From IMG/VR virus record IMGVR_UViG_3300008108_000206, positions 1 through 59,526 of that record: 59,526 nucleotides of DNA. One strand, 5' to 3'. A model generated the notes under the pieces. The model was not told where the DNA came from and ran no database searches. It worked only from the letters and a program-made list of their open reading frames with translations. The stretch's first letter is position 1, and every line of letters begins with the position of its first letter. The DNA is from a virus (taxonomy: Duplodnaviria; Caudoviricetes). Of this stretch, positions 1-59,526 are shown one piece after another. Made by a program: the position numbers and the translations under genes.

Positions 1-156
1 CGTGAAGAAAACGACAAAGAGTATGAGAAACGGATGAAGCAACTGGAGAAAGAAAAAGTAGAAAAAGCAAAAGCAAAGGAACGAAAACTTCAACAACTCA
101 AGAAAGACCTTGCTAATCTAACTGAAGACGAACTCAAACAACTTGGAGTAAAATGA
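1..156 (+). CDS. hypothetical protein, 5'-truncated, charged coiled-coil
   Basis: Open frame from base 1 (REENDKEYEKRMKQLEKEK...LGVK) to TGA 154-156, which overlaps the next ATG (ATGA). Confidence 0.7.
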   Translation, partial: REENDKEYEKRMKQLEKEKVEKAKAKERKLQQLKKDLANLTEDELKQLGVK

Positions 157-338
157 TTGAACGAGTAAAATTCACACACGTCACACGAGTGATTGACCCA
201 AAGACACGCATTCATTATCTGGATGCTGTTGATGAGAATGGACGACACTGGACTGCTCAGATGACACATACAGAAGAGCCGTGGATTATCTACAAAGAAG
301 TTTGGAAAGAAGACCCACAACAACCATATATGCTATGA
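153..338 (+). CDS. hypothetical phage protein
   Basis: ORF track; ATGA-coupled to both neighbours. Confidence 0.75.
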   Translation: MIERVKFTHVTRVIDPKTRIHYLDAVDENGRHWTAQMTHTEEPWIIYKEVWKEDPQQPYML

Positions 339-589
339 CTGATATATCCCGAGAACTTATGGATAAAATAGTTGATAAGTTAATAAAAGAACATAAAGCA
401 CAAAAACTTTTCAATAGATTATACGATGAGCTTGGTTATGATTTTGAAACTTGTGAAAATATTGTAGAATTGGTGGAGGATTGGCTCCCTGAACCACAAT
501 CTGCTGCTGGATCACAGAATGTAAACACTGAACTACTTGTTGAGGGTTTCAACCACTGCCTTGAAAAAATTAAGAGGATGCTACGATGA
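335..589 (+). CDS. hypothetical phage protein
   Basis: Start moved to ATG 335 (ATGA overlap); MTDISRELMDK...GFNHCLEKIKRMLR. Confidence 0.7.
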   Translation: MTDISRELMDKIVDKLIKEHKAQKLFNRLYDELGYDFETCENIVELVEDWLPEPQSAAGSQNVNTELLVEGFNHCLEKIKRMLR

Positions 590-774
590 CTGAACGCAAT
601 TTTACCAAAGAACTTTGCCATCACCGTTATATTGATATGGAGGATGGGAATGATACTGAAACCATTTGTTATCCTTCTTTGATTTGTATTATCACCGAGT
701 TGTGTGATAGGATTGAGAAACTTGAAAGAAAGTTAGAACAGCAGGAAGAGTATGCTATGGAGCAAAATGACTGA
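586..774 (+). CDS. hypothetical phage protein
   Basis: ORF track; ATGA overlap. Confidence 0.7.
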   Translation: MTERNFTKELCHHRYIDMEDGNDTETICYPSLICIITELCDRIEKLERKLEQQEEYAMEQND

Positions 775-1009
775 AGACGATAAGTACGCACTCAAAGAGT
801 TTCTCCGTGCTGTTGGTGTTACCGCTGGCACCCTTGGTGCCTTCTGTATAATCTGTCTTGTGATTATTAATCTTTCCACAAGTGATAAACCAATCAACTC
901 TGCATCATTTGAAGTGGTTGATAAGTACAAAGAGTGTGATGTAGTAAGATATGCACCACATCAAGTTGCAGAGTACAAGTATTTCCTTTATTGTGAGAAG
1001 AACAAATGA
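767..1009 (+). CDS. small single-pass membrane protein
   Basis: ATG 767 follows GGAG; hydrophobic run VGVTAGTLGAFCIICLVIINL. Confidence 0.7.
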   Translation: MTEDDKYALKEFLRAVGVTAGTLGAFCIICLVIINLSTSDKPINSASFEVVDKYKECDVVRYAPHQVAEYKYFLYCEKNK

Positions 1010-1527
1010 ATGAAGACATGCCATGGGTAAATCTCACACAAGAGGAAGTTGATGAACTTCGTACCAAGAAACATGAACTTACAGAGTATGGTAAACAGAG
1101 GTTGAAAGAACTTATGAGAAACCAAGAACCCTATCCTGATGCTATGTTTGAAGAAGCAGAGCGTCGTGAGAAAGAACGCAAAGCACTTGATGCTCTTGAT
1201 AAACTTTATGATGAAAATGGTGATGCACTTCAACAACTTGCAGCAATTGAAAAAGAAGAATGGGAACGCAAAGAACGAAGTGAAACTGTTCTTCGACGAT
1301 ATAATCACTTCTACAATGAAGAATGTTCTGGAATGCCACATGGCACACCAATCACACCAGAACATATGCAAGCAATGGCATTGGAATGTATGGTTGACGC
1401 ACTCATCTGTGAAAACATGAATGTAGAGTATAATACGATTGCAATTGATGACATCAAGGATTTGATTACAGGATTATATAAACAGAGTGATGAGTTTCTT
1501 GCAAGAGTGAGGAAGAACAATGAGTGA
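1006..1527 (+). CDS. hypothetical phage protein
   Basis: 173-aa ORF; ATGA overlap. Confidence 0.75.
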   Translation: MNEDMPWVNLTQEEVDELRTKKHELTEYGKQRLKELMRNQEPYPDAMFEEAERREKERKALDALDKLYDENGDALQQLAAIEKEEWERKERSETVLRRYNHFYNEECSGMPHGTPITPEHMQAMALECMVDALICENMNVEYNTIAIDDIKDLITGLYKQSDEFLARVRKNNE

Positions 1528-1813
1528 CAAACCATTCTATCGGTTTTTTGTGATTGATTATTGTGCCACTGGCGAAGGTCGTTCTATTTGGTTGCAGATC
1601 TGTCGTTATAATCTCGATCAAGAGCGAGATTATGAATTTGTAAAGTTTGCAAATTTTGTGAATAGTGATTATTATCTACGTGGTTGTGATGAACTTACAG
1701 AGCGAGAGTTTCTGGACAAGTATACGAGGTTTATGCCAAACCTGATTGCTGATATGTTACAAAAGAAAACTATTGGCACATGGAAAACTCATTTACATTT
1801 TAACCTATCATGA
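1520..1813 (+). CDS. hypothetical phage protein
   Basis: ORF track; GAGG upstream. Confidence 0.7.
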   Translation: MSDKPFYRFFVIDYCATGEGRSIWLQICRYNLDQERDYEFVKFANFVNSDYYLRGCDELTEREFLDKYTRFMPNLIADMLQKKTIGTWKTHLHFNLS

Positions 1814-1995
1814 GCAGATTCACTGAAAACCCAGACGAGATTGTAATGCAAGACATTGCTATGTTTCATCTTGAAAGCATGAATGATCGAGCACTATGGA
1901 TTGGTGTTTATACTGAAGGTGATGACATTTACCACTTGAATATTCATGCAGACGGTGATAAACTGAGATACTATTGGAGTAAAGAAACACCATGA
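1810..1995 (+). CDS. hypothetical phage protein
   Basis: ORF track; ATGA overlaps at both ends. Confidence 0.7.
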   Translation: MSRFTENPDEIVMQDIAMFHLESMNDRALWIGVYTEGDDIYHLNIHADGDKLRYYWSKETP

Positions 1996-2222
1996 GTTGG
2001 AAAGAATACTGGCAGATGACCAAATGGGAATGGTTTTTTGAAGGTTTTCGTCACATTGAATATATTATTGACTGTCGTGTTACGATGGATCATTTTGGAT
2101 ATGATGACTTCTGGGAGGCATTATCATGGGGTTGGTGTTGCGAATACATCTATCCTTATGATGATCCTTATGATCCTCGTATTTCACCTGAACGCAAGTT
2201 GAGGTTGGGTAGATGGACTTAA
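1992..2222 (+). CDS. Trp-rich hypothetical protein (local paralog family, member 1)
   Basis: Motifs GFRHI and FWEALSWGW. Confidence 0.7.
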   Translation: MSWKEYWQMTKWEWFFEGFRHIEYIIDCRVTMDHFGYDDFWEALSWGWCCEYIYPYDDPYDPRISPERKLRLGRWT

Positions 2223-2374
2223 AATCAGGATTTGAATCAATTCAAGATGCAATCTATTTTCGTTTCACTTTAGAAGATAATATAGATAGATGTGCGTTCT
2301 TTGAGAGTTTATCCAAAGGATGGTATGAAATGTATGTTTGGGATGCAGATGAACTTTCCAGTGTTTTTAAATAA
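2213..2374 (+). CDS. hypothetical protein (local paralog family, member 2)
   Basis: Not in the ORF track (53 aa): MDLKSGFESIQDAIYFRFTLEDNIDRCAFFESLSKGWYEMYVWDADELSSVFK. Confidence 0.6.
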   Translation: MDLKSGFESIQDAIYFRFTLEDNIDRCAFFESLSKGWYEMYVWDADELSSVFK

Positions 2375-2690
2375 ATGGATCATCGGATTTAAACCGATTA
2401 AGTATACACCATTCTGGTGGTGGTATCGTTTGATGTGTCATGAAGGATTTCGCTTTGATGATTATGGAATCTGGGGTGAGTTCTGGCACTCATTAAATAG
2501 TGGATGGCAACACATGGAATATGTGTATAACTTTGAAAAGTTCTGGGGAGAAGGTTCTTATCCGCCAGAACGTATTATAGTATCAGAAGAGGCATATGAT
2601 CAACTGATGGAGCGTATTATTGCTCCACCAGATCCAGAAGTCATGGAAAAAATTCGTAGAGTATTGGAGAAGAAAGCACCATGGGAATGA
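2349..2690 (+). CDS. paralog family member 3 with DUF1778/TacA-antitoxin-like C-terminal tail
   Basis: GFKPI...FWHSLNSGW, then ERIIVSEEAYDQLMERIIAPPDPEVMEKIRRVLEKKAPWE. Confidence 0.6.
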   Translation: MNFPVFLNKWIIGFKPIKYTPFWWWYRLMCHEGFRFDDYGIWGEFWHSLNSGWQHMEYVYNFEKFWGEGSYPPERIIVSEEAYDQLMERIIAPPDPEVMEKIRRVLEKKAPWE

Positions 2691-2848
2691 ATTTTACTGA
2701 CGAACAATACAAACTGATCTACAATGCCGTCAGGCGTTATCAAATTGAAAAAACTATTCTCAATTCAGAAGAATATAATGAATGTGATGTGATCCTTACG
2801 GATCTATTTCCTTATGTTTACACTCAACAACAGGAGCAAGCAACATGA
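2687..2848 (+). CDS. hypothetical phage protein
   Basis: 53-aa ORF MNFTDEQYKLIYNAVRRYQ..., ATGA-coupled on both sides. Confidence 0.65.
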   Translation: MNFTDEQYKLIYNAVRRYQIEKTILNSEEYNECDVILTDLFPYVYTQQQEQAT

Positions 2849-3021
2849 TACAATGCTTTGAAGAGGATGATGGATCTCTCACCATAACATGGGATGATAC
2901 TGATCCTGTTGAATCAGTTCTTAACACATGGACTGAGCAGGACTTTATTGATGCTATCATGGAGAGAGCAAATCAGGTGCTTGGCGAGACCGCTTGCCAA
3001 ACTGACCAGGATGTGCTATGA
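2845..3021 (+). CDS. acidic hypothetical phage protein
   Basis: 58-aa ORF MIQCFEEDDGSLTITWDDTDP...; ATGA overlap. Confidence 0.65.
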   Translation: MIQCFEEDDGSLTITWDDTDPVESVLNTWTEQDFIDAIMERANQVLGETACQTDQDVL

Positions 3022-3050
3022 TGTCTACGAACCACACAAGGAGCTAAATT

Positions 3051-3743
3051 ATGGCGACCGAAGGGTATGTGAAATTTGAATACTTTAGTAAAGGTGTGCC
3101 TCCATACTACGGTACTGGTGGGTTTCCTGAACTTCTTGATGATGAGAAGATTACGATTGAAACTCCTAACATTGAGATGAGTTATTATCAATATGTTGGA
3201 CTGTTCAAGAAGTTTTTGATGGCAGTTGGATTCGATCAAAAGAATCTCATTCAAGCAGGTTGTTCTCTTGCATTTAGTGAGATGAATGATGAGAAACTCA
3301 TGCGTGAGGTTGCAGAAGAATATGAACTGATTATGTCTGAGGATTTACCAAAGATCCTTGAAGATAGTAAGAAAAAAGATTATGAATGGATTGAGAAGCA
3401 CAACGAATCGTGGGAGCAACGCTATTGGGCATTGTATAGGAGATTCAGTAAACTTGCTCATCTGACGGATGATGATCTTGAAGAAACTGCTGTCAAATAT
3501 AGAGAGCGAAACGAAAGTGCATATTATACTGAAGACACTAGCAATAAAGATATGTGGGATCAAGGTGTGATGAAAATCACTACTAACATTCCTGGTCTTG
3601 CTTGGAATGGTCTTGTGCCTGGTTCACCTGAAGCACGAGCAGCAGGATGTATTTGTCCTGTACTTGATAATGAAGAAATGCCTGATGATAAAAAATGGAT
3701 CGATGTAGCATGTCCTATTCATGGTAAGAAAAACAAAACCTAA
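3051..3743 (+). CDS. hypothetical protein with C-terminal putative Zn-binding motif
   Basis: AAGGAG SD; C-terminus PGSPEARAAGCICPVLDN...ACPIHG. Confidence 0.75.
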   Translation: MATEGYVKFEYFSKGVPPYYGTGGFPELLDDEKITIETPNIEMSYYQYVGLFKKFLMAVGFDQKNLIQAGCSLAFSEMNDEKLMREVAEEYELIMSEDLPKILEDSKKKDYEWIEKHNESWEQRYWALYRRFSKLAHLTDDDLEETAVKYRERNESAYYTEDTSNKDMWDQGVMKITTNIPGLAWNGLVPGSPEARAAGCICPVLDNEEMPDDKKWIDVACPIHGKKNKT

Positions 3744-3996
3744 AGCAAAAACATTTGAAGCATTCAAATTTCCATATGAAAGTCACCCCATTTGCTTACA
3801 GCATTATGATGGAGATGATCTAAAGACCTGTTGGTTTGAATGTGAAGAACACTTTCAAAAGTACATTAAACGCTATCAATTGTCAACAGATGAAATTAAG
3901 TTCAAACATAAAGAGAGTTTGGAGGTGGTGGTCGAAAGCACTGGGGGAAAAAGCGTCCGAGTGCGATCACGAAGCAGACAAAGTAGCGGTGATTAG
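3721..3996 (+). CDS. cyanophage-type hypothetical protein
   Basis: FPYESHPICL...KTCWFECEEHFQKYIKRY; its 3' end overlaps the next gene by ~107 bp. Confidence 0.6.
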   Translation: MVRKTKPKAKTFEAFKFPYESHPICLQHYDGDDLKTCWFECEEHFQKYIKRYQLSTDEIKFKHKESLEVVVESTGGKSVRVRSRSRQSSGD

Positions 3997-4228
3997 AACA
4001 TTTATATTTGTCACATATTTAATCACTAATGGTTTTATTGTGGCAAATGCCGTTAGACATTGGAATGACCGAGAAATTAATGTAGAGGTACAAATCTATG
4101 AAAATCCAAACTATTCAGAAGAATTACACACAAAAGGATGGGACCGTGTGGGAATGGAACGAAACGCCAGAATTGAGGGCGTATATCACTCAGGCACAGT
4201 CCGTAATTACACTGGAGAATTTGAATGA
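3890..4228 (+). CDS. cyanophage-type membrane protein
   Basis: WRWWSKALGEKA...DKVAVIRTFIFVTYLITNGFIVANAVRHW; start codon uncertain. Confidence 0.65.
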   Translation: MKLSSNIKRVWRWWSKALGEKASECDHEADKVAVIRTFIFVTYLITNGFIVANAVRHWNDREINVEVQIYENPNYSEELHTKGWDRVGMERNARIEGVYHSGTVRNYTGEFE

Positions 4229-4461
4229 ACCCCCCAAACGAGCATCCTGAGATTGCAGAGCATGAATGGATTGATGATACTTTCCGTGTTGAAGAAACTC
4301 GGTTTAAAGTTTGGAAAAGTTATCACAAAGATGGTAGGTCGCTCATCATGTCACTACACAGACAATCTTGTATTGATGCAACCAGATTTTACCTTAAAGG
4401 ATGCCAGGAAGGCTGGACTGATTCCAAAACATATGAAGGAACAGTAGGAGGGAAACTATGA
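4225..4461 (+). CDS. cyanophage-type hypothetical protein
   Basis: EWIDDTFRVEE...YEGTVGGKL; ATGA overlaps. Confidence 0.75.
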   Translation: MNPPNEHPEIAEHEWIDDTFRVEETRFKVWKSYHKDGRSLIMSLHRQSCIDATRFYLKGCQEGWTDSKTYEGTVGGKL

Positions 4462-4658
4462 GTGAGTATGCTTTTGAATACGAAAGTATTATGGATCGTA
4501 TCTCTGCTCTTGAAGGAGAGATAGATCGTTTGAAAGATGAAAACATTGAACTGACTAATGAATTGTATGCAGTTCAAAATCGTATTGATACTATCTTATT
4601 CAGCAAGATAGATTTAATTTTAAAGGAGAATGAAAATGGCACTATCGGATTCAGTTGA
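4458..4658 (+). CDS. coiled-coil hypothetical protein
   Basis: AGGAGG SD; ISALEGEIDRLKDENIELTNELY. Confidence 0.7.
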   Translation: MSEYAFEYESIMDRISALEGEIDRLKDENIELTNELYAVQNRIDTILFSKIDLILKENENGTIGFS

Positions 4659-4854
4659 AACTAGTTTGAAAGAAGCAGAACAAAGTTTGCGTAATGCATT
4701 ATCATTTGCTGCTCGTCAAGAACGTCCACTGGTATGTAAAACCATTTCTACTCTCATTGCTGACATCGATCAGTTGATGAAGTTTGACAGTTTGATTGAC
4801 AAACTGGAAGAGCGTATGGAAGGAGATAAAGGCAAGTGGGGTCCATTCAGTTAG
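4636..4854 (+). CDS. cyanophage-type hypothetical protein
   Basis: AAGGAG SD; MALSDSVETSLKEAEQSLRNALSFAARQERP. Confidence 0.75.
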   Translation: MALSDSVETSLKEAEQSLRNALSFAARQERPLVCKTISTLIADIDQLMKFDSLIDKLEERMEGDKGKWGPFS

Positions 4855-4947
4855 TAAACATTTGTAACAACAGTATAAAACAAATATTAAGAAGCAGCAC
4901 AACTGCATTAAATAGTGTTAGCATATGGACACATTCACAATCCCAGC

Positions 4948-5109
4948 ATGACTCTTCCCCACAAACCAGAAGTCCTGACAGACCAGGAATGGAAAGAAAT
5001 GGATGCACTTAAACGTGCTATTAACTATCGTCCTCAGTCAGTATCTCCTCACAAAATGGAAGAATTTACAGAGTATCTTGTTCGTAGTTTAAGAGAGAAA
5101 GGTGGATGA
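4948..5109 (+). CDS. hypothetical protein
   Basis: ATG 4948, downstream of a late-promoter-like ATTAAATA (4907-4914). Confidence 0.65.
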   Translation: MTLPHKPEVLTDQEWKEMDALKRAINYRPQSVSPHKMEEFTEYLVRSLREKGG

Positions 5110-5163
5110 CACCTGAATAACTGTCACAAGGGGAGCACCACGCTCCCCTTTTTCATGTATATT
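5106..5163 (+). promoter_or_regulatory. palindrome + early promoter unit 1
   Basis: ATGACACCTGAATAACTGTCAC (5106-5127); -10 TATATT at 5158. Confidence 0.6.
5128..5153 (+). terminator. intrinsic terminator overlapping promoter unit 1
   Basis: AAGGGGAGC-ACCAC-GCTCCCCTT followed by TTT. Confidence 0.7.
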
Positions 5164-5188
5164 AGATGAGTCGTCAGGGATCGCTTCA

Positions 5189-5377
5189 ATGCTCTCCTAT
5201 CCATCCAGAGCACACCACATCGCTGCTGTCTACGATGCGTGTAAAGTGCTTGTAGAAACTTATTGCCATAGTGATGTGCTCGATATTTATGAAGAGCATA
5301 AACTTGGCGATGCTTATCAACTTCAACTCACATGTCGTGAGATCCTTCGTCTTATTTCTGAAGGTGACATCAAATGA
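5189..5377 (+). CDS. hypothetical early protein
   Basis: First ORF after promoter unit 1. Confidence 0.65.
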   Translation: MLSYPSRAHHIAAVYDACKVLVETYCHSDVLDIYEEHKLGDAYQLQLTCREILRLISEGDIK

Positions 5378-5523
5378 GAACCACTTACATTTTCTTTGCA
5401 TTTATTGCCATTCTCATGTATAATGGTATGCTCGCTAAACGAGATGCAGAATTGTTCAAAGCATATGATAAAGTATGTGCTGAACTACCTAAGTCGCATT
5501 CTGATTGTAAATACGCAAAATGA
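5374..5523 (+). CDS. small membrane/secreted hypothetical protein
   Basis: MRTTYIFFAFIAILMYNGML...; ATGA-coupled. Confidence 0.6.
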   Translation: MRTTYIFFAFIAILMYNGMLAKRDAELFKAYDKVCAELPKSHSDCKYAK

Positions 5524-5666
5524 AAACATTTAATGTAATACTTGAGCATTGGCAGACCAGAAAACTTAAGTTCATCACAGTTGAAGAATGTAAAGACATG
5601 GATGAGTGTATCACCCATGTCAAGGAAACTGAACCAGATTTTGAGATCATTCAGATCACACCGTGA
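5520..5666 (+). CDS. hypothetical protein
   Basis: MKTFNVILEHWQTRKLKFITVEEC...; ATGA-coupled; stops at the next palindrome. Confidence 0.6.
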   Translation: MKTFNVILEHWQTRKLKFITVEECKDMDECITHVKETEPDFEIIQITP

Positions 5667-5720
5667 CAGTTTCCAAAGTGGCACACTGCACTGGCAGGTG
5701 CCGCCCATCCACCCTATACT
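5663..5720 (+). promoter_or_regulatory. palindrome + early promoter unit 2
   Basis: GTGACAGTTTCCAAAGTGGCAC (5663-5684); -10 TATACT at 5715. Confidence 0.7.
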
Positions 5721-5744
5721 AAGCAAGTCAACCACACAGGACAC

Positions 5745-6206
5745 ATGAGCACCAACTCTCGCATCGGTTATGAACTTCCAGACCACTCTGTTGTTTCTGT
5801 TTTTTGCCATTGGGATGGTTATGTTAGCAACAACGGTTGTATCCTGGCTACTTATTACACCAACCGTGATGCAGTGAAAGAACTGATTGACGGTGGTTCT
5901 ATGTCTTCTCTTCGTACCACACATCTTTGGGAAACCAAAGCAGTGCGTGATGAAGATGGTGAAATTGTCAAGAATGCAGATGGTAGCTGGGTGATGACTC
6001 CTGTTCGTGACCCTCAGCCACTGTACCACACTGAGCGTGGTGATGAACTGGAGGTTGATCACACTAGTTTCGATGAGTTTATCTCTGGTGATTCTGGTGA
6101 AGAGTATTGCTACCTGTATGACCTGAACGGCAACTGGAAAGCATACAAGATCGGCTGGTCCACACCAGTTGAGCAAGTTGAAATCCCTAACTACGTTACT
6201 GCCTGA
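5745..6206 (+). CDS. phage protein of the HWDGY family, function unknown
   Basis: MSTNSRIG...VFCHWDGY...EEYCYLY pattern. Confidence 0.8.
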   Translation: MSTNSRIGYELPDHSVVSVFCHWDGYVSNNGCILATYYTNRDAVKELIDGGSMSSLRTTHLWETKAVRDEDGEIVKNADGSWVMTPVRDPQPLYHTERGDELEVDHTSFDEFISGDSGEEYCYLYDLNGNWKAYKIGWSTPVEQVEIPNYVTA

Positions 6207-6208
6207 TC

Positions 6209-6427
6209 ATGAACGAAAACGACATCACTGTTACACTCACAGAATCTCAGCATGAACTCATCAATGAGATTCTGTGCCATGCTGCTGATGCAATGAATCT
6301 GGCAGCACCTTATGGCGATGGACTGTGGGATCTGCCACTTGACAATCCTATCATTCAACGCTATGATATGCTTGAGAACATGAAAGATATGTTCTATACT
6401 CTCTGGTCCGATCGCTTTGAAAAATAA
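6209..6427 (+). CDS. hypothetical protein
   Basis: ORF track; abuts the previous gene. Confidence 0.7.
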   Translation: MNENDITVTLTESQHELINEILCHAADAMNLAAPYGDGLWDLPLDNPIIQRYDMLENMKDMFYTLWSDRFEK

Positions 6428-6428
6428 A

Positions 6429-6617
6429 ATGAAAACTTCTACTGCTATTGGTGTTGCTTTTGGTGTAATTGTCCTTGCTGTTGCTGGACTATTTTTTGAA
6501 GCAGCACTTCTTGGATTGATTCTGTCTTGGTTTAGTGTGAACTTGACTATCTGGCAGAATCTTGCTATTGTATTCCTTGCTAACCTCATCTTCAAATCTA
6601 ACGTATCTACAAAATGA
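6429..6617 (+). CDS. small integral membrane protein (2 TM)
   Basis: Almost entirely hydrophobic. Confidence 0.7.
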   Translation: MKTSTAIGVAFGVIVLAVAGLFFEAALLGLILSWFSVNLTIWQNLAIVFLANLIFKSNVSTK

Positions 6618-6778
6618 TTGAAATTCTACTTGCAAGCATGGTTGCCACTACCCCCATGGACAAATCAGAACAGATTAATCGCTTCTGTGCTTATGTGGTT
6701 GGTATTCCATATGCTAGTGATAATTTTAATGATGAAGAATGGGAACGATTTAAATTCTGTAGAGAACATCTAAAATGA
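6614..6778 (+). CDS. hypothetical protein
   Basis: MIEILLASM...FCAYVVGIPYASDNFNDEEWERFKFC; ATGA-coupled on both sides. Confidence 0.65.
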   Translation: MIEILLASMVATTPMDKSEQINRFCAYVVGIPYASDNFNDEEWERFKFCREHLK

Positions 6779-6957
6779 TAACCAAAGATGGATATGCTAC
6801 GGTCCCCTGGGGGGACCGTTTTGTTTTAATATACAATGGGTATCAATTGAGTGATCATAAAACATATGAGGATGCTGTTGATGCACTAAAGAAACATCGT
6901 AAACAAACGAAACAACCAAAGAGAAAAACCACATCGAAGGCTAAACTACCTATCTAA
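6775..6957 (+). CDS. cyanophage-type hypothetical protein
   Basis: MITKDGYATVPWG...; basic C-terminal tail. Confidence 0.7.
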   Translation: MITKDGYATVPWGDRFVLIYNGYQLSDHKTYEDAVDALKKHRKQTKQPKRKTTSKAKLPI

Positions 6958-6958
6958 A

Positions 6959-6966
6959 AATAAATA
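6959..6966 (+). promoter_or_regulatory. T4-type late promoter variant
   Basis: AATAAATA, a 7/8 match to TATAAATA, 22 bp before ATG 6989. Confidence 0.55.
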
Positions 6967-6988
6967 GTGTTACTAGACACACAATGCC

Positions 6989-8851
6989 ATGGCATCGACC
7001 TCTCTAAACGAATCATTATCATGTATTGCATTGGGTTACATTGCAAATGATAATGATCATACTTTAGAGGGGTTTCGTTCTTTGATTACAGAATCAAGTG
7101 CTGGATTGTGGAATCAAATTGTTGCTCGTTGTGAAATACCAGATAAATCCATTGGAACATATAGAAAAGAATATGCAGACATTGGTAATAATATGAATCC
7201 ATGGATATATACATCTTACATGACTGCTACCACAATTGAACAGACATTAAAATTGAAAGGCAAACTTAAAGATTATACATTCTCTAAAGTAGAAAGGAAT
7301 TTATCATTCAAATCATATTGGTTGAAGCAAAAAGCAACATCTGCTATTAAAAAGCATAGTAAAGAAGTATTAAAAAGTCCAGGTATACTAGCAACATTAA
7401 ACGCAGATAAGGTAAACATTGGCGATATTTTCATTATTCATAATAAATCAAAGAAATATAAGCAACTTCATAAACTAATTGATTCTACTGATGTCTCTTC
7501 TACAAAATTAAAGAAGAATATATTGAATAATAAAGATACATTGGATATGCCAACATATCGTAATTTAATGATTGAAGCGTGGAAAGAGGGGGAAATCTAT
7601 TCTGTATCATTAAAAGCATTGGATGTAAAAGCAGAATCAGTTCCAGTTAAAGTTCATAACCTACCTACATCATTAGCACAATCATTTAGTGAGACAGAGC
7701 AAGATAGATTTGCGGTTTTCCTTTCATATCTCGTCAGGGTTGCCCAAAGGAGTGGTAACACCTTCAGTGAATTTAAAAAGGCACTGGATGAATTTGTGGA
7801 CATCAAACCAGTATTATTCACTGCTGCTGATAGATTAAATGTCTATTTTGACTTTGTATATGATGCTGGATCACCAGAAGAACTGAGAAAGAAATATCAT
7901 ATATTCACTAACTTTGGCACTGGTAATGCTATCCACTTTGTGCCAGAGGGTTCTAAATCTGCTAGTGGTGAAGGTGGAATCACTATACAATACTTCTACA
8001 CACTTGTCAAACAATTTCCAGAAATCAAAACTTTTTTTACTGAACTATCTAACATTAGATTAGATATATTTCAAGCAGCATGTGACAAATATAATGTTGA
8101 TTCAACTAAGATATTTGAATCACTTGGTAATAGATCAATGAAGAGTGGTATATTTAATTCATCGTTCTACTTAGCAAAAGATTATGCTACTTTAATTGAT
8201 ACAATGCTTGGGGAAAAGAATATATTTCGAATAGGACAAGTTACACGAAGAGGTAATGATTATTATGCAAAGATAAATGATAAGACAGAGAAAATAGATG
8301 AAGATGGCAACATTGTAATGAATGCAAAAGGTAAACCAGTGATGATACATGTGGTTGATGAAAAGAAAATCTTAACTCCAACTAATCTATTAGTATTACA
8401 AGAGTTCTTTGATAACTATACTGCATATCTATCAAAAACTCGTGGATCAATGGGTAGATTTCTTGGTATATCTGAAAAGGGTAAAACTGATATGAGAAAG
8501 AAATATCAATCCATTGCCAATAAGATTGAAAATCTCTCAAAGAAAGCAAATAAAGCATCTAATCCAACACAAACAAAGAATCAGATCATTCGTGAAGTAT
8601 TGAATGATGTTAAATACTCTCAACCAACATATAAAAAATCATTTGCTCTTTTAACCAATGCTGAGTTTGGTTATCTATTTGCAAAATACCAAAATCATAT
8701 TGAAGAGATACTAAAGAAGCAAATCTTACTATCATTCTATTCTGCTGCAAGCGGCAGAGGATATATTATATTTGATGGCAAGAGATTCTCCGCAGATGAT
8801 TATTATGAAAAGAATGTATCGCCACCACCTTTCCTTAAGGTAGGCAAGTAG
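6989..8851 (+). CDS. 620-aa protein, putative PD-(D/E)xK-superfamily nuclease-like
   Basis: N-terminal TSLNESLSC; ADKVNIGDIF...YSVSLK; C-terminal PPFLKV. Resembles the DKWNP[A/G]DIW...GISLK family I recall from T4-like phages. Confidence 0.45.
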   Translation: MASTSLNESLSCIALGYIANDNDHTLEGFRSLITESSAGLWNQIVARCEIPDKSIGTYRKEYADIGNNMNPWIYTSYMTATTIEQTLKLKGKLKDYTFSKVERNLSFKSYWLKQKATSAIKKHSKEVLKSPGILATLNADKVNIGDIFIIHNKSKKYKQLHKLIDSTDVSSTKLKKNILNNKDTLDMPTYRNLMIEAWKEGEIYSVSLKALDVKAESVPVKVHNLPTSLAQSFSETEQDRFAVFLSYLVRVAQRSGNTFSEFKKALDEFVDIKPVLFTAADRLNVYFDFVYDAGSPEELRKKYHIFTNFGTGNAIHFVPEGSKSASGEGGITIQYFYTLVKQFPEIKTFFTELSNIRLDIFQAACDKYNVDSTKIFESLGNRSMKSGIFNSSFYLAKDYATLIDTMLGEKNIFRIGQVTRRGNDYYAKINDKTEKIDEDGNIVMNAKGKPVMIHVVDEKKILTPTNLLVLQEFFDNYTAYLSKTRGSMGRFLGISEKGKTDMRKKYQSIANKIENLSKKANKASNPTQTKNQIIREVLNDVKYSQPTYKKSFALLTNAEFGYLFAKYQNHIEEILKKQILLSFYSAASGRGYIIFDGKRFSADDYYEKNVSPPPFLKVGK

Positions 8852-8904
8852 ACACTGCTACCAGCGGCACAGGGGGTTGACACCCCCTTTTTTTGTGCTA
8901 TGAT
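8849..8904 (+). promoter_or_regulatory. degenerate palindrome + sigma70 promoter unit 3
   Basis: ...GACACTGCTACCAGCGGCAC ending at 8870; TTGACA at 8877; TGc-TATGAT at 8899. Confidence 0.7.
8871..8894 (+). terminator. intrinsic terminator with the -35 box in its loop
   Basis: AGGGGGT-TGAC-ACCCCCT followed by a T run. Confidence 0.75.
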
Positions 8905-8933
8905 ATGGGGGTAGTCAAGGGAGAGACCCTTCT

Positions 8934-9134
8934 ATGACCAAACCAGTTTTCGTAAAAAAGAAGCCTTTTCCGCAAGGCTCCGCAATGCCATACCTTGTGC
9001 GTGGTATTGTAAACTCAAATCGTGTCGAATTGATCGACCGTCGTACCAGTTTCCGCATCGGCATCTATCCTAATGAGGAATGTGCGTATGAAGCACGTCG
9101 TTTTCAACTGATGAGGGAAGGTTATGAAGTGTGA
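8934..9134 (+). CDS. hypothetical basic protein
   Basis: First ORF after unit 3. Confidence 0.65.
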   Translation: MTKPVFVKKKPFPQGSAMPYLVRGIVNSNRVELIDRRTSFRIGIYPNEECAYEARRFQLMREGYEV

Positions 9135-9267
9135 AGTGCAGCTCTATGTCTCTGGTACAGTATTTTATGAGACTGTGATTGCCAGAGATTATAAAGAAGC
9201 AAAAGAGGTTGCTCTTGCTCGTAATCCTAATGCTAAAGTAATTGCTGTCACTGCTAAATTTCAATGA
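9124..9267 (+). CDS. small cyanophage-type protein
   Basis: MKCEVQLYVSGTVFYETVIARDYKEAKEVALARNPNAKVIAVTAKFQ. Confidence 0.75.
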   Translation: MKCEVQLYVSGTVFYETVIARDYKEAKEVALARNPNAKVIAVTAKFQ

Positions 9268-9428
9268 ATCTATCACCACAAGAAATTACTTACCTTATGA
9301 CTGCTATGCAGAATGTAAGTACAAAACTTGAAGCAATGTTTCAACAACAATGTCAATGTGATTCGAGGCAACTCTATGCTAAACTATATGATGCTTGGGA
9401 AACTCTGGTATTCGATCATGCAAACTGA
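9264..9428 (+). CDS. hypothetical protein
   Basis: MNLSPQEITYLMTAMQ...; ATGA overlap. Confidence 0.6.
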   Translation: MNLSPQEITYLMTAMQNVSTKLEAMFQQQCQCDSRQLYAKLYDAWETLVFDHAN

Positions 9429-9540
9429 ATCTACACCACAAGAAGAACTACCCATTGATGATCTATTCATGATGGCATTAGAAGAAAAAGCTGCAGAGCT
9501 TGAAATTACTGTGGATTATTACATGGCTGAATTCATGTAA
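9418..9540 (+). CDS. small acidic cyanophage-type protein
   Basis: LEEKAAELEITVDYYMAEFM. Confidence 0.7.
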   Translation: MQTESTPQEELPIDDLFMMALEEKAAELEITVDYYMAEFM

Positions 9541-9571
9541 TCTAAATACTAGTTGTCCCTACTATTCTCAC

Positions 9572-9724
9572 ATGGCAGCGAACATTGATCAAGCAAATGC
9601 TCTTATTGGTGAATTAAAAGAAACCATAAAGCAATTGCAACAAAAGAATACTGAACTCCAAGAACAAATCACTATGCTAACTGATGAATTAGATCACAAC
9701 CACGATAAATTCTATGATGTCTGA
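9572..9724 (+). CDS. coiled-coil hypothetical protein
   Basis: ATG 9572, downstream of TCTAAATA (9541). Confidence 0.6.
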   Translation: MAANIDQANALIGELKETIKQLQQKNTELQEQITMLTDELDHNHDKFYDV

Positions 9725-9977
9725 TTTAATTGTTGATCTCGATAATCATCTAAAACATGGTCATGTCTATCTGGTTGAACTAGAAACTGAATGGCAAGAT
9801 CATCCAGATGAAGCACCAGGCAGTATTACTGTTGATGTTTATGTAATTGCTTCTAATTGGCATTTAGCACAACACATTGCTGCCTCTATGTACCCTGACG
9901 CCATTAATCTTTATACTCATGAAGATCCAATCACCGAATACGCATATGCTGCCCGAAGGAACAGAGGTATATTATAA
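9717..9977 (+). CDS. hypothetical protein
   Basis: ORF track; DVYVIASN...MYPD. Confidence 0.7.
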   Translation: MSDLIVDLDNHLKHGHVYLVELETEWQDHPDEAPGSITVDVYVIASNWHLAQHIAASMYPDAINLYTHEDPITEYAYAARRNRGIL

Positions 9978-10137
9978 TGGTATGTATGGTGTAGTTCGCT
10001 TTACCTGCGAACAATACATGACTGTATGTGTTCGCAAATTTCCTGATGATCCACGTAGAGATGTGTGTATCCTCGTGTATCCTACTCAAACTGATCTAAT
10101 TGAACTTGTAAACGGTAACCATTCCCACGAACGATGA
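9946..10137 (+). CDS. hypothetical protein
   Basis: MLPEGTEVYYNGMYGVVRFTCEQYMTVCV. Confidence 0.65.
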   Translation: MLPEGTEVYYNGMYGVVRFTCEQYMTVCVRKFPDDPRRDVCILVYPTQTDLIELVNGNHSHER

Positions 10138-10337
10138 CTTATTTTTCTGATTTTGAATCAACTGAATACTATTATAATGATGAACAACTGAGGAAATCTA
10201 TCCTGCAACAAGCAGATGATATGTACCTTGAACCCAGTTTGGAAACTGTCCCAGATGACCTCTTCGATGAGCTTGATCTACCCTATTATATTGAAGCTCA
10301 TAACAACTCTTGGCTTACAGCAGAATCTATCGCATGA
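10134..10337 (+). CDS. acidic hypothetical protein
   Basis: ORF track; ATGA overlap. Confidence 0.65.
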   Translation: MTYFSDFESTEYYYNDEQLRKSILQQADDMYLEPSLETVPDDLFDELDLPYYIEAHNNSWLTAESIA

Positions 10338-10495
10338 AAGCACTCCACGATCTTACAATTAAATTAGATACAACTCTACAGCACACTACTGAATCAATTA
10401 AAGATCGTGGATACGAATACTCCTATGGCTATCTACAAGCACAACTGCAAGAGACCAACGCTATCCTGAAAGCACTCTTGACACTTTCCAAATAA
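10334..10495 (+). CDS. hypothetical protein
   Basis: ATG 10334 (ATGA overlap); RGYEYSYGYL. Confidence 0.6.
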   Translation: MKALHDLTIKLDTTLQHTTESIKDRGYEYSYGYLQAQLQETNAILKALLTLSK

Positions 10496-10531
10496 TCTGC
10501 TAAACTCTTACTACATCATTGGAGATTCAAC

Positions 10532-10762
10532 ATGAACACCGAACTTATGTACGTTGTCATTGACAACACTGCTATCGCTATCGATTTCACTGGTACTCCC
10601 GTTCAGTGTCAACTCATTCATCAAGATGACATTGAATACGTTGATTGGGATTCTGCTGACCCTATTGACTGGTTGGACCTTACCCCAGATCAATATCAAG
10701 TCTACAAACAAACTGTAGATTTCCTCCATCAGTTCACCCAACAACCAATGTACATCAAATGA
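10532..10762 (+). CDS. acidic hypothetical protein
   Basis: GGAG SD; ORF track. Confidence 0.7.
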   Translation: MNTELMYVVIDNTAIAIDFTGTPVQCQLIHQDDIEYVDWDSADPIDWLDLTPDQYQVYKQTVDFLHQFTQQPMYIK

Positions 10763-10998
10763 CTAAACTCTCCAAAGTTGTAGTAACTCACGCTAAACAA
10801 CTCCTTACCATAACAGAAGATCTTAAAGTAATCCCTAAACAAAATATTACACCAAGAGAATATCAACTCTTCTGGACTTATCATGGTAAGTTCCCACAAG
10901 AATTTACTCAAGCTATTATTGATTCCCTCCCTCCAGATTATGATTTCGTTTCCTATAACCATCTCACTAATACACTGGAGGTCCACCCTCATGTCTAA
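10759..10998 (+). CDS. hypothetical protein
   Basis: ORF track; ATGA overlap. Confidence 0.65.
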   Translation: MTKLSKVVVTHAKQLLTITEDLKVIPKQNITPREYQLFWTYHGKFPQEFTQAIIDSLPPDYDFVSYNHLTNTLEVHPHV

Positions 10999-11215
10999 TA
11001 AAAGAAAAACTAAAGAAGAAAAAGAATTTGAATCTGTATCTAAACAATCAGATAACATACTAGAATACATGCAAGATAGATTCCATACTCTCATGCAAGA
11101 AGATCGTATGGATGATGCTATCGCTATTGGTGATGAATTCATTGAATGGATGAAAGGTGATGATGATGAAATCTACCTATACTACAATGAACATGAACTA
11201 AAAGAACTACTATAA
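10991..11215 (+). CDS. cyanophage-type hypothetical protein
   Basis: GGAGG SD; EDRMDDAIAIGDEFIEW. Confidence 0.7.
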   Translation: MSNKRKTKEEKEFESVSKQSDNILEYMQDRFHTLMQEDRMDDAIAIGDEFIEWMKGDDDEIYLYYNEHELKELL

Positions 11216-11220
11216 TCATA

Positions 11221-11266
11221 GTTTTCCACAGGATACGGAACAATTGTGGAAAAACCTGTGGAAAAC
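11221..11266. promoter_or_regulatory. cluster of three TTTTCCACA (cyanobacterial-type DnaA box) sites
   Basis: TTTTCCACA 11222-11230 (+); TGTGGAAAA 11245-11253 and 11257-11265 (-); 12-bp inverted repeat GTTTTCCACAGG/CCTGTGGAAAAC; AT-rich tract follows. Confidence 0.5.
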
Positions 11267-11430
11267 TCTTATATTAATAAATGTTTAAAAAAATATACTT
11301 GTGTTTTGTATTCAACACATTATACTATGAGTAAATTACCTTTATTTCGAGTTTGACAGTGGAAATGTTCTGAAATGTACGGAGGTGTTGTTGTCTTAGC
11401 ACGCCTGCTACCGAATTGTCAAGTCATTAT

Positions 11431-11544
11431 GTGCCAGTCCTCAAAGTGTCACAGAGCCCCTTGACAACACACTGTCAACCTCTCTTGTGCCAGTTTTATC
11501 AGTGTCACAGTGGGCTTGACAACCTCCAAGATCTCGGATATACT
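11431..11544 (+). promoter_or_regulatory. tandem palindrome/promoter units 4a and 4b
   Basis: GTGCCAGTCCTCAAAGTGTCAC (11431-11452) + TTGACA 11461; GTGCCAGTTTTATCAGTGTCAC (11487-11508) + TTGACA 11516, 17-bp spacer, TATACT 11539. Confidence 0.8.
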
Positions 11545-11578
11545 GTGTGTATGGAAATGAGGGAATTCCCAAATTTCC

Positions 11579-11687
11579 AAAAACTCAAAAAAAGCAAAAA
11601 ACGAGAAAATCAAAAAAGTCAAATTTTAAGATTTTTAAGTTTTTGAGTTTTTTGAGAAATGTAAATCTTAACCTTTAACCATTAACC
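11579..11687 (+). repeat. A-tract/T-tract inverted-repeat leader, copy 1
   Basis: AAAAACTCAAAAA (11579-11591) / TTTTTGAGTTTTT (11640-11652); shares AAAAAGTCAAATTTT and TTTAACCATTAACC with copy 2. Confidence 0.6.
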
Positions 11688-11689
11688 TA

Positions 11690-11926
11690 ATGACTAACAT
11701 CACAAACATTGATTCTTCTGCTATTGACAATATCACTGTTAATGAAGGTATTGTAAGTATTACCTATAAGAGCAGTGGTAAAGAGTATAACTATGCTCTT
11801 AATGGTATTACTGTAGAGGATTTTGTAAATACTCTGCAGAATGTCATTGAAACCAACCAAAGTGTTGGTCGTTTTGTGAACAAAGCGATCCGAGAGGATC
11901 AAACTCTGCAAATTATGGCAGTTTGA
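11690..11926 (+). CDS. KTSC-like domain protein (paralog of 16005..16277)
   Basis: DSSAI...VSITYKSSGKEYNY...SVGRFVNKAIR. Confidence 0.6.
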   Translation: MTNITNIDSSAIDNITVNEGIVSITYKSSGKEYNYALNGITVEDFVNTLQNVIETNQSVGRFVNKAIREDQTLQIMAV

Positions 11927-11975
11927 ACCTAAATATTACAAAAAAGTAACAAAAAGGAATCGAAACTGATTAAAA

Positions 11976-12140
11976 ATGGCAAAGAGCACTCGTAAGTATA
12001 CAGAATCTTTCAAAGATCTGAACCTTGAGGATGATTATGAGGACTTCGGATATGAAGTTCAGAATCAGAAACGTTATTCCACAAGGAACAAACGTCAATC
12101 CAAATTCAAGGACTACGATGAACACGTTGACTGGGATTGA
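11976..12140 (+). CDS. small highly charged hypothetical protein
   Basis: MAKSTRKYTESFKDLNLEDDYEDFGYEV...; followed by a terminator. Confidence 0.65.
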   Translation: MAKSTRKYTESFKDLNLEDDYEDFGYEVQNQKRYSTRNKRQSKFKDYDEHVDWD

Positions 12141-12149
12141 ATAATATTT

Positions 12150-12173
12150 GGGAGCAGAGATGCTCCCTTTTTT
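12150..12173 (+). terminator. intrinsic terminator
   Basis: GGGAGCA-GAGA-TGCTCCC followed by TTTTTT. Confidence 0.85.
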
Positions 12174-12219
12174 ATTCACTTTCCATTGTATATTAAATGC
12201 TGTCTGGTGGGATGACACC

Positions 12220-12277
12220 TGGACAGTTCCAGAGGTGGCACAGAGGGGCTTGTAGGGGGCTCTGGTGGCTGTATTGT
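12220..12277 (+). promoter_or_regulatory. palindrome + early promoter unit 5
   Basis: TGGACAGTTCCAGAGGTGGCAC (12220-12241); TTGTAG at 12250; TATTGT at 12272. The leader GAGTCGTCAGGGATC is identical to that of unit 1. Confidence 0.65.
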
Positions 12278-12306
12278 AAGGGAGTCGTCAGGGATCAAAC
12301 CCCTCA

Positions 12307-12480
12307 ATGGACAACTACTTCAACACCAGCATCATTGCCCGCCACGAGCATCGTATTGAGCTGATGAATGGCATGGCTGAGTTTGCCAATTTTATGATGT
12401 CTCTCACCTGCATACTGTCAGAATCTGACAAGGTGTGGTATGATGAGATGAAGAAATCCAACATTTGTTACGACGTATGA
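12307..12480 (+). CDS. hypothetical early protein
   Basis: 57-aa ORF MDNYFNTSIIARHEHRIELMNGMAEF... Confidence 0.6.
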   Translation: MDNYFNTSIIARHEHRIELMNGMAEFANFMMSLTCILSESDKVWYDEMKKSNICYDV

Positions 12481-12605
12481 CAGTTGACACTTTAGGCTTT
12501 GGTGGTGACGCCATCACCATGGTAGGCTTTGTGGGGGTGGTTGCCACCCTCTTTATCCTCGTTACAATCTTTCGATCCTACAACAATTCACCACTTCGGA
12601 AATGA
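12477..12605 (+). CDS. 42-aa single-TM protein
   Basis: MTVDTLGFGGDAITMVGFVGVVATLFILVTIFRSYNNSPLRK; ATGA-coupled. Confidence 0.65.
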   Translation: MTVDTLGFGGDAITMVGFVGVVATLFILVTIFRSYNNSPLRK

Positions 12606-12775
12606 ATCGCAAAGAACTTCAAGATGCTATGGTTCAGCAAATGCTGGATGACATGGATCTCAAGACAATGACCTGCCTTTGTTATGATTATCTGATGGAG
12701 GGTTATGATAAGTACAGTGACAACGAACTTAGGAATGAGGTAATTGAGTATTATCCTGAATTGTTGGATAATTGA
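12602..12775 (+). CDS. small acidic cyanophage-type protein
   Basis: MNRKELQDAMVQQMLDDMDLKT...EVIEYYPELLDN. Confidence 0.7.
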   Translation: MNRKELQDAMVQQMLDDMDLKTMTCLCYDYLMEGYDKYSDNELRNEVIEYYPELLDN

Positions 12776-12794
12776 AAAACTGAAAAAGTAAGAA

Positions 12795-12896
12795 ATCTCA
12801 AAAAGTCAAATTTTTAAAAAACTTAATTATTTGACTTTTTGAGATAATTAGAATAGTTAATTTTTAAAAATTAACATTTAACCATTAACCATTAAC
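12795..12896 (+). repeat. A-tract/T-tract inverted-repeat leader, copy 2
   Basis: Perfect 17-bp IR ATCTCAAAAAGTCAAAT (12795-12811) / ATTTGACTTTTTGAGAT (12829-12845); 20-bp palindrome GTTAATTTTTAAAAATTAAC (12856-12875); TTAACCATTAACCATTAAC. Confidence 0.7.
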
Positions 12897-12903
12897 ATTC
12901 TTT

Positions 12904-13029
12904 ATGGAAGAGAATCAATTCATTGATTATTACAATCAAGAACTACTATACTATAAAGAATACAATCAAGAATATGAATATGATGACTATAGTATAGGAG
13001 AGAGTATAGAATATACTACAGCAGAGTAG
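12904..13029 (+). CDS. Tyr/Glu-rich acidic peptide
   Basis: MEENQFIDYYNQELLYYKEYNQEYEYDDYSIGESIEYTTAE. Confidence 0.4.
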   Translation: MEENQFIDYYNQELLYYKEYNQEYEYDDYSIGESIEYTTAE

Positions 13030-13070
13030 TATATTACAACAAACCACTGTTCTTTATTCAATTTGAGCCA

Positions 13071-13250
13071 ATGAATGACACCAAACTGATGATTTCAACT
13101 CTTCGTCAAGGTAAAACTGGTGAAGAGATTCTTCGAATTCTTGATGCTATCACTGACAATCCTGTGGAATCAGTGATGCAAACTGTTGTGGCAGTTGGTG
13201 ACACAATCAGTTCAAGTGTTCATCCTACACTAGAAGAGATCGCATTCTAG
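13071..13250 (+). CDS. hypothetical protein
   Basis: MNDTKLMISTLRQGKTGEEILRILDAI...; ends just before unit 6. Confidence 0.65.
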   Translation: MNDTKLMISTLRQGKTGEEILRILDAITDNPVESVMQTVVAVGDTISSSVHPTLEEIAF

Positions 13251-13257
13251 TTACTGT

Positions 13258-13315
13258 GTGCCACTTCTTTTAGTGGCACATTAACTTACCATTTCGATCT
13301 GTGGGGTGGTATTGT
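13258..13315 (+). promoter_or_regulatory. palindrome + early promoter unit 6
   Basis: Perfect arms GTGCCACT-TCTTTT-AGTGGCAC (13258-13279); TGG-TATTGT at 13310; 5' hairpin TGTGGTT-GAGAA-AACCACA. Confidence 0.75.
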
Positions 13316-13365
13316 AGTTGTGTGGTTGAGAAAACCACATTTTTCACCCCAATCTTTTTCCACAA

Positions 13366-13689
13366 GTGAACAGCTACTCTTTCCCTCCTGCTGATGATCT
13401 GGTTTCGGTACTTTCTGAAATAGATTATCAGAAACACTTCAACAAATACATGGACATTGTTGAAACTGTTGTGATGTACATTGCAGCAATTTGTGTAGTT
13501 ATCTGGGAGCGTCTTCAAACTATGAAATTCAAGACACCAGATCTTATCACAAACTGGTTTTACTTTAGTGTTAATTTTATTGGTGAGCCTGGTGATGAGA
13601 TCATCGGTCTTTCTGTGAAAGATTATTACATTGGGCTCTACGACAATTCTATCACCTGGGGCGTCCTAGATGAGCATGGTTGCCTATAG
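13366..13689 (+). CDS. hypothetical protein with one hydrophobic segment
   Basis: GTG start; fills the space between units 6 and 7. Confidence 0.65.
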   Translation: MNSYSFPPADDLVSVLSEIDYQKHFNKYMDIVETVVMYIAAICVVIWERLQTMKFKTPDLITNWFYFSVNFIGEPGDEIIGLSVKDYYIGLYDNSITWGVLDEHGCL

Positions 13690-13692
13690 TTT

Positions 13693-13779
13693 GTGACACT
13701 TGTTTTAGTGGCACAGTAAATGAGCACTGTGCCACAGATCTGGTATTGTTCTTTCTGTTGAGACATTTACAACACCATG
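13693..13779 (+). repeat. ~85-bp promoter cassette copy A (unit 7)
   Basis: GTGACACTTGTTTTAGTGGCAC...AAATGAGCAC...AGATCTGGTATTGTTCTTTCTGTTGAGACA...ATG. Confidence 0.85.
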
Positions 13780-13926
13780 GAAACTAAACTCTGGGTTGTT
13801 ACACTTGAGATCGAGATTGATGCTAACTCTCACCCTCGAAAGTTTGTTCCTGATGCTATCAATGAGTGTTTGAATCTTGATCAAGGTGAAGACATTATTG
13901 ATTACAAATTTGTCTGCCTTGATTGA
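13777..13926 (+). CDS. hypothetical early protein
   Basis: METKLWVVTLEIEIDANSHPRKFVPDAINECL... Confidence 0.65.
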   Translation: METKLWVVTLEIEIDANSHPRKFVPDAINECLNLDQGEDIIDYKFVCLD

Positions 13927-13952
13927 TACCAACTCCATCACAAACTAACACA

Positions 13953-14162
13953 ATGACCCTTGCATTTGTCACACCTAAGAGTAACAAAGCAAAGAACCGT
14001 TTTGCTAACTTAATGGACAAACATCCTGAGTGTATTGTAGAACAAATCAAGGGAAATCGTGTGTTTTTGAGATCAAAGAATGGAAAGAACTTTTTCTGGG
14101 TTGATGTAAACAATAATGATGAATGGGGGGTGCTATTTGAGAAGATGGTGTGCCACAAATAG
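13953..14162 (+). CDS. cyanophage-type hypothetical protein
   Basis: VTPKSNKAKNRFANLM...VEQ...FLRSKNGKNFFWV. Confidence 0.75.
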   Translation: MTLAFVTPKSNKAKNRFANLMDKHPECIVEQIKGNRVFLRSKNGKNFFWVDVNNNDEWGVLFEKMVCHK

Positions 14163-14234
14163 AAGTGGCACACTAAATGAGCACAGCCCCCAAAATCTGT
14201 TATTGTTCTTTCTGTTGAGACACATCACCCCATG
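14150..14234 (+). repeat. ~85-bp promoter cassette copy B (unit 8)
   Basis: GTGCCACAAATAGAAGTGGCAC...AAATGAGCACAGC...TATTGTTCTTTCTGTTGAGACACATCACCCCATG. Confidence 0.85.
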
Positions 14235-14975
14235 ACTCTCACCTTCACCCACGGCAACGCTAAACTTAACAAGGGTACAGTTATCTTTAGTTTGCCTGCA
14301 GGATTCACCTGCCCTGGTGCTCTCGATTGTCTCTCTATGGCTGTCATAGGTGACAATGGCAAGCGTACAATTAAAGATGGCGAATTCACCAAGTTTCGCT
14401 GTTTTGCTGCATCGTCTGAAGTACAATACGATGCTTGCTATAACAATCGCCAAAACAATTTCAAAACAATTGTTCATGCTCTTCGTGAAGGTAATTGTGC
14501 TGTTGTTATCAACGAAGCACTCCAGAAAGCTCGCAAAAAATCTACAAAACTCGTTCGAATTCACGAGTCAGGAGATTTCTTCAATGCCGCCTATTTGGAG
14601 GCGTGGCTTATGGTTGCTTTGCACAATCCTGATCTGAAGTTCTACTGCTACAGCAAGAATCTCCCCCTATTTGTTAATCTTACTCTGCCTGAGAACTTCT
14701 ACCTTACTGCCAGCTATGGTGGCAAATTCGATCACATGATCGACGAAGGTGTGTTCACTCGCTATAGCAAAGTGTTCATGAACGATGATGATGCCAATGC
14801 TGCAGGGTTAGAGGTTGATCACGACGATTCTCACTGTTTTGGTGACAAACCGTTTGCACTGTTAGTGCATGGAACTCAGCCTAAAGGTAGCGAAGCAGGA
14901 AAGGCAATTAGTGCCCGTCGTAAGATTAACAAATTCGGAGGATACAATAAGAATAACAAACTGGTTGAGGTGTAA
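14232..14975 (+). CDS. GP88-family (gene product 88-like) protein
   Basis: GNAKL...FSLPAGFTCPGA..C...CFA...VRIHESGDFF...W...P.LKFYCYSK pattern. Confidence 0.7.
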   Translation: MTLTFTHGNAKLNKGTVIFSLPAGFTCPGALDCLSMAVIGDNGKRTIKDGEFTKFRCFAASSEVQYDACYNNRQNNFKTIVHALREGNCAVVINEALQKARKKSTKLVRIHESGDFFNAAYLEAWLMVALHNPDLKFYCYSKNLPLFVNLTLPENFYLTASYGGKFDHMIDEGVFTRYSKVFMNDDDANAAGLEVDHDDSHCFGDKPFALLVHGTQPKGSEAGKAISARRKINKFGGYNKNNKLVEV

Positions 14976-14986
14976 CTAACAACAAT

Positions 14987-15006
14987 GGGGGGAAAGAATT
15001 CCCCCC
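14987..15006 (+). terminator. GC hairpin after the GP88-like gene
   Basis: GGGGGGAA-AGAA-TTCCCCCC; no U-tail. Confidence 0.45.
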
Positions 15007-15019
15007 GTCAAGTTACCTT

Positions 15020-15104
15020 GTGACACTTATCTTAGTGGCACACAAAATGAGCACAGCAGCTCAGATCTGGTATTGTTCTTTCTGTTGAGACACATCACCC
15101 CATG
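15020..15104 (+). repeat. ~85-bp promoter cassette copy C (unit 9)
   Basis: GTGACACTTATCTTAGTGGCAC...AAATGAGCACAGC...AGATCTGGTATTGTTCTTTCTGTTGAGACACATCACCCCATG; the last 34 bp are identical to copy B. Confidence 0.85.
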
Positions 15105-15278
15105 TTTGCTATCACCTCCACCGAAACCTTCAATGAGGCAAATGCTGAAATCTTTGCTGATTTCGATGATGCAAACGATGCTGCATTTGACTGGTCGGTT
15201 GAACTTAGCGGGCGTCCCGTTGTTATCTGGAAGATGACCCGAACTGCACCCATTAAGTGGATGAAAGTCACCGCCTGA
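15102..15278 (+). CDS. hypothetical early protein
   Basis: MFAITSTETFNEANAEIFADFDDANDAAFDWSVEL... Confidence 0.7.
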   Translation: MFAITSTETFNEANAEIFADFDDANDAAFDWSVELSGRPVVIWKMTRTAPIKWMKVTA

Positions 15279-15311
15279 TTGTTTACACAAACCCACTCAC
15301 TTTTCTCTCAA

Positions 15312-15485
15312 ATGTTCATCACCAACGATTTCGCTAAGAAAGACCTTGCCTGCCAAATAGCAATGGCAAACTATCAGAAACAGTTGCAACGTGAGCAACA
15401 CTATCAACAGCAAGTTCGTGATGGTTTGATACCTGCACCGAACTGGAATGATACACAATCCTGGAACATTTCAGATCGGGACTAA
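15312..15485 (+). CDS. hypothetical protein
   Basis: MFITNDFAKKD...WNISDRD. Confidence 0.65.
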   Translation: MFITNDFAKKDLACQIAMANYQKQLQREQHYQQQVRDGLIPAPNWNDTQSWNISDRD

Positions 15486-15493
15486 CACGAATT

Positions 15494-15516
15494 GGGGGCA
15501 ATTTGCCCCCTTTTTT
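15494..15516 (+). terminator. intrinsic terminator
   Basis: GGGGGCAATTTGCCCCC followed by TTTTTT; near-identical hairpin GGGGGCAATCTGCCCCC at 15964-15980. Confidence 0.8.
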
Positions 15517-15536
15517 ATTATACAAACTCCCCTGGT

Positions 15537-15647
15537 GTGCCAATTCTCGAACTGTCCCGATTTTTCGGTTTTGTATCACCACGAACTACACAGCATCCTC
15601 AGATCCGTTATTGTATGTTCAACGAGGTGAGAGATCCACACCTCGTT
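15537..15647 (+). promoter_or_regulatory. degenerate palindrome/promoter unit 10
   Basis: GTGCCAATTCTCGAACTGTCCC (15537-15558); CAGATCCGTTATTGT with -10 at 15609; 5' hairpin AACGAGGTG...CACCTCGTT. Confidence 0.5.
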
Positions 15648-15668
15648 ATCACTAACCCCCACGGAGTT

Positions 15669-15947
15669 ATGTTCACTTCCACCCGCTTCTTCGTCCTCAC
15701 TGGTAACAGCGAAGCCCTCGCAGTTTCGCTCATCAAGAACCCGAAAGTGATAGGACCGAAGCGTGCTCAAATGCTGTTCAATCTGGCAGCAGTTGATAAC
15801 AACAAGATCGGTCGTGATGCACTCAAACTGTGTGCCAAAGCTGCTAACCGTCACCATGTGGACGGTTTGATTAACGATCGGGTGTTCAACAAAGCATCAA
15901 CAAAGCGTCTGCAATTCTGGGCACAAAATAAGAACACCCCCGTCTGA
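15669..15947 (+). CDS. basic hypothetical protein
   Basis: GGAG SD before ATG 15669; MFTSTRFFVLTGNSEALAV... Confidence 0.65.
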   Translation: MFTSTRFFVLTGNSEALAVSLIKNPKVIGPKRAQMLFNLAAVDNNKIGRDALKLCAKAANRHHVDGLINDRVFNKASTKRLQFWAQNKNTPV

Positions 15948-16004
15948 GTTAGCATCACAAACTGGGGGCAATCTGCCCCCTCCACATTCTCACTTTTTCC
16001 TCAA

Positions 16005-16277
16005 ATGTCCGTTTCCTTCGATATCACGAATTCCATGCTTTTTCGTGAATTTAGTGTAGACGAATCCTCTGCAATTCACTGCATCTCGGTGTTAGGCAAC
16101 AACGTCACAATTGCGTTTCAAAGCAACACTGAAAAGCAGTACATCTTCGCCGCTTCAGATAGATTTATCGCCCACATTCGTGCCGTGGTTACTGACTTCA
16201 ACCCCACCGAACATAGCCTCGGTTCGATAATAGCAAAGGCACGCAAATCTGGCGACCTTGAGATTATTAACATCTGA
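16005..16277 (+). CDS. KTSC-like domain protein (paralog of 11690..11926)
   Basis: ESSAI...VTIAFQSNTEKQYIF...SLGSIIAKARKSGDL. Confidence 0.6.
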   Translation: MSVSFDITNSMLFREFSVDESSAIHCISVLGNNVTIAFQSNTEKQYIFAASDRFIAHIRAVVTDFNPTEHSLGSIIAKARKSGDLEIINI

Positions 16278-16316
16278 AACATTTCAGATAATTACTAATA
16301 CTCAAAAATCACAGAT

Positions 16317-16346
16317 AGCAGGTAATTATTATTACCTGCTTTTTTT
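16317..16346 (+). terminator. intrinsic terminator closing the early region
   Basis: AGCAGGTAAT-TATT-ATTACCTGCT followed by TTTTTT. Confidence 0.8.
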
Positions 16347-16660
16347 ATGTTTTTCTATAAAATATAAAATAACGATTTGCTATGTATTATTAATACTTTA
16401 CAAATTACAAAATATAATTATATTTTGCATTTACGATTGCACAGTATTATTAATACACAGTAAATACGATTACAAAGGTATTAGAATTAACAGTTAATCG
16501 TAATCGTTCGTTAATTATAATTAACGATAAGCGTCCCCCCAAAAAAGTACCTTCTTTCTAAGCTATAAACGTTTCCCAGAGCCCGATAAATATTAAAAGG
16601 AAATCGAAAACTCCAAACCTCGAATTCCAAAAAAATTTCCCAGAAAATTTTTAGCCAAAA
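16347..16660. other. AT-rich non-coding block with ACGATT repeats and a 20-bp palindrome (candidate origin)
   Basis: ACGATT at 16372, 16433 and 16466; AATCGT at 16496 and 16502; TCGTTAATTATAATTAACGA at 16508-16527. Confidence 0.45.
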
Positions 16661-16668
16661 AAGTCGCC

Positions 16669-16881
16669 ATGAAACAACGAGTAACTTACAAAACCAAGGA
16701 TGGTTCATTAAGAGAACAAGTATTTGATGATTTCAATGAATTTGCAGATCTCATCCAAGACGCCGCCATGGATTACTATACTGGTGGACAACCTGAGATG
16801 AGTGTAGAGACGATGTATAGTAATATGGTAAAGAAGGAGAAAGTAACAAATAATGAATCAAGACCTGAACTCCTTGATTGA
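16669..16881 (+). CDS. hypothetical protein
   Basis: ORF track; GATAAATA late-like promoter at 16585. Confidence 0.7.
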   Translation: MKQRVTYKTKDGSLREQVFDDFNEFADLIQDAAMDYYTGGQPEMSVETMYSNMVKKEKVTNNESRPELLD

Positions 16882-17014
16882 GAGGATTGAGAGATTAGAG
16901 GCGTCCCTCTACAATCTCAGATTAATGTACAGACCTCCAGAAAGGGAGGAGCATGTAAGTATAACTGAATACTTAGATGAAGTAGAGAATAGGATAAAAA
17001 ATTTAGAAAATTAA
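16853..17014 (+). CDS. small coiled-coil protein
   Basis: AAGGAG upstream; MNQDLNSLIERIERLE...LMYRPP...YLDEVENRIKNLEN. Confidence 0.65.
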   Translation: MNQDLNSLIERIERLEASLYNLRLMYRPPEREEHVSITEYLDEVENRIKNLEN

Positions 17015-17019
17015 GAGTT

Positions 17020-17400
17020 ATGCCATTACTTGTAGGACCAGACACTCCAGATAGTTCGAGTATCAATGGACCATGTTTATTTCCTGCAAAGCCTGTAACA
17101 TCACCACAGGTATCCCCAAATATTTTCATTAATGGGGAAGCGGTGAAGTACATACATAATGCGATACCACCTGATAGTGTGGAGGGTCAACCAAACAACC
17201 CTCTAGTGCCTTGTGTAGCCCCCCTGACGCCCGCTCTAAGGCAAGTTGTGACATCTGTGAACACTTCGGTGTATTTTAATAATTTATTACCAGCAGTGCA
17301 GGGGGATGCCACAGAATTAACGAGTTTACCTGGGACTAAGCGAGTATTTGTCGCACCATTTCAGCATCCAAACGTGATCATTGGTGGAGGGGTTGCGTGA
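17020..17400 (+). CDS. PAAR-like baseplate spike-tip protein (T4 gp5.4-like)
   Basis: SPNIFING, SVYFNNLLPAVQGD and PNVIIG repeats; positioned before gp25. Confidence 0.7.
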   Translation: MPLLVGPDTPDSSSINGPCLFPAKPVTSPQVSPNIFINGEAVKYIHNAIPPDSVEGQPNNPLVPCVAPLTPALRQVVTSVNTSVYFNNLLPAVQGDATELTSLPGTKRVFVAPFQHPNVIIGGGVA

Positions 17401-17421
17401 TTGGTTGGGGTGTGGTATAAT
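17393..17421 (+). promoter_or_regulatory. sigma70-type promoter
   Basis: TTGCGT, 17-bp spacer, TATAAT with extended TG. Confidence 0.65.
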
Positions 17422-17447
17422 AGGTGGGTAATCAACCGAGAGGTCTT

Positions 17448-17588
17448 ATGGCAAAGCGTCCTTCGCTGACTGGCAATCAAATCGAATCCAAGCCCAAGAA
17501 AACCCGTCAGGGTATGGGAGCACATACGAAGTATGCCGCTACGAGTCGTAACGGTGCTCGTAAGCGTTATCGTGGTCAAGGTCGATGA
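17448..17588 (+). CDS. 46-aa very basic cyanophage-type peptide
   Basis: MAKRPSLTGNQIESKPKKTRQGMGAHTKYAATSRNGARKRYRGQGR; GAGG SD. Confidence 0.8.
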   Translation: MAKRPSLTGNQIESKPKKTRQGMGAHTKYAATSRNGARKRYRGQGR

Positions 17589-17595
17589 ATATTTT

Positions 17596-17620
17596 GCGAT
17601 CCTTCGGGGTCGCTTTTTTT
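17596..17620 (+). terminator. intrinsic terminator with cUUCGg loop
   Basis: GCGATCC-TTCG-GGGTCGC followed by T7. Confidence 0.9.
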
Positions 17621-17707
17621 ATGTGTGTAAATAGTTTTGAGTGTGTCTCTGAAGGCAGGGATAGCAACCCCTTAAAAAGTTCTGTTCAACCTATATGGAG
17701 AAAACAG

Positions 17708-17884
17708 ATGGCTAATGTTGATAAAAGTAGAGAGTTTGTCCAATCGGGGATGACTCTGATATCAGAACAGGCGAGTGATCGCCTGTTAAAAAAGGTGAAA
17801 TACCAAATTCCAGAAAATCGATATAGTAGACCGTGTGGTGGTGCTGGTGGATTTGATGATTTTGTTGAGAGGTGGCATGAGTGA
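17708..17884 (+). CDS. cyanophage-type hypothetical protein
   Basis: GGAG SD; MANVDKSREFVQSGMTLISE...GFDDFVERWHE. Confidence 0.75.
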   Translation: MANVDKSREFVQSGMTLISEQASDRLLKKVKYQIPENRYSRPCGGAGGFDDFVERWHE

Positions 17885-17885
17885 C

Positions 17886-17893
17886 TATAAATA
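17886..17893 (+). promoter_or_regulatory. T4-type late promoter
   Basis: Exact TATAAATA before gp25. Confidence 0.85.
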
Positions 17894-17915
17894 ATAACAA
17901 ACGTTTTTGTCTACT

Positions 17916-18308
17916 GTGCCACAGTTTCAAACATTTAAAGATTTAAATGTTACATTCAAGCCACATCCTGTAACTGGTGATTTAATTGTCAGTAAGGATG
18001 TGGCTGCTGTCAAACAGGCTATTATTAATCTTTTGTTAACCAACAAAGGTGAGCGTTTATTTAATTCTCAGATTGGATCAAATATTTCTAGATTATTATT
18101 TGAACAATTAGATTATGGCGTAGCAGCACTGGTTCAATCTGAGATTAAAAATGTATTAAATGACTATGAACCAAGAATTAATATTCTATCGTTAGAGGTT
18201 ATACCAAATTTTGATGATAATGGATTTGATGTTGGAATGGAATTTGAGATTATAGGTAGAGACGATATTCCACTCAACGTAGAATTCTTTTTAGAGAGAA
18301 CTCGATAA
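17916..18308 (+). CDS. gp25: baseplate wedge subunit gp25
   Basis: FKDLNVTFKPHPVTGD...AIINLLLTNKGERLFN..IGS...YEPRI; likely GTG start at 17916. Confidence 0.93.
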   Translation: MPQFQTFKDLNVTFKPHPVTGDLIVSKDVAAVKQAIINLLLTNKGERLFNSQIGSNISRLLFEQLDYGVAALVQSEIKNVLNDYEPRINILSLEVIPNFDDNGFDVGMEFEIIGRDDIPLNVEFFLERTR

Positions 18309-20102
18309 ATGCCATACACACAAGTAGCAAATTTAGATTATAATGACATAAAAATTGCTTTAAAAGAATATTTAAGATCTCAATCAGATTTTACTGATTA
18401 TGATTTTGAAGGTTCTGTATGGAGCACGTTACTTGATGTATTGGCTTATAATACGTATTATACAGCGTTTAATACAAATTTAGTTGTCAACGAATTATTT
18501 TTAGATTCAGCAACATTGAGAGATAATGTTGTTGGAATTGCTAAGCAATTAGGGTATTCGCCAAAGTCAGTTACTTCACCTGTTGCTTACATTAGTTTTG
18601 ATGTTAATTTTACTAATACAACGCCAGATGTAGCTATTTTAAGAACTGGTTCTGCATTTACTACAATATTTGATTCCGAATTATATCAATACACTACATT
18701 AGATGATGTATCAGCATCAGTAGAGAATGGTGTTGCTAGTTTTATTAATGTACCTATTTACGAAGGCTCATTAGTCAAGAATTCTTATACTGTTAATACG
18801 GCATTAAAATCACAACGGTTTACTATTCAAAACCAAGGCGTTGATGCAAGTAGTATTAAAGTAAAGGTATATCCTTCTCAGAATTCATCTGCTTATGAAT
18901 TTTACGATAAAGCAGAGAATATCTTAGATGTTAATTCAACAACTAAATCATATTTCTTAAATGAAATTGAAGATGAGAATTATGAGTTATTTTTTGGTGA
19001 TGGTGTTTTGGGCAAAAAGTTAGAAAATAATCAATTTATTGAAGTTAGTTATCTTGTTACTAATGGTCCTTCTACAAATGGAGCTAAAACATTTGTATTC
19101 AATGGTATTATAGATGATAAAGATAATGCAGTTTATCCTTTATCAGTATCAGTAACTGATGTTACTCCAGCATCAGGTGGAGAGAACATCGAAAGCATTG
19201 ATAAAATTAAATTCAATGCTCCCAGGTATTTTGGCACACAGGACCGTGCAGTGACCGCACAGGACTATGCAGCGATCGTTAGAAACATTTATCCAGCAGT
19301 TGCAGATATTATTACTTTTGGTGGGGAGTTAGCAAGTCCTCCTGAATATGGAAAGGTAAAGGTAGTTATTAAGCCCTCTAATGCCAATTTACTTTCTTCT
19401 TTTACTAAACAAGAAATTATAAGAAAGTTAAGATCATATATGGTTGGATCGGTTACTGTTGATATTATTGATCCATCAATTTTATATGTCGAATTAACCA
19501 GTAAGATTTATTTTAGTAGAGCAAAGACAAATTTACCTCCAGCAGAGATTGTTAAAAAAGTAAAAACTTCTATTCAGCAATATATTGAGCAATCTGACAC
19601 AGAAAAGTTCAATGGCAAATTTAGATATAGTAAATTTATTGGTGTCATTGATGATTCTGATAGATCAATCAATTCGAATCAAACTAGCGTAATGATGAGA
19701 AAGGATTTTTATCCTGCAATCAATTCAAGCTTCTTTTATGAAGTATGTTTTCAAAATACTTTTGACAAAGATTGCGAAGGACCAACATTGCATTCAACTG
19801 GGTTTGTAGTAAGCGAATTTCCGCAGTATACCTCGTATCTCGAAGATAGGAATGGTAGAATCGTCCTATATAGAATAGATGATTTAACTGGACTAAAAAT
19901 AGTTCTAAATGACTCCGTTGGAGACATTAATTATGATAAAGGTGAGATTATGTTATATGATTTAACTATTATTCGTGGTTCTTTTGAAGATAATCGTATT
20001 GAATTAAGAGTAAAACCTTTAAGTAATGATATTAATGCAGTAAGAGAGGTTTTCCTAGACGTTGATATGTCCACAAGTAAGTTCACTGCTTATCCCGAGT
20101 AG
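18309..20102 (+). CDS. gp6: baseplate wedge subunit gp6
   Basis: LDYNDIK..LKEYL...FTDYDFEGS...LAYNTYY...ELFLDSATLR; QDRAVTAQDY. Confidence 0.95.
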   Translation: MPYTQVANLDYNDIKIALKEYLRSQSDFTDYDFEGSVWSTLLDVLAYNTYYTAFNTNLVVNELFLDSATLRDNVVGIAKQLGYSPKSVTSPVAYISFDVNFTNTTPDVAILRTGSAFTTIFDSELYQYTTLDDVSASVENGVASFINVPIYEGSLVKNSYTVNTALKSQRFTIQNQGVDASSIKVKVYPSQNSSAYEFYDKAENILDVNSTTKSYFLNEIEDENYELFFGDGVLGKKLENNQFIEVSYLVTNGPSTNGAKTFVFNGIIDDKDNAVYPLSVSVTDVTPASGGENIESIDKIKFNAPRYFGTQDRAVTAQDYAAIVRNIYPAVADIITFGGELASPPEYGKVKVVIKPSNANLLSSFTKQEIIRKLRSYMVGSVTVDIIDPSILYVELTSKIYFSRAKTNLPPAEIVKKVKTSIQQYIEQSDTEKFNGKFRYSKFIGVIDDSDRSINSNQTSVMMRKDFYPAINSSFFYEVCFQNTFDKDCEGPTLHSTGFVVSEFPQYTSYLEDRNGRIVLYRIDDLTGLKIVLNDSVGDINYDKGEIMLYDLTIIRGSFEDNRIELRVKPLSNDINAVREVFLDVDMSTSKFTAYPE

Positions 20103-20107
20103 ATTAA

Positions 20108-23100
20108 ATGGCTGCAAAGACAAGAAATATCTCCACCTTAATTGAATCTCAACTACCTGGGTTTATAGTTTCTGAATACGAGAACTTTTCCAAGTTTGTA
20201 GAGAAATACTACGAGCATTTAGAAAATCAAGGTCAACCACTTGATATTATCTCAAATGTTACGAAATATCGTGACATCAATTTTTATGAGAAAAATTTAC
20301 TGAATCAATATACAGAATTATCTTCAAGTATTACGGAAACTGATACTACTATTACAGTAGAAGATGCGTCTTCATTTCCAGAAAAGAATGGTTATATTAA
20401 AATAGGTAATGAACTGTGTTTCTATAAGGAAAGAACTGAAACAGAGTTTCTAGAGGTTTCTAGAGGGGTTAGCGGCAACACTACGTTAGGTGATCTATAC
20501 GAAAGCACGAACTTTGTTACTACTCAAGCAGAACCACACTATACTAACGATATAGTATATAATGTAAGTAATCTATTTTTATATGCTTTCGTAAAAAGCT
20601 TCGAATCTCAGTACCTTGGTGGATTTCCTGAAGCATACCTTAAAGGTGATGTAGATAAGCGTGTTCTAATTAAAAATATTAGTGACTTTTACAAAGCAAA
20701 AGGAACTGATAAATCAATTAAGTTTATTTTTAATTCAATTGTTTCAAAAAGTGCTGAAGATACTCCAGAAACATATAATCCAAAAGATTTTACTCTAAAA
20801 GCATCTACTTCAGATTGGACTAGTAATTATTCCATCAAAGCAAAAATTTTAACAGGAGATGTTAATAAATTAATCGGAACCAAAATTATCCAAAAAACAG
20901 GAACTTCATATGCATCTGCAGTTATTGATGCAGTAAATTATGGTGGTTCCGATGGAATTTTTGAAATTATATTATCTCCCAGTTCTATTAATGGCAATTT
21001 TAAAATTGCTGCCCAAACAACTTTACGTACAGATATCTCAGTAAATGATACTACTGGAGATAGAATTGATGTTTATTCGACTTTAGGATGGGACCAGAAA
21101 GGAGAATTAATTGTAAATTCTGAACGCATTTCGTTTGTTGAAAAAAATGTAAACCAATTTGTAATTTCTGGTCGATCAAATCCAAATACAACTCATGTTG
21201 CTGGTACTCCTGTTTATAGTAATGATATTATTACTGCATTTTATGATGGTGGTTCTGCTACTATACTGAGTTTAGGTCTTTTATACAATTTAAATGTTTA
21301 TAGTGGAGAGCCATATTCAAATTCTGGAGATAAGGTACAAATTTCAGAATCTGGATTTATAAGTGATCATCCAGTAATTGAAGGAGCAAATTGGTTTTTA
21401 AATACTAATTTCAGAAAAGCATTTTCTCCATTAAATTCTCAAGTAGCACAAGCTGTTGGAGATTTAAATTCAGATGTTTCTGCAATTTATGAAGATGATC
21501 AATATTTTTATATTTGTTCATCTGGTTATCCACATCATGCTTTATTAAAAGAATCTTCTCCAGTAAATTTAGAAGATCAAAAGTTTTTAAAATTAATTAG
21601 AAAATATCCAACTAACACAACCGAAATATATTCAGTATCAAATAGAGATATTGGTATTTTAGTTGATGGATCTATTGCATTTAGTAATAAAGATTTTGAA
21701 GTAGTAAAATATGGAAAAATAACAACTACTCTCGTAGAAAATAAAGGAGTTGGTTATCAAGCACCCCCATTTGTTTTGATAAACAACGAACCAAATAAAG
21801 CTAGATGTTTTCTTTCAGGAGAAGTTGTAGACAGAATCGAATTATTATCTGATGATATCTACGAAGAAGATCCAGAAATAACAATTACATCTGGAAGAAA
21901 TGCTACGTTAAAACCAGTTGTAACTAATGGAGAAATTACTAGTATTAGAGTTATTGATCAAGGAGAATATTATTCATCACCTCCTTTAATTAGAATTTTT
22001 GATGCTTTAGGTAAAGGAGCATTTGCAGAATATCAAGCTATTGTATCTCCAGAAGGAAAACTTGTAAGATGTCAAAAAATAAACGGAGGGCGTTTTTACA
22101 ATAGAAATAGTCTAGTAGTAGAAGTAATTTCTGTTGGTTCTGGTGCTTTTGCTTCTGCTAAAATTAGAGAATGGACTAAAGATAGATTTAATAAGTACAG
22201 ACTTGATTTAGATTCTAATTATTCTTATGTTTTTCCAAATTTCAATCAAAAAATTGGGTTAGGTTATGGAGTTGTTGCAAGTCCAGCAAATTTACGATTT
22301 AGATTAGGAGATAACATTAATAGTGTATTAGGAGAAAATCCTGGAACTAAAACCCACTCCCCAATTATTGGATTTGCTTATGATGGCAATCCAATTTATG
22401 GTCCATATGCATTTTCCGATCCAGGAAATCCAAATTCATCTATTGTAAAAATGAATAGTGGGTATCAATTAAAAAATTCTAGAGAAAATGGACCTTCAAT
22501 TTTAAATTATGCTTTAGGAACATTTGTCGATGATTATATTTGGGTTCCTTCAGTTAATAGCGGAAAAACTGAACTTGATGAAAATAACGGCAGATTTTGT
22601 GTAACTCCAGAATATCCAAATGGAACTTATGCATATTTCGCAACTATTAATTCTTCTGGACAACCAGTTTTCCCTTATATCATAGGAAAAAATTTCTATT
22701 CTTTACCAGTAGATTCAAATTATAATTCAAATATATCACAAGATGACTTACCAAAAAATTTAAAGAGATTAAGAACTAGTGATATTGACAATAATGGAGT
22801 AAATTCTTTTGCTCTTATTGGAGATGTAACAAATGGAAATGTTTCTGCAGCATATGCAGATTATTCCACAGAAACTTTTTCTATCGGTTCTGAATTGTTT
22901 GTAGATAATTTAAATACGCAAGGTTTTGGAGCAAAAGCATTTGTTTCTGAAATTAATGGAAAAGATGTAGCATCACTTGAATCTGTTCAAGAAAAAGCAG
23001 TTGTGATCGATTTAATCGAAAACGCTTATTTATTTGAAGGAGACATTTTATTCCAAGGAGAAGGAGTACTATTAAATCAAATTATTGTAGATAATACAGA

Positions 23101-26100
23101 AATTAGTGATTTCCAATTTTCGGAAGCTCCTAATGTAAAAATTGTTAACGATTTAGCTATCGGTCCAGATGGATCATTTAGAGTTATTCAAGATTTATCT
23201 TCTGATTTAGTACAAGGACAAATTATTGGAGATGTAATTAACAGCAATCGAGTAGTATTAAGATCAGTACAAAATACATTTAATTCTTCGTTGCCAGTAT
23301 TTGCTACTATTAAAGTATTGAATTTATTAGTAAATAAAAATGGAACATACACAAAAGACTCTATAATATCTTTTATTAGAGAAGATGATGGTGTTATTTT
23401 TGGAACTGCATTAGTACTAGAAGGTACATTAAAACAAAATGCTTTGAAAGTTAGAGTTATTACTGGAGATATTTTTACATCGGATAATTTTATTTTGAAA
23501 AGTAGTACTTTATCTGATACTACAAATGCAAAAGTAATTTCTACTACATCTTTAAGTGAAAATTTAACAATTAATACTATAAATGATCAGGTTGCTATTT
23601 TACAAACAAATGAAGATCATAATTTGGCAATAGGTGATAAAGTATTTGTTAATATTTTTCCAGATGATTCTATTACACAAACAACATATTATGTAAGAAA
23701 AAGATTATATCAAAAAGCTGTTTTACAAGAATTAACCTTTAATGGTAAAATTACCGATACTGGCATTGGAAGATTTGAAATTTTAAATAGTGGTGCTGAT
23801 TATGAAAGTGGAACTTACAATAATGTAGAATTAATTTTTGTTGACTCTACAAAAGCAAGAAAAAATATTGGCAAGCCAGGAGACCCAGGAAATGCTAGAG
23901 CAAATATAGAAGTATTTAATATTGGAGGTGGATTTGGTAGAGTTTCTTCTATTACTTTAACTAAAAAAGGTTATGGATATAAAAAATCTGATATCCTTAC
24001 AGTTTCGGATGATGATTTACAAAGATTAGGAATTTCTACTAGAACTGCCAGATTAAATTTATTTGTTGACCATGTAGGATTTTCTGCAGAAAATACCGAA
24101 TTATTTTTAACTAATATTAATGACTTGTCTGTAAATGACTACTTAAATGTTGGCAACGAAGTTGTTAAAGTATCATCGATAAACAAATCATCAAAATCAG
24201 TTATTGTAGAAAGAGCACAAAAAAATACTCCAATTACAGATCACTTTGATGATCAAAAAATTACTTTTAATCAAACATCATACAAATTTCAAAAGGGATA
24301 TAGAATATTAGGAGATTCTCAAAATTCTCCTTATGTTATTGAATATGATTCATTAACAAGAGAATTATTAATTGCTTATGATTATTCAGTAACAAATCCA
24401 ACAAAAATTTTACAAAGTAGTATTTTCTTTGATCAAAATATTCCAAATAAATTTGTTAAAGTTGAATCTGTAGAATCTCCTCAATATAAATTAGAATTCA
24501 GTAAAGATCAAATTAATTTTGAAATTAATCCAACAATTAATATTCAAAAGTATTACAAATATAAATTTGATACTAGTCATCCATCAATGCTGGATACTTA
24601 TTTGGATTTTTCTTCTAGTTTAAATTATAATTTATTTACTGAGGAAAAAAATGTTAGTTCCAATTTACCAGGAACTTCTGGATCTTTTGTGTCTATAAAA
24701 TTAGGATTTGGACCAAATATTTCTTCAAATACATACCAAAATAAAACTCCAATAAATTTTAATAATTATTATTACTTTATTAAAGCTACAGCAAATGTAA
24801 ATACCGAAGGATCATTTTTAAAAGTCATTGATGATCCTCTTGCTGGAGAACAGTCGGTAATTTATTCTACTGATAAAAAATTTGTATATAATGTCAAATC
24901 ATTACCTCAATATGATGGTTCTGGAGATATTTCATATACAACTACATCACAATTTGCAATAGGATCTATTGCAAATATTTCTATAAATGACACAGGAATC
25001 AATTATAAGTCCATACCAGTATGCAAAGGAATTTTGCCATCAACATCTTTCGTATCTACTGTAACTGCAAAAATTGATACAACTACTGGGTATCTATCAT
25101 CTATTGTTGTAAACAATCAAGGTAATAATTATTCAAAACCAATTGCAATAATTACAGATGGAGATGGATTTGATTATAAACTAGAATGTGTTGTTGAAAA
25201 TGGTAAAATAAAGACTGTAAATATTTTAAATCCTGGTAAAGGATTTACATATGACCCAACAATAAAAATATTTGAATCAGACATTAAAGTATTTTTAACT
25301 TCTGATAATATTGGTATACCAAAAAATATCAAACTAATTAATAGCGGATTTGGGTATAATTCCGATTATTCAACATTACCTGCTTTTATTTCAACTACAA
25401 CTTTTGTTCTAAAAGATTTTGAAGATGATTCATTTTATATGGGTGAAAAAATTACTCAGTATGAAAATGATATTTTAATTGCAGAAGCAACAGTATCTAA
25501 AAATGGATGGCGAATTGGTAGTAATTTATTAAAAGTAGAAAATATAAAAGGTATATTTAAAAATAATTTACCTATTAAAGGATTTGCTAGAGCAAAAACA
25601 GCAACTTTAATTGCTCAAATTAATACAGTATTTACTCCAGACATCAGAACCTATTCGGATAATTTAGGAAGATTTAATTCTGAACGAGGAAAGTTAAGTT
25701 CAAATTCACAAAAATTAACAGATTCTTATTTTTATCAAGATTATTCTTATGTAATTAAATCGAGAACTTCCATAGAATTTTGGAGAGATTTAATTAGAGA
25801 AACAACTCATCCAGCAGGATTCCAGTTGTTTGGGGAATTAATATTAGAATCAGAAGGTGCGGCTACGATGCCTTCTAGAATCAAAGAAATTGAAACTCAT
25901 TCATTCATTAATTTAAAACCACAAAATATTTCTGTTGTTAATACAAAGAAATATGTAACAGAAAATATTATATCTTTTAATAACACCAATATTGAAAGAG
26001 GCATTGGATCTGTTTCTGTGGATACTTTTGATTCATCGGAAACAATAGCAAGAGAATTAATTTTAGCACGAGCATTTGATGGAGATTTTGATCCAAATAG

Positions 26101-29100
26101 TGGTGTATTATATGGCACTAAAACATTTACATTGTTAGATAAAAGAACTAATACGGCTTATGCTCCATACAATGAAAATTCATTAATTGTAACAATTGAT
26201 GGAGTTTTACAGGAACCTGGGGAATCATTTACCGTAAAAGGAAATTCAATAACATTTACTCAACCCCCATTAGGTGAAAGAATAGTAGAAGGTCAAATTG
26301 TAGAAGCACAAAAGTTTTATTGCAGATCAATAAAGTTTAAAGATAATATCTTAAATTCAACATACATTAGAAAAATACAAAATATTTCAGATCAATTTGA
26401 TGGAAGCCAAACATTATTCGATTTGTATGAAGAAGATGGTTCTATTGTAAAATCTTTACCAAATGAAAAATTTATTGTAGCTTTAAATGGTGTTTTACAA
26501 AATGCTAGATCTACAGAAGAAGAGCCATTTAATAATTCTTATTCTATCATAAGATCTGAAGATGAAAATGTTACTGATAAAATAGTATTTACTGAACCAC
26601 CAATTAGTCATGGCGAATTATACAATAGTACAGATGATATTGTAATTAGAGAAAAATGCTTTATATACAGTATTGGTTCATATAGAAGATTAACTATTGA
26701 TACTAGAACTGTAAAGTATAGAGGAACTGGTCCATTTTTAATCTTAGATGAAGTAGAAAATAAGGTTGTTTCGATTGATGAACCTTTATATGCTGTCGTG
26801 TTTATTGATGGAGTTCTTCAAATTCCAGCTAAGTCATATGATATAGTAGGACCAAATATTACATTTACTTCTCCTTTAAAATATTACGAGGATAAAACTG
26901 GCAAGCAAATATTACAAAAAGTTTCAATTTTACTTTTCTACGGAAGAGACAAAGCAAAAACATTAACTTTTTATGATTTTGAGCCAAATGCATATTATTC
27001 ACAAGCAAATTTGGTTATACAATCCCCAAATATTGCGAATTTTTATTCCTGGTTTGCAAATTATTTGGGATCCAATGTTATTGTTTCTCAAAATGGGAAT
27101 CAAATTGGAAAAATAAAATCATTTGATCCATCTTCGCCTAATCTCAATTTAACTTTGTTGTGTTCGGCTTTCTTTGATGTAACAAATTCTGATTTTTCAT
27201 TTGTGAATCAAAATACAAATGATCAATTTGTATTATCTTCTATCCAATCATCTTCAATTAGTTTCTTACAGGATGAAGATGGCAATAGAAAATTACAAGT
27301 AGATGTTCCATCATGGTTATATGGAACAGAACTTGGTAGATCTGCATATTCAGAAAGAACAAAATTATATGCAAATTTAAATGTAGGCGATTTAATTCAA
27401 ATTGATGGAGAATCATCATTCAGACAAATTGTTTCTATTCCAGAGTTAGTTAATACTAAACAATATAATAAAGAAGAATTTTTACCATCTGACATATATT
27501 CTAGGGTAGAAACAACAAACTATAATGATATTGTTAGAGGTGAAGGATTAAGTATAACTGCCGAGATAGATGAAAACGGAACTATAACAAAATTAAATTG
27601 GAATAGAAGAGATTTAATGCTCTATTTCAATAATAATGTTTTACTACAACCAACTGCATATCAGTATTATACTCCACCAATTATTGATTTTATACCAAGA
27701 ACACAAAATGGAGGTGGAGCAAAAGCAGAAGTAATCGCTGTGGGCGGTCAAATAGTTGATATTGTTTTAATTGATGGTGGTTATGGATATTCGGAACCTC
27801 CTACAGTTGTAGTATCGAAAGGATATAACAAAATAAAGGGAAGATCAAGAAAATTTGATACATCCACAGTATTAAATGTTTCTCCCCCATTAGTATTTTC
27901 TGATAGTTTAATTACAACCAGTGAAGTTACATTAATTGCATATGGACCAACTGGACAAGCAATTTTTTCTTATATTAATTTAAGTGTAGATGGAGGAGTA
28001 AAAGAAGCAGGAGAACAAATTACTGCAATTATAATGCCACAAATGCAAATTGTGACATTTGCAGAAACTCTTGCTCAAAATGAATATGTATTAAATTCTC
28101 CTGTAATTGAAATTAATTATGATATACAATCTATAGGATTAGAATTAATAAGCTCTATAGATGCAAGAGCAAATATTATTTCTTCTTCTTCTATTATCAA
28201 AGTAGATAGACAAGTAACAAAAATTATAAGCAAGCAAATTAATGAAGCATTTGTTCAGTTAGATACTGCTTCTGTCAATGATATTGGTGCTTTCCTTGAT
28301 GCTCCATTATCAGAAACAGATAATATTGTATATATTCCTGATACTAGAAGATTCCCAGATTCTAGTAGATTACTTATTGGTAGAGAAGTTGTATACTATG
28401 AAAAGAAAAAAACTGATAGATTTTTATCAGTAACTAGAGGTGCAGATGGAACAATTGCTCAAACACACAATGCAGGTGATTATTTAAGACATCTACCTAA
28501 GATTGTCAGTGTGGTTCCAGTTGGAACTGCATCTATTCAAACTATTACTTCAATAGAATCTGACCATAACACTTTCACCGAAGTATTGAAAGCTATCAGT
28601 ACCGAAGTAGTTGATCCATCGATTAACCATAATTCTACATTACTAACAGCAGAACAACAAATAAACGTTGATAACACTGATTTTGTTGTGCTTCCATGGA
28701 TAGCAATAATTCCACCACCTTCCTTCAACATAATAACAACAGTACATTCAACAGCTTCGAATGTACAAACTGTTGTTGAAGCAGTCAGAATAGATTCGAT
28801 TAATTCCTTAGTATCATCGATAAAAGAAACAAATATTCAAATTAATTGCGAAAATAATATTGATATTGATGTTTCTAACATATTACTGTCAACAGAGATT
28901 ATTAGCAATCAAGGAACTTCAATTGAATCCTTGTATTCTAATGTAGTATCTACTATTCATTATAATGTATCTATTTTGACCAATAACGTTGATATATTAT
29001 CAAATATTTCTATATCAAATTATTCAACTAACTTTATCATAAAAAATGAAACGAATATAGAATCTTCTACTTCAGTAATAAGTAAATTAGTTTCAATCCA

Positions 29101-29866
29101 GCCAGTTTACCCAGAAAAATCAGAAATTATTACTGTTGTCACAGATTCTTCATATAATACATTCTCGACAATTATAATTTCTACAGTAACTCCAAATAAA
29201 GTAGAGTCAACTATACAAATTGATACTGGAACTGGATTATCTTCGGCTACTTCTAGAGAGATTGAATACAATTTTGGAATTTTAGATTATTTCACAGAAT
29301 CAATTGTATTCGAAAATCCAATTTTGACAAGAGATTATGGATTCTTTAGTTTAGATAGTGCATACAAAATTGTCACATTAAGAAATGGATCTCAAATTGA
29401 AGTAATTAATAGTAATATATTGAAAGATTCTTTCTACGATGGATATAATTTAGGAAATGCTGGCAATAATTTATCATCTTTCGAAAATAATGCTTTTGTT
29501 GATGTTGGTGCTTTTAATGTAAACGGTTCAATTGAAACAGTATCTTTCGCATATCCAGAATTAAATATTTTAGATTTTGAATTGAGAAAAGGATCTTCTA
29601 TCACATCAGCAAATAAAATTTTCAACTTAGCAATTCCTTCAATAAATGAAATTGGCACTATTCTATCCTCATCGATAACGAGTGTAGATACTCAAATGAC
29701 AATCGGTTATGCAAATTCTTTACCAAATTCTGGTAGAATTATTATTAATAAAGAAGTTATTCAATATGCTTCTAAATCTGGCAATACCTTATTTGGATTA
29801 ATAAGAGGTGCAAATAATACTATTGCATCTTCTCATGATGCAAATGATTATTTAAGATCATTCTAG
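20108..29866 (+). CDS. gp7: 3252-aa baseplate wedge initiator (gp7-like) with a YHYH-like domain
   Basis: Lies between gp6 and gp8; LIESQLPGFI, FYKAKGT, DSYFYQDYSYVIKS...HPAGF; YHYH-like HSPIIGFAYDGNPIYGPY...LDENNGRFCVTPEYPNGTYAY. Confidence 0.8.
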   Translation: MAAKTRNISTLIESQLPGFIVSEYENFSKFVEKYYEHLENQGQPLDIISNVTKYRDINFYEKNLLNQYTELSSSITETDTTITVEDASSFPEKNGYIKIGNELCFYKERTETEFLEVSRGVSGNTTLGDLYESTNFVTTQAEPHYTNDIVYNVSNLFLYAFVKSFESQYLGGFPEAYLKGDVDKRVLIKNISDFYKAKGTDKSIKFIFNSIVSKSAEDTPETYNPKDFTLKASTSDWTSNYSIKAKILTGDVNKLIGTKIIQKTGTSYASAVIDAVNYGGSDGIFEIILSPSSINGNFKIAAQTTLRTDISVNDTTGDRIDVYSTLGWDQKGELIVNSERISFVEKNVNQFVISGRSNPNTTHVAGTPVYSNDIITAFYDGGSATILSLGLLYNLNVYSGEPYSNSGDKVQISESGFISDHPVIEGANWFLNTNFRKAFSPLNSQVAQAVGDLNSDVSAIYEDDQYFYICSSGYPHHALLKESSPVNLEDQKFLKLIRKYPTNTTEIYSVSNRDIGILVDGSIAFSNKDFEVVKYGKITTTLVENKGVGYQAPPFVLINNEPNKARCFLSGEVVDRIELLSDDIYEEDPEITITSGRNATLKPVVTNGEITSIRVIDQGEYYSSPPLIRIFDALGKGAFAEYQAIVSPEGKLVRCQKINGGRFYNRNSLVVEVISVGSGAFASAKIREWTKDRFNKYRLDLDSNYSYVFPNFNQKIGLGYGVVASPANLRFRLGDNINSVLGENPGTKTHSPIIGFAYDGNPIYGPYAFSDPGNPNSSIVKMNSGYQLKNSRENGPSILNYALGTFVDDYIWVPSVNSGKTELDENNGRFCVTPEYPNGTYAYFATINSSGQPVFPYIIGKNFYSLPVDSNYNSNISQDDLPKNLKRLRTSDIDNNGVNSFALIGDVTNGNVSAAYADYSTETFSIGSELFVDNLNTQGFGAKAFVSEINGKDVASLESVQEKAVVIDLIENAYLFEGDILFQGEGVLLNQIIVDNTEISDFQFSEAPNVKIVNDLAIGPDGSFRVIQDLSSDLVQGQIIGDVINSNRVVLRSVQNTFNSSLPVFATIKVLNLLVNKNGTYTKDSIISFIREDDGVIFGTALVLEGTLKQNALKVRVITGDIFTSDNFILKSSTLSDTTNAKVISTTSLSENLTINTINDQVAILQTNEDHNLAIGDKVFVNIFPDDSITQTTYYVRKRLYQKAVLQELTFNGKITDTGIGRFEILNSGADYESGTYNNVELIFVDSTKARKNIGKPGDPGNARANIEVFNIGGGFGRVSSITLTKKGYGYKKSDILTVSDDDLQRLGISTRTARLNLFVDHVGFSAENTELFLTNINDLSVNDYLNVGNEVVKVSSINKSSKSVIVERAQKNTPITDHFDDQKITFNQTSYKFQKGYRILGDSQNSPYVIEYDSLTRELLIAYDYSVTNPTKILQSSIFFDQNIPNKFVKVESVESPQYKLEFSKDQINFEINPTINIQKYYKYKFDTSHPSMLDTYLDFSSSLNYNLFTEEKNVSSNLPGTSGSFVSIKLGFGPNISSNTYQNKTPINFNNYYYFIKATANVNTEGSFLKVIDDPLAGEQSVIYSTDKKFVYNVKSLPQYDGSGDISYTTTSQFAIGSIANISINDTGINYKSIPVCKGILPSTSFVSTVTAKIDTTTGYLSSIVVNNQGNNYSKPIAIITDGDGFDYKLECVVENGKIKTVNILNPGKGFTYDPTIKIFESDIKVFLTSDNIGIPKNIKLINSGFGYNSDYSTLPAFISTTTFVLKDFEDDSFYMGEKITQYENDILIAEATVSKNGWRIGSNLLKVENIKGIFKNNLPIKGFARAKTATLIAQINTVFTPDIRTYSDNLGRFNSERGKLSSNSQKLTDSYFYQDYSYVIKSRTSIEFWRDLIRETTHPAGFQLFGELILESEGAATMPSRIKEIETHSFINLKPQNISVVNTKKYVTENIISFNNTNIERGIGSVSVDTFDSSETIARELILARAFDGDFDPNSGVLYGTKTFTLLDKRTNTAYAPYNENSLIVTIDGVLQEPGESFTVKGNSITFTQPPLGERIVEGQIVEAQKFYCRSIKFKDNILNSTYIRKIQNISDQFDGSQTLFDLYEEDGSIVKSLPNEKFIVALNGVLQNARSTEEEPFNNSYSIIRSEDENVTDKIVFTEPPISHGELYNSTDDIVIREKCFIYSIGSYRRLTIDTRTVKYRGTGPFLILDEVENKVVSIDEPLYAVVFIDGVLQIPAKSYDIVGPNITFTSPLKYYEDKTGKQILQKVSILLFYGRDKAKTLTFYDFEPNAYYSQANLVIQSPNIANFYSWFANYLGSNVIVSQNGNQIGKIKSFDPSSPNLNLTLLCSAFFDVTNSDFSFVNQNTNDQFVLSSIQSSSISFLQDEDGNRKLQVDVPSWLYGTELGRSAYSERTKLYANLNVGDLIQIDGESSFRQIVSIPELVNTKQYNKEEFLPSDIYSRVETTNYNDIVRGEGLSITAEIDENGTITKLNWNRRDLMLYFNNNVLLQPTAYQYYTPPIIDFIPRTQNGGGAKAEVIAVGGQIVDIVLIDGGYGYSEPPTVVVSKGYNKIKGRSRKFDTSTVLNVSPPLVFSDSLITTSEVTLIAYGPTGQAIFSYINLSVDGGVKEAGEQITAIIMPQMQIVTFAETLAQNEYVLNSPVIEINYDIQSIGLELISSIDARANIISSSSIIKVDRQVTKIISKQINEAFVQLDTASVNDIGAFLDAPLSETDNIVYIPDTRRFPDSSRLLIGREVVYYEKKKTDRFLSVTRGADGTIAQTHNAGDYLRHLPKIVSVVPVGTASIQTITSIESDHNTFTEVLKAISTEVVDPSINHNSTLLTAEQQINVDNTDFVVLPWIAIIPPPSFNIITTVHSTASNVQTVVEAVRIDSINSLVSSIKETNIQINCENNIDIDVSNILLSTEIISNQGTSIESLYSNVVSTIHYNVSILTNNVDILSNISISNYSTNFIIKNETNIESSTSVISKLVSIQPVYPEKSEIITVVTDSSYNTFSTIIISTVTPNKVESTIQIDTGTGLSSATSREIEYNFGILDYFTESIVFENPILTRDYGFFSLDSAYKIVTLRNGSQIEVINSNILKDSFYDGYNLGNAGNNLSSFENNAFVDVGAFNVNGSIETVSFAYPELNILDFELRKGSSITSANKIFNLAIPSINEIGTILSSSITSVDTQMTIGYANSLPNSGRIIINKEVIQYASKSGNTLFGLIRGANNTIASSHDANDYLRSF

Positions 29867-29870
29867 ATTT

Positions 29871-29884
29871 TATAAATATAAATA
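29871..29884 (+). promoter_or_regulatory. T4-type late promoter (two overlapping copies)
   Basis: TATAAATATAAATA. Confidence 0.85.
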
Positions 29885-29921
29885 AATCAGGCAAAACGTT
29901 TTTACTAGAGAGATTAATTAA

Positions 29922-31751
29922 ATGGCTGCTATTATCTCAGATAAGTTTAGAATTTTTAATGCTAAACAGTTTTTAGAATCTCTATCTGAAGGATCGACCG
30001 ATAACGGTACTGAGCGTACCAGAATGTACTTTTTCGTTGGTCGTCCACAAAGATGGGATTCATACGTAGAAATTTACAACAAGAATTCAACTGCTTTTGT
30101 TGCTGGTAACGAAGTTTATGTTGGTGCTAGCTATGCAGCAGCAACTTTCAAAGCAACTATTAGACAGGTTTATGCAGATAGTTTACTCCTTTTTGGAGTT
30201 GGACCTTCAACTTCATCTGTTCCTCCTGCTGGCTCAACTTTAAAAGCTTGGAATGGAACTGCTGATACTGGTGCTACTGCAGTAACTGGTGTTTACAGAT
30301 ATGCATCAGAAGATGTACCACCAGTTCCACTAGATAACCAAAAAGAGAAGTTTGATCTTTATGATGACATTATTGCAGCAAAAAGAATTACCGCTGACTT
30401 TGCTCGTGCAGTAATCCGTCGTTATAATTGGGATTTAGTTGCTAATCCTAAGTATGATATGTGGAAACCTGATTATTCTGCTACTCCTGGTAGTGGTGGT
30501 CAAATAGGAAAACAGGCAGCAACTGGAGCCACTTCAATTAGTGATGCTAAGTTTTATGCTATCAATTCTCAGTATGAAGTATTTAAGTGCCTTTATAATG
30601 GCCAAAATCCAGCTAATCCAACTGGACAAAATGCAACAAATGAGCCAAAGACAACCCCTTCAGCTGGTCAAGGTTCCTATTCAAATGGAATTTTTACAGA
30701 AGAAGCAGGTAATGCTGGTTATGTTTGGAAATATATGTACACAATTCCAACAAATGATGTATTGCGTTTCCTCTCTACTGACTTTATGCCTATTGTAACA
30801 ACATCTGATGTAACTAGACAAGCAACGGAAGCAGCAGCAGTTAATGGTGCAGTTAATGTAGTTCTAGTAGAAAGTGTTGGTGCTAATCTTCCTAACGGAA
30901 CTCATTATGCTCCAATTATTGGCGATGGTTCTGGTGGTATTGTTAGATTAGTTGTAACTTCAGGAGCATTAGTATCAGCAACTGTTACTAATGTTGGTAG
31001 TGGTTACACTTATGCTTCAGTTCCACTTGCAACTGGAACTGGCTCTGGAGCAACTGCTTATGGCTTATTCAGTGATGCTGCTCTAACTTCATCTGTTACT
31101 GTAGGTAGCACTGCTGTAGGAGCTCTTGAACCAGTAATTTCACCACAAGGTGGTCATGGTTCTGATTTCGAATTGGAACTAAATGCTAAGCGTGTTATGA
31201 CAAATATTCGCTTGACCTATGCAGAAGGTTCTGGCGATTTCCCTGTAGATAATGATTTCCGTAGAATCGGTATTCTTAAAGATCCATATGCTTTTGGAAC
31301 GACTTCATTTGCTACTGTAGATACTGTAAACGGTTTGTATGCAGTAAAAATTAGTGGTGCTACAGCAGATTACCAACCTGATGAAACTATTTCACAAACT
31401 GTAACGGGCGGAACTGCATATGGTACAGTAGTTTCATGGACGTTAGATTCTGGAAGCACAACAGATGGAGTTCTTAAATATATCCAATCACCAGATCTTC
31501 ATAAAAATTCTGGTAAGGTAAGAGCTTTTGAGTCTAATGGAGCAAATGCTATCACTGGTTCAATTTCTCTTGCTAGTGGTAATGTTGACATAGCAGATAA
31601 TTCTTCTGTTTTGGGAGTTACTTTTTCTAGTGGTTTAGCAAATCCAGAAATTGCTCAAAATTCTGGAGATATGATTTACGTAGAAAATAGAAGATTGATT
31701 ACGAGAGCTCCAGATCAAATTGAAGATATCAAACTTGTTATCGAATTCTGA
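29922..31751 (+). CDS. gp8: baseplate wedge subunit gp8
   Basis: MAAIISDKFRIFNA..F; YEVFKCLYN; GYVWKYMYTI; SGDMIYVENR...DQIEDIKLVIEF. Confidence 0.9.
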   Translation: MAAIISDKFRIFNAKQFLESLSEGSTDNGTERTRMYFFVGRPQRWDSYVEIYNKNSTAFVAGNEVYVGASYAAATFKATIRQVYADSLLLFGVGPSTSSVPPAGSTLKAWNGTADTGATAVTGVYRYASEDVPPVPLDNQKEKFDLYDDIIAAKRITADFARAVIRRYNWDLVANPKYDMWKPDYSATPGSGGQIGKQAATGATSISDAKFYAINSQYEVFKCLYNGQNPANPTGQNATNEPKTTPSAGQGSYSNGIFTEEAGNAGYVWKYMYTIPTNDVLRFLSTDFMPIVTTSDVTRQATEAAAVNGAVNVVLVESVGANLPNGTHYAPIIGDGSGGIVRLVVTSGALVSATVTNVGSGYTYASVPLATGTGSGATAYGLFSDAALTSSVTVGSTAVGALEPVISPQGGHGSDFELELNAKRVMTNIRLTYAEGSGDFPVDNDFRRIGILKDPYAFGTTSFATVDTVNGLYAVKISGATADYQPDETISQTVTGGTAYGTVVSWTLDSGSTTDGVLKYIQSPDLHKNSGKVRAFESNGANAITGSISLASGNVDIADNSSVLGVTFSSGLANPEIAQNSGDMIYVENRRLITRAPDQIEDIKLVIEF

Positions 31752-31767
31752 TCTAAAATTTTCTTTG

Positions 31768-31796
31768 AATCTCCCCGAAATGGGGAGATTTTTTTT
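31768..31796 (+). terminator. intrinsic terminator
   Basis: AATCTCCCC-GAAAT-GGGGAGATT followed by a T run. Confidence 0.85.
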
Positions 31797-31854
31797 ATCT
31801 TTGCTAATAAATAAGATAGGGAAATAGGTTCCAAAGTAGAGAGATTCATTTACG

Positions 31855-34800
31855 ATGCCACAGAAGACAAATCTTAACGTATCACCATATTTTGATGATT
31901 TTGATCCACAAAAGAATTTTAATTCCTGGAGAAATTGGTCTTAATTCAAAATTAGATTATGTCAAGTTATCTTCTGTTTCTGAAGTAGCTGTAAATGAAA
32001 ATGGATCTATAGTATATAAAAAATATGATATTAAAAATTTAATTGGATCTACTTTACGTGGTATTAACTCTGGTGTAACTGGTGTAATTATTGAAGCTGA
32101 GTATGCTACAACAGAAGAAGCAGATACCATTTTTGTAAATTATTTTAATAGTGGAAATTCTGGAAACGAGTCTACATTTAGACAGGGAGAAACACTTGAA
32201 GTTATTGGTGGAGTAAACACTCCTCTACTTGTTGTTGGAACAGATGGTAGTGTTTTACCAACAACCATTTCTGTTTTTAACCCAGATACTGAAGAAACAA
32301 CTTCTCTAACTAGCCCAGCGATGGGATATGCTACAGCATTGAAAGTGGAAGAAGGAATTTATTTTGTTAATGGTTATTTTGTTAGAAATGAAGAACAATT
32401 ACTGGTAATTAACAAATATTATGATAAGCCTTCTGCGAAAGTTGGATTTAATATTATTGAAGATGTTATTACACCAGAAGAAGATGAATCTTTATATGAT
32501 AATGCCAGAGGATTTTCTAATTATTCTGCTCCTGGAGCACATAGATTAAGAATATCTTTAGATTTAAAAAATTATGCATATGAAGAACTAACAGATAAAA
32601 ATTTTATCCAATTAATTAAAATTAAAAATGGCGTAATTGAAAAGCAAGTTAAACCAGCTGATTATACATTACTAGAAGAAACCTTAGCAAGAAGAACTTT
32701 TGATGAATCTGGTGACTATGTAGTAAAAGATTTTTCAGTTGATATTAGAGAGTATTATCAAAAAGATAGTAACAATGGTCTTTACAAAAAATCATCTTCT
32801 GGATTAGTTAATGGACTTAGTGAAGATGAAGCATCACGTAAAATGATTGCTAGTATTAGTTCTGGTAAAGCATATGTTCGTGGATTTGAAATTGTAAATA
32901 AAGAAACAAAATATTTAGAAATTGATAAAGCAAGAGATACATTAACCAGAGATAATGTAACTATTAAATCGAAAGGAGCAACTACCTTTAAAATTTCTAA
33001 CGTATTTGGTAGTGTTCCTTTAAATAATGTAGCAGGAGATTTGACAGGATACCCAGATGTTTATTTAAGTTGTGTATTTAATGATGGTTCCATCGGATTA
33101 AATGGTCAAGAAGAAGATAGTTACTTCAAACTTACTAAGTCTAGAAGAGCACAAACTTTCACCTTAAAAGATGCAATCAAAACAATTTATGTTCAAGTTG
33201 CAAATACATTACCATCATCTAGAAGCGACTATCCTTCAACATTATGGTATATAAAAACAAGAAGTGGAGGAGAACCTTCTTCCGTTGGTTCTGTTGATGT
33301 TATTGCTGGTTCTATTTGTAAAAGAAATGATGTTTCTACTGCATCTGGACAATTTTTTGTAGAATTTACTATTAAAGGAGATAAGTCAATCTTAGATACT
33401 TATTTCTTAGAATATGACGATGGGGGAGCAGGAAAATTAAAGTTAGTCTATGAAACAGAAGCAGATGCTCTTGAAGGAGGATCAACATACTATGGAACAG
33501 TAGTTGATTATAATTCAACAATTACTCCAGTAATTGGTATCACTAAGCCAAAGAATTTTTCACTTTCTGATAGAGCACTTGGATTCAATTCGGATACTGA
33601 TATTATTATTTCTAAAGGAAGAAGTGGAATTAACTCAAGACCTTATAGTGGTATTTTTAATTTTTCATACTTCAACCCAATTTTCTTCACCAAACTCACT
33701 CTAGAAGAAACACCATCTATTGGGTTTGATATTGGTAAATATATCGTAGGAAAATCAAGTAATGCTTATGGTGTTATTGAATCTGATACTACTGAAAATT
33801 ATAGTAGTGGAAATATTTTGTTTGTTACTGTACTTTCTGGAGAATTTATTTCTGGAGAAACAATTTCAGATGAAGATGGTAATACTCTAAAAATTGCTAA
33901 AGATAATACAATATCCCACTTTATTGTTACTAAACGTGGTAATGGATACACAACCGCATCAAAATTAATCATCGATGGCGATGAAATTAATTCAATAAAA
34001 GTAAGTCCAGAATTAATTGGTGGTTCTATCTATAAAATTGATATTAATGATAGAAATGCTTTAAGAAAAGAATATGCTGCTCCCCCAGTAGTTACAGCAT
34101 CTCCACAACCAGATTCTCCATCAAATTATGCTGTAATTGTTCCTGTTTTATTTAAGAATACTGTTTTAACTTATACCCCGCAAAATGTAAAATCTTTATA
34201 TTCAAATTATAATAATTACGTATTTACGGCAGATATAGATTTTACAAAAACAGAATATTCAAATTATAAGCAAATAACCAATTTTACTTTTTCTGGAAAA
34301 GCTGGAGATCGTTTTATTGAATGTAATGGATTTGGAGCAAATTTGGCGAAGGATCTAGTCCAAGGAGATATTATTCAATTTACCGATGAATTAAATCAAG
34401 TAATTAAAAATATTGTTCAATATACTTCTGACGCACAAGGTGTTTATAAATCAAGAATTTATTTAGATTACAGTTTACCAAATGATATTGTAAATGCAAG
34501 TGTTGTCAGAATTAGACCAATAATCAATAATGTAACATCTTCTTTAGTATATCCAACTGGTAGTAAGCAAGTTGCTTCTTTAGTAAAAGATACATCCGAT
34601 ACGAAAATTAAATGTTATATAAGAAAAGATTTTACAACTGATCTTTCTTCTAGTGGAGGTACATTAACATTTACTGCACAATTAGCAACTGGATTCCAAA
34701 GATTTGTTTCTTATTCAGAAAATGCATTTGTTTTGACAGTTTTGGATAAAGGAGATTCGACCGTAGTAGAAACTGGGGATATTGTTTACATTTCTCCAGA

Positions 34801-37800
34801 ATCAGTTTCTATTAATAATCCATCAACAGATTCTACTGGGATAACAACAGGTTCTGCTGTTATTACATTACCAGACAATTATTTTGGATCTGGATTAACT
34901 AATTATCCAAAATTAAAATTAACTGCAACTGTAGAAATTGATAAAGCAAAACCAAGATTAAAAACTTCAATTACGAATAAACGAATTGTAGTTACTTCAA
35001 GTGGTGATAGAATTATTCCTCTTCGTGGTACTGATTATGATGGAGAAAATATTGAAGTATATTCATATTCAGATGCTTATAAATTACGATATGTTTATGA
35101 AGGCACTTCTACTACTCCACCAGATGTTGATGCAAGTGGTCAATTAATTAGTGGTTCTGATGTATCATATAAATTTACTTTTGATAATGGACAAAGAGAT
35201 ACTTTATATGATGTGTCAAGAATTGTATTGAAACCAGGATTTGATGCCCCAATAGGACAACTAGTTATTGCATTTGATTATTTTGAACATTCTCAAGGTG
35301 ATTTTTGTACAGTAGATTCATATTTACATGAAGCTGGAGTATCAGCAGATGAGATTCCTTCATTCAATTCTGCTTTACATGGTATTGTTTCACTAAAAGA
35401 TGTCATCGATTTTAGACCAAAAGTAGATTCAAATACAACAATTACTGGATTCCAAGATATTTCTATTTTAGCAAATCCAGAAGGAAAAAGTTATATTAAC
35501 TTCGTTGGTGATGGTGGAGTAGTATCTGCAACGCCAGCATCAGATAATAATTTAGAATATACAGTTTCATTTAGTGAAACTCAATATCTAGATCGTATTG
35601 ATGGCATTTTCTTAAACAAAAAAGGAGAATTTGTAGTAAAGTCTGGTAATTCTTCTATTAATCCATCAAAACCAGATATTATAGATGATGCTATTGCAAT
35701 TTGCTACTTACATATTCCTTCATTTACAACTAATAGCAAGGATGTAAGAATTGTTCCAGTTGATAATCGTAGATATACGATGAGAGATATTGGTAAGTTG
35801 GAAAAAAGAATTGAACGTTTAGAATATTATACCACACTCAGTATTCTTGAGCAACAAGCTCTTAATATGCAAGTTAAAGATGAAATTGGTTTGGATAGAT
35901 TTAAAAGTGGTTTTATTGTAGATAATTTTGAATCTCATGGTATTGGCAATATTAAGTCTTCTGATTATAGATGCTCTATTGATACTCAGCAATCGGTATT
36001 GCGTCCACAAGCAAAAGAAAATAGTTTTAATTTAATTGAAATTAATACAAGAGACGATCAACGTTCTATTTCAGGATATAAAAAATCCGAAAATATTATA
36101 ACATTACCATACACATCAGTTAAAGTTCTTGGTAATGAATTTGCTACCAAAACAATTAATCCAAATCCATTTGTTGTTATTCAATATGTTGGTGATTGTA
36201 ATATCGCACCAATAATTGATCAATGGTATGACACAACTATTGCCCCATTAGCAGTAAATAATAATACAAATCACTTTACTATTTTCCAAGCAAAAGATGA
36301 TGTAAAAGAATCCTTATCGAGCATTTACAATTCTTTTGTTATAAATTGGGTAGGAACAAATGCTGCATTTTTAAATATTAATTCTTTTGCATCTGTAGCA
36401 AGTGAAACAGTCAACTCTTCGATTCAACAAGCATCAATTGCAAGTTCTTCGAATGTAAATCCACAAAATAATGAAATCGGAAAAGGAATTAATTCAAAGA
36501 CAGTAAATAATAATAGTGTTTCTTCATCACTACAATTTTTTGCTAGATCAATTCCTATTAAGTTTAAAGTACAAAGATTAAAAGCAAACACTAATCTCAA
36601 TGTTTATGTTGATGGTAGAAATATTAATAGATGGATAGTTCCAGATACAATTTTTACTGGTATTGCAGGAAATTCTTTATCAACATTTAATTCTTCTTTA
36701 TCTACAGATGAAAATGGTAATTTAAGTGGAGTAATTTTATTCCCTTCTGGTTATCCTCCGATTGAAAATTCTAGATGGACAGGAGATGTTAACACAGTTT
36801 CATATGATGAAGGATCTGAAGAAATAAGATTTGCTTCTGGAGAAAAAACAATTACTTTCTCATCATCTACAGATTATTCCGAAAAATTAACTGCAGATAC
36901 TTATGCAGAAATTAAGTTTTATTCTTCTGGTATTATTCCAGAAAATCCACCATCAATTATTTCAACTTCAGTTGCATATTTTAAAGCAAATGAAGGAGTA
37001 CAATTAGTTAATAGTAATACAGATCAAGAATCAAAACCAAATCCATTAGCACAAACATTTAAAATTGAGAATTTTGCAGGTGGTTTATTTACCACTGGTG
37101 TTGATTTATTCTTCAATAAAAAAGATGATTCTGTTCCAATTAGAGTATATCTATCTAATATTGATACAGGAAAACCTGGAAAGTTTATAGTTCCAGGTTC
37201 AGAATCTGTAATGTATCCAGAAACTTATTTAAAAGTTTATCTCACTGGAGATTCTGATACTATTTCTATTAGAAAAGGAGAATTTATAAAAGGTAAGAAT
37301 TCAAATGCTACTGGTCCAGTTTTAAAAGTTTATGATAAAAATAATATTTTAGTTGGAGATGAGAATTCTACTCAATTCCAATTAAATAAAGAACAGGTTT
37401 ATACTTTAGTTTTAAGTAATCACAATGGATCTACGTTCCTTCAAAATGAACCACTAGAAATTCCTTCTGTTACTGAATTCAATAACACTAGAAATAAAAA
37501 TGCAATTTTATTAATTGCAAAAGATTCTGGTAAAGTTATTGACTTGAAAGTTATGAATGTTGGTGATAATTATGAAAGTGCAACTATTACTATAGAAAGT
37601 CCACAACTTCCAGGAGGAAGTACTGCAACAGGAACTGTTAGTGTTTCTGATTTTAAAATTTATAATGCAGAAATTTCACTTAATGGACGTGGTTACACAG
37701 AAGCTCCATCAGTTGTCATCAAAGGAATTGGAAGTGGTGCAGGAGAAGCAATAATAGAATCTGTTATTGAAATTGATACTCCAGCTGTAAGAATGGGAAT

Positions 37801-39787
37801 TGCTACAGATGAATACAGTGAAACCAAATCTATTATTCCGACCAGATTTAATTTTAAATATCCTGTATATTTACAAAATAATGCACAATATGCACTCACA
37901 ATTGAAACTGATTCCATCAACTATGAAATCTGGGCTTCTCGTTTAGGAGAAACTGAAATTGCAACTAGCACTACAGTAAATTCTCAACCTTTACTTGGCT
38001 CTGTGTATAAGTCACAAAATACAGATAATTGGACGGAAGATTTATTTGAAGATATTAAGTTTACTTTATATAGAGCTGAATTTAATATTTCTAGACCAGC
38101 AGAAATTTTACTATCTAATAGTAAATTAGGATATGAATTATTAGATTCAAATCCATTCGAAACTAGTGTTAGATCTTCTACTAATGCTACATCAGATTTA
38201 TTTAAAAATAATAATTCTATTGTTAAGGTAAATCATCGAGATAATGGTTTTGAAGATTCTGGAAAATCTTATGTGTTCTTTAGAAATGCAGAGACAGTTG
38301 GAGGTATTTCTTCAACATCATTAAATTCTTTATTATTTGAAGTTAAAAATTCTGGATTAGATTTTTATAATATTATTTCTCCTAATAGAGCTGGATCAAG
38401 TGTTGTTGGTGGAGGCAAAAAAGTATTAGCTTCTTATAATAGAAAATATGAAAGACTATATGCTCAAATTTCTTACTTACAATTAGAGGGAACTACAATT
38501 GATACTTTTGTAAAAACTACAAATATTACTCCTGTAGATTCATCCTCAACAAATTTCCCATCATATACACAAACTGACTACGAAAGAACTTTCTTAAATC
38601 AAGAACATTTCTTTACAAATCAAAAATTAGTTGCATCCAGAATTAATGAAACATTAAATTCGATTGATAGATCATTAACTTACAAAATTAATCTTTCCTC
38701 TTCGGTATCATATCTATCACCAGTAATTGATTTAAATACTTGTTCGGTTAAAATGTCAACAAATAGAATTGAGAATGCGTCTGGATATGAAAATAGATTT
38801 GGAAAGAGATACCAAGTTCTCAAATTCTTCCCATTATATAACTTAGGATTAATTGTAGTTGGTTCCGATGATGATTTAGTTACTGGAACAGTTTTAACTG
38901 GGCAGACAAGTAAAGCAATTGGAACCATTTTAAATTATAACAATAATATTGCTTTAATTACACTCAATACTTCGGTTGCATTTGAAAATAATGAGCAAAT
39001 TATTGCTACAACTCCAGCAGGAGTAAGAATAACATCAGTAAATTTAAGTGTTTCTTCTTCCGTAGAGCAAATTTATACATTTGCAGAAAATGCAGATTTA
39101 ATTGCATATTATCCACAAAATATTAATGTTGATTATGGAAATATAATTAATGGTAAGATTATTTCTTGGGATTCCAAAGACAAAGAAATAATAGTAGAAA
39201 ATAGTTATCTTCCTATTAATGGAAATTATGTAAGCGAAATAACTAAAGATAGTGCTTTTGTTAGAAAAGAAACTGAACAATCTCAAGATATTTTTAGAGT
39301 TGGTGATATAGTTAAAACTGGTGATAATAGATATGTAGAAGTTGCTGCTATGAATTTTACAACTGGAATTGATTTTACTCCAGAATCAAGCTCTAAAAAT
39401 AGTTCTTCTTTGGCAAAATATGTTTCTAAAGAAGTTACAATTAATAGTCCAGGAACTTCAATTGATGTTAGAATTACTGCCAATTTAAAAGATAGAGAAA
39501 ATGTAAAGATTCTTTATAGAATTAAAGAAGCATCACTTCAATCAAATTTCGAAGATATTAATTGGAAATATTTTAATATTGATGGATCTCCTGATAATGA
39601 CGATTTAGCTACAGCAGAGAATTCAATTTCTGCTATTGTAGAAAAACAATCATCATATCAAGAGTTTAAATATAGTGCTGCGGATCTTCCAGAGTTCACT
39701 TCATTTGCTATTAAAATTGTAATGAAGACAGATGATCCTGCTTATGCTCCAAAAATTCAAGATGTTCGTGCAGTTGCTTCATTCTGA
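31855..39787 (+). CDS. VrlC-like (DUF4815-type) large virion structural protein; 5' end frameshifted at ~31920
   Basis: Canonical start MPQKTNLNVSPYFDDFD at 31855 is out of frame with the 2631-aa body (EEGIYFVNGYFV, APGAHRL, LARRTFDESGDY, RRYTMRDIGKLEKRIERLEYYT, PLAQTF). Confidence 0.8.
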
Positions 39788-39984
39788 TGAATTATTTACC
39801 AGTTGACGGTCATCCAAATTTAGTTAGAGATGTTAGTACTGGGGCGATCATAAGTAAAGATCGCCCAACAAAAAGATTAACATCAGAATTTAATGTAATG
39901 CGTGATGACATAAATACTTTGAAGGAAGAAATATCTGAAATCAAACAGCTTCTTAGAGAGATAGTAAGAAATGGCAGTTCTTAG
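39787..39984 (+). CDS. small T4-like cyanophage protein
   Basis: VDGHPNLVRDVSTGAII...LKEEISEIKQLL. Confidence 0.85.
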   Translation: MNYLPVDGHPNLVRDVSTGAIISKDRPTKRLTSEFNVMRDDINTLKEEISEIKQLLREIVRNGSS

Positions 39985-42900
39985 ATCCGTTGCTAAAACA
40001 GACACCTTTGAAAAACAACGTCAAATTATAAATCAAATTGCATCTGATGTTTATAGTGTTCAGACTTCAGTAGGGGAAGGAGCATTTAGCATGAGTGATG
40101 GTTCTGTGCAAGAACCAGCATTGTATTTTACAAATGCAACTGATGTTGGAATTTTTAGAGGTAGTGCAAAATCTTTATACATTGCTTCGGAAGGAAAATC
40201 TGTTGCTAGTTTTGATGCAAATAATTTAACAGCATTACAAAATTTTAAAACTTTAATCTCATCTGTTCCAAATGGAACATCTGGAATTACTTTAGCTAAT
40301 GGAGGATCAGAATATAGTTCTGGTGTATTCAGTTCTATTCCTTTAATAGGAGGTTCTGGATCGGGAATAAAAGCAAATTTAACTGTAACTGCTATTGAAG
40401 GAGATATTGTAGATGGAGGTGGTGGATATGTTGGAGGATCATATGTAAGTGTTCCTATGATTGGCGGATCTGGAACTGGAGCTACCGCCGATATTACAGT
40501 TTCTCCTTTTAGTGGCAGTATTCAAAATGGAGGAACTGGAGGAGATATTGGATCCAACAATTCTCAAATTTTCACTAATGTTTCTTTAACTGGTGGATCT
40601 GGCTCTGGCATGAGAGCAGATATTACACTTACAAATACTGGAGCAAACGTATCTGTTACTGGGGTAACAGTTGTAAATCAAGGTTCTGGTTATCAAACTG
40701 GAGATGTTTTATCTGCCATTTCAAATACTATTGCTGGAGTTACTAACTTTCAATATGTAATTAATGGTGTTGGAAATGTAAGCCAAATTCAAATACTTTT
40801 ATCTGATGGTGGTTATGTAATTGGTGATATACTTACAGTAAATAATTCTAGTTTAGGTGGATCTGGTTCTGGACTTCAGTTTGAAGTAACTGGTGTTGGT
40901 ATTGTTACGGATGCAGCTATAGTAAATGGGGGAGATGGATATTTAATTGGAGATCAATTAACAGTTAATCCAGTTGAACTAGCTCCATCTGAAACTTGGT
41001 ATGTAAGAATGTGGAGAACTCAATTATTTGAGTTTTCGGGAACATTGCCAACTACTGGTTTTAATATTGGAAATACATTAACTTATGCTGGAGAAAATAG
41101 AATAATTGTAAATAGATTTTTAAATGCTCAAAATCAAATAACAGCAGTTGCTGTTAGAGCTGGAGCTGAAGATGGTAATACTATACAATTTTCTCCTGGA
41201 TTATCTGCTTCCGATGGTAATGGAAATACTGGCTTAGTTATATCTTCAGTTTCAGCTCTAAATTATTATTTTTCTTTAAATCAAGCTGGACCATATGAAA
41301 ATATAAGAAATTTTACTTTCCAAAAAAATAAAAGATATATTTTCAACCAAGCAAACTCATCAAATAATACTCACCCTATTAGATTCAGCACAACTCCAGA
41401 TGGTATTCACACTTTATTAAGTGGTCAAGGTGCTCAAGCAGATTTTGGAGATCCTTATGATGGAGATGAAGTAAATTATCAGTATACTTCAGTGGATGTA
41501 TCTATCATCCCAAATGATAATACACCAACCACTTTATATTATTATTGTAGTAATGGTTTTGGAAATCCAATAAATGAACATATTAATGAAGGTGGTTTTG
41601 ATGGAAAAGAAGGAAGCATAACTATAAGTGGGGAAGCTACTGTAGCTGGAGGTAATTTATCAATTACCGTTGCTCAAGTAGATACAGAATCAAATATTAT
41701 TCTCAACAAAGATGGTACTGCTACCCTTGGTACAACTACAGCTTCTTCTTTGACGCTAACTGGAAATATTGCAATTGGTGGTGCAGAAACTCTTTCTGGA
41801 AATTTAACAATAGGATCAAACAAATTTACTGTAGATTCTTTAAATGGAGATACCTTTATCGCAGGATCTCTTACAGTTGATGCAGATCTAGCATTTTTAG
41901 CAGATGCAGAACTTGGATCAACTTTATATATCGATTCCACAAATAATAGAGTATCTGTAAATGTTGATCCAGATATAACACCACTAACAAAATCATTTGA
42001 AGTTCTTGGTGATGCAAAAATTTCCGATAATGTTATTTTGGCTTCTTCGGTACAATCTACTTTAAAAGTTGGTAATAGCAATATTTTATCACAAGGATCT
42101 AGGTTACAAGTAGATGGCAATATTTATTCCAATTCAAAATATTATGCAGAAGCTGATGGAGATGTAACAAAGCCAGTTTATACTTTTGATAGTTTAGAAA
42201 GAGTAGGATTATCTGCAGATCCAACTAGAAATTCTTTATCAGTGACTACAACTACTGGAGAATGTTTAACAGTAGAGCCACAAGTAGTAAACTTTTTACG
42301 AAATGCAGATTTTAATAAATTAGAAGTTTTAACATCTTCTATTATTCCAGGTGAAGGTTATGAAATAGGATCATATTCTGGAGTAGAATTTGTAGGAGGA
42401 ACTGGTTCTGGATTTTTTGGAGATGTAATTGTAGCTTTTGTTGGTAATATATCTAATGTAGGAAGTGGTTATGTTGATGGAGAATATATTGCTAATTTCA
42501 GTGGTGGTTCTGGACTTGGAGCATCTTTATCTTTCACAGTGGTTGATAATGAAGTAGAAAATATTGTTGTGACAAACGGTGGCACTGGATATTTAGTTGG
42601 TGATATTTTAACAATAAATCCAAATACTATTACTAATAATCAAAATCAATTAGTTACATTTACTCCAACTGATGATGCTGAATACACAATAACGTTTTTA
42701 GGGGCAGTAACAGTTGTTAATCCAAATATTTCAGGAGAAGGATATATATCTGGAGATGAATTAACATTTAAATCTAATAGTGATCTTTTTGTAAATCAAT
42801 CTCTGCCATCAAATTATTTTCCGTGGTTACCAGAACAATCTGTTTTAATTGGAGATTTATTATATTATCAAAACAAATTATATGAAGTTACTCTTTCTGG

Positions 42901-44287
42901 AGATACTGCGGAAACTCAATTTCCACCTTCACATATTACTGGAACTCAATTAAATGGAACTAGTGAATTAACATTTGTTAAATATATTAAATTTTCATAT
43001 ATTATTGATACAACAGATACTCTTACTACAGTATCAATTAATAAAGATGATGGGGATGTTTTATCGGAATCTATTACCACAAATTTAATCACTGTAGGAA
43101 ATCAATTATCAATTAATGCTAACCAAATTTCTTCCACACAAAACCAAGATATTGTTATTACTCCAGGAGCAGCATCAAAGTTACTATCAATAGCTGGATC
43201 AGGTGGAGTTAAAGTTCCTGTAGGTAATTCGACAAATAGACCATCTGCATCTACTTTAGGAATTATTAGATATAATTCTCAAACTCAACAATATGAAGGA
43301 TCTAATGGTTCTAACTTTATTTCTCTTGGTGGCGTTAGAGATGTTGATGGAAATACTTATATTATTGCAGAAGAAGAAACTGGAGCTAATGATAATATTT
43401 TATACTTCTTTAATGATGCAGATAATTCTGCAAGATTAAATCGTAATGAGTTGGAGTTGGTAACTGCAACTACTATATCTTCCAAAGATACTGATGGCAA
43501 ATTTAAATGGAAAGAAAATACATCGTATTTACTTAATGCTTTTATTTACTATGATACTAATTTATATCAAGTAACTACAGCAGGAACTACTGGTTCAAAT
43601 GCTCCTACCCACACAGTAGGAATAGAACCTAATGGTACAGCTCAATTAACATATGTCAGTAATACATATGGAGATTTAATATTAAAAGCAAATAATATCA
43701 CATTTGATGGGCAGTTAACTTTAGGTGGTTCTTTACAATTATATACATTAAATAATGCATTAATATTAGAAAATACTTCCGACGCTTTTAAATTTGCTTT
43801 TGGAGACAATACTGGCACACCAAATACATTTGCATCAATTACTGATTCTGGATCATTATTAATTAATAAAAATTACAATACTCTAAATCCAGAAAATAAT
43901 CTTACTGTTTTAGATTATAGCGGTAAATTTATAGAGCTTGAAGATATTAAAATATTAACATTTGATTTATCTTTAGTAAAAGGAGCTACAGAAACTGGAA
44001 ATATTACAGTTTATGATCCAGATTTATGTAAAGGAGCAAAAGTAATTATTGTTGCTGAAAATATTACTTCTGGTGATACTCATATTGTTGAATATAATAT
44101 AATTTCAAAAGGATCTGATATATATGTAAATGAATATGGTAATTTAGATACTGGACTTGAGCAATATCAAGTCGAATGGTTGCTTTCTCCTGGAGGAAAT
44201 ATTCAAGGTAATGTGTCATTATCTTCTGCATTAACAGCAAGTGATATGGTAATTATTACAGCATCAATTACTCAAATTAAGAAATAA
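39971..44287 (+). CDS. 1438-aa virion structural/fibre-like protein
   Basis: KTDTFEKQRQIIN N-terminus; G-rich GGSGSG repeats; cupredoxin-like and CBM-like modules; GIIRYNSQTQQYEG; upstream CATAAATA at 39909. Confidence 0.75.
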   Translation: MAVLRSVAKTDTFEKQRQIINQIASDVYSVQTSVGEGAFSMSDGSVQEPALYFTNATDVGIFRGSAKSLYIASEGKSVASFDANNLTALQNFKTLISSVPNGTSGITLANGGSEYSSGVFSSIPLIGGSGSGIKANLTVTAIEGDIVDGGGGYVGGSYVSVPMIGGSGTGATADITVSPFSGSIQNGGTGGDIGSNNSQIFTNVSLTGGSGSGMRADITLTNTGANVSVTGVTVVNQGSGYQTGDVLSAISNTIAGVTNFQYVINGVGNVSQIQILLSDGGYVIGDILTVNNSSLGGSGSGLQFEVTGVGIVTDAAIVNGGDGYLIGDQLTVNPVELAPSETWYVRMWRTQLFEFSGTLPTTGFNIGNTLTYAGENRIIVNRFLNAQNQITAVAVRAGAEDGNTIQFSPGLSASDGNGNTGLVISSVSALNYYFSLNQAGPYENIRNFTFQKNKRYIFNQANSSNNTHPIRFSTTPDGIHTLLSGQGAQADFGDPYDGDEVNYQYTSVDVSIIPNDNTPTTLYYYCSNGFGNPINEHINEGGFDGKEGSITISGEATVAGGNLSITVAQVDTESNIILNKDGTATLGTTTASSLTLTGNIAIGGAETLSGNLTIGSNKFTVDSLNGDTFIAGSLTVDADLAFLADAELGSTLYIDSTNNRVSVNVDPDITPLTKSFEVLGDAKISDNVILASSVQSTLKVGNSNILSQGSRLQVDGNIYSNSKYYAEADGDVTKPVYTFDSLERVGLSADPTRNSLSVTTTTGECLTVEPQVVNFLRNADFNKLEVLTSSIIPGEGYEIGSYSGVEFVGGTGSGFFGDVIVAFVGNISNVGSGYVDGEYIANFSGGSGLGASLSFTVVDNEVENIVVTNGGTGYLVGDILTINPNTITNNQNQLVTFTPTDDAEYTITFLGAVTVVNPNISGEGYISGDELTFKSNSDLFVNQSLPSNYFPWLPEQSVLIGDLLYYQNKLYEVTLSGDTAETQFPPSHITGTQLNGTSELTFVKYIKFSYIIDTTDTLTTVSINKDDGDVLSESITTNLITVGNQLSINANQISSTQNQDIVITPGAASKLLSIAGSGGVKVPVGNSTNRPSASTLGIIRYNSQTQQYEGSNGSNFISLGGVRDVDGNTYIIAEEETGANDNILYFFNDADNSARLNRNELELVTATTISSKDTDGKFKWKENTSYLLNAFIYYDTNLYQVTTAGTTGSNAPTHTVGIEPNGTAQLTYVSNTYGDLILKANNITFDGQLTLGGSLQLYTLNNALILENTSDAFKFAFGDNTGTPNTFASITDSGSLLINKNYNTLNPENNLTVLDYSGKFIELEDIKILTFDLSLVKGATETGNITVYDPDLCKGAKVIIVAENITSGDTHIVEYNIISKGSDIYVNEYGNLDTGLEQYQVEWLLSPGGNIQGNVSLSSALTASDMVIITASITQIKK

Positions 44288-44292
44288 TTCTC

Positions 44293-44799
44293 ATGGCAAC
44301 TTCAATAAAAACTTTTAATTCGGAAGGTGGATTTGGTGTAAATCAAAAAACAATTATTGATGAAGATTTTAATTTAATCAACGCAAATACTATCGAAGTT
44401 AAAAATTCTAATTATAATGATTTAAATAAAACTGATTATATCTTAAAAGGTTTGAATAGTACTGTTTTAACTTTAGATGGATTACAACCTATTACTTTAC
44501 AATCAAATACAATCAATTTTATAACAGCAAACATAATTGCGGTTAATTCGATTGGAGATGGTCATTATTCGGAAAAAATAGAATCACATGTTACATGTAA
44601 TTCTTCTGGAGATGTTCAAGTTTTATCTGAACTAACTACTATTATTAAAGACAGTATTCCAACTGGTCAAACTTGGACTATATTATCTTATGATAGTGGT
44701 ACAGCAAATCAATTTAGTTATGTTTCTTCGAGAGGTGGAACAACTGATACTATTAAATGGATGGCTTATGTTCAAGTTTCATCCGCACTTTGGACTTAA
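44293..44799 (+). CDS. virion structural protein (putative)
   Basis: KTFNSEGGFGV N-terminus; beta-rich; within the late operon. Confidence 0.65.
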   Translation: MATSIKTFNSEGGFGVNQKTIIDEDFNLINANTIEVKNSNYNDLNKTDYILKGLNSTVLTLDGLQPITLQSNTINFITANIIAVNSIGDGHYSEKIESHVTCNSSGDVQVLSELTTIIKDSIPTGQTWTILSYDSGTANQFSYVSSRGGTTDTIKWMAYVQVSSALWT

Positions 44800-44844
44800 A
44801 GAGAACTAAATACATTAAGAATAACAAAAGGTAGTAGTTGACAA

Positions 44845-47800
44845 ATGAGTTTAGAATTTAACGCTGATAAGCAAATAATTAAAGGTTCTAATCCGTCAAT
44901 TGTTGGTTCTAACGAATTTACAGTTAGATCTGGAACTGGTGCGAATGAAAAAGAAATTATTCGTGCAATTTTAGATTCATCAACTAATTTACCTAGAGTT
45001 GGTATTAATAGAACTGGAAGAAGAGTAGAAAGTATTTCGGTAAATGAAAACCAAGGTGGAACTGATTATACAATAAATCCTTCTGTTATTTTAAGTCCTC
45101 CAGATTTAGCAAATGGAGTTCAAGCATTAGCATCTGCAGTAGTTTCTAATGGATCTGTAGTTGCAATTATTGTTGATAATCCAGGTGATGGTTACACTTC
45201 AGCACCAACTGTTAGTATTACAGGTGGAGGAGGTTCTGGTGCAGCAGCAACTGCTGTATTAGATACAGTAGATTTTGAACTTGATATTAATGGTGCTATC
45301 AGAACATCTACATCTATCATTTCTGATACTGCCAGAATTCTAAATCTTGATATTGATAATTTTGTTACGCCAGATGCAAATTTCCGTGCTCCTAATTTAA
45401 AAACTTGGGCAAATAATAGTGGTATTCCTTGGGCACCTGGAGTATCTTTACAAAAAGATGATTATAGATATTTTGGACAAAATTTATATCAAGTAATAGA
45501 ATCTGGTATTACTGGAACAACTGGACCCAATCATTTAGATGGATTAAAATTAAATGGCACTGCTTTATTAAAGCATATTGGTTATAGAGTTAGTGATGCA
45601 AATGCACCATATTATAACGAAACTGGAAACTCTGGAGTATTTCCTAGATCGATTACTCCACTTCTAGGAGATAAATCTGATAAAATTGCTACCACTGAAT
45701 ATGTTCTTAACTTAGCAACTAATGACGTAGGTGGTCGTGTATATGTATCACAAGCAATTGGTAATGATGAAAACGATGGTAGATCTGCAGCTGCTCCAGT
45801 AAGAACAATTAAAAGAGCATGTCAAATTGCTTCTCAATCAAAAGGAGTCAAGGAAACTGTTGTAATTTCTGGTGGTGATTATGTAGAAGATAATCCAATT
45901 TCTATTCCAGCAGATTGTTCAATTGTCGGTGACAACTTACGTCTAGTAATTGTAAGACCAGCAAATCCAAAAAAACATATATTTAAATTTGGAGATAAAA
46001 ATTATGTAACTGGTGTTACCTTTAGAGATCAAATTGATTCTAATGGAGATCCAGTTGCTACATGGGATTATGCAATGGTCTTTGATGATAAGCAAAGAAT
46101 TTATTATGATCCAACAACTGGTGGAGATTTTGGAAGAGATTTTACAATTGGACATCAAATTTTTGGACCAGAAAAAATTAGAGTATCTTTTCAAACAAAT
46201 ACAGGATTAGATCAATTAGTATCTGGATTAACTGTAACAGGTGTTAATACTGGTGCAGTTGGTATTATTACTAATGTAACATTCAACGCAACAACTGGTC
46301 CGCAGGCTTACATTAACGGAACAGTGGATGTTGATATTCAAAGTGGTTCTTTTAATAATGGTGAAACATTTTCATATCAAATAGGAACTGCTCCAAATAT
46401 AGATACATATGAATTTGTATCCATCCAAATTAATTCAATTAGAGCAGAAGGAGAAGTTGTAGATGTAGGAACAGATTTAATTACAGCTCTTCCAATTACT
46501 AGAATTGATTTTTCGAAGCAAGGAACTGCAGAAGTAACAGAAGGTGGATTTGGTTATAATGGTTCTCCAGAAGATTTGGGTGGTATTATTTTATATACCA
46601 ATATTCTTTTGGGAAGACAAAATATTCATGACTTTAAAGAAGGTCAAGAAATTGAAATTTCTGGAATGCCAACATCTGCACCAAATTTGTCATTTTTAAA
46701 TGGCAAAACTAGGATTTACAAAATTTTAATTGATGCTGATGGTAGATCAAGAAGATTTGTAATTCCAAAAAAAGTAGATTTAACTGACGAAAATTATATT
46801 CCTCCATCAATAGCAAATGTAAAATCATATTCAAACTATATTACATTAAGTCTGTTAAACTCACCTAATAAATTTCCAATCGCATCTTCAATTTCGAGAA
46901 GATTTCAAGATGCATGTAATTTAATTCGCAATAATATTAATTTTATTGTCGATGAAACTTATTTACAAGTATTGAGTGAATTTAGCAATTTTACTCCACC
47001 AAATGTTTCTAAATGTCGTAGAGATATTGGTCATTTTTTAAATGCTATTATTCGTGATTTGGAATATGGTAGTAATTATAATATAGTTGAAGCAGCAAAA
47101 TACTATGTAGAGAATACTACACAAATTGGTTATGTAGATGGAGAAATTACAGAAACAGTAAGAGCATTTGATATTGCTAGAAGATTAGCAATTATTGCTA
47201 TGAGAAATTGGAGAACTGGAAATGGAACAATTTCTGATCCAATTTATACAGCAGCATATTCATCTTTACCGAAATTTTTTGATAATACAGTTATCACAAC
47301 AACTGCTGGATCTCCAGCATGTGCAGATGTAGCAAGTGCTATTGATACATTAGGTTATCTTTTTACTACAATCATTACTAATAATACTACTGATAGATTC
47401 TTAGATGCTTCATATTTAATTGCTCGTAATGATGATTTCATTGCTTCGGAAGCTTTAGGTTATGCAAAAGCAACATATCCTTCACTAGGGCTTTCTGTTA
47501 ATGATGAAACCAAATGCAAGAGAGATATTAAATATATTCTCAATGCTTTAAGAAGAGATTTATCATTAGGAGGAAATGCTGGGATTGTTACAGCAGCTGA
47601 AGCATATTTTACAGGAACAGAATTAACAGGAATTCCAACTAGTGAACTATCAGCAACAAGATTTGCCTTCCAAAAAGCAAAAGATCTTGCTATTTTAGCA
47701 ATGAGAAATTGGAAAACAGGAGATGGTACTGGTCCTGTTTATACTAGATTATACGAAACTTCAATTGCTTTATTTACAGATAATACAATTGCTGTAGATC

Positions 47801-50800
47801 CATCAACCCCTATTTGTGCGAATGTAGCGTCAGCAATAACAACTTCATTTAGTTTACTTGATGACATATTAAATGGAGTAATTGCTGCTGGAGTAACAAC
47901 AAAAAGTTATGGAACTTTGTATGATCCAACTATTACATATCCAAATAACATAATTTATGATGCTGATAATAAAAAAGTAACCCCACGATTGGAATGGGAT
48001 GATCTTCCATATATCGAAGCATCGCCATACACACAAAACTCTTCAATTATTTCTTTCTTAGGTGGCGGTGGTGCTCTTATTGATGGAAGTAAAGTTGCAC
48101 AGCCAAACTGCCCATTCCCTGGATTAGAACCAGATGGTTCCGCAACTTATCCAAATCAGGGTAAGTCGATGGTTGCTTCGGCATTTACCATTGTATCTTT
48201 TGGTGGTACTGGTTATAAAGTTATCAATGATGGTTACACCCAGTTAGTTTCTGTTTTTGTTATTTTCTGTGCTGATGGAGTTTATGCAGAATCTGGCGGT
48301 TATGCTTCTATCACAAACTCAGCTACAAACTTTGGTATCTACGCTTTAAGAGCAAGGGGATATAATGATTTTGCGTATTCATTTGATATTGGTACTATTA
48401 CCAATGTATCAACAAACCCAGCTGGAAGAACTATTTTTACAATTGATGGTTTAGGAAGAGAACCACTTGAGCATTACATCGTAAAAATTGATGGATATAA
48501 AAATGTAGACCCAAATATAGAATATTTTATTGATACAGTATCTGGAGTAACCGTTGGTCCTCCTTTCTCTGCACAAATTATTTTAGAATCTGGTTCTGGT
48601 GGAGGTGCAGAATTTATTAATATTGAAACAGATCAGGCTGTTTCAACTTCAATTTCTGAATTTTCTGGCAAAACTATAAGATTACATAGACCATCTATTG
48701 TTAACTCTTCATCCCACACTTGGGAATTTGCAGGTTCTGGTACTAACTATAATGCATTACCAGAAAATGGAGGAGTTAAGATTGAAGCAAATGAACAGGT
48801 TCCTCAAGATTATGGTCGTGTATATGTTTCTGGTACAGATGAACTTGGTGACTTTAAAGTAGGTACATTTGCTAAAATTGAAAACAGAACTGGTGCAATT
48901 ACCTTCACTGGTACTGTCACAATTTCTGAAGTTGAGTTCCTTAAATTAAAAGGTGGAGATGTTGTTGTTACTGGTTTCGATGCTTCCAATACTCTTGGTG
49001 GAGCAAATTCAACTGACTCTAAACTACCAACACAAAAAGCGGTCAAGGATTATATTTCAAATAATCTTGGTCCATATATCAATAAACCATACTCCACTAA
49101 CGCTGTTCCTAGAGCACTTGTAGAACTTACAGATAGTGGCAAAATTTCTATTGATCAAATTCCTGCACTTAGACCATTTAATGTATATACAGTAGCAAAT
49201 CAATCAGAAAGGTTATCTATTGAAGGTGCTCTTGCGGGAGATATTGCTATTCAACAAGATACAAATATTTCATATATTTTAAACAATGATTTGTCAAGTT
49301 TATTTGTAACATTTGCAATAAACACAGATTTAGAATTTACATTAAATAATATATTTACTGGTTCTTTGTCTGGTGGTCAAATCCAGGCAACAGAATACAG
49401 AGAAGGTGTAGTATATAGAATTAATATTACAAATCCAGGTTCTGGATACACAGTTGCCCCAACTATTACAATTTCTGGAGGAAATCCAGATGTAGGATAT
49501 GTTCAGGCAACAGCAACCTGTACAATTGCTAATGGTCAGGTTGTAACCATAGAATTAACTGAATTTAATGGCTATATAGGTGGTAAAGGTTACACAACCC
49601 AGCCAACAGTAACATTCAGTGCTCCTGGGGGAGCTGGAATTACAGCTACAGGTTCTGCTTTAATTGAAAGTAGATTGTATGGTGATATTGTAAATAATAT
49701 TAAACTTACAGATACTGATACAATTCAATCCAGTAATTCCCCAGCAGAAACTATTAATATTAATAGAGTAGTAAATACTTCTTCTAGCGATGCTAATAAT
49801 TGGGTATCTCTTTCTACTAATCAAATTTCTGCATCTGATATTACATCTGGTGTTATTGATACAACTAGATTAGCGTTAAACTCAGCTGCTGCTAACTCAT
49901 TTACTTTCTTGAGGGGAGATAAATCATATGCTCCTGTTGTACAATCTGTAAAAGGTGCAGAAACAAGATATTTTGCAATCACAACACAACAATCTAACAC
50001 TGGTTCAAGTCAATTAGTATTTGCAACTAATTCAAATACATTAAAAGGTCATGATGTTGTTAGTAGTGTTAATGGTATTGCAGCAAACACAACAATTGCA
50101 AATGTCCTAACAATTAGTGGAACTACAACAGTAACATTAAATAATCCATTAACAGATATAATTACTGCAGGAACAGTAATTGAATTTAGAAGAGGTGCAT
50201 CTCCATTAGTATTTGAATCATCATATACACAGGGCAATTTTGTTGATAGTATTGTTATTGTTAATGGTGGCAGTGGATTTATCAGTGGACAATATTTTGA
50301 TATCCCATTGACTGGAGGATCTGGAACTGGATTAAAAGCTAATATAATTGTAACTGGTGGAGCAGTTAGTGAAATTTTAGTTACTAGCAGTGGAGTAAAT
50401 TATACTGGAGATTTTAATATTACTTCTGCTCCAACAGAAATTGGAACTGGATCTGGATTAGTATTAGCAGCAAAAATTTCTACTGTAAATAAACAGTATG
50501 CCAATACATCAATTGATATTAGCAGAGTTAGTGACCAAACAATTTCAGCAGATCCATACGGAACTGTTGGCGTATGTAGATTCCAAAAATCACAATTTAC
50601 TTTGGGTGCTGCTGGAAATGGTTCTGTTACGTTAAAGACAGGTCCAGATAGTGGATTAGATGCTGATTTATTAGATGGAGCACAAGGTTCATATTATCTA
50701 AATGCATCAAATTTAAATGCTGGAACAGTATCTGTAGATAGATTATCTGGTACATATAATATTAGTATCTCGGGTCAATCAGGTAATACTCTTCGTTTAA

Positions 50801-52854
50801 TTACATCAGTTAATAACCCAACATCTTCACCAACTCCTAATAATTTCTCGGCTGGTATTATCGCAGATACAAGAAATAATACAGCAGATGGTTTAAGTGA
50901 TGGTGGCTCAAGACATTTAGTACTAACAGCAAGAAACTTTGGTTCTGGTTTTGATGCTACTGGTGGTGGCGTAAGACAACTTGCATTCACTGATAATAAT
51001 AATATGTGGTTGCGTGGTTCTGGTTCCACATTAGATGAATTTGGAACATGGGCAAAAGTTTGGACTTCATTAAATGATGGTGATGGTAGTGGATTAGATG
51101 CAGATAGATTAGCAGGAAGAAGAGGAATTTGGTATCAAAATGCTTTCAATATTAATTATGGTACGCTAAGTGATAATAGATTACCATCCTACCAAACTGC
51201 AAAAACATTAAATAATTCATTAAAAATTAATACTACCACTAATAATCCAAGATATAAAATTTATATTTCAGGTTTATTATTAACTGCATCACCATTCCTT
51301 GCTGGATTGCCAGTAAACTTATATAATTCAAATTCGCAAGGTGTTGGAACAATTCTAATTACTAATGTAGAAACATTTAATGATACTAATGATGATGCAA
51401 ATGATTATACAATCATAACTGGTTCACTACAGACAGGTACATTTACTGGTGCTCTTACCATTGGTACTGCATCCGATAGAGTTGAATTTAAAGACTATAG
51501 TTTAGATATTTCTGGATCATTTGAAACTGCTGAATTGTTTAGTGATACTGGAACTGCTAAGTTAAGACTTGGTAGAAAAGATGGTAACGCATCAAGTCCT
51601 GGTATTTTCTTTAATAGTAGTTCTTCTGCTGCTACATTTAATGCATCGATTGTTGCTTCTGGTGGCACTTCAACAGAAGGTAGTGGAACTTTAAATATTA
51701 CAGTTGCTTCTGTAGATGGAGTAACTATTAATAATAATAAAATTTGGAATGCTGGTAACGTAACGTTTGCTACAAATAATGTTGTTAACACAGCAGTTCT
51801 TCGTGATGCTTCTGGTAACTTTGCTGCTGGTACAATTACTGCTAGTGTGACTGGTGCTGCTTCTCTAAACGTATTAAAAGCAGGCGATAGCATGTCTGGT
51901 GCTTTGAGTATTAATACTACTGGATCTACAGCAGATAGTAATTATGAATTACAATTATCTGGTTCTGCTGGTGGATGGGTTCAATTCCACAACAGATTAA
52001 GTGGAGGAGCATGGAATCCATTAGTATCAACAGATGATAAAGCAATTATATTTACCAATTCAACTGGAACAGAACCAGCAACTGCTAGTGGTAGATTTAT
52101 TATTGCTCCTTGGTCGAGCACAAGTGGTGGTTTGGTTGTTTGGAATAATGGTAATGTCGGCATCAAGAGAAATAATCCTTTAACGCCTCTTGATGTTGGT
52201 CCTTCAGCAGCTCCATTCCAATCTGTAGCAAGATTTGGAACTAATGGCAATGATATTATTTTAACTCATGCTTCCGCTATCATTTCTCACAACGCTTATT
52301 ATAATAATGGATGGATTACCACTGGAGCTGGTGGTGCTTGTTTAGTAGAGTTACAGGGAGGCAAATTCTTCTTCCAGACAACAAACACAACAGCATTAGC
52401 AGCAGGTGCTGCACCAGGATTTAATAAATATCCACTTTCACTTCATAATTCTGGTAGAGTTACTGTTAATACTCAAACTGAAAATACTTCATATGATTTA
52501 TATGTAAATGGTAGCTTTGGTGCTATTTCTAAGTCGTTCGTTATTCCTCACCCAACTAAACAAAATTATGAATTACGTTATGGTTCGTTGGAGGGACCAG
52601 AGCACGGCGTATATGTTCGTGGTAAGTCATCTGGCGTTATTGAGTTACCTGATTACTGGGTTGCTCTCGTTAATGAAAACACCATCACCGTTCAACTCAC
52701 CCCAATCGGCAATCACATGTCATGGGTTGAGAAGATTGAAGATAACAAAATCTTCATTGGTGGTGGTGAGGCATTCTATTTCGTCCAGGCAGAGCGTAAA
52801 GATATTGATAAATTAGAAGTTGAACTTGAGTTGCCTATTGAGGAGGAAGAGTGA
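44845..52854 (+). CDS. 2669-aa tail fibre-like protein (beta-helix, phycobiliprotein-like repeats, GLDAD repeats, C-terminal HP..LRYGSLEGPE domain)
   Basis: ACTAAATA late promoter at 44805; VYVSQAIGNDENDGRS..APVRTI; KIATTEYV; GLDADLLDG and GLDADRLAG; SKSFVIPHPTK...YGSLEGPEHGVYVRG. Confidence 0.8.
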   Translation: MSLEFNADKQIIKGSNPSIVGSNEFTVRSGTGANEKEIIRAILDSSTNLPRVGINRTGRRVESISVNENQGGTDYTINPSVILSPPDLANGVQALASAVVSNGSVVAIIVDNPGDGYTSAPTVSITGGGGSGAAATAVLDTVDFELDINGAIRTSTSIISDTARILNLDIDNFVTPDANFRAPNLKTWANNSGIPWAPGVSLQKDDYRYFGQNLYQVIESGITGTTGPNHLDGLKLNGTALLKHIGYRVSDANAPYYNETGNSGVFPRSITPLLGDKSDKIATTEYVLNLATNDVGGRVYVSQAIGNDENDGRSAAAPVRTIKRACQIASQSKGVKETVVISGGDYVEDNPISIPADCSIVGDNLRLVIVRPANPKKHIFKFGDKNYVTGVTFRDQIDSNGDPVATWDYAMVFDDKQRIYYDPTTGGDFGRDFTIGHQIFGPEKIRVSFQTNTGLDQLVSGLTVTGVNTGAVGIITNVTFNATTGPQAYINGTVDVDIQSGSFNNGETFSYQIGTAPNIDTYEFVSIQINSIRAEGEVVDVGTDLITALPITRIDFSKQGTAEVTEGGFGYNGSPEDLGGIILYTNILLGRQNIHDFKEGQEIEISGMPTSAPNLSFLNGKTRIYKILIDADGRSRRFVIPKKVDLTDENYIPPSIANVKSYSNYITLSLLNSPNKFPIASSISRRFQDACNLIRNNINFIVDETYLQVLSEFSNFTPPNVSKCRRDIGHFLNAIIRDLEYGSNYNIVEAAKYYVENTTQIGYVDGEITETVRAFDIARRLAIIAMRNWRTGNGTISDPIYTAAYSSLPKFFDNTVITTTAGSPACADVASAIDTLGYLFTTIITNNTTDRFLDASYLIARNDDFIASEALGYAKATYPSLGLSVNDETKCKRDIKYILNALRRDLSLGGNAGIVTAAEAYFTGTELTGIPTSELSATRFAFQKAKDLAILAMRNWKTGDGTGPVYTRLYETSIALFTDNTIAVDPSTPICANVASAITTSFSLLDDILNGVIAAGVTTKSYGTLYDPTITYPNNIIYDADNKKVTPRLEWDDLPYIEASPYTQNSSIISFLGGGGALIDGSKVAQPNCPFPGLEPDGSATYPNQGKSMVASAFTIVSFGGTGYKVINDGYTQLVSVFVIFCADGVYAESGGYASITNSATNFGIYALRARGYNDFAYSFDIGTITNVSTNPAGRTIFTIDGLGREPLEHYIVKIDGYKNVDPNIEYFIDTVSGVTVGPPFSAQIILESGSGGGAEFINIETDQAVSTSISEFSGKTIRLHRPSIVNSSSHTWEFAGSGTNYNALPENGGVKIEANEQVPQDYGRVYVSGTDELGDFKVGTFAKIENRTGAITFTGTVTISEVEFLKLKGGDVVVTGFDASNTLGGANSTDSKLPTQKAVKDYISNNLGPYINKPYSTNAVPRALVELTDSGKISIDQIPALRPFNVYTVANQSERLSIEGALAGDIAIQQDTNISYILNNDLSSLFVTFAINTDLEFTLNNIFTGSLSGGQIQATEYREGVVYRINITNPGSGYTVAPTITISGGNPDVGYVQATATCTIANGQVVTIELTEFNGYIGGKGYTTQPTVTFSAPGGAGITATGSALIESRLYGDIVNNIKLTDTDTIQSSNSPAETININRVVNTSSSDANNWVSLSTNQISASDITSGVIDTTRLALNSAAANSFTFLRGDKSYAPVVQSVKGAETRYFAITTQQSNTGSSQLVFATNSNTLKGHDVVSSVNGIAANTTIANVLTISGTTTVTLNNPLTDIITAGTVIEFRRGASPLVFESSYTQGNFVDSIVIVNGGSGFISGQYFDIPLTGGSGTGLKANIIVTGGAVSEILVTSSGVNYTGDFNITSAPTEIGTGSGLVLAAKISTVNKQYANTSIDISRVSDQTISADPYGTVGVCRFQKSQFTLGAAGNGSVTLKTGPDSGLDADLLDGAQGSYYLNASNLNAGTVSVDRLSGTYNISISGQSGNTLRLITSVNNPTSSPTPNNFSAGIIADTRNNTADGLSDGGSRHLVLTARNFGSGFDATGGGVRQLAFTDNNNMWLRGSGSTLDEFGTWAKVWTSLNDGDGSGLDADRLAGRRGIWYQNAFNINYGTLSDNRLPSYQTAKTLNNSLKINTTTNNPRYKIYISGLLLTASPFLAGLPVNLYNSNSQGVGTILITNVETFNDTNDDANDYTIITGSLQTGTFTGALTIGTASDRVEFKDYSLDISGSFETAELFSDTGTAKLRLGRKDGNASSPGIFFNSSSSAATFNASIVASGGTSTEGSGTLNITVASVDGVTINNNKIWNAGNVTFATNNVVNTAVLRDASGNFAAGTITASVTGAASLNVLKAGDSMSGALSINTTGSTADSNYELQLSGSAGGWVQFHNRLSGGAWNPLVSTDDKAIIFTNSTGTEPATASGRFIIAPWSSTSGGLVVWNNGNVGIKRNNPLTPLDVGPSAAPFQSVARFGTNGNDIILTHASAIISHNAYYNNGWITTGAGGACLVELQGGKFFFQTTNTTALAAGAAPGFNKYPLSLHNSGRVTVNTQTENTSYDLYVNGSFGAISKSFVIPHPTKQNYELRYGSLEGPEHGVYVRGKSSGVIELPDYWVALVNENTITVQLTPIGNHMSWVEKIEDNKIFIGGGEAFYFVQAERKDIDKLEVELELPIEEEE

Positions 52855-53450
52855 TGTCAGTAAAATATGGTCCAGGGGGATATGTTATACGAGCGGCAGA
52901 TGTAAATTCTGTATATACTACTGGTATTACAACAACAATTAATGGTGATGTTAGTGGTAATTATGTTTATCAAGGAACTATAAATCTTGGTGGTTGTGGA
53001 AATCCAAATAGTGCCGTTTTTATTGAATTAAAAGATAATATTTCTTGGTCAAAAATGACGTGTTATTTTGAAATGAATGGAACTGCTGCTTGTTGGGGAT
53101 TTAATGGTGGAGGGAATGCAACTACAAATCCAACATCAAGTTTTCTAGAAGTTTCTCCCCCAACTGCAGGTTTAGTTCCTGGAGGAAATATGGAACGATA
53201 TGATGAAGCATTAGGTGATAGAATTTTTTGGGATTCTAATGCTTTTACGTATAGTCAAACTTTGACACGAAAAGGTAGTGCTTGTGATAATGATGCTGAT
53301 AATTTTTTTAGATTTTCTACCCCATCAAAATCTTTTTGGATGACTTGTAGAAGAAAAGATAAATCAAATGGTTTAGCTGGACCATTTCATTGTAGATCAT
53401 GCAATTCTACTGGAACTTATATATTAATTAAAAACATAATTATATGGTAA
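52851..53450 (+). CDS. Cys-containing fibre-associated hypothetical protein
   Basis: GAGGAGG SD; overlaps the fibre stop; several Cys. Confidence 0.7.
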   Translation: MMSVKYGPGGYVIRAADVNSVYTTGITTTINGDVSGNYVYQGTINLGGCGNPNSAVFIELKDNISWSKMTCYFEMNGTAACWGFNGGGNATTNPTSSFLEVSPPTAGLVPGGNMERYDEALGDRIFWDSNAFTYSQTLTRKGSACDNDADNFFRFSTPSKSFWMTCRRKDKSNGLAGPFHCRSCNSTGTYILIKNIIIW

Positions 53451-53454
53451 TCAA

Positions 53455-54225
53455 ATGGCACTAGGACATTCACCATCAATTGTAATTGATAGTAGCTTAT
53501 ATAGCTGGTTTGATTTTACTAATACAAATTCATATGTAGCTCAAACAAATCAAGCAACAATTTATAGTTTATTAAATAATGGATATAATTGGAGTACTGC
53601 TAATTTTTCTGGAACAGTAAATACCACAACATATGGAACAATAGCAAAAGGATTACTATTTGATGGTAATGCCCAAATGCTTACCCAAAACGGTGGCAAT
53701 AGTTATTACTATGGATGGGATCCAACTGGAACATATGGAACTCCAACATTCACTAATGAGATGTGGGTATATCCATATGAAAGTAGTGGAATGCTTTATA
53801 CTAGACCTTGGAATGGATCTGGTAGATATAATGTTTGGGTATTTCCAACTGGATTATACATAGGATCTGGAGGAACTTCTGGATCATACCCAGCATCACA
53901 ACTTAATTTTGCTATTGATACTTCTACATTAGGAAAACCAGTTCATATTGTTTGCTGGGCAAATCAAACTCAAATGGGATATTATATCAACGGCGGTCAA
54001 TATTCTAGTTCACAAAACCACGGTATAACTGGGGGTGGAGATTTTTATGGTAATGGTATTGGTGCTGGTTATATGACCTTATATCCATATGGTCAAGGAT
54101 GGGGTGGTAATACTGGATTTAGTATTAATGGTGTTTTATATCAAGCAAGAGTTTATAATAGAGTATTAACAGCAAGTGAAGTTCAAAGAAATTTTAACGC
54201 ACACTCAGGGAGGTATGGATACTAA
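53455..54225 (+). CDS. LamG/concanavalin A-like domain protein
   Basis: LLFDG, TFTNEMWVYP, HIVC...YING...RVYNRVLTASEVQRNFNA. Confidence 0.8.
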   Translation: MALGHSPSIVIDSSLYSWFDFTNTNSYVAQTNQATIYSLLNNGYNWSTANFSGTVNTTTYGTIAKGLLFDGNAQMLTQNGGNSYYYGWDPTGTYGTPTFTNEMWVYPYESSGMLYTRPWNGSGRYNVWVFPTGLYIGSGGTSGSYPASQLNFAIDTSTLGKPVHIVCWANQTQMGYYINGGQYSSSQNHGITGGGDFYGNGIGAGYMTLYPYGQGWGGNTGFSINGVLYQARVYNRVLTASEVQRNFNAHSGRYGY

Positions 54226-54902
54226 TGGCTGTATACGGAGGACCATCATTACCATCTGAAATAATAACTTGTATAGATGTAAGTAATCAAAAAGGTTACT
54301 CTGGTGCAACTGTTTTTAATTTAGGTAATCAATTATTAAATTTTTCGGGAAATTCTGCTTACGTAAATTCCACTAGAATAGCATCAGGATCTTCTTTTGT
54401 CACAGGTTCAACTTCGTTATTAGATATTGATATTCATTCTATATTTTTTAAAATAAGATTTAATTCGACTGTAACATATCCATCAGCAACTAGTGGTAGT
54501 TGGGAAAAGATATTTTCATTTAATGCACCAGGATCGGATAGATCTCCAGGTATTTGGAGATTTCCATCTGAGAGAATATTACATTGGAGATATGATCCAG
54601 GAAACAGTGGTTGTGATTTTGGAAAATCATCAGCTGGAAATAGCACTCCATTCGATTTAGATACTTGGTATTTCGTTGGAGTTACTAAAAATGGAGCATC
54701 TACAGCAATGTATGTAAATGGTGTTCAAGTTGGAACTGGAACTGTTTCTAGTCCAAAAACAGCTGGATCTGCTTCTATTCAAATATTTGAATATTATGGT
54801 GCTTCAGCAGATTTCAATAATTTATATATTTTTAATAAAGCATTATCTTCAACTGAAGTAGCTGAATTTTTTAGAATTATTAGAATACAACTTGGTATAT
54901 AA
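54225..54902 (+). CDS. LamG/concanavalin A-like domain protein
   Basis: DTWYFVGVTKNG...MYVNG...LYIFNKALSSTEV. Confidence 0.8.
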   Translation: MAVYGGPSLPSEIITCIDVSNQKGYSGATVFNLGNQLLNFSGNSAYVNSTRIASGSSFVTGSTSLLDIDIHSIFFKIRFNSTVTYPSATSGSWEKIFSFNAPGSDRSPGIWRFPSERILHWRYDPGNSGCDFGKSSAGNSTPFDLDTWYFVGVTKNGASTAMYVNGVQVGTGTVSSPKTAGSASIQIFEYYGASADFNNLYIFNKALSSTEVAEFFRIIRIQLGI

Positions 54903-54905
54903 ATA
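54898..54905 (+). promoter_or_regulatory. T4-type late promoter
   Basis: Exact TATAAATA, followed by ACTAAATA. Confidence 0.85.
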
Positions 54906-54927
54906 CTAAATAAAAGGCTTGTAAGAA

Positions 54928-57084
54928 ATGGCGAATTCTGATAAGGATATCCTTATAACGCCGAATAAAGGCACAACATCATTACCAGAAGTTAGTTTTA
55001 TTGGTCAATTAAATTCACCAATTAAACTTCGTGTACTCGATGATAACACATTATCTTTTGAAGGTTCTGCTGGTCAGTTATTTTCAATTAACAACAACTT
55101 AACCACAGGAACAATTTTTGCTGCATCTGATGTTTCTGGTGTTCCTTCTATTTCGGTTGAGGCAACTGGTCAAGTTCGCCTTGCTTATTACAATGGTTAC
55201 ACTCAAATTGGCGGAGCATTTTCAACTAATTTAGGAACTCATAAACTTGATGTAGTTGGTAGTATTAGAAGTTCTACAAAATTAGTTACTCAAAATGGAA
55301 TAGCAGCTGATTGGGATGCAACTGAAATTTATTCTGATGGCGTATCATCTAATATTAATGCAAGAGGTGCAGAATTTGGATGGACGCTTCAATTTGATGG
55401 CACTGAAAGAATTAGAGTAGAAACTTCAGGTAAATCAAAGTTTGGTTCTATTAATAGAAATATAACTACAGATTCTAAAATGACCAGTTTAATGGTCAGG
55501 GGTGGTAGTTACTCTGGAACAACTGGAACATCAACTGCTGCTATCAAAATTTTTCCAGCAGATGGCGGACCACTTAGCACTGGAAGAATAGGTAATTTTA
55601 ATGGTGGTATTGCTTGGCAACACTTAGATCCAAATTACAGTGGATGGGGAGAAGCATACTATGGATCACAAACTTGGGTGGGTCAAAGAACCTACGATGT
55701 TCCTGGCCAAGAAAGAGATTACTTTGTAGTTGCAACTAATAGCGGAACTGCAGCTGGATCAGAACCAGATGCAGTTAGATTATCTATTAGTCCATTTGGT
55801 AATGTTTATGTTGGAGATAATTATTATGGAACATCATATAGATTAAGTGTTAGTGGAGATATTAATTTTACTGGTAATTTATATCAAAATGGTTCTATCT
55901 TTAAAACTCTCCCAAACCAAACTGTAGATACAGATGGTGCTGTTTTAAGAACTCGTTGGAATGGATCGCAGTATGAGGCATATTGGACACATGATTTAGA
56001 TTCAAACTATAGATTAGAAAATCCATCACAATGGTCATTCCGTTATATTATTAATAGAGGATATACCGTTGCTGGATATCAAAATGCAAACCCATGGAGA
56101 AACGGCAACAGAACTTCCCATCCATCTGATGTTACCATTTCGCTAGGAGATGTTATTGATTATTCAGCTGCTTATATTGGTGGTTCACACAATGGTGTAA
56201 ATTTATTTGTTTACAACTGTGCTAATTCTTGGTTGCCTGCAGCATCTACAACATGTTCTATGAGCATGATTACAGAAACTAATAGAGGTCTTAATACATC
56301 TTGGAATGACACAAGAGCACGTTCATATTCTGGTGCTTGGATAGATTTTCTTGGTAATCAATGGTATACAAATGGAGGAAGAAACAGGGCATACATTTCT
56401 TCTGGAAATGGCAATACTTCTAGACATGATTTAAATACAGAAGCAATGATTGCAGAAATTGGGGGAGCCATTTCTGTTGTTTCTCATGCAGAAGGAGAAT
56501 ATTATGCATGGGTTTCTCAGGGTAATTATAGATTTGAATTTTCTTCGGAAACTTATGCAGCATGGTCTAATTATGCTCCAGCTCCTGGAAATGATGGATT
56601 CAATAAGCACATGGCAACTCGTATTGGATTCTTCTATGCTTCTGAAGGAGGAAATACTGATAGAAACGTAACGAAGAGAAGAGATAGTGATGCAGTAATA
56701 TTACGAACTGGAATTTCAAAACCAGAAACAGGAGGAGAAGAAAATCTTCATACTGGAATGAATAAAGGTTATTGTGTTTCTAATTATAACTATGCTCAGA
56801 ACAATAATGCTTGGATATATAATTATTATCAGGATGTAATTCGTTTTGCTGATGGTACACTAACTTATCGTAAAGGTATTCCTGGTGCTTCTTCTGGAAC
56901 TGGTCAGGAAGGTGGAGATATGATGGGTGCTGGTACACCACCAAGAACTTATATGACTTATGCAGGTGGACAGCAAACTGCACCTGGAACTGCAACATAT
57001 GGTCAAACAACTGGAGCTTTAGCTCAAGGTGGTGCTGGACTATCAGATGGCACAGGTGTTACTGGTGGCATTGGAACATACTAA
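54928..57084 (+). CDS. fibre-like virion protein with C-terminal repeat (possible beta-propeller) domain
   Basis: MANSDKDILITPN...LSFEGSAGQLFSI; LSVSGDINFTGNLYQNG; RGYTVAGY and KGYCVSNY repeats. Confidence 0.7.
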   Translation: MANSDKDILITPNKGTTSLPEVSFIGQLNSPIKLRVLDDNTLSFEGSAGQLFSINNNLTTGTIFAASDVSGVPSISVEATGQVRLAYYNGYTQIGGAFSTNLGTHKLDVVGSIRSSTKLVTQNGIAADWDATEIYSDGVSSNINARGAEFGWTLQFDGTERIRVETSGKSKFGSINRNITTDSKMTSLMVRGGSYSGTTGTSTAAIKIFPADGGPLSTGRIGNFNGGIAWQHLDPNYSGWGEAYYGSQTWVGQRTYDVPGQERDYFVVATNSGTAAGSEPDAVRLSISPFGNVYVGDNYYGTSYRLSVSGDINFTGNLYQNGSIFKTLPNQTVDTDGAVLRTRWNGSQYEAYWTHDLDSNYRLENPSQWSFRYIINRGYTVAGYQNANPWRNGNRTSHPSDVTISLGDVIDYSAAYIGGSHNGVNLFVYNCANSWLPAASTTCSMSMITETNRGLNTSWNDTRARSYSGAWIDFLGNQWYTNGGRNRAYISSGNGNTSRHDLNTEAMIAEIGGAISVVSHAEGEYYAWVSQGNYRFEFSSETYAAWSNYAPAPGNDGFNKHMATRIGFFYASEGGNTDRNVTKRRDSDAVILRTGISKPETGGEENLHTGMNKGYCVSNYNYAQNNNAWIYNYYQDVIRFADGTLTYRKGIPGASSGTGQEGGDMMGAGTPPRTYMTYAGGQQTAPGTATYGQTTGALAQGGAGLSDGTGVTGGIGTY

Positions 57085-57096
57085 TAGGAACTAAAA

Positions 57097-57888
57097 ATGG
57101 AAAGAGTTTACTACTTAACAAAAGATACATCATTATTCTCGATCATTTATGATCTTCGAGTATTGAGATCTATTTTAAATTGGTATGCAATATCAATGCC
57201 AGTTTCTGAAGAATTAATGTTTAAGGAAGTGGTAAAGGGAAAATATTATCCTATGGATCCTATCACAGGATTTAAAGGATTTAAAACCTTTGCTGATATT
57301 CGTGATGAGATTAAAATTGTTAAACAAGAAGCAAATGGCGAAGTAGTTGCCTTTCAATCAGAAGGTATTTACAATGCTTCCGAAAATGATCCAGTAGCAG
57401 GCGTTGAAAAAATGATCATCGTCATGGATGATGAAAGAAGAAATGCTGTTATGAACGCTATGAGATATGTAGCAAAAGCAGTGATTGAGGAAGAGTACGA
57501 TAAAAAATTTATGGAACTTGATACAAATTCTCAAATGGAATCTTTATCATTTGAACTTCAGTATGAAGAAGCAATTGCATATATGAAAGACAATAATGCT
57601 GAAGTTCCTTTGTTAACGGCATTAGCCAATGCTAGAGAAATTTCAGTACAAGAGATGGTACACAAAACTATTAATGGAAGAAAAGCATTTAAGCAAAGTA
57701 TAACAGATCTTTTAGCAAAGATGACTTGGTTAAAAGGTCAGTTTAAAAATGCTGCTACAATTAGAGATCTAAATAGATTATATGAGGATTATTTTGGCAT
57801 TGCGATGCCAGAAACTCAAGCACAAGAAGAGGGAAGAGTTGTCGATTTCAAGAGAGTTGTTCCTGTAAAAATCGGATTACAGTTTTAG
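57097..57888 (+). CDS. fibre-linked helical protein (possible assembly chaperone)
   Basis: QYEEAIAY...VPLLTALANAREIS, similar to phage tail-fibre-assembly-like proteins. Confidence 0.55.
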   Translation: MERVYYLTKDTSLFSIIYDLRVLRSILNWYAISMPVSEELMFKEVVKGKYYPMDPITGFKGFKTFADIRDEIKIVKQEANGEVVAFQSEGIYNASENDPVAGVEKMIIVMDDERRNAVMNAMRYVAKAVIEEEYDKKFMELDTNSQMESLSFELQYEEAIAYMKDNNAEVPLLTALANAREISVQEMVHKTINGRKAFKQSITDLLAKMTWLKGQFKNAATIRDLNRLYEDYFGIAMPETQAQEEGRVVDFKRVVPVKIGLQF

Positions 57889-57906
57889 TATTATTTGGAG
57901 ATTGTT

Positions 57907-58650
57907 ATGTTAAGTAAAGAAACCATTTTGGCAAATGCCATACAGTTTTCCACTGGTCAAACAGATTATCAAAACGAAAACTTTGTCATGAATTCTCATG
58001 TCACAAAGTATCGTCAAATTCGCCAAGCTTTGCTAGAAATAGAAAATAGACATCATGGGTTGAGAAAAATAAAACTTGATATTAGAAGAGATAATATTAA
58101 AATTCAGAAATTAAAAAGAGATCTAGAATCATGCACAGACGAATTGGAAGCAGAACTTATTCGTGTTGATATTGAAGATTTTGAAAGTGATCAAGAAATT
58201 CGTAAAAGAAAATTAGAAAGACAAGAAAAAGAAATAGATTGTTTTGTTAAACGAGTGCAAGAAAATGTAGAAAAAGAAGAAGACATTCAAAAATACTTTG
58301 ATCAAGATCCTGAAGAAGAGAAAAAATATTGGGTTGCTCGTATGGGTAAACAAGCTGCTATGGATATTCTTTCGTTTGGAAGGATTAGCACAGGTAACTT
58401 AGACTCTATTTCTATGCTTCCAGAAGAAGAACAACTTCAAATTCTTTCTATTGGATTCCAGTATTCTAATCTTCTTGGTGGTCAATTAGCAAAGATTGAA
58501 GGAACAACTAGAGAATATACACAACAATTGTTATCAGATAATTCTAATCTTCGTCTACCAACTTTTGATGGTATCGAAGATAACATGGAACTAAAGATGA
58601 TTAATTCACTTAAGCAAATTGTAGAGCAGAAAAAACTAAAAGGCGAATGA
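57907..58650 (+). CDS. fibre-linked coiled-coil protein
   Basis: GGAG SD before ATG 57907; TKYRQIRQALLEIE.R; YWVARMGKQAAMD..SFGRISTGN. Confidence 0.7.
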   Translation: MLSKETILANAIQFSTGQTDYQNENFVMNSHVTKYRQIRQALLEIENRHHGLRKIKLDIRRDNIKIQKLKRDLESCTDELEAELIRVDIEDFESDQEIRKRKLERQEKEIDCFVKRVQENVEKEEDIQKYFDQDPEEEKKYWVARMGKQAAMDILSFGRISTGNLDSISMLPEEEQLQILSIGFQYSNLLGGQLAKIEGTTREYTQQLLSDNSNLRLPTFDGIEDNMELKMINSLKQIVEQKKLKGE

Positions 58651-58651
58651 A

Positions 58652-59386
58652 ATGAATAATAATTTTTGGGATTATTCGGTTGAACAATCAAAAACCGAAT
58701 TGAATGATATTCATCACATTTTTCCAACTACATTATTTGAAAGTACTATATCTATTTCAAATACTGAGGAAATATTGAAGGATTTAAATAAAAAATATTT
58801 ATTATCTGATGACTATGATATATCAAAATCTGTAGGTCCATATCTAAGAAATACAGAACAAAGTCTAGAAAAAAATAAAATATCTTTTTATACAGAAGAT
58901 ACTTTACACGAGAATGATATTTATTTTGAGTTAAAATGTCAAATAGAAATTATTGCACAAAAAATATTTGATGCATACTGTTATGAAAATATAACCCCAA
59001 GAGTAGAAACTATGTGGGGGAATGTTCTTGGTTATAATGGATATATTCATCCACATGCCCATAGTAATTCTATGTTCTCTGGAGTATGGTATCCAGAGGA
59101 TCCTCCTCAAGTATCAGAAGGATCTTTGTCAAATTATATAAAATTTATAGATCCAAATAGAATTAAATATTTTTTTATGCCTCAAGTGTCTCAAAAAAAT
59201 CATATTAATTCTGGAGAAATTTTTATTAAACCTAGAAAAGGTATGTGTTTAATTTTTCCATCTTGGTTAGAACATGATACTGTGCCAAACGAAAACCAAT
59301 CAGAAGTCAGATACAGTATAGCATTTAACTTATTCTTTAATGGTTCACTAGGATTTCCAAACTCGCTGAATAGATTAACAATATGA
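58652..59386 (+). CDS. 2OG-Fe(II) oxygenase (TIGR02466-like)
   Basis: WGN...HPHAHSNSMFSGVWY...FIDP...LIFPSWLEH.T.PN...RYSIAFN. Confidence 0.88.
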   Translation: MNNNFWDYSVEQSKTELNDIHHIFPTTLFESTISISNTEEILKDLNKKYLLSDDYDISKSVGPYLRNTEQSLEKNKISFYTEDTLHENDIYFELKCQIEIIAQKIFDAYCYENITPRVETMWGNVLGYNGYIHPHAHSNSMFSGVWYPEDPPQVSEGSLSNYIKFIDPNRIKYFFMPQVSQKNHINSGEIFIKPRKGMCLIFPSWLEHDTVPNENQSEVRYSIAFNLFFNGSLGFPNSLNRLTI

Positions 59387-59526
59387 AAAGTGACAAAATT
59401 ATCATCGTTGGCGGTGGTTCTGCTGGATGGATGAGTGCTGCTACGCTCATCCATTTTTTTCCAAATAAAGACATTACAGTAGTAGAGAGCCCAGACCATC
59501 CTATCTCAGGTGTTGGCGAAAGCACA
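59383..59526 (+). CDS. flavin-dependent tryptophan halogenase-like protein, 3'-truncated
   Basis: MKSDKIIIVGGGSAGWMSAA...ITVVESPDHPISGVGEST, a PrnA-type FAD-binding N-terminus; ATGA overlap. Confidence 0.88.
   Translation, partial: MKSDKIIIVGGGSAGWMSAATLIHFFPNKDITVVESPDHPISGVGEST

What the first reader, a model, noticed from the sequence alone, without database searches (positions are those of the whole stretch)
46900..47880. Two tandem phycobiliprotein-like domains, with both bilin-site cysteines, inserted in a tail fibre: a possible pigmented or light-responsive virion
Seen: two ~165-aa helical repeats interrupt a beta-helix (which begins at VYVSQAIGND and resumes at SPYTQNSS). Repeat 1: RFQDACNLIRNNINFIVDE...SKCRRDIGHFLNAIIRDLEYGS...AFDIARRLAIIAM...PACADVASAIDTL. 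Repeat 2: RFLDASYLIARNDDFIASEA...YPSL...TKCKRDIKYILNALRRDLSLGG...AFQKAKDLAILAM...PICANVASAITTSF. Established (sequences recalled from memory): phycocyanin subunits read RLDAVNRITSNASAIV.NA...P.L, then KCARDIGYYLR...L.AGG (Cys82/84 with the bilin-coordinating Arg-Asp), then KMKEAALAI, then GDCSALASEIA.YF (beta Cys153/155). The same four blocks occur here in the same order, with Cys724/Cys891 in CxRD and Cys826/Cys991 at the distal site. The N-terminal X/Y assembly helices are missing and there is a ~30-aa insertion. Many cyanomyoviruses encode bilin enzymes (ho1, pebS, pcyA) and a CpeT-like lyase, and light-dependent adsorption is known for some cyanophages. Inference: the fibre may carry bilins, for light-gated adsorption or photoprotection, and could be a substrate of phage lyases. 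None of those enzymes is visible in this window.
Basis: partly seen in the sequence, partly recalled or inferred. Interest (0 to 1): 0.9.

Follow-up and report, generated by a model that had tools for sequence, protein, structure and literature searches.

The report
Phycobiliprotein-like domains in cyanophage tail fibre
A giant tail-fibre-type protein of a marine cyanobacterial virus carries two domains that are true distant relatives of its host's light-harvesting pigment proteins and keep the pigment-attachment residues, so one can now test whether the virus particle carries pigment, which has not been shown.

Summary
ORF 44845-52854 (+, 2669 aa) carries two tandem 165-aa helical domains (aa 681-845 and 846-1010; 40% identical, E 2e-33), each with one Cys in K-C-x-R-D and a second Cys at the start of the last helix.

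They are remote homologues of phycobiliproteins:
- A profile of 30 copies hits phycocyanin alpha in the PDB (E 3.9e-5), with the Cys on Cys84.
- hhalign against CpcA/CpcB gives 95.8% (E 7e-9).
- The AlphaFold model (pLDDT 86.6) matches phycoerythrin beta (Z 16.4, rmsd 2.4 A over 146 residues).
- The X/Y assembly helices are absent.

Across 793 copies in 121 giant proteins, 750 keep Cys, Arg and Asp. One sub-family keeps this Cys with no other Cys in the domain, so a disulfide does not explain it.

In 50,697 phage records the domain occurs only in cyanophages (403 records), and in none of more than 1,100 other T4-like records.

Among 26 cyanomyovirus genomes, the lyase homologue CpeT occurs only where the domain occurs (18/2/0/6). 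On a gp6 tree this reduces to one or two independent events.

Bilin binding, light sensing and CpeT action remain untested inferences. This scan noted the same domain earlier on other genomes. I found no paper describing it.

The parts
44845..52854 (+). Giant tail-fibre-type virion protein gene (2669 aa, P0001)
   Evidence: ORF list and translation. PHROG phrog_5342 'tail fiber protein', E 0. The orthologue SRSM4_146 of S-RSM4 is annotated as tail fiber protein. It lies downstream of the gp25/gp6/gp7-like/gp8 baseplate genes.
45739..46038 (+). N-terminal part (aa 299-398) of the domain that is interrupted
   Evidence: blastp: matches P0005 aa 112-228, which there adjoins the segment homologous to aa 1056-1172. 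The beta-helix fold itself was not verified.
46162..46884 (+). Inserted region of unknown fold (aa 440-680) ahead of the repeats
   Evidence: Conserved in P0006 and P0056 (41-57% identity) but absent from P0005/P0099. No Pfam family.
46885..47379 (+). Phycobiliprotein-like domain 1 (aa 681-845)
   Evidence: HMM envelope. AlphaFold2 model pLDDT 86.6, six helices. Foldseek and VIA-align top hits are phycobiliproteins. PF00502 E 0.0099.
47011..47025 (+). K723-C724-R725-R726-D727, Cys84-type motif of domain 1
   Evidence: Aligned to K-C84-A-R86-D87 of CpcA. Cys, Arg and Asp are invariant in 24 of 24 orthologues, and all three are kept in 750 of 793 copies.
47320..47322 (+). Cys826, distal cysteine of domain 1, at the start of the last helix
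   Evidence: Invariant in 24 of 24 orthologues. Cys in 249 of the 266 copies that have this column.
47380..47874 (+). Phycobiliprotein-like domain 2 (aa 846-1010)
   Evidence: HMM envelope. 40% identical to domain 1. phmmer alignment to phycoerythrin alpha 7ap5/5aqd, E 0.23, over the K-C-x-R-D-I-K stretch.
47512..47526 (+). K890-C891-K892-R893-D894, Cys84-type motif of domain 2
   Evidence: Cys and Arg are kept in 23 of 24 orthologues (one has a gap). Another relative, L005, has a 5-residue deletion here.
47815..47817 (+). Cys991, distal cysteine of domain 2
   Evidence: 24 of 24 orthologues.
48010..48360 (+). C-terminal part (aa 1056-1172) of the interrupted domain; resumes near SPYTQNSS
   Evidence: blastp to P0005 aa 242-355, contiguous there with the N-terminal part.

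Best explanation
Shown: the fibre-type protein contains two tandem domains descended from a cyanobacterial phycobiliprotein and closest in sequence to phycocyanin alpha. They have lost the X/Y helices and the residues used for alpha-beta and disc assembly. They have kept the Cys-x-Arg-Asp residues that in phycobiliproteins hold the bilin. The pair sits inside an insertion in another domain of the fibre, at a site where relatives carry from 2 to about 10 copies.

Inferred: each domain still binds a linear tetrapyrrole made in the infected cell. The bilin would be thioether-linked at Cys724/Cys891, with Arg and Asp holding the propionates and pyrrole nitrogens, and perhaps a second bilin at Cys826/Cys991. 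Attachment would be autocatalytic (as in ApcE), or by host S/U- or E/F-type lyases, or by the phage's own T-type lyase homologue CpeT. The released virion would then carry a few dozen chromophores on its fibres.

Most speculative step: light absorbed by these bilins changes fibre conformation and gates adsorption. Alternatively the pigment only stabilises or protects the fibre.

The confidence given is for bilin binding. The homology itself I put at about 0.95.
For: Homology:
- The A1 profile against PDB sequences returns phycobiliproteins in its first 37 rows, best E 3.9e-5, with Cys on Cys84.
- hhalign of A1 against CpcA/B gives 95.8%, E 7.4e-9.
- Nine of 10 multi-copy relatives scanned pass the PF00502 gathering score, up to 93 bits.
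- The reciprocal six-frame search of 5 cyanobacterial genomes hits only the cpcA locus, in 5 of 5.
- Fold: pLDDT 86.6. All listed Foldseek rows are phycobiliproteins, TM 0.56-0.70. VIA-align gives Z 16.4 against phycoerythrin beta and Z 14.6 against the ApcE bilin domain; other globin-fold sensors reach only Z 9-11.6.

Site conservation:
- 750 of 793 copies (706 of 749 unique) keep Cys, Arg and Asp, although A1 copies from other loci are only 25-35% identical to repeat 1.
- In all 16 copies where the Cys is replaced, the Arg is replaced too.
- The columns that are invariant in CpcA/B as R93 and Y97 are not kept in the phage domain. I recall these as assembly residues.
- In P0005 and P0099 each of the 22 and 15 domains has the CxRD Cys and no second Cys, so an intra-domain disulfide cannot explain its conservation.
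- Cys is rare elsewhere in the protein: 12 in 2669 aa.

Distribution:
- 403 of 403 phage records with the domain are cyanophages. By contrast gp6 finds 1586 T4-like records, 459 of them cyanophage.
- CpeT is found in 18 of 20 genomes with the domain and 0 of 6 without.
- cpeT sits directly upstream of another giant gene carrying these domains in S-RSM4, S-CAM4 and S-RIM44.

Phenotype, from passages of PMC6628666:
- P-HM1, P-HM2 and S-PM2 need light to adsorb. All three have the domain.
- P-SSM2 and P-SSP7 adsorb in the dark. Both lack it.
Against: - No chromophore, absorbance or mass adduct has been observed. I know of no report of coloured or fluorescent cyanophage particles (recall), and my searches found none.
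- Beyond the triad, the residues I recall as lining the CpcA pocket are not conserved. For example, W128 and Y129 align to Leu and Ala.
- The domain has its own invariant residues that phycobiliproteins lack (N697, D738, N744, Y754). These may serve another function.
- Up to 35 copies occur in one protein, which fits a purely structural building block.
- One orthologue lacks K-C-K-R of repeat 2.
- The CpeT association collapses to 1-2 independent contrasts on a gp6 tree, sign test p = 1.
- Haem oxygenase and bilin reductase show no association with the domain and occur in P-SSM2 and S-SSM7, which lack it.
- The adsorption comparison rests on five phages.
- The ESM Atlas places the domain nearest non-haem globin sensors (score 0.89, a lead only).
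Confidence: 0.45

Rival explanations
1. Pigment-free structural module. A phycobiliprotein gene was captured once. It lost its chromophore and was multiplied as a compact helical spacer that sets the length and stiffness of fibre or baseplate arms. Cys, Arg and Asp are kept for structural reasons, such as disulfides between domains or chains formed after release into oxic seawater, or a buried salt bridge.
For: - Copy number ranges from 2 to 35 per protein, at an expandable insertion site.
- The assembly helices are lost.
- Pocket residues beyond the triad are not conserved.
- The domain has its own invariant residues.
- Cofactor-free globin-fold domains exist and come up as structural and language-model neighbours: RsbR-type, Z 9.8-11.6 and score 0.89.
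- One natural deletion removes the motif in repeat 2.
Against: - The three residues retained at 94-99% are exactly the ones that serve the bilin in the ancestor, while the overall sequence has drifted to about 25-35% identity.
- Cys and Arg are lost together.
- In the short-form proteins the Cys has no partner within the domain.
- An unpaired, invariant, exposed Cys is unusual for an extracellular structural protein (general knowledge).
Confidence: 0.38
2. The conserved cleft binds something other than a bilin. It might be a host surface component, making the domain part of the receptor-binding apparatus, or a metal or small ligand, with the Cys as the ligand-contacting residue.
For: - The protein is of tail-fibre type.
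- The repeat arrays vary between phages at one insertion site, as receptor-binding parts often do (general knowledge).
- There are extra invariant polar residues: N697, D738, N744, Y754.
Against: - I know of no precedent for a phycobiliprotein fold binding glycans or metals (recall).
- High conservation of the cleft motif across phages with different hosts argues against host-specific recognition.
Confidence: 0.1
3. Chance resemblance or convergent helical bundle: the domains are not homologous to phycobiliproteins.
For: In this protein alone PF00502 stays below its cut-off (14.1 and 16.3 bits against 22.2). phmmer against the PDB gives only E 0.23.
Against: - Profile and profile-profile statistics: E 3.9e-5 and E 7.4e-9.
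- PF00502 reaches up to 93 bits in relatives.
- The reciprocal best hit is cpcA in 5 of 5 genomes.
- Z is 16.4 with 146 aligned residues, and phycobiliproteins rank above all other globin folds.
Confidence: 0.03

Closest known systems
Phycobiliprotein alpha and beta subunits (Pfam PF00502; CpcA/B, CpeA/B, ApcA/B)
   Same: Globin-like helical core. The best sequence match is to phycocyanin alpha and the best structural match is to phycoerythrin beta. K-C-x-R-D on the helix equivalent to E is aligned to Cys84/Arg86/Asp87. A Gly-Gly follows about 15 residues later. A second Cys sits at the start of the last helix, after a long loop, where beta subunits carry Cys153/155.
   Different: No X/Y helices. 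The columns invariant in CpcA/B as R93 and Y97 are not conserved. A 37-residue loop precedes the last helix. The domain is embedded in tandem inside a 2669-aa virion protein instead of being a free 160-180-aa subunit. No chromophore has been shown. PF00502 is below its cut-off in this protein.
Bilin-binding (PB) domain of the phycobilisome core-membrane linker ApcE
   Same: A phycobiliprotein-fold domain embedded in a large multidomain protein, with a loop insertion. VIA-align Z 14.6 (4xxi_A) and Z 12.6-13.0 for full-length ApcE chains. ApcE attaches its bilin without a lyase (recalled), which gives a precedent for autocatalytic attachment.
   Different: ApcE is cellular, has one such domain, sits in the phycobilisome core and uses a differently placed Cys (recalled). 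There was no specific sequence match to ApcE here.
Non-haem globin sensor domains (RsbR N-terminal domain of the stressosome; globin-coupled sensors)
   Same: Same overall globin-like fold, without X/Y helices. Z 9-11.6. Nearest named clusters in the ESM Atlas, score 0.89.
   Different: No sequence-profile similarity, no Cys-x-Arg-Asp motif, and lower structural scores than phycobiliproteins.
Cyanophage bilin genes (ho1, pebS, pcyA, cpeT)
   Same: Same viruses. CpeT is a T-type bilin lyase homologue. Sullivan et al. 2010 call its role unresolved, and the role of pcyA/pebS a mystery (passages read, PMC3037559). The domains described here would be a virus-encoded acceptor.
   Different: Those are enzymes treated as modifiers of host metabolism. 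None lies in this window. ho1 and the bilin reductases do not follow the distribution of the domain.

Membership tests
Phycobiliprotein (PF00502) | Sequence match to the family profile above its gathering score | tested here: inconclusive
   This protein scores 14.1 bits, and repeat 1 alone 16.3 bits, against a cut-off of 22.2. Nine of 10 relatives with more copies pass it, at 25.6-93.1 bits. hhalign of the repeat family against CpcA/B gives 95.8%, E 7.4e-9.
Phycobiliprotein (PF00502) | Globin-like core of helices A, B, E, F, G, H | tested here: met
   The AlphaFold2 model has six helices, pLDDT 86.6. VIA-align Z 16.4, rmsd 2.4 A, 146 residues aligned to phycoerythrin beta 5aqd_M. The top 8 rows are all phycobiliproteins. 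All listed Foldseek rows are phycobiliproteins.
Phycobiliprotein (PF00502) | Cys84-type cysteine with Arg86 and Asp87 | tested here: met
   K-C724-R-R726-D727 and K-C891-K-R893-D894 align to K-C84-A-R86-D87. 750 of 793 copies keep all three residues.
Phycobiliprotein (PF00502) | N-terminal X/Y helical hairpin and the residues for alpha-beta monomer and disc assembly | tested here: not met
   Alignments start at chain residue 29-47 or template column 38. The columns that are invariant in CpcA/B as R93 and Y97 hold N/D and R/T here. The role of these residues is recalled.
Phycobiliprotein (PF00502) | Covalently bound bilin chromophore | not testable with these tools
   Needs expression with bilin synthesis genes, or analysis of virions.
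Beta-subunit type second site (Cys153/155, served by T-type lyases) | Cysteine in the G-H loop, just before helix H, aligned to beta-Cys153/155 | tested here: inconclusive
   Cys826 and Cys991 lie at the start of the last helix after a long loop. hhalign does not align this part to CpcB: local match 22.7%, ending before it. No residue-level structural alignment was available.
ApcE-type embedded bilin domain | Phycobiliprotein fold inside a multidomain protein, with autocatalytic bilin attachment | tested here: inconclusive
   Fold match Z 14.6 to 4xxi_A. Embedding is shown. Autocatalysis is not testable here.
Non-haem globin sensors (RsbR_N, PF14361-like) | Sequence or profile membership | tested here: inconclusive
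   No Pfam hit to these families at E <= 1. There is only fold similarity, Z 9.8-11.6, and an Atlas score of 0.89.

The most novel reading that the evidence does not exclude
T4-like cyanophage virions are chromophorylated. The phycobiliprotein-like domains of their fibre and baseplate proteins carry covalently bound bilins, attached at least in part by the phage's own CpeT. These pigments would be the photoreceptor behind the light-dependent adsorption seen in S-PM2, P-HM1 and P-HM2. That would make this the first virus particle known to sense light, and it would give phage cpeT its missing substrate.
Probability: 0.17. Interest if true: 0.95.

Novelty: new variant of a known kind. Interest (0 to 1): 0.8.

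Why it matters
Two questions about marine cyanophages have been open for about fifteen years.

1. Why do these phages carry a bilin lyase homologue (cpeT) and, in some cases, bilin synthesis genes, even when their hosts lack phycobilisomes? Sullivan et al. 2010 call the role of pcyA/pebS a mystery and that of cpeT unresolved (passages read).
2. How does adsorption of some cyanomyoviruses depend on light without depending on host photosynthesis? Liu et al. [quoted passage not shown]

A virus-encoded protein with the phycobiliprotein fold and its bilin-holding residues, sitting in the fibre, gives both questions a concrete candidate that ordinary experiments can test.

If the domains turn out to be pigment-free, they are still a clear case of a host photosynthesis protein captured and multiplied as a virion building block, with up to 35 copies per protein.

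Public annotations of these proteins ('structural protein', 'tail protein', 'hypothetical') do not mention the domain.

Tried and rejected
- **Larger fold.** A fold of aa 290-1189 (alignment A3) was meant to test the beta-helix and the packing of the two domains.
- **Flanking domains.** The A3 profile against PDB sequences gave only two weak phycoerythrin alpha hits (E 0.035 and 0.07) and nothing for the flanks.
- **Distal Cys.** Sequence alignment to CpcB Cys153 failed. Local hhalign gave 22.7% and ended before that point; the global alignment was not credible.
- **Model coordinates.** They are not available to scripts, so I could not measure the pocket or the Cys-Cys distance.
- **Own genome.** The record is only this 59.5-kb fragment, 31% complete. 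It has no CpeT, bilin reductase or haem oxygenase, which says nothing about the whole phage.
- **CpeT co-occurrence.** Raw Fisher p = 1.2e-4. I rejected this as independent evidence after the gp6 tree showed 2 changes for CpeT, 4 for the domain, and only 1-2 independent pairs.
- **Bilin reductase and haem oxygenase.** No association with the domain: 5 of 17 against 2 of 6 for the 23 genomes then in hand, p = 1; haem oxygenase in 4 of 26.
- **ESM Atlas.** The nearest named clusters are RsbRD_N, score 0.89, below the trust level.
- **Literature.** Full-text searches found no description of the domain:
  - cyanophage + phycobiliprotein-like: 0 papers.
  - cyanophage + PF00502: 0 papers.
  - cyanophage + tail fiber + phycobilisome protein: 2 unrelated papers, judged from the listing.
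  - cyanophage + virion + phycocyanin-like: 0 papers.
  - cyanophage / cryo-EM / baseplate / tail fiber / globin: none of the 12 listed papers held 'globin'.
  - cyanophage + bilin + virion + phycobiliprotein + tail: 3 papers. I read passages of one (PMC2984593); it does not mention the domain.
- **Papers not held.** Gasper et al. 2017 on phage CpeT and Jia et al. 2010 on light-dependent adsorption are not in the library. What I say of them is recalled, or taken from papers that cite them.
- **Supplementary files.** None were read.

Full report
**What is there**

The finding lies in ORF 44845-52854 (+ strand), a 2669-residue protein. It matches PHROG phrog_5342 'tail fiber protein' over its whole length. 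Its orthologue in S-RSM4 (SRSM4_146) is annotated as a tail fiber protein. Upstream lie homologues of the T4 baseplate wedge genes and three more giant ORFs. The record is a 59.5-kb fragment of a T4-like cyanomyovirus, about 31% complete. On a gp6 tree it falls, with full support, in a clade with S-CAM4, S-RSM4, S-PM2, S-RIM32, Sf-CH11, Syn1 and S-RIM44.

The two repeats (aa 681-845 and 846-1010) are 40% identical, E 2e-33. No other ORF in the window has a copy.

**Are they phycobiliprotein-like?**

Taken alone, the protein gives only sub-threshold signals:
- PF00502 at 14.1 bits for the whole protein and 16.3 bits for repeat 1, against a cut-off of 22.2.
- phmmer against phycoerythrin alpha at E 0.23.

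The family gives clear signals.
- A search of the 5.8-billion-protein collection with aa 676-1010 found 578 giant proteins at E <= 0.001. Of the 120 listed, 19 already carry a precomputed PF00502 hit.
- I rescanned 10 of these. Nine pass the Pfam cut-off, up to 93.1 bits.
- I built alignment A1 from 30 repeat copies: the window's two plus copies from 9 of the 11 IMG/VR loci.
- The A1 profile against all PDB sequences returns phycobiliproteins in its first 37 rows. The best is phycocyanin alpha at E 3.9e-5, with the profile's K-C-k-R-D-I-G-y on K-C84-A-R-D-I-G-Y.
- I fetched real cpcA/cpcB loci with one pattern scan and aligned 12 CpcA and 12 CpcB.
- hhalign of A1 against these gives 95.8% probability, E 7.4e-9, over 102 columns. 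The match is to CpcA (95.9%) far more than to CpcB (22.7%).
- In the reverse direction, A1 searched over five whole cyanobacterial genomes in six frames hits only the cpcA locus, in 5 of 5.

The AlphaFold2 model of repeat 1 has pLDDT 86.6 and pTM 0.86. It has six helices, with a 37-residue non-helical stretch before the last one.
- Every listed Foldseek hit in the PDB is a phycobiliprotein, TM 0.56-0.70.
- VIA-align against 48,161 representative chains puts eight phycobiliprotein entries on top: phycoerythrin beta at Z 16.4 (rmsd 2.4 A, 146 residues), the ApcE bilin domain at Z 14.6, and allophycocyanins at Z 13.7-14.2.
- Other globin-fold sensors follow at Z 9-11.6.

**The insertion**

P0001 aa 299-398 and aa 1056-1172 match aa 112-228 and aa 242-355 of P0005 and P0099, where the two parts adjoin each other. 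So roughly aa 400-1055 of this protein is an insertion in another domain. It consists of a 240-residue region of unknown fold plus the two repeats. The same site holds about 1,090 residues in S-PM2 p088 (P0056) and about 2,000 in P0006. I could not verify that the interrupted domain is a beta-helix.

**Conservation of the site**

An HMM built from the two repeats finds 793 copies of at least 70 residues in the 121 proteins P0001-P0121, 2 to 22 per protein. A scan of 1.84 billion representatives finds 1,390 proteins at E <= 0.001, with up to 35 copies in one protein.
- 750 of 793 copies (706 of 749 unique) keep Cys, Arg and Asp together.
- In all 16 copies where the Cys is replaced, the Arg is replaced too.
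- All 24 orthologues in A3 keep C724, R726, D727, C826 and C991. 23 of 24 keep C891 and R893. One further relative (L005) has a 5-residue deletion that removes K-C-K-R of repeat 2.
- The columns that are invariant in CpcA/B as R93 and Y97 are not conserved in the phage domain. From memory, these residues serve alpha-beta assembly.

A disulfide between the two cysteines does not explain the pattern. P0005 has 22 domains and 27 cysteines: 22 are the CxRD cysteine, 4 lie in the N-terminal part and 1 is an extra. P0099 has 19 cysteines: 15 are the CxRD cysteine of its 15 domains, 3 lie in the N-terminal part and 1 lies between arrays. Neither protein has a second cysteine at the distal position of the domain. 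Long-form proteins such as this one have exactly two per domain.

**Distribution**

tblastn of the two repeats against 50,697 phage records finds 403 records, all cyanophages: Synechococcus 324, Cyanophage 60, Prochlorococcus 18, Marine 1. As a control, the neighbouring gp6 finds 1,586 T4-like records. Of these, 459 carry cyanophage names and more than 1,100 are phages of enterobacteria, vibrios and others. So the domain is common in cyanomyoviruses and absent from other T4-like phages. This fits capture from the host, but cyanomyoviruses are one clade.

**Bilin genes**

None lies in the window, which is only a fragment. I examined 26 complete cyanomyovirus genomes. The choice was mine, not random:
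- three with published adsorption phenotypes;
- the five closest relatives of this phage;
- fifteen chosen to span genera and to catch genomes that lack the domain;
- three more of the genomes analysed by Sullivan et al. 2010.

Results:

| Group | Count | Genomes |
|---|---|---|
| Domain and CpeT | 18 | P-HM1, P-HM2, P-SSM4, P-SSM7, P-RSM4, S-RSM4, S-RIM32, S-CAM4, Sf-CH11, S-RIM44, Syn1, Syn9, Syn19, Syn33, S-SM1, S-SSM5, S-ShM2, S-PM2 |
| Domain, no CpeT | 2 | ACG-2014f, S-SKS1 |
| Neither | 6 | P-SSM2, S-SRM01, S-H34, S-SSM7, S-SM2, S-CRM01 |
| CpeT, no domain | 0 | none |

. P-SSM7 and S-ShM2 pass the CpeT cut-off only when the stretches in the frame are summed. Both are annotated cpeT and are hit by tblastn.

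The raw Fisher p is 1.2e-4. On a gp6 tree, however, CpeT needs only 2 changes and the domain 4. There are only 1-2 independent contrasts, and the sign test has no power. The association is therefore compatible with a functional link but not shown beyond shared ancestry.

In S-RSM4, S-CAM4 and S-RIM44, cpeT lies directly upstream, on the same strand, of a second giant gene carrying these domains. Only tRNA genes, an HNH endonuclease or a 2OG-Fe(II) oxygenase lie between them. This is not so in P-SSM4 or P-HM2.

Bilin reductase (PF05996) was found in 7 of the 23 genomes tested, and haem oxygenase in 4 of 26. Neither tracks the domain. P-SSM2 and S-SSM7 have both enzymes but no domain, while P-HM1 and P-HM2 have the full set.

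**Light**

Passages of Liu et al. 2019 (PMC6628666) state the following:
- P-HM1 and P-HM2 do not adsorb in the dark.
- P-SSM2 adsorbs in the dark, though less than in the light.
- The podoviruses P-SSP7 and P-GSP1 adsorb in the dark.
- S-PM2's light-dependent adsorption does not depend on host photosynthesis.

P-HM1, P-HM2 and S-PM2 have the domain. P-SSM2 and P-SSP7 lack it. That is five phages, all agreeing, and too few to weigh much.

**Reading**

The homology and the retention of the bilin-holding triad are shown. I think the most likely explanation of that retention is that the domains still bind a bilin. I put this at about 0.45. A pigment-free structural module comes next at 0.38, and another ligand at 0.1. 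A role in gating adsorption by light is one further step of inference.

Because a defining feature (the X/Y helices and assembly residues) is not met, and the chromophore is untested, I do not file the domain as a phycobiliprotein. I file it as a phycobiliprotein-fold domain of a new, virus-specific kind. Its nearest analogue in architecture is the embedded bilin domain of ApcE.

**Prior knowledge**

Six full-text searches found no paper describing the domain. The passages I read of two reviews of cyanomyovirus genomics treat cpeT and the bilin genes only as host-directed. BFVD and GenBank names for these proteins are generic.

Earlier notes of this scan describe the same domain on at least 11 other genomes. 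One reports the cpeT co-occurrence and two report a nested arrangement of the repeats. My tests were run independently of them.

Noticed in passing
L145:2122-17048 (S-RSM4), L146:3515-16502 (S-CAM4), L147:3743-17041 (S-RIM44): In three relatives, cpeT lies directly upstream, on the same strand, of a second giant 'tail protein / short tail fiber' gene that carries many phycobiliprotein-like domains. Only tRNA genes, an HNH endonuclease or a 2OG-Fe(II) oxygenase lie between them.
   Followed up: partly
L005:2011-2487: One orthologue from a viral metagenome contig has a 5-residue deletion that removes K-C-K-R of repeat 2. One of the 24 orthologues in A3 also has a gap there. This is either a natural variant without that site or an assembly error.
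   Followed up: no
P0005 aa 749-4079 and P0099 aa 753-2935 (relatives, not in the window): A short-form sub-family has 15-22 domains of about 105 residues with a single Cys each. Blocks of 230-280 residues without HMM hits follow each run of domains. This fits the nested N-half / C-half arrangement that earlier notes of this scan describe.
   Followed up: partly
window 1-18000 versus 18001-59526: The first 18 kb has 36-42% G+C and few long ORFs, with many short overlapping ORFs on both strands. The structural-gene part has 27-35% G+C. The window has no tRNA genes.
   Followed up: no
window 20108-29866, 31892-39787, 39971-44287: There are three further giant ORFs of 3252, 2631 (TTG start) and 1438 aa in the baseplate/fibre cluster. 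None carries a phycobiliprotein-like domain by phmmer.
   Followed up: partly
window 58652-59386: A 2OG-Fe(II) oxygenase-family gene (phrog_81, E 6e-36) lies at the end of the window. In S-RIM44 a gene of this family sits between cpeT and the giant tail protein.
   Followed up: no
P-SSM2 (W01) and S-SSM7 (W12) records: Both encode haem oxygenase and a bilin reductase but lack both CpeT and the phycobiliprotein-like domain. Phage bilin synthesis therefore needs another explanation, at least in these two.
   Followed up: partly
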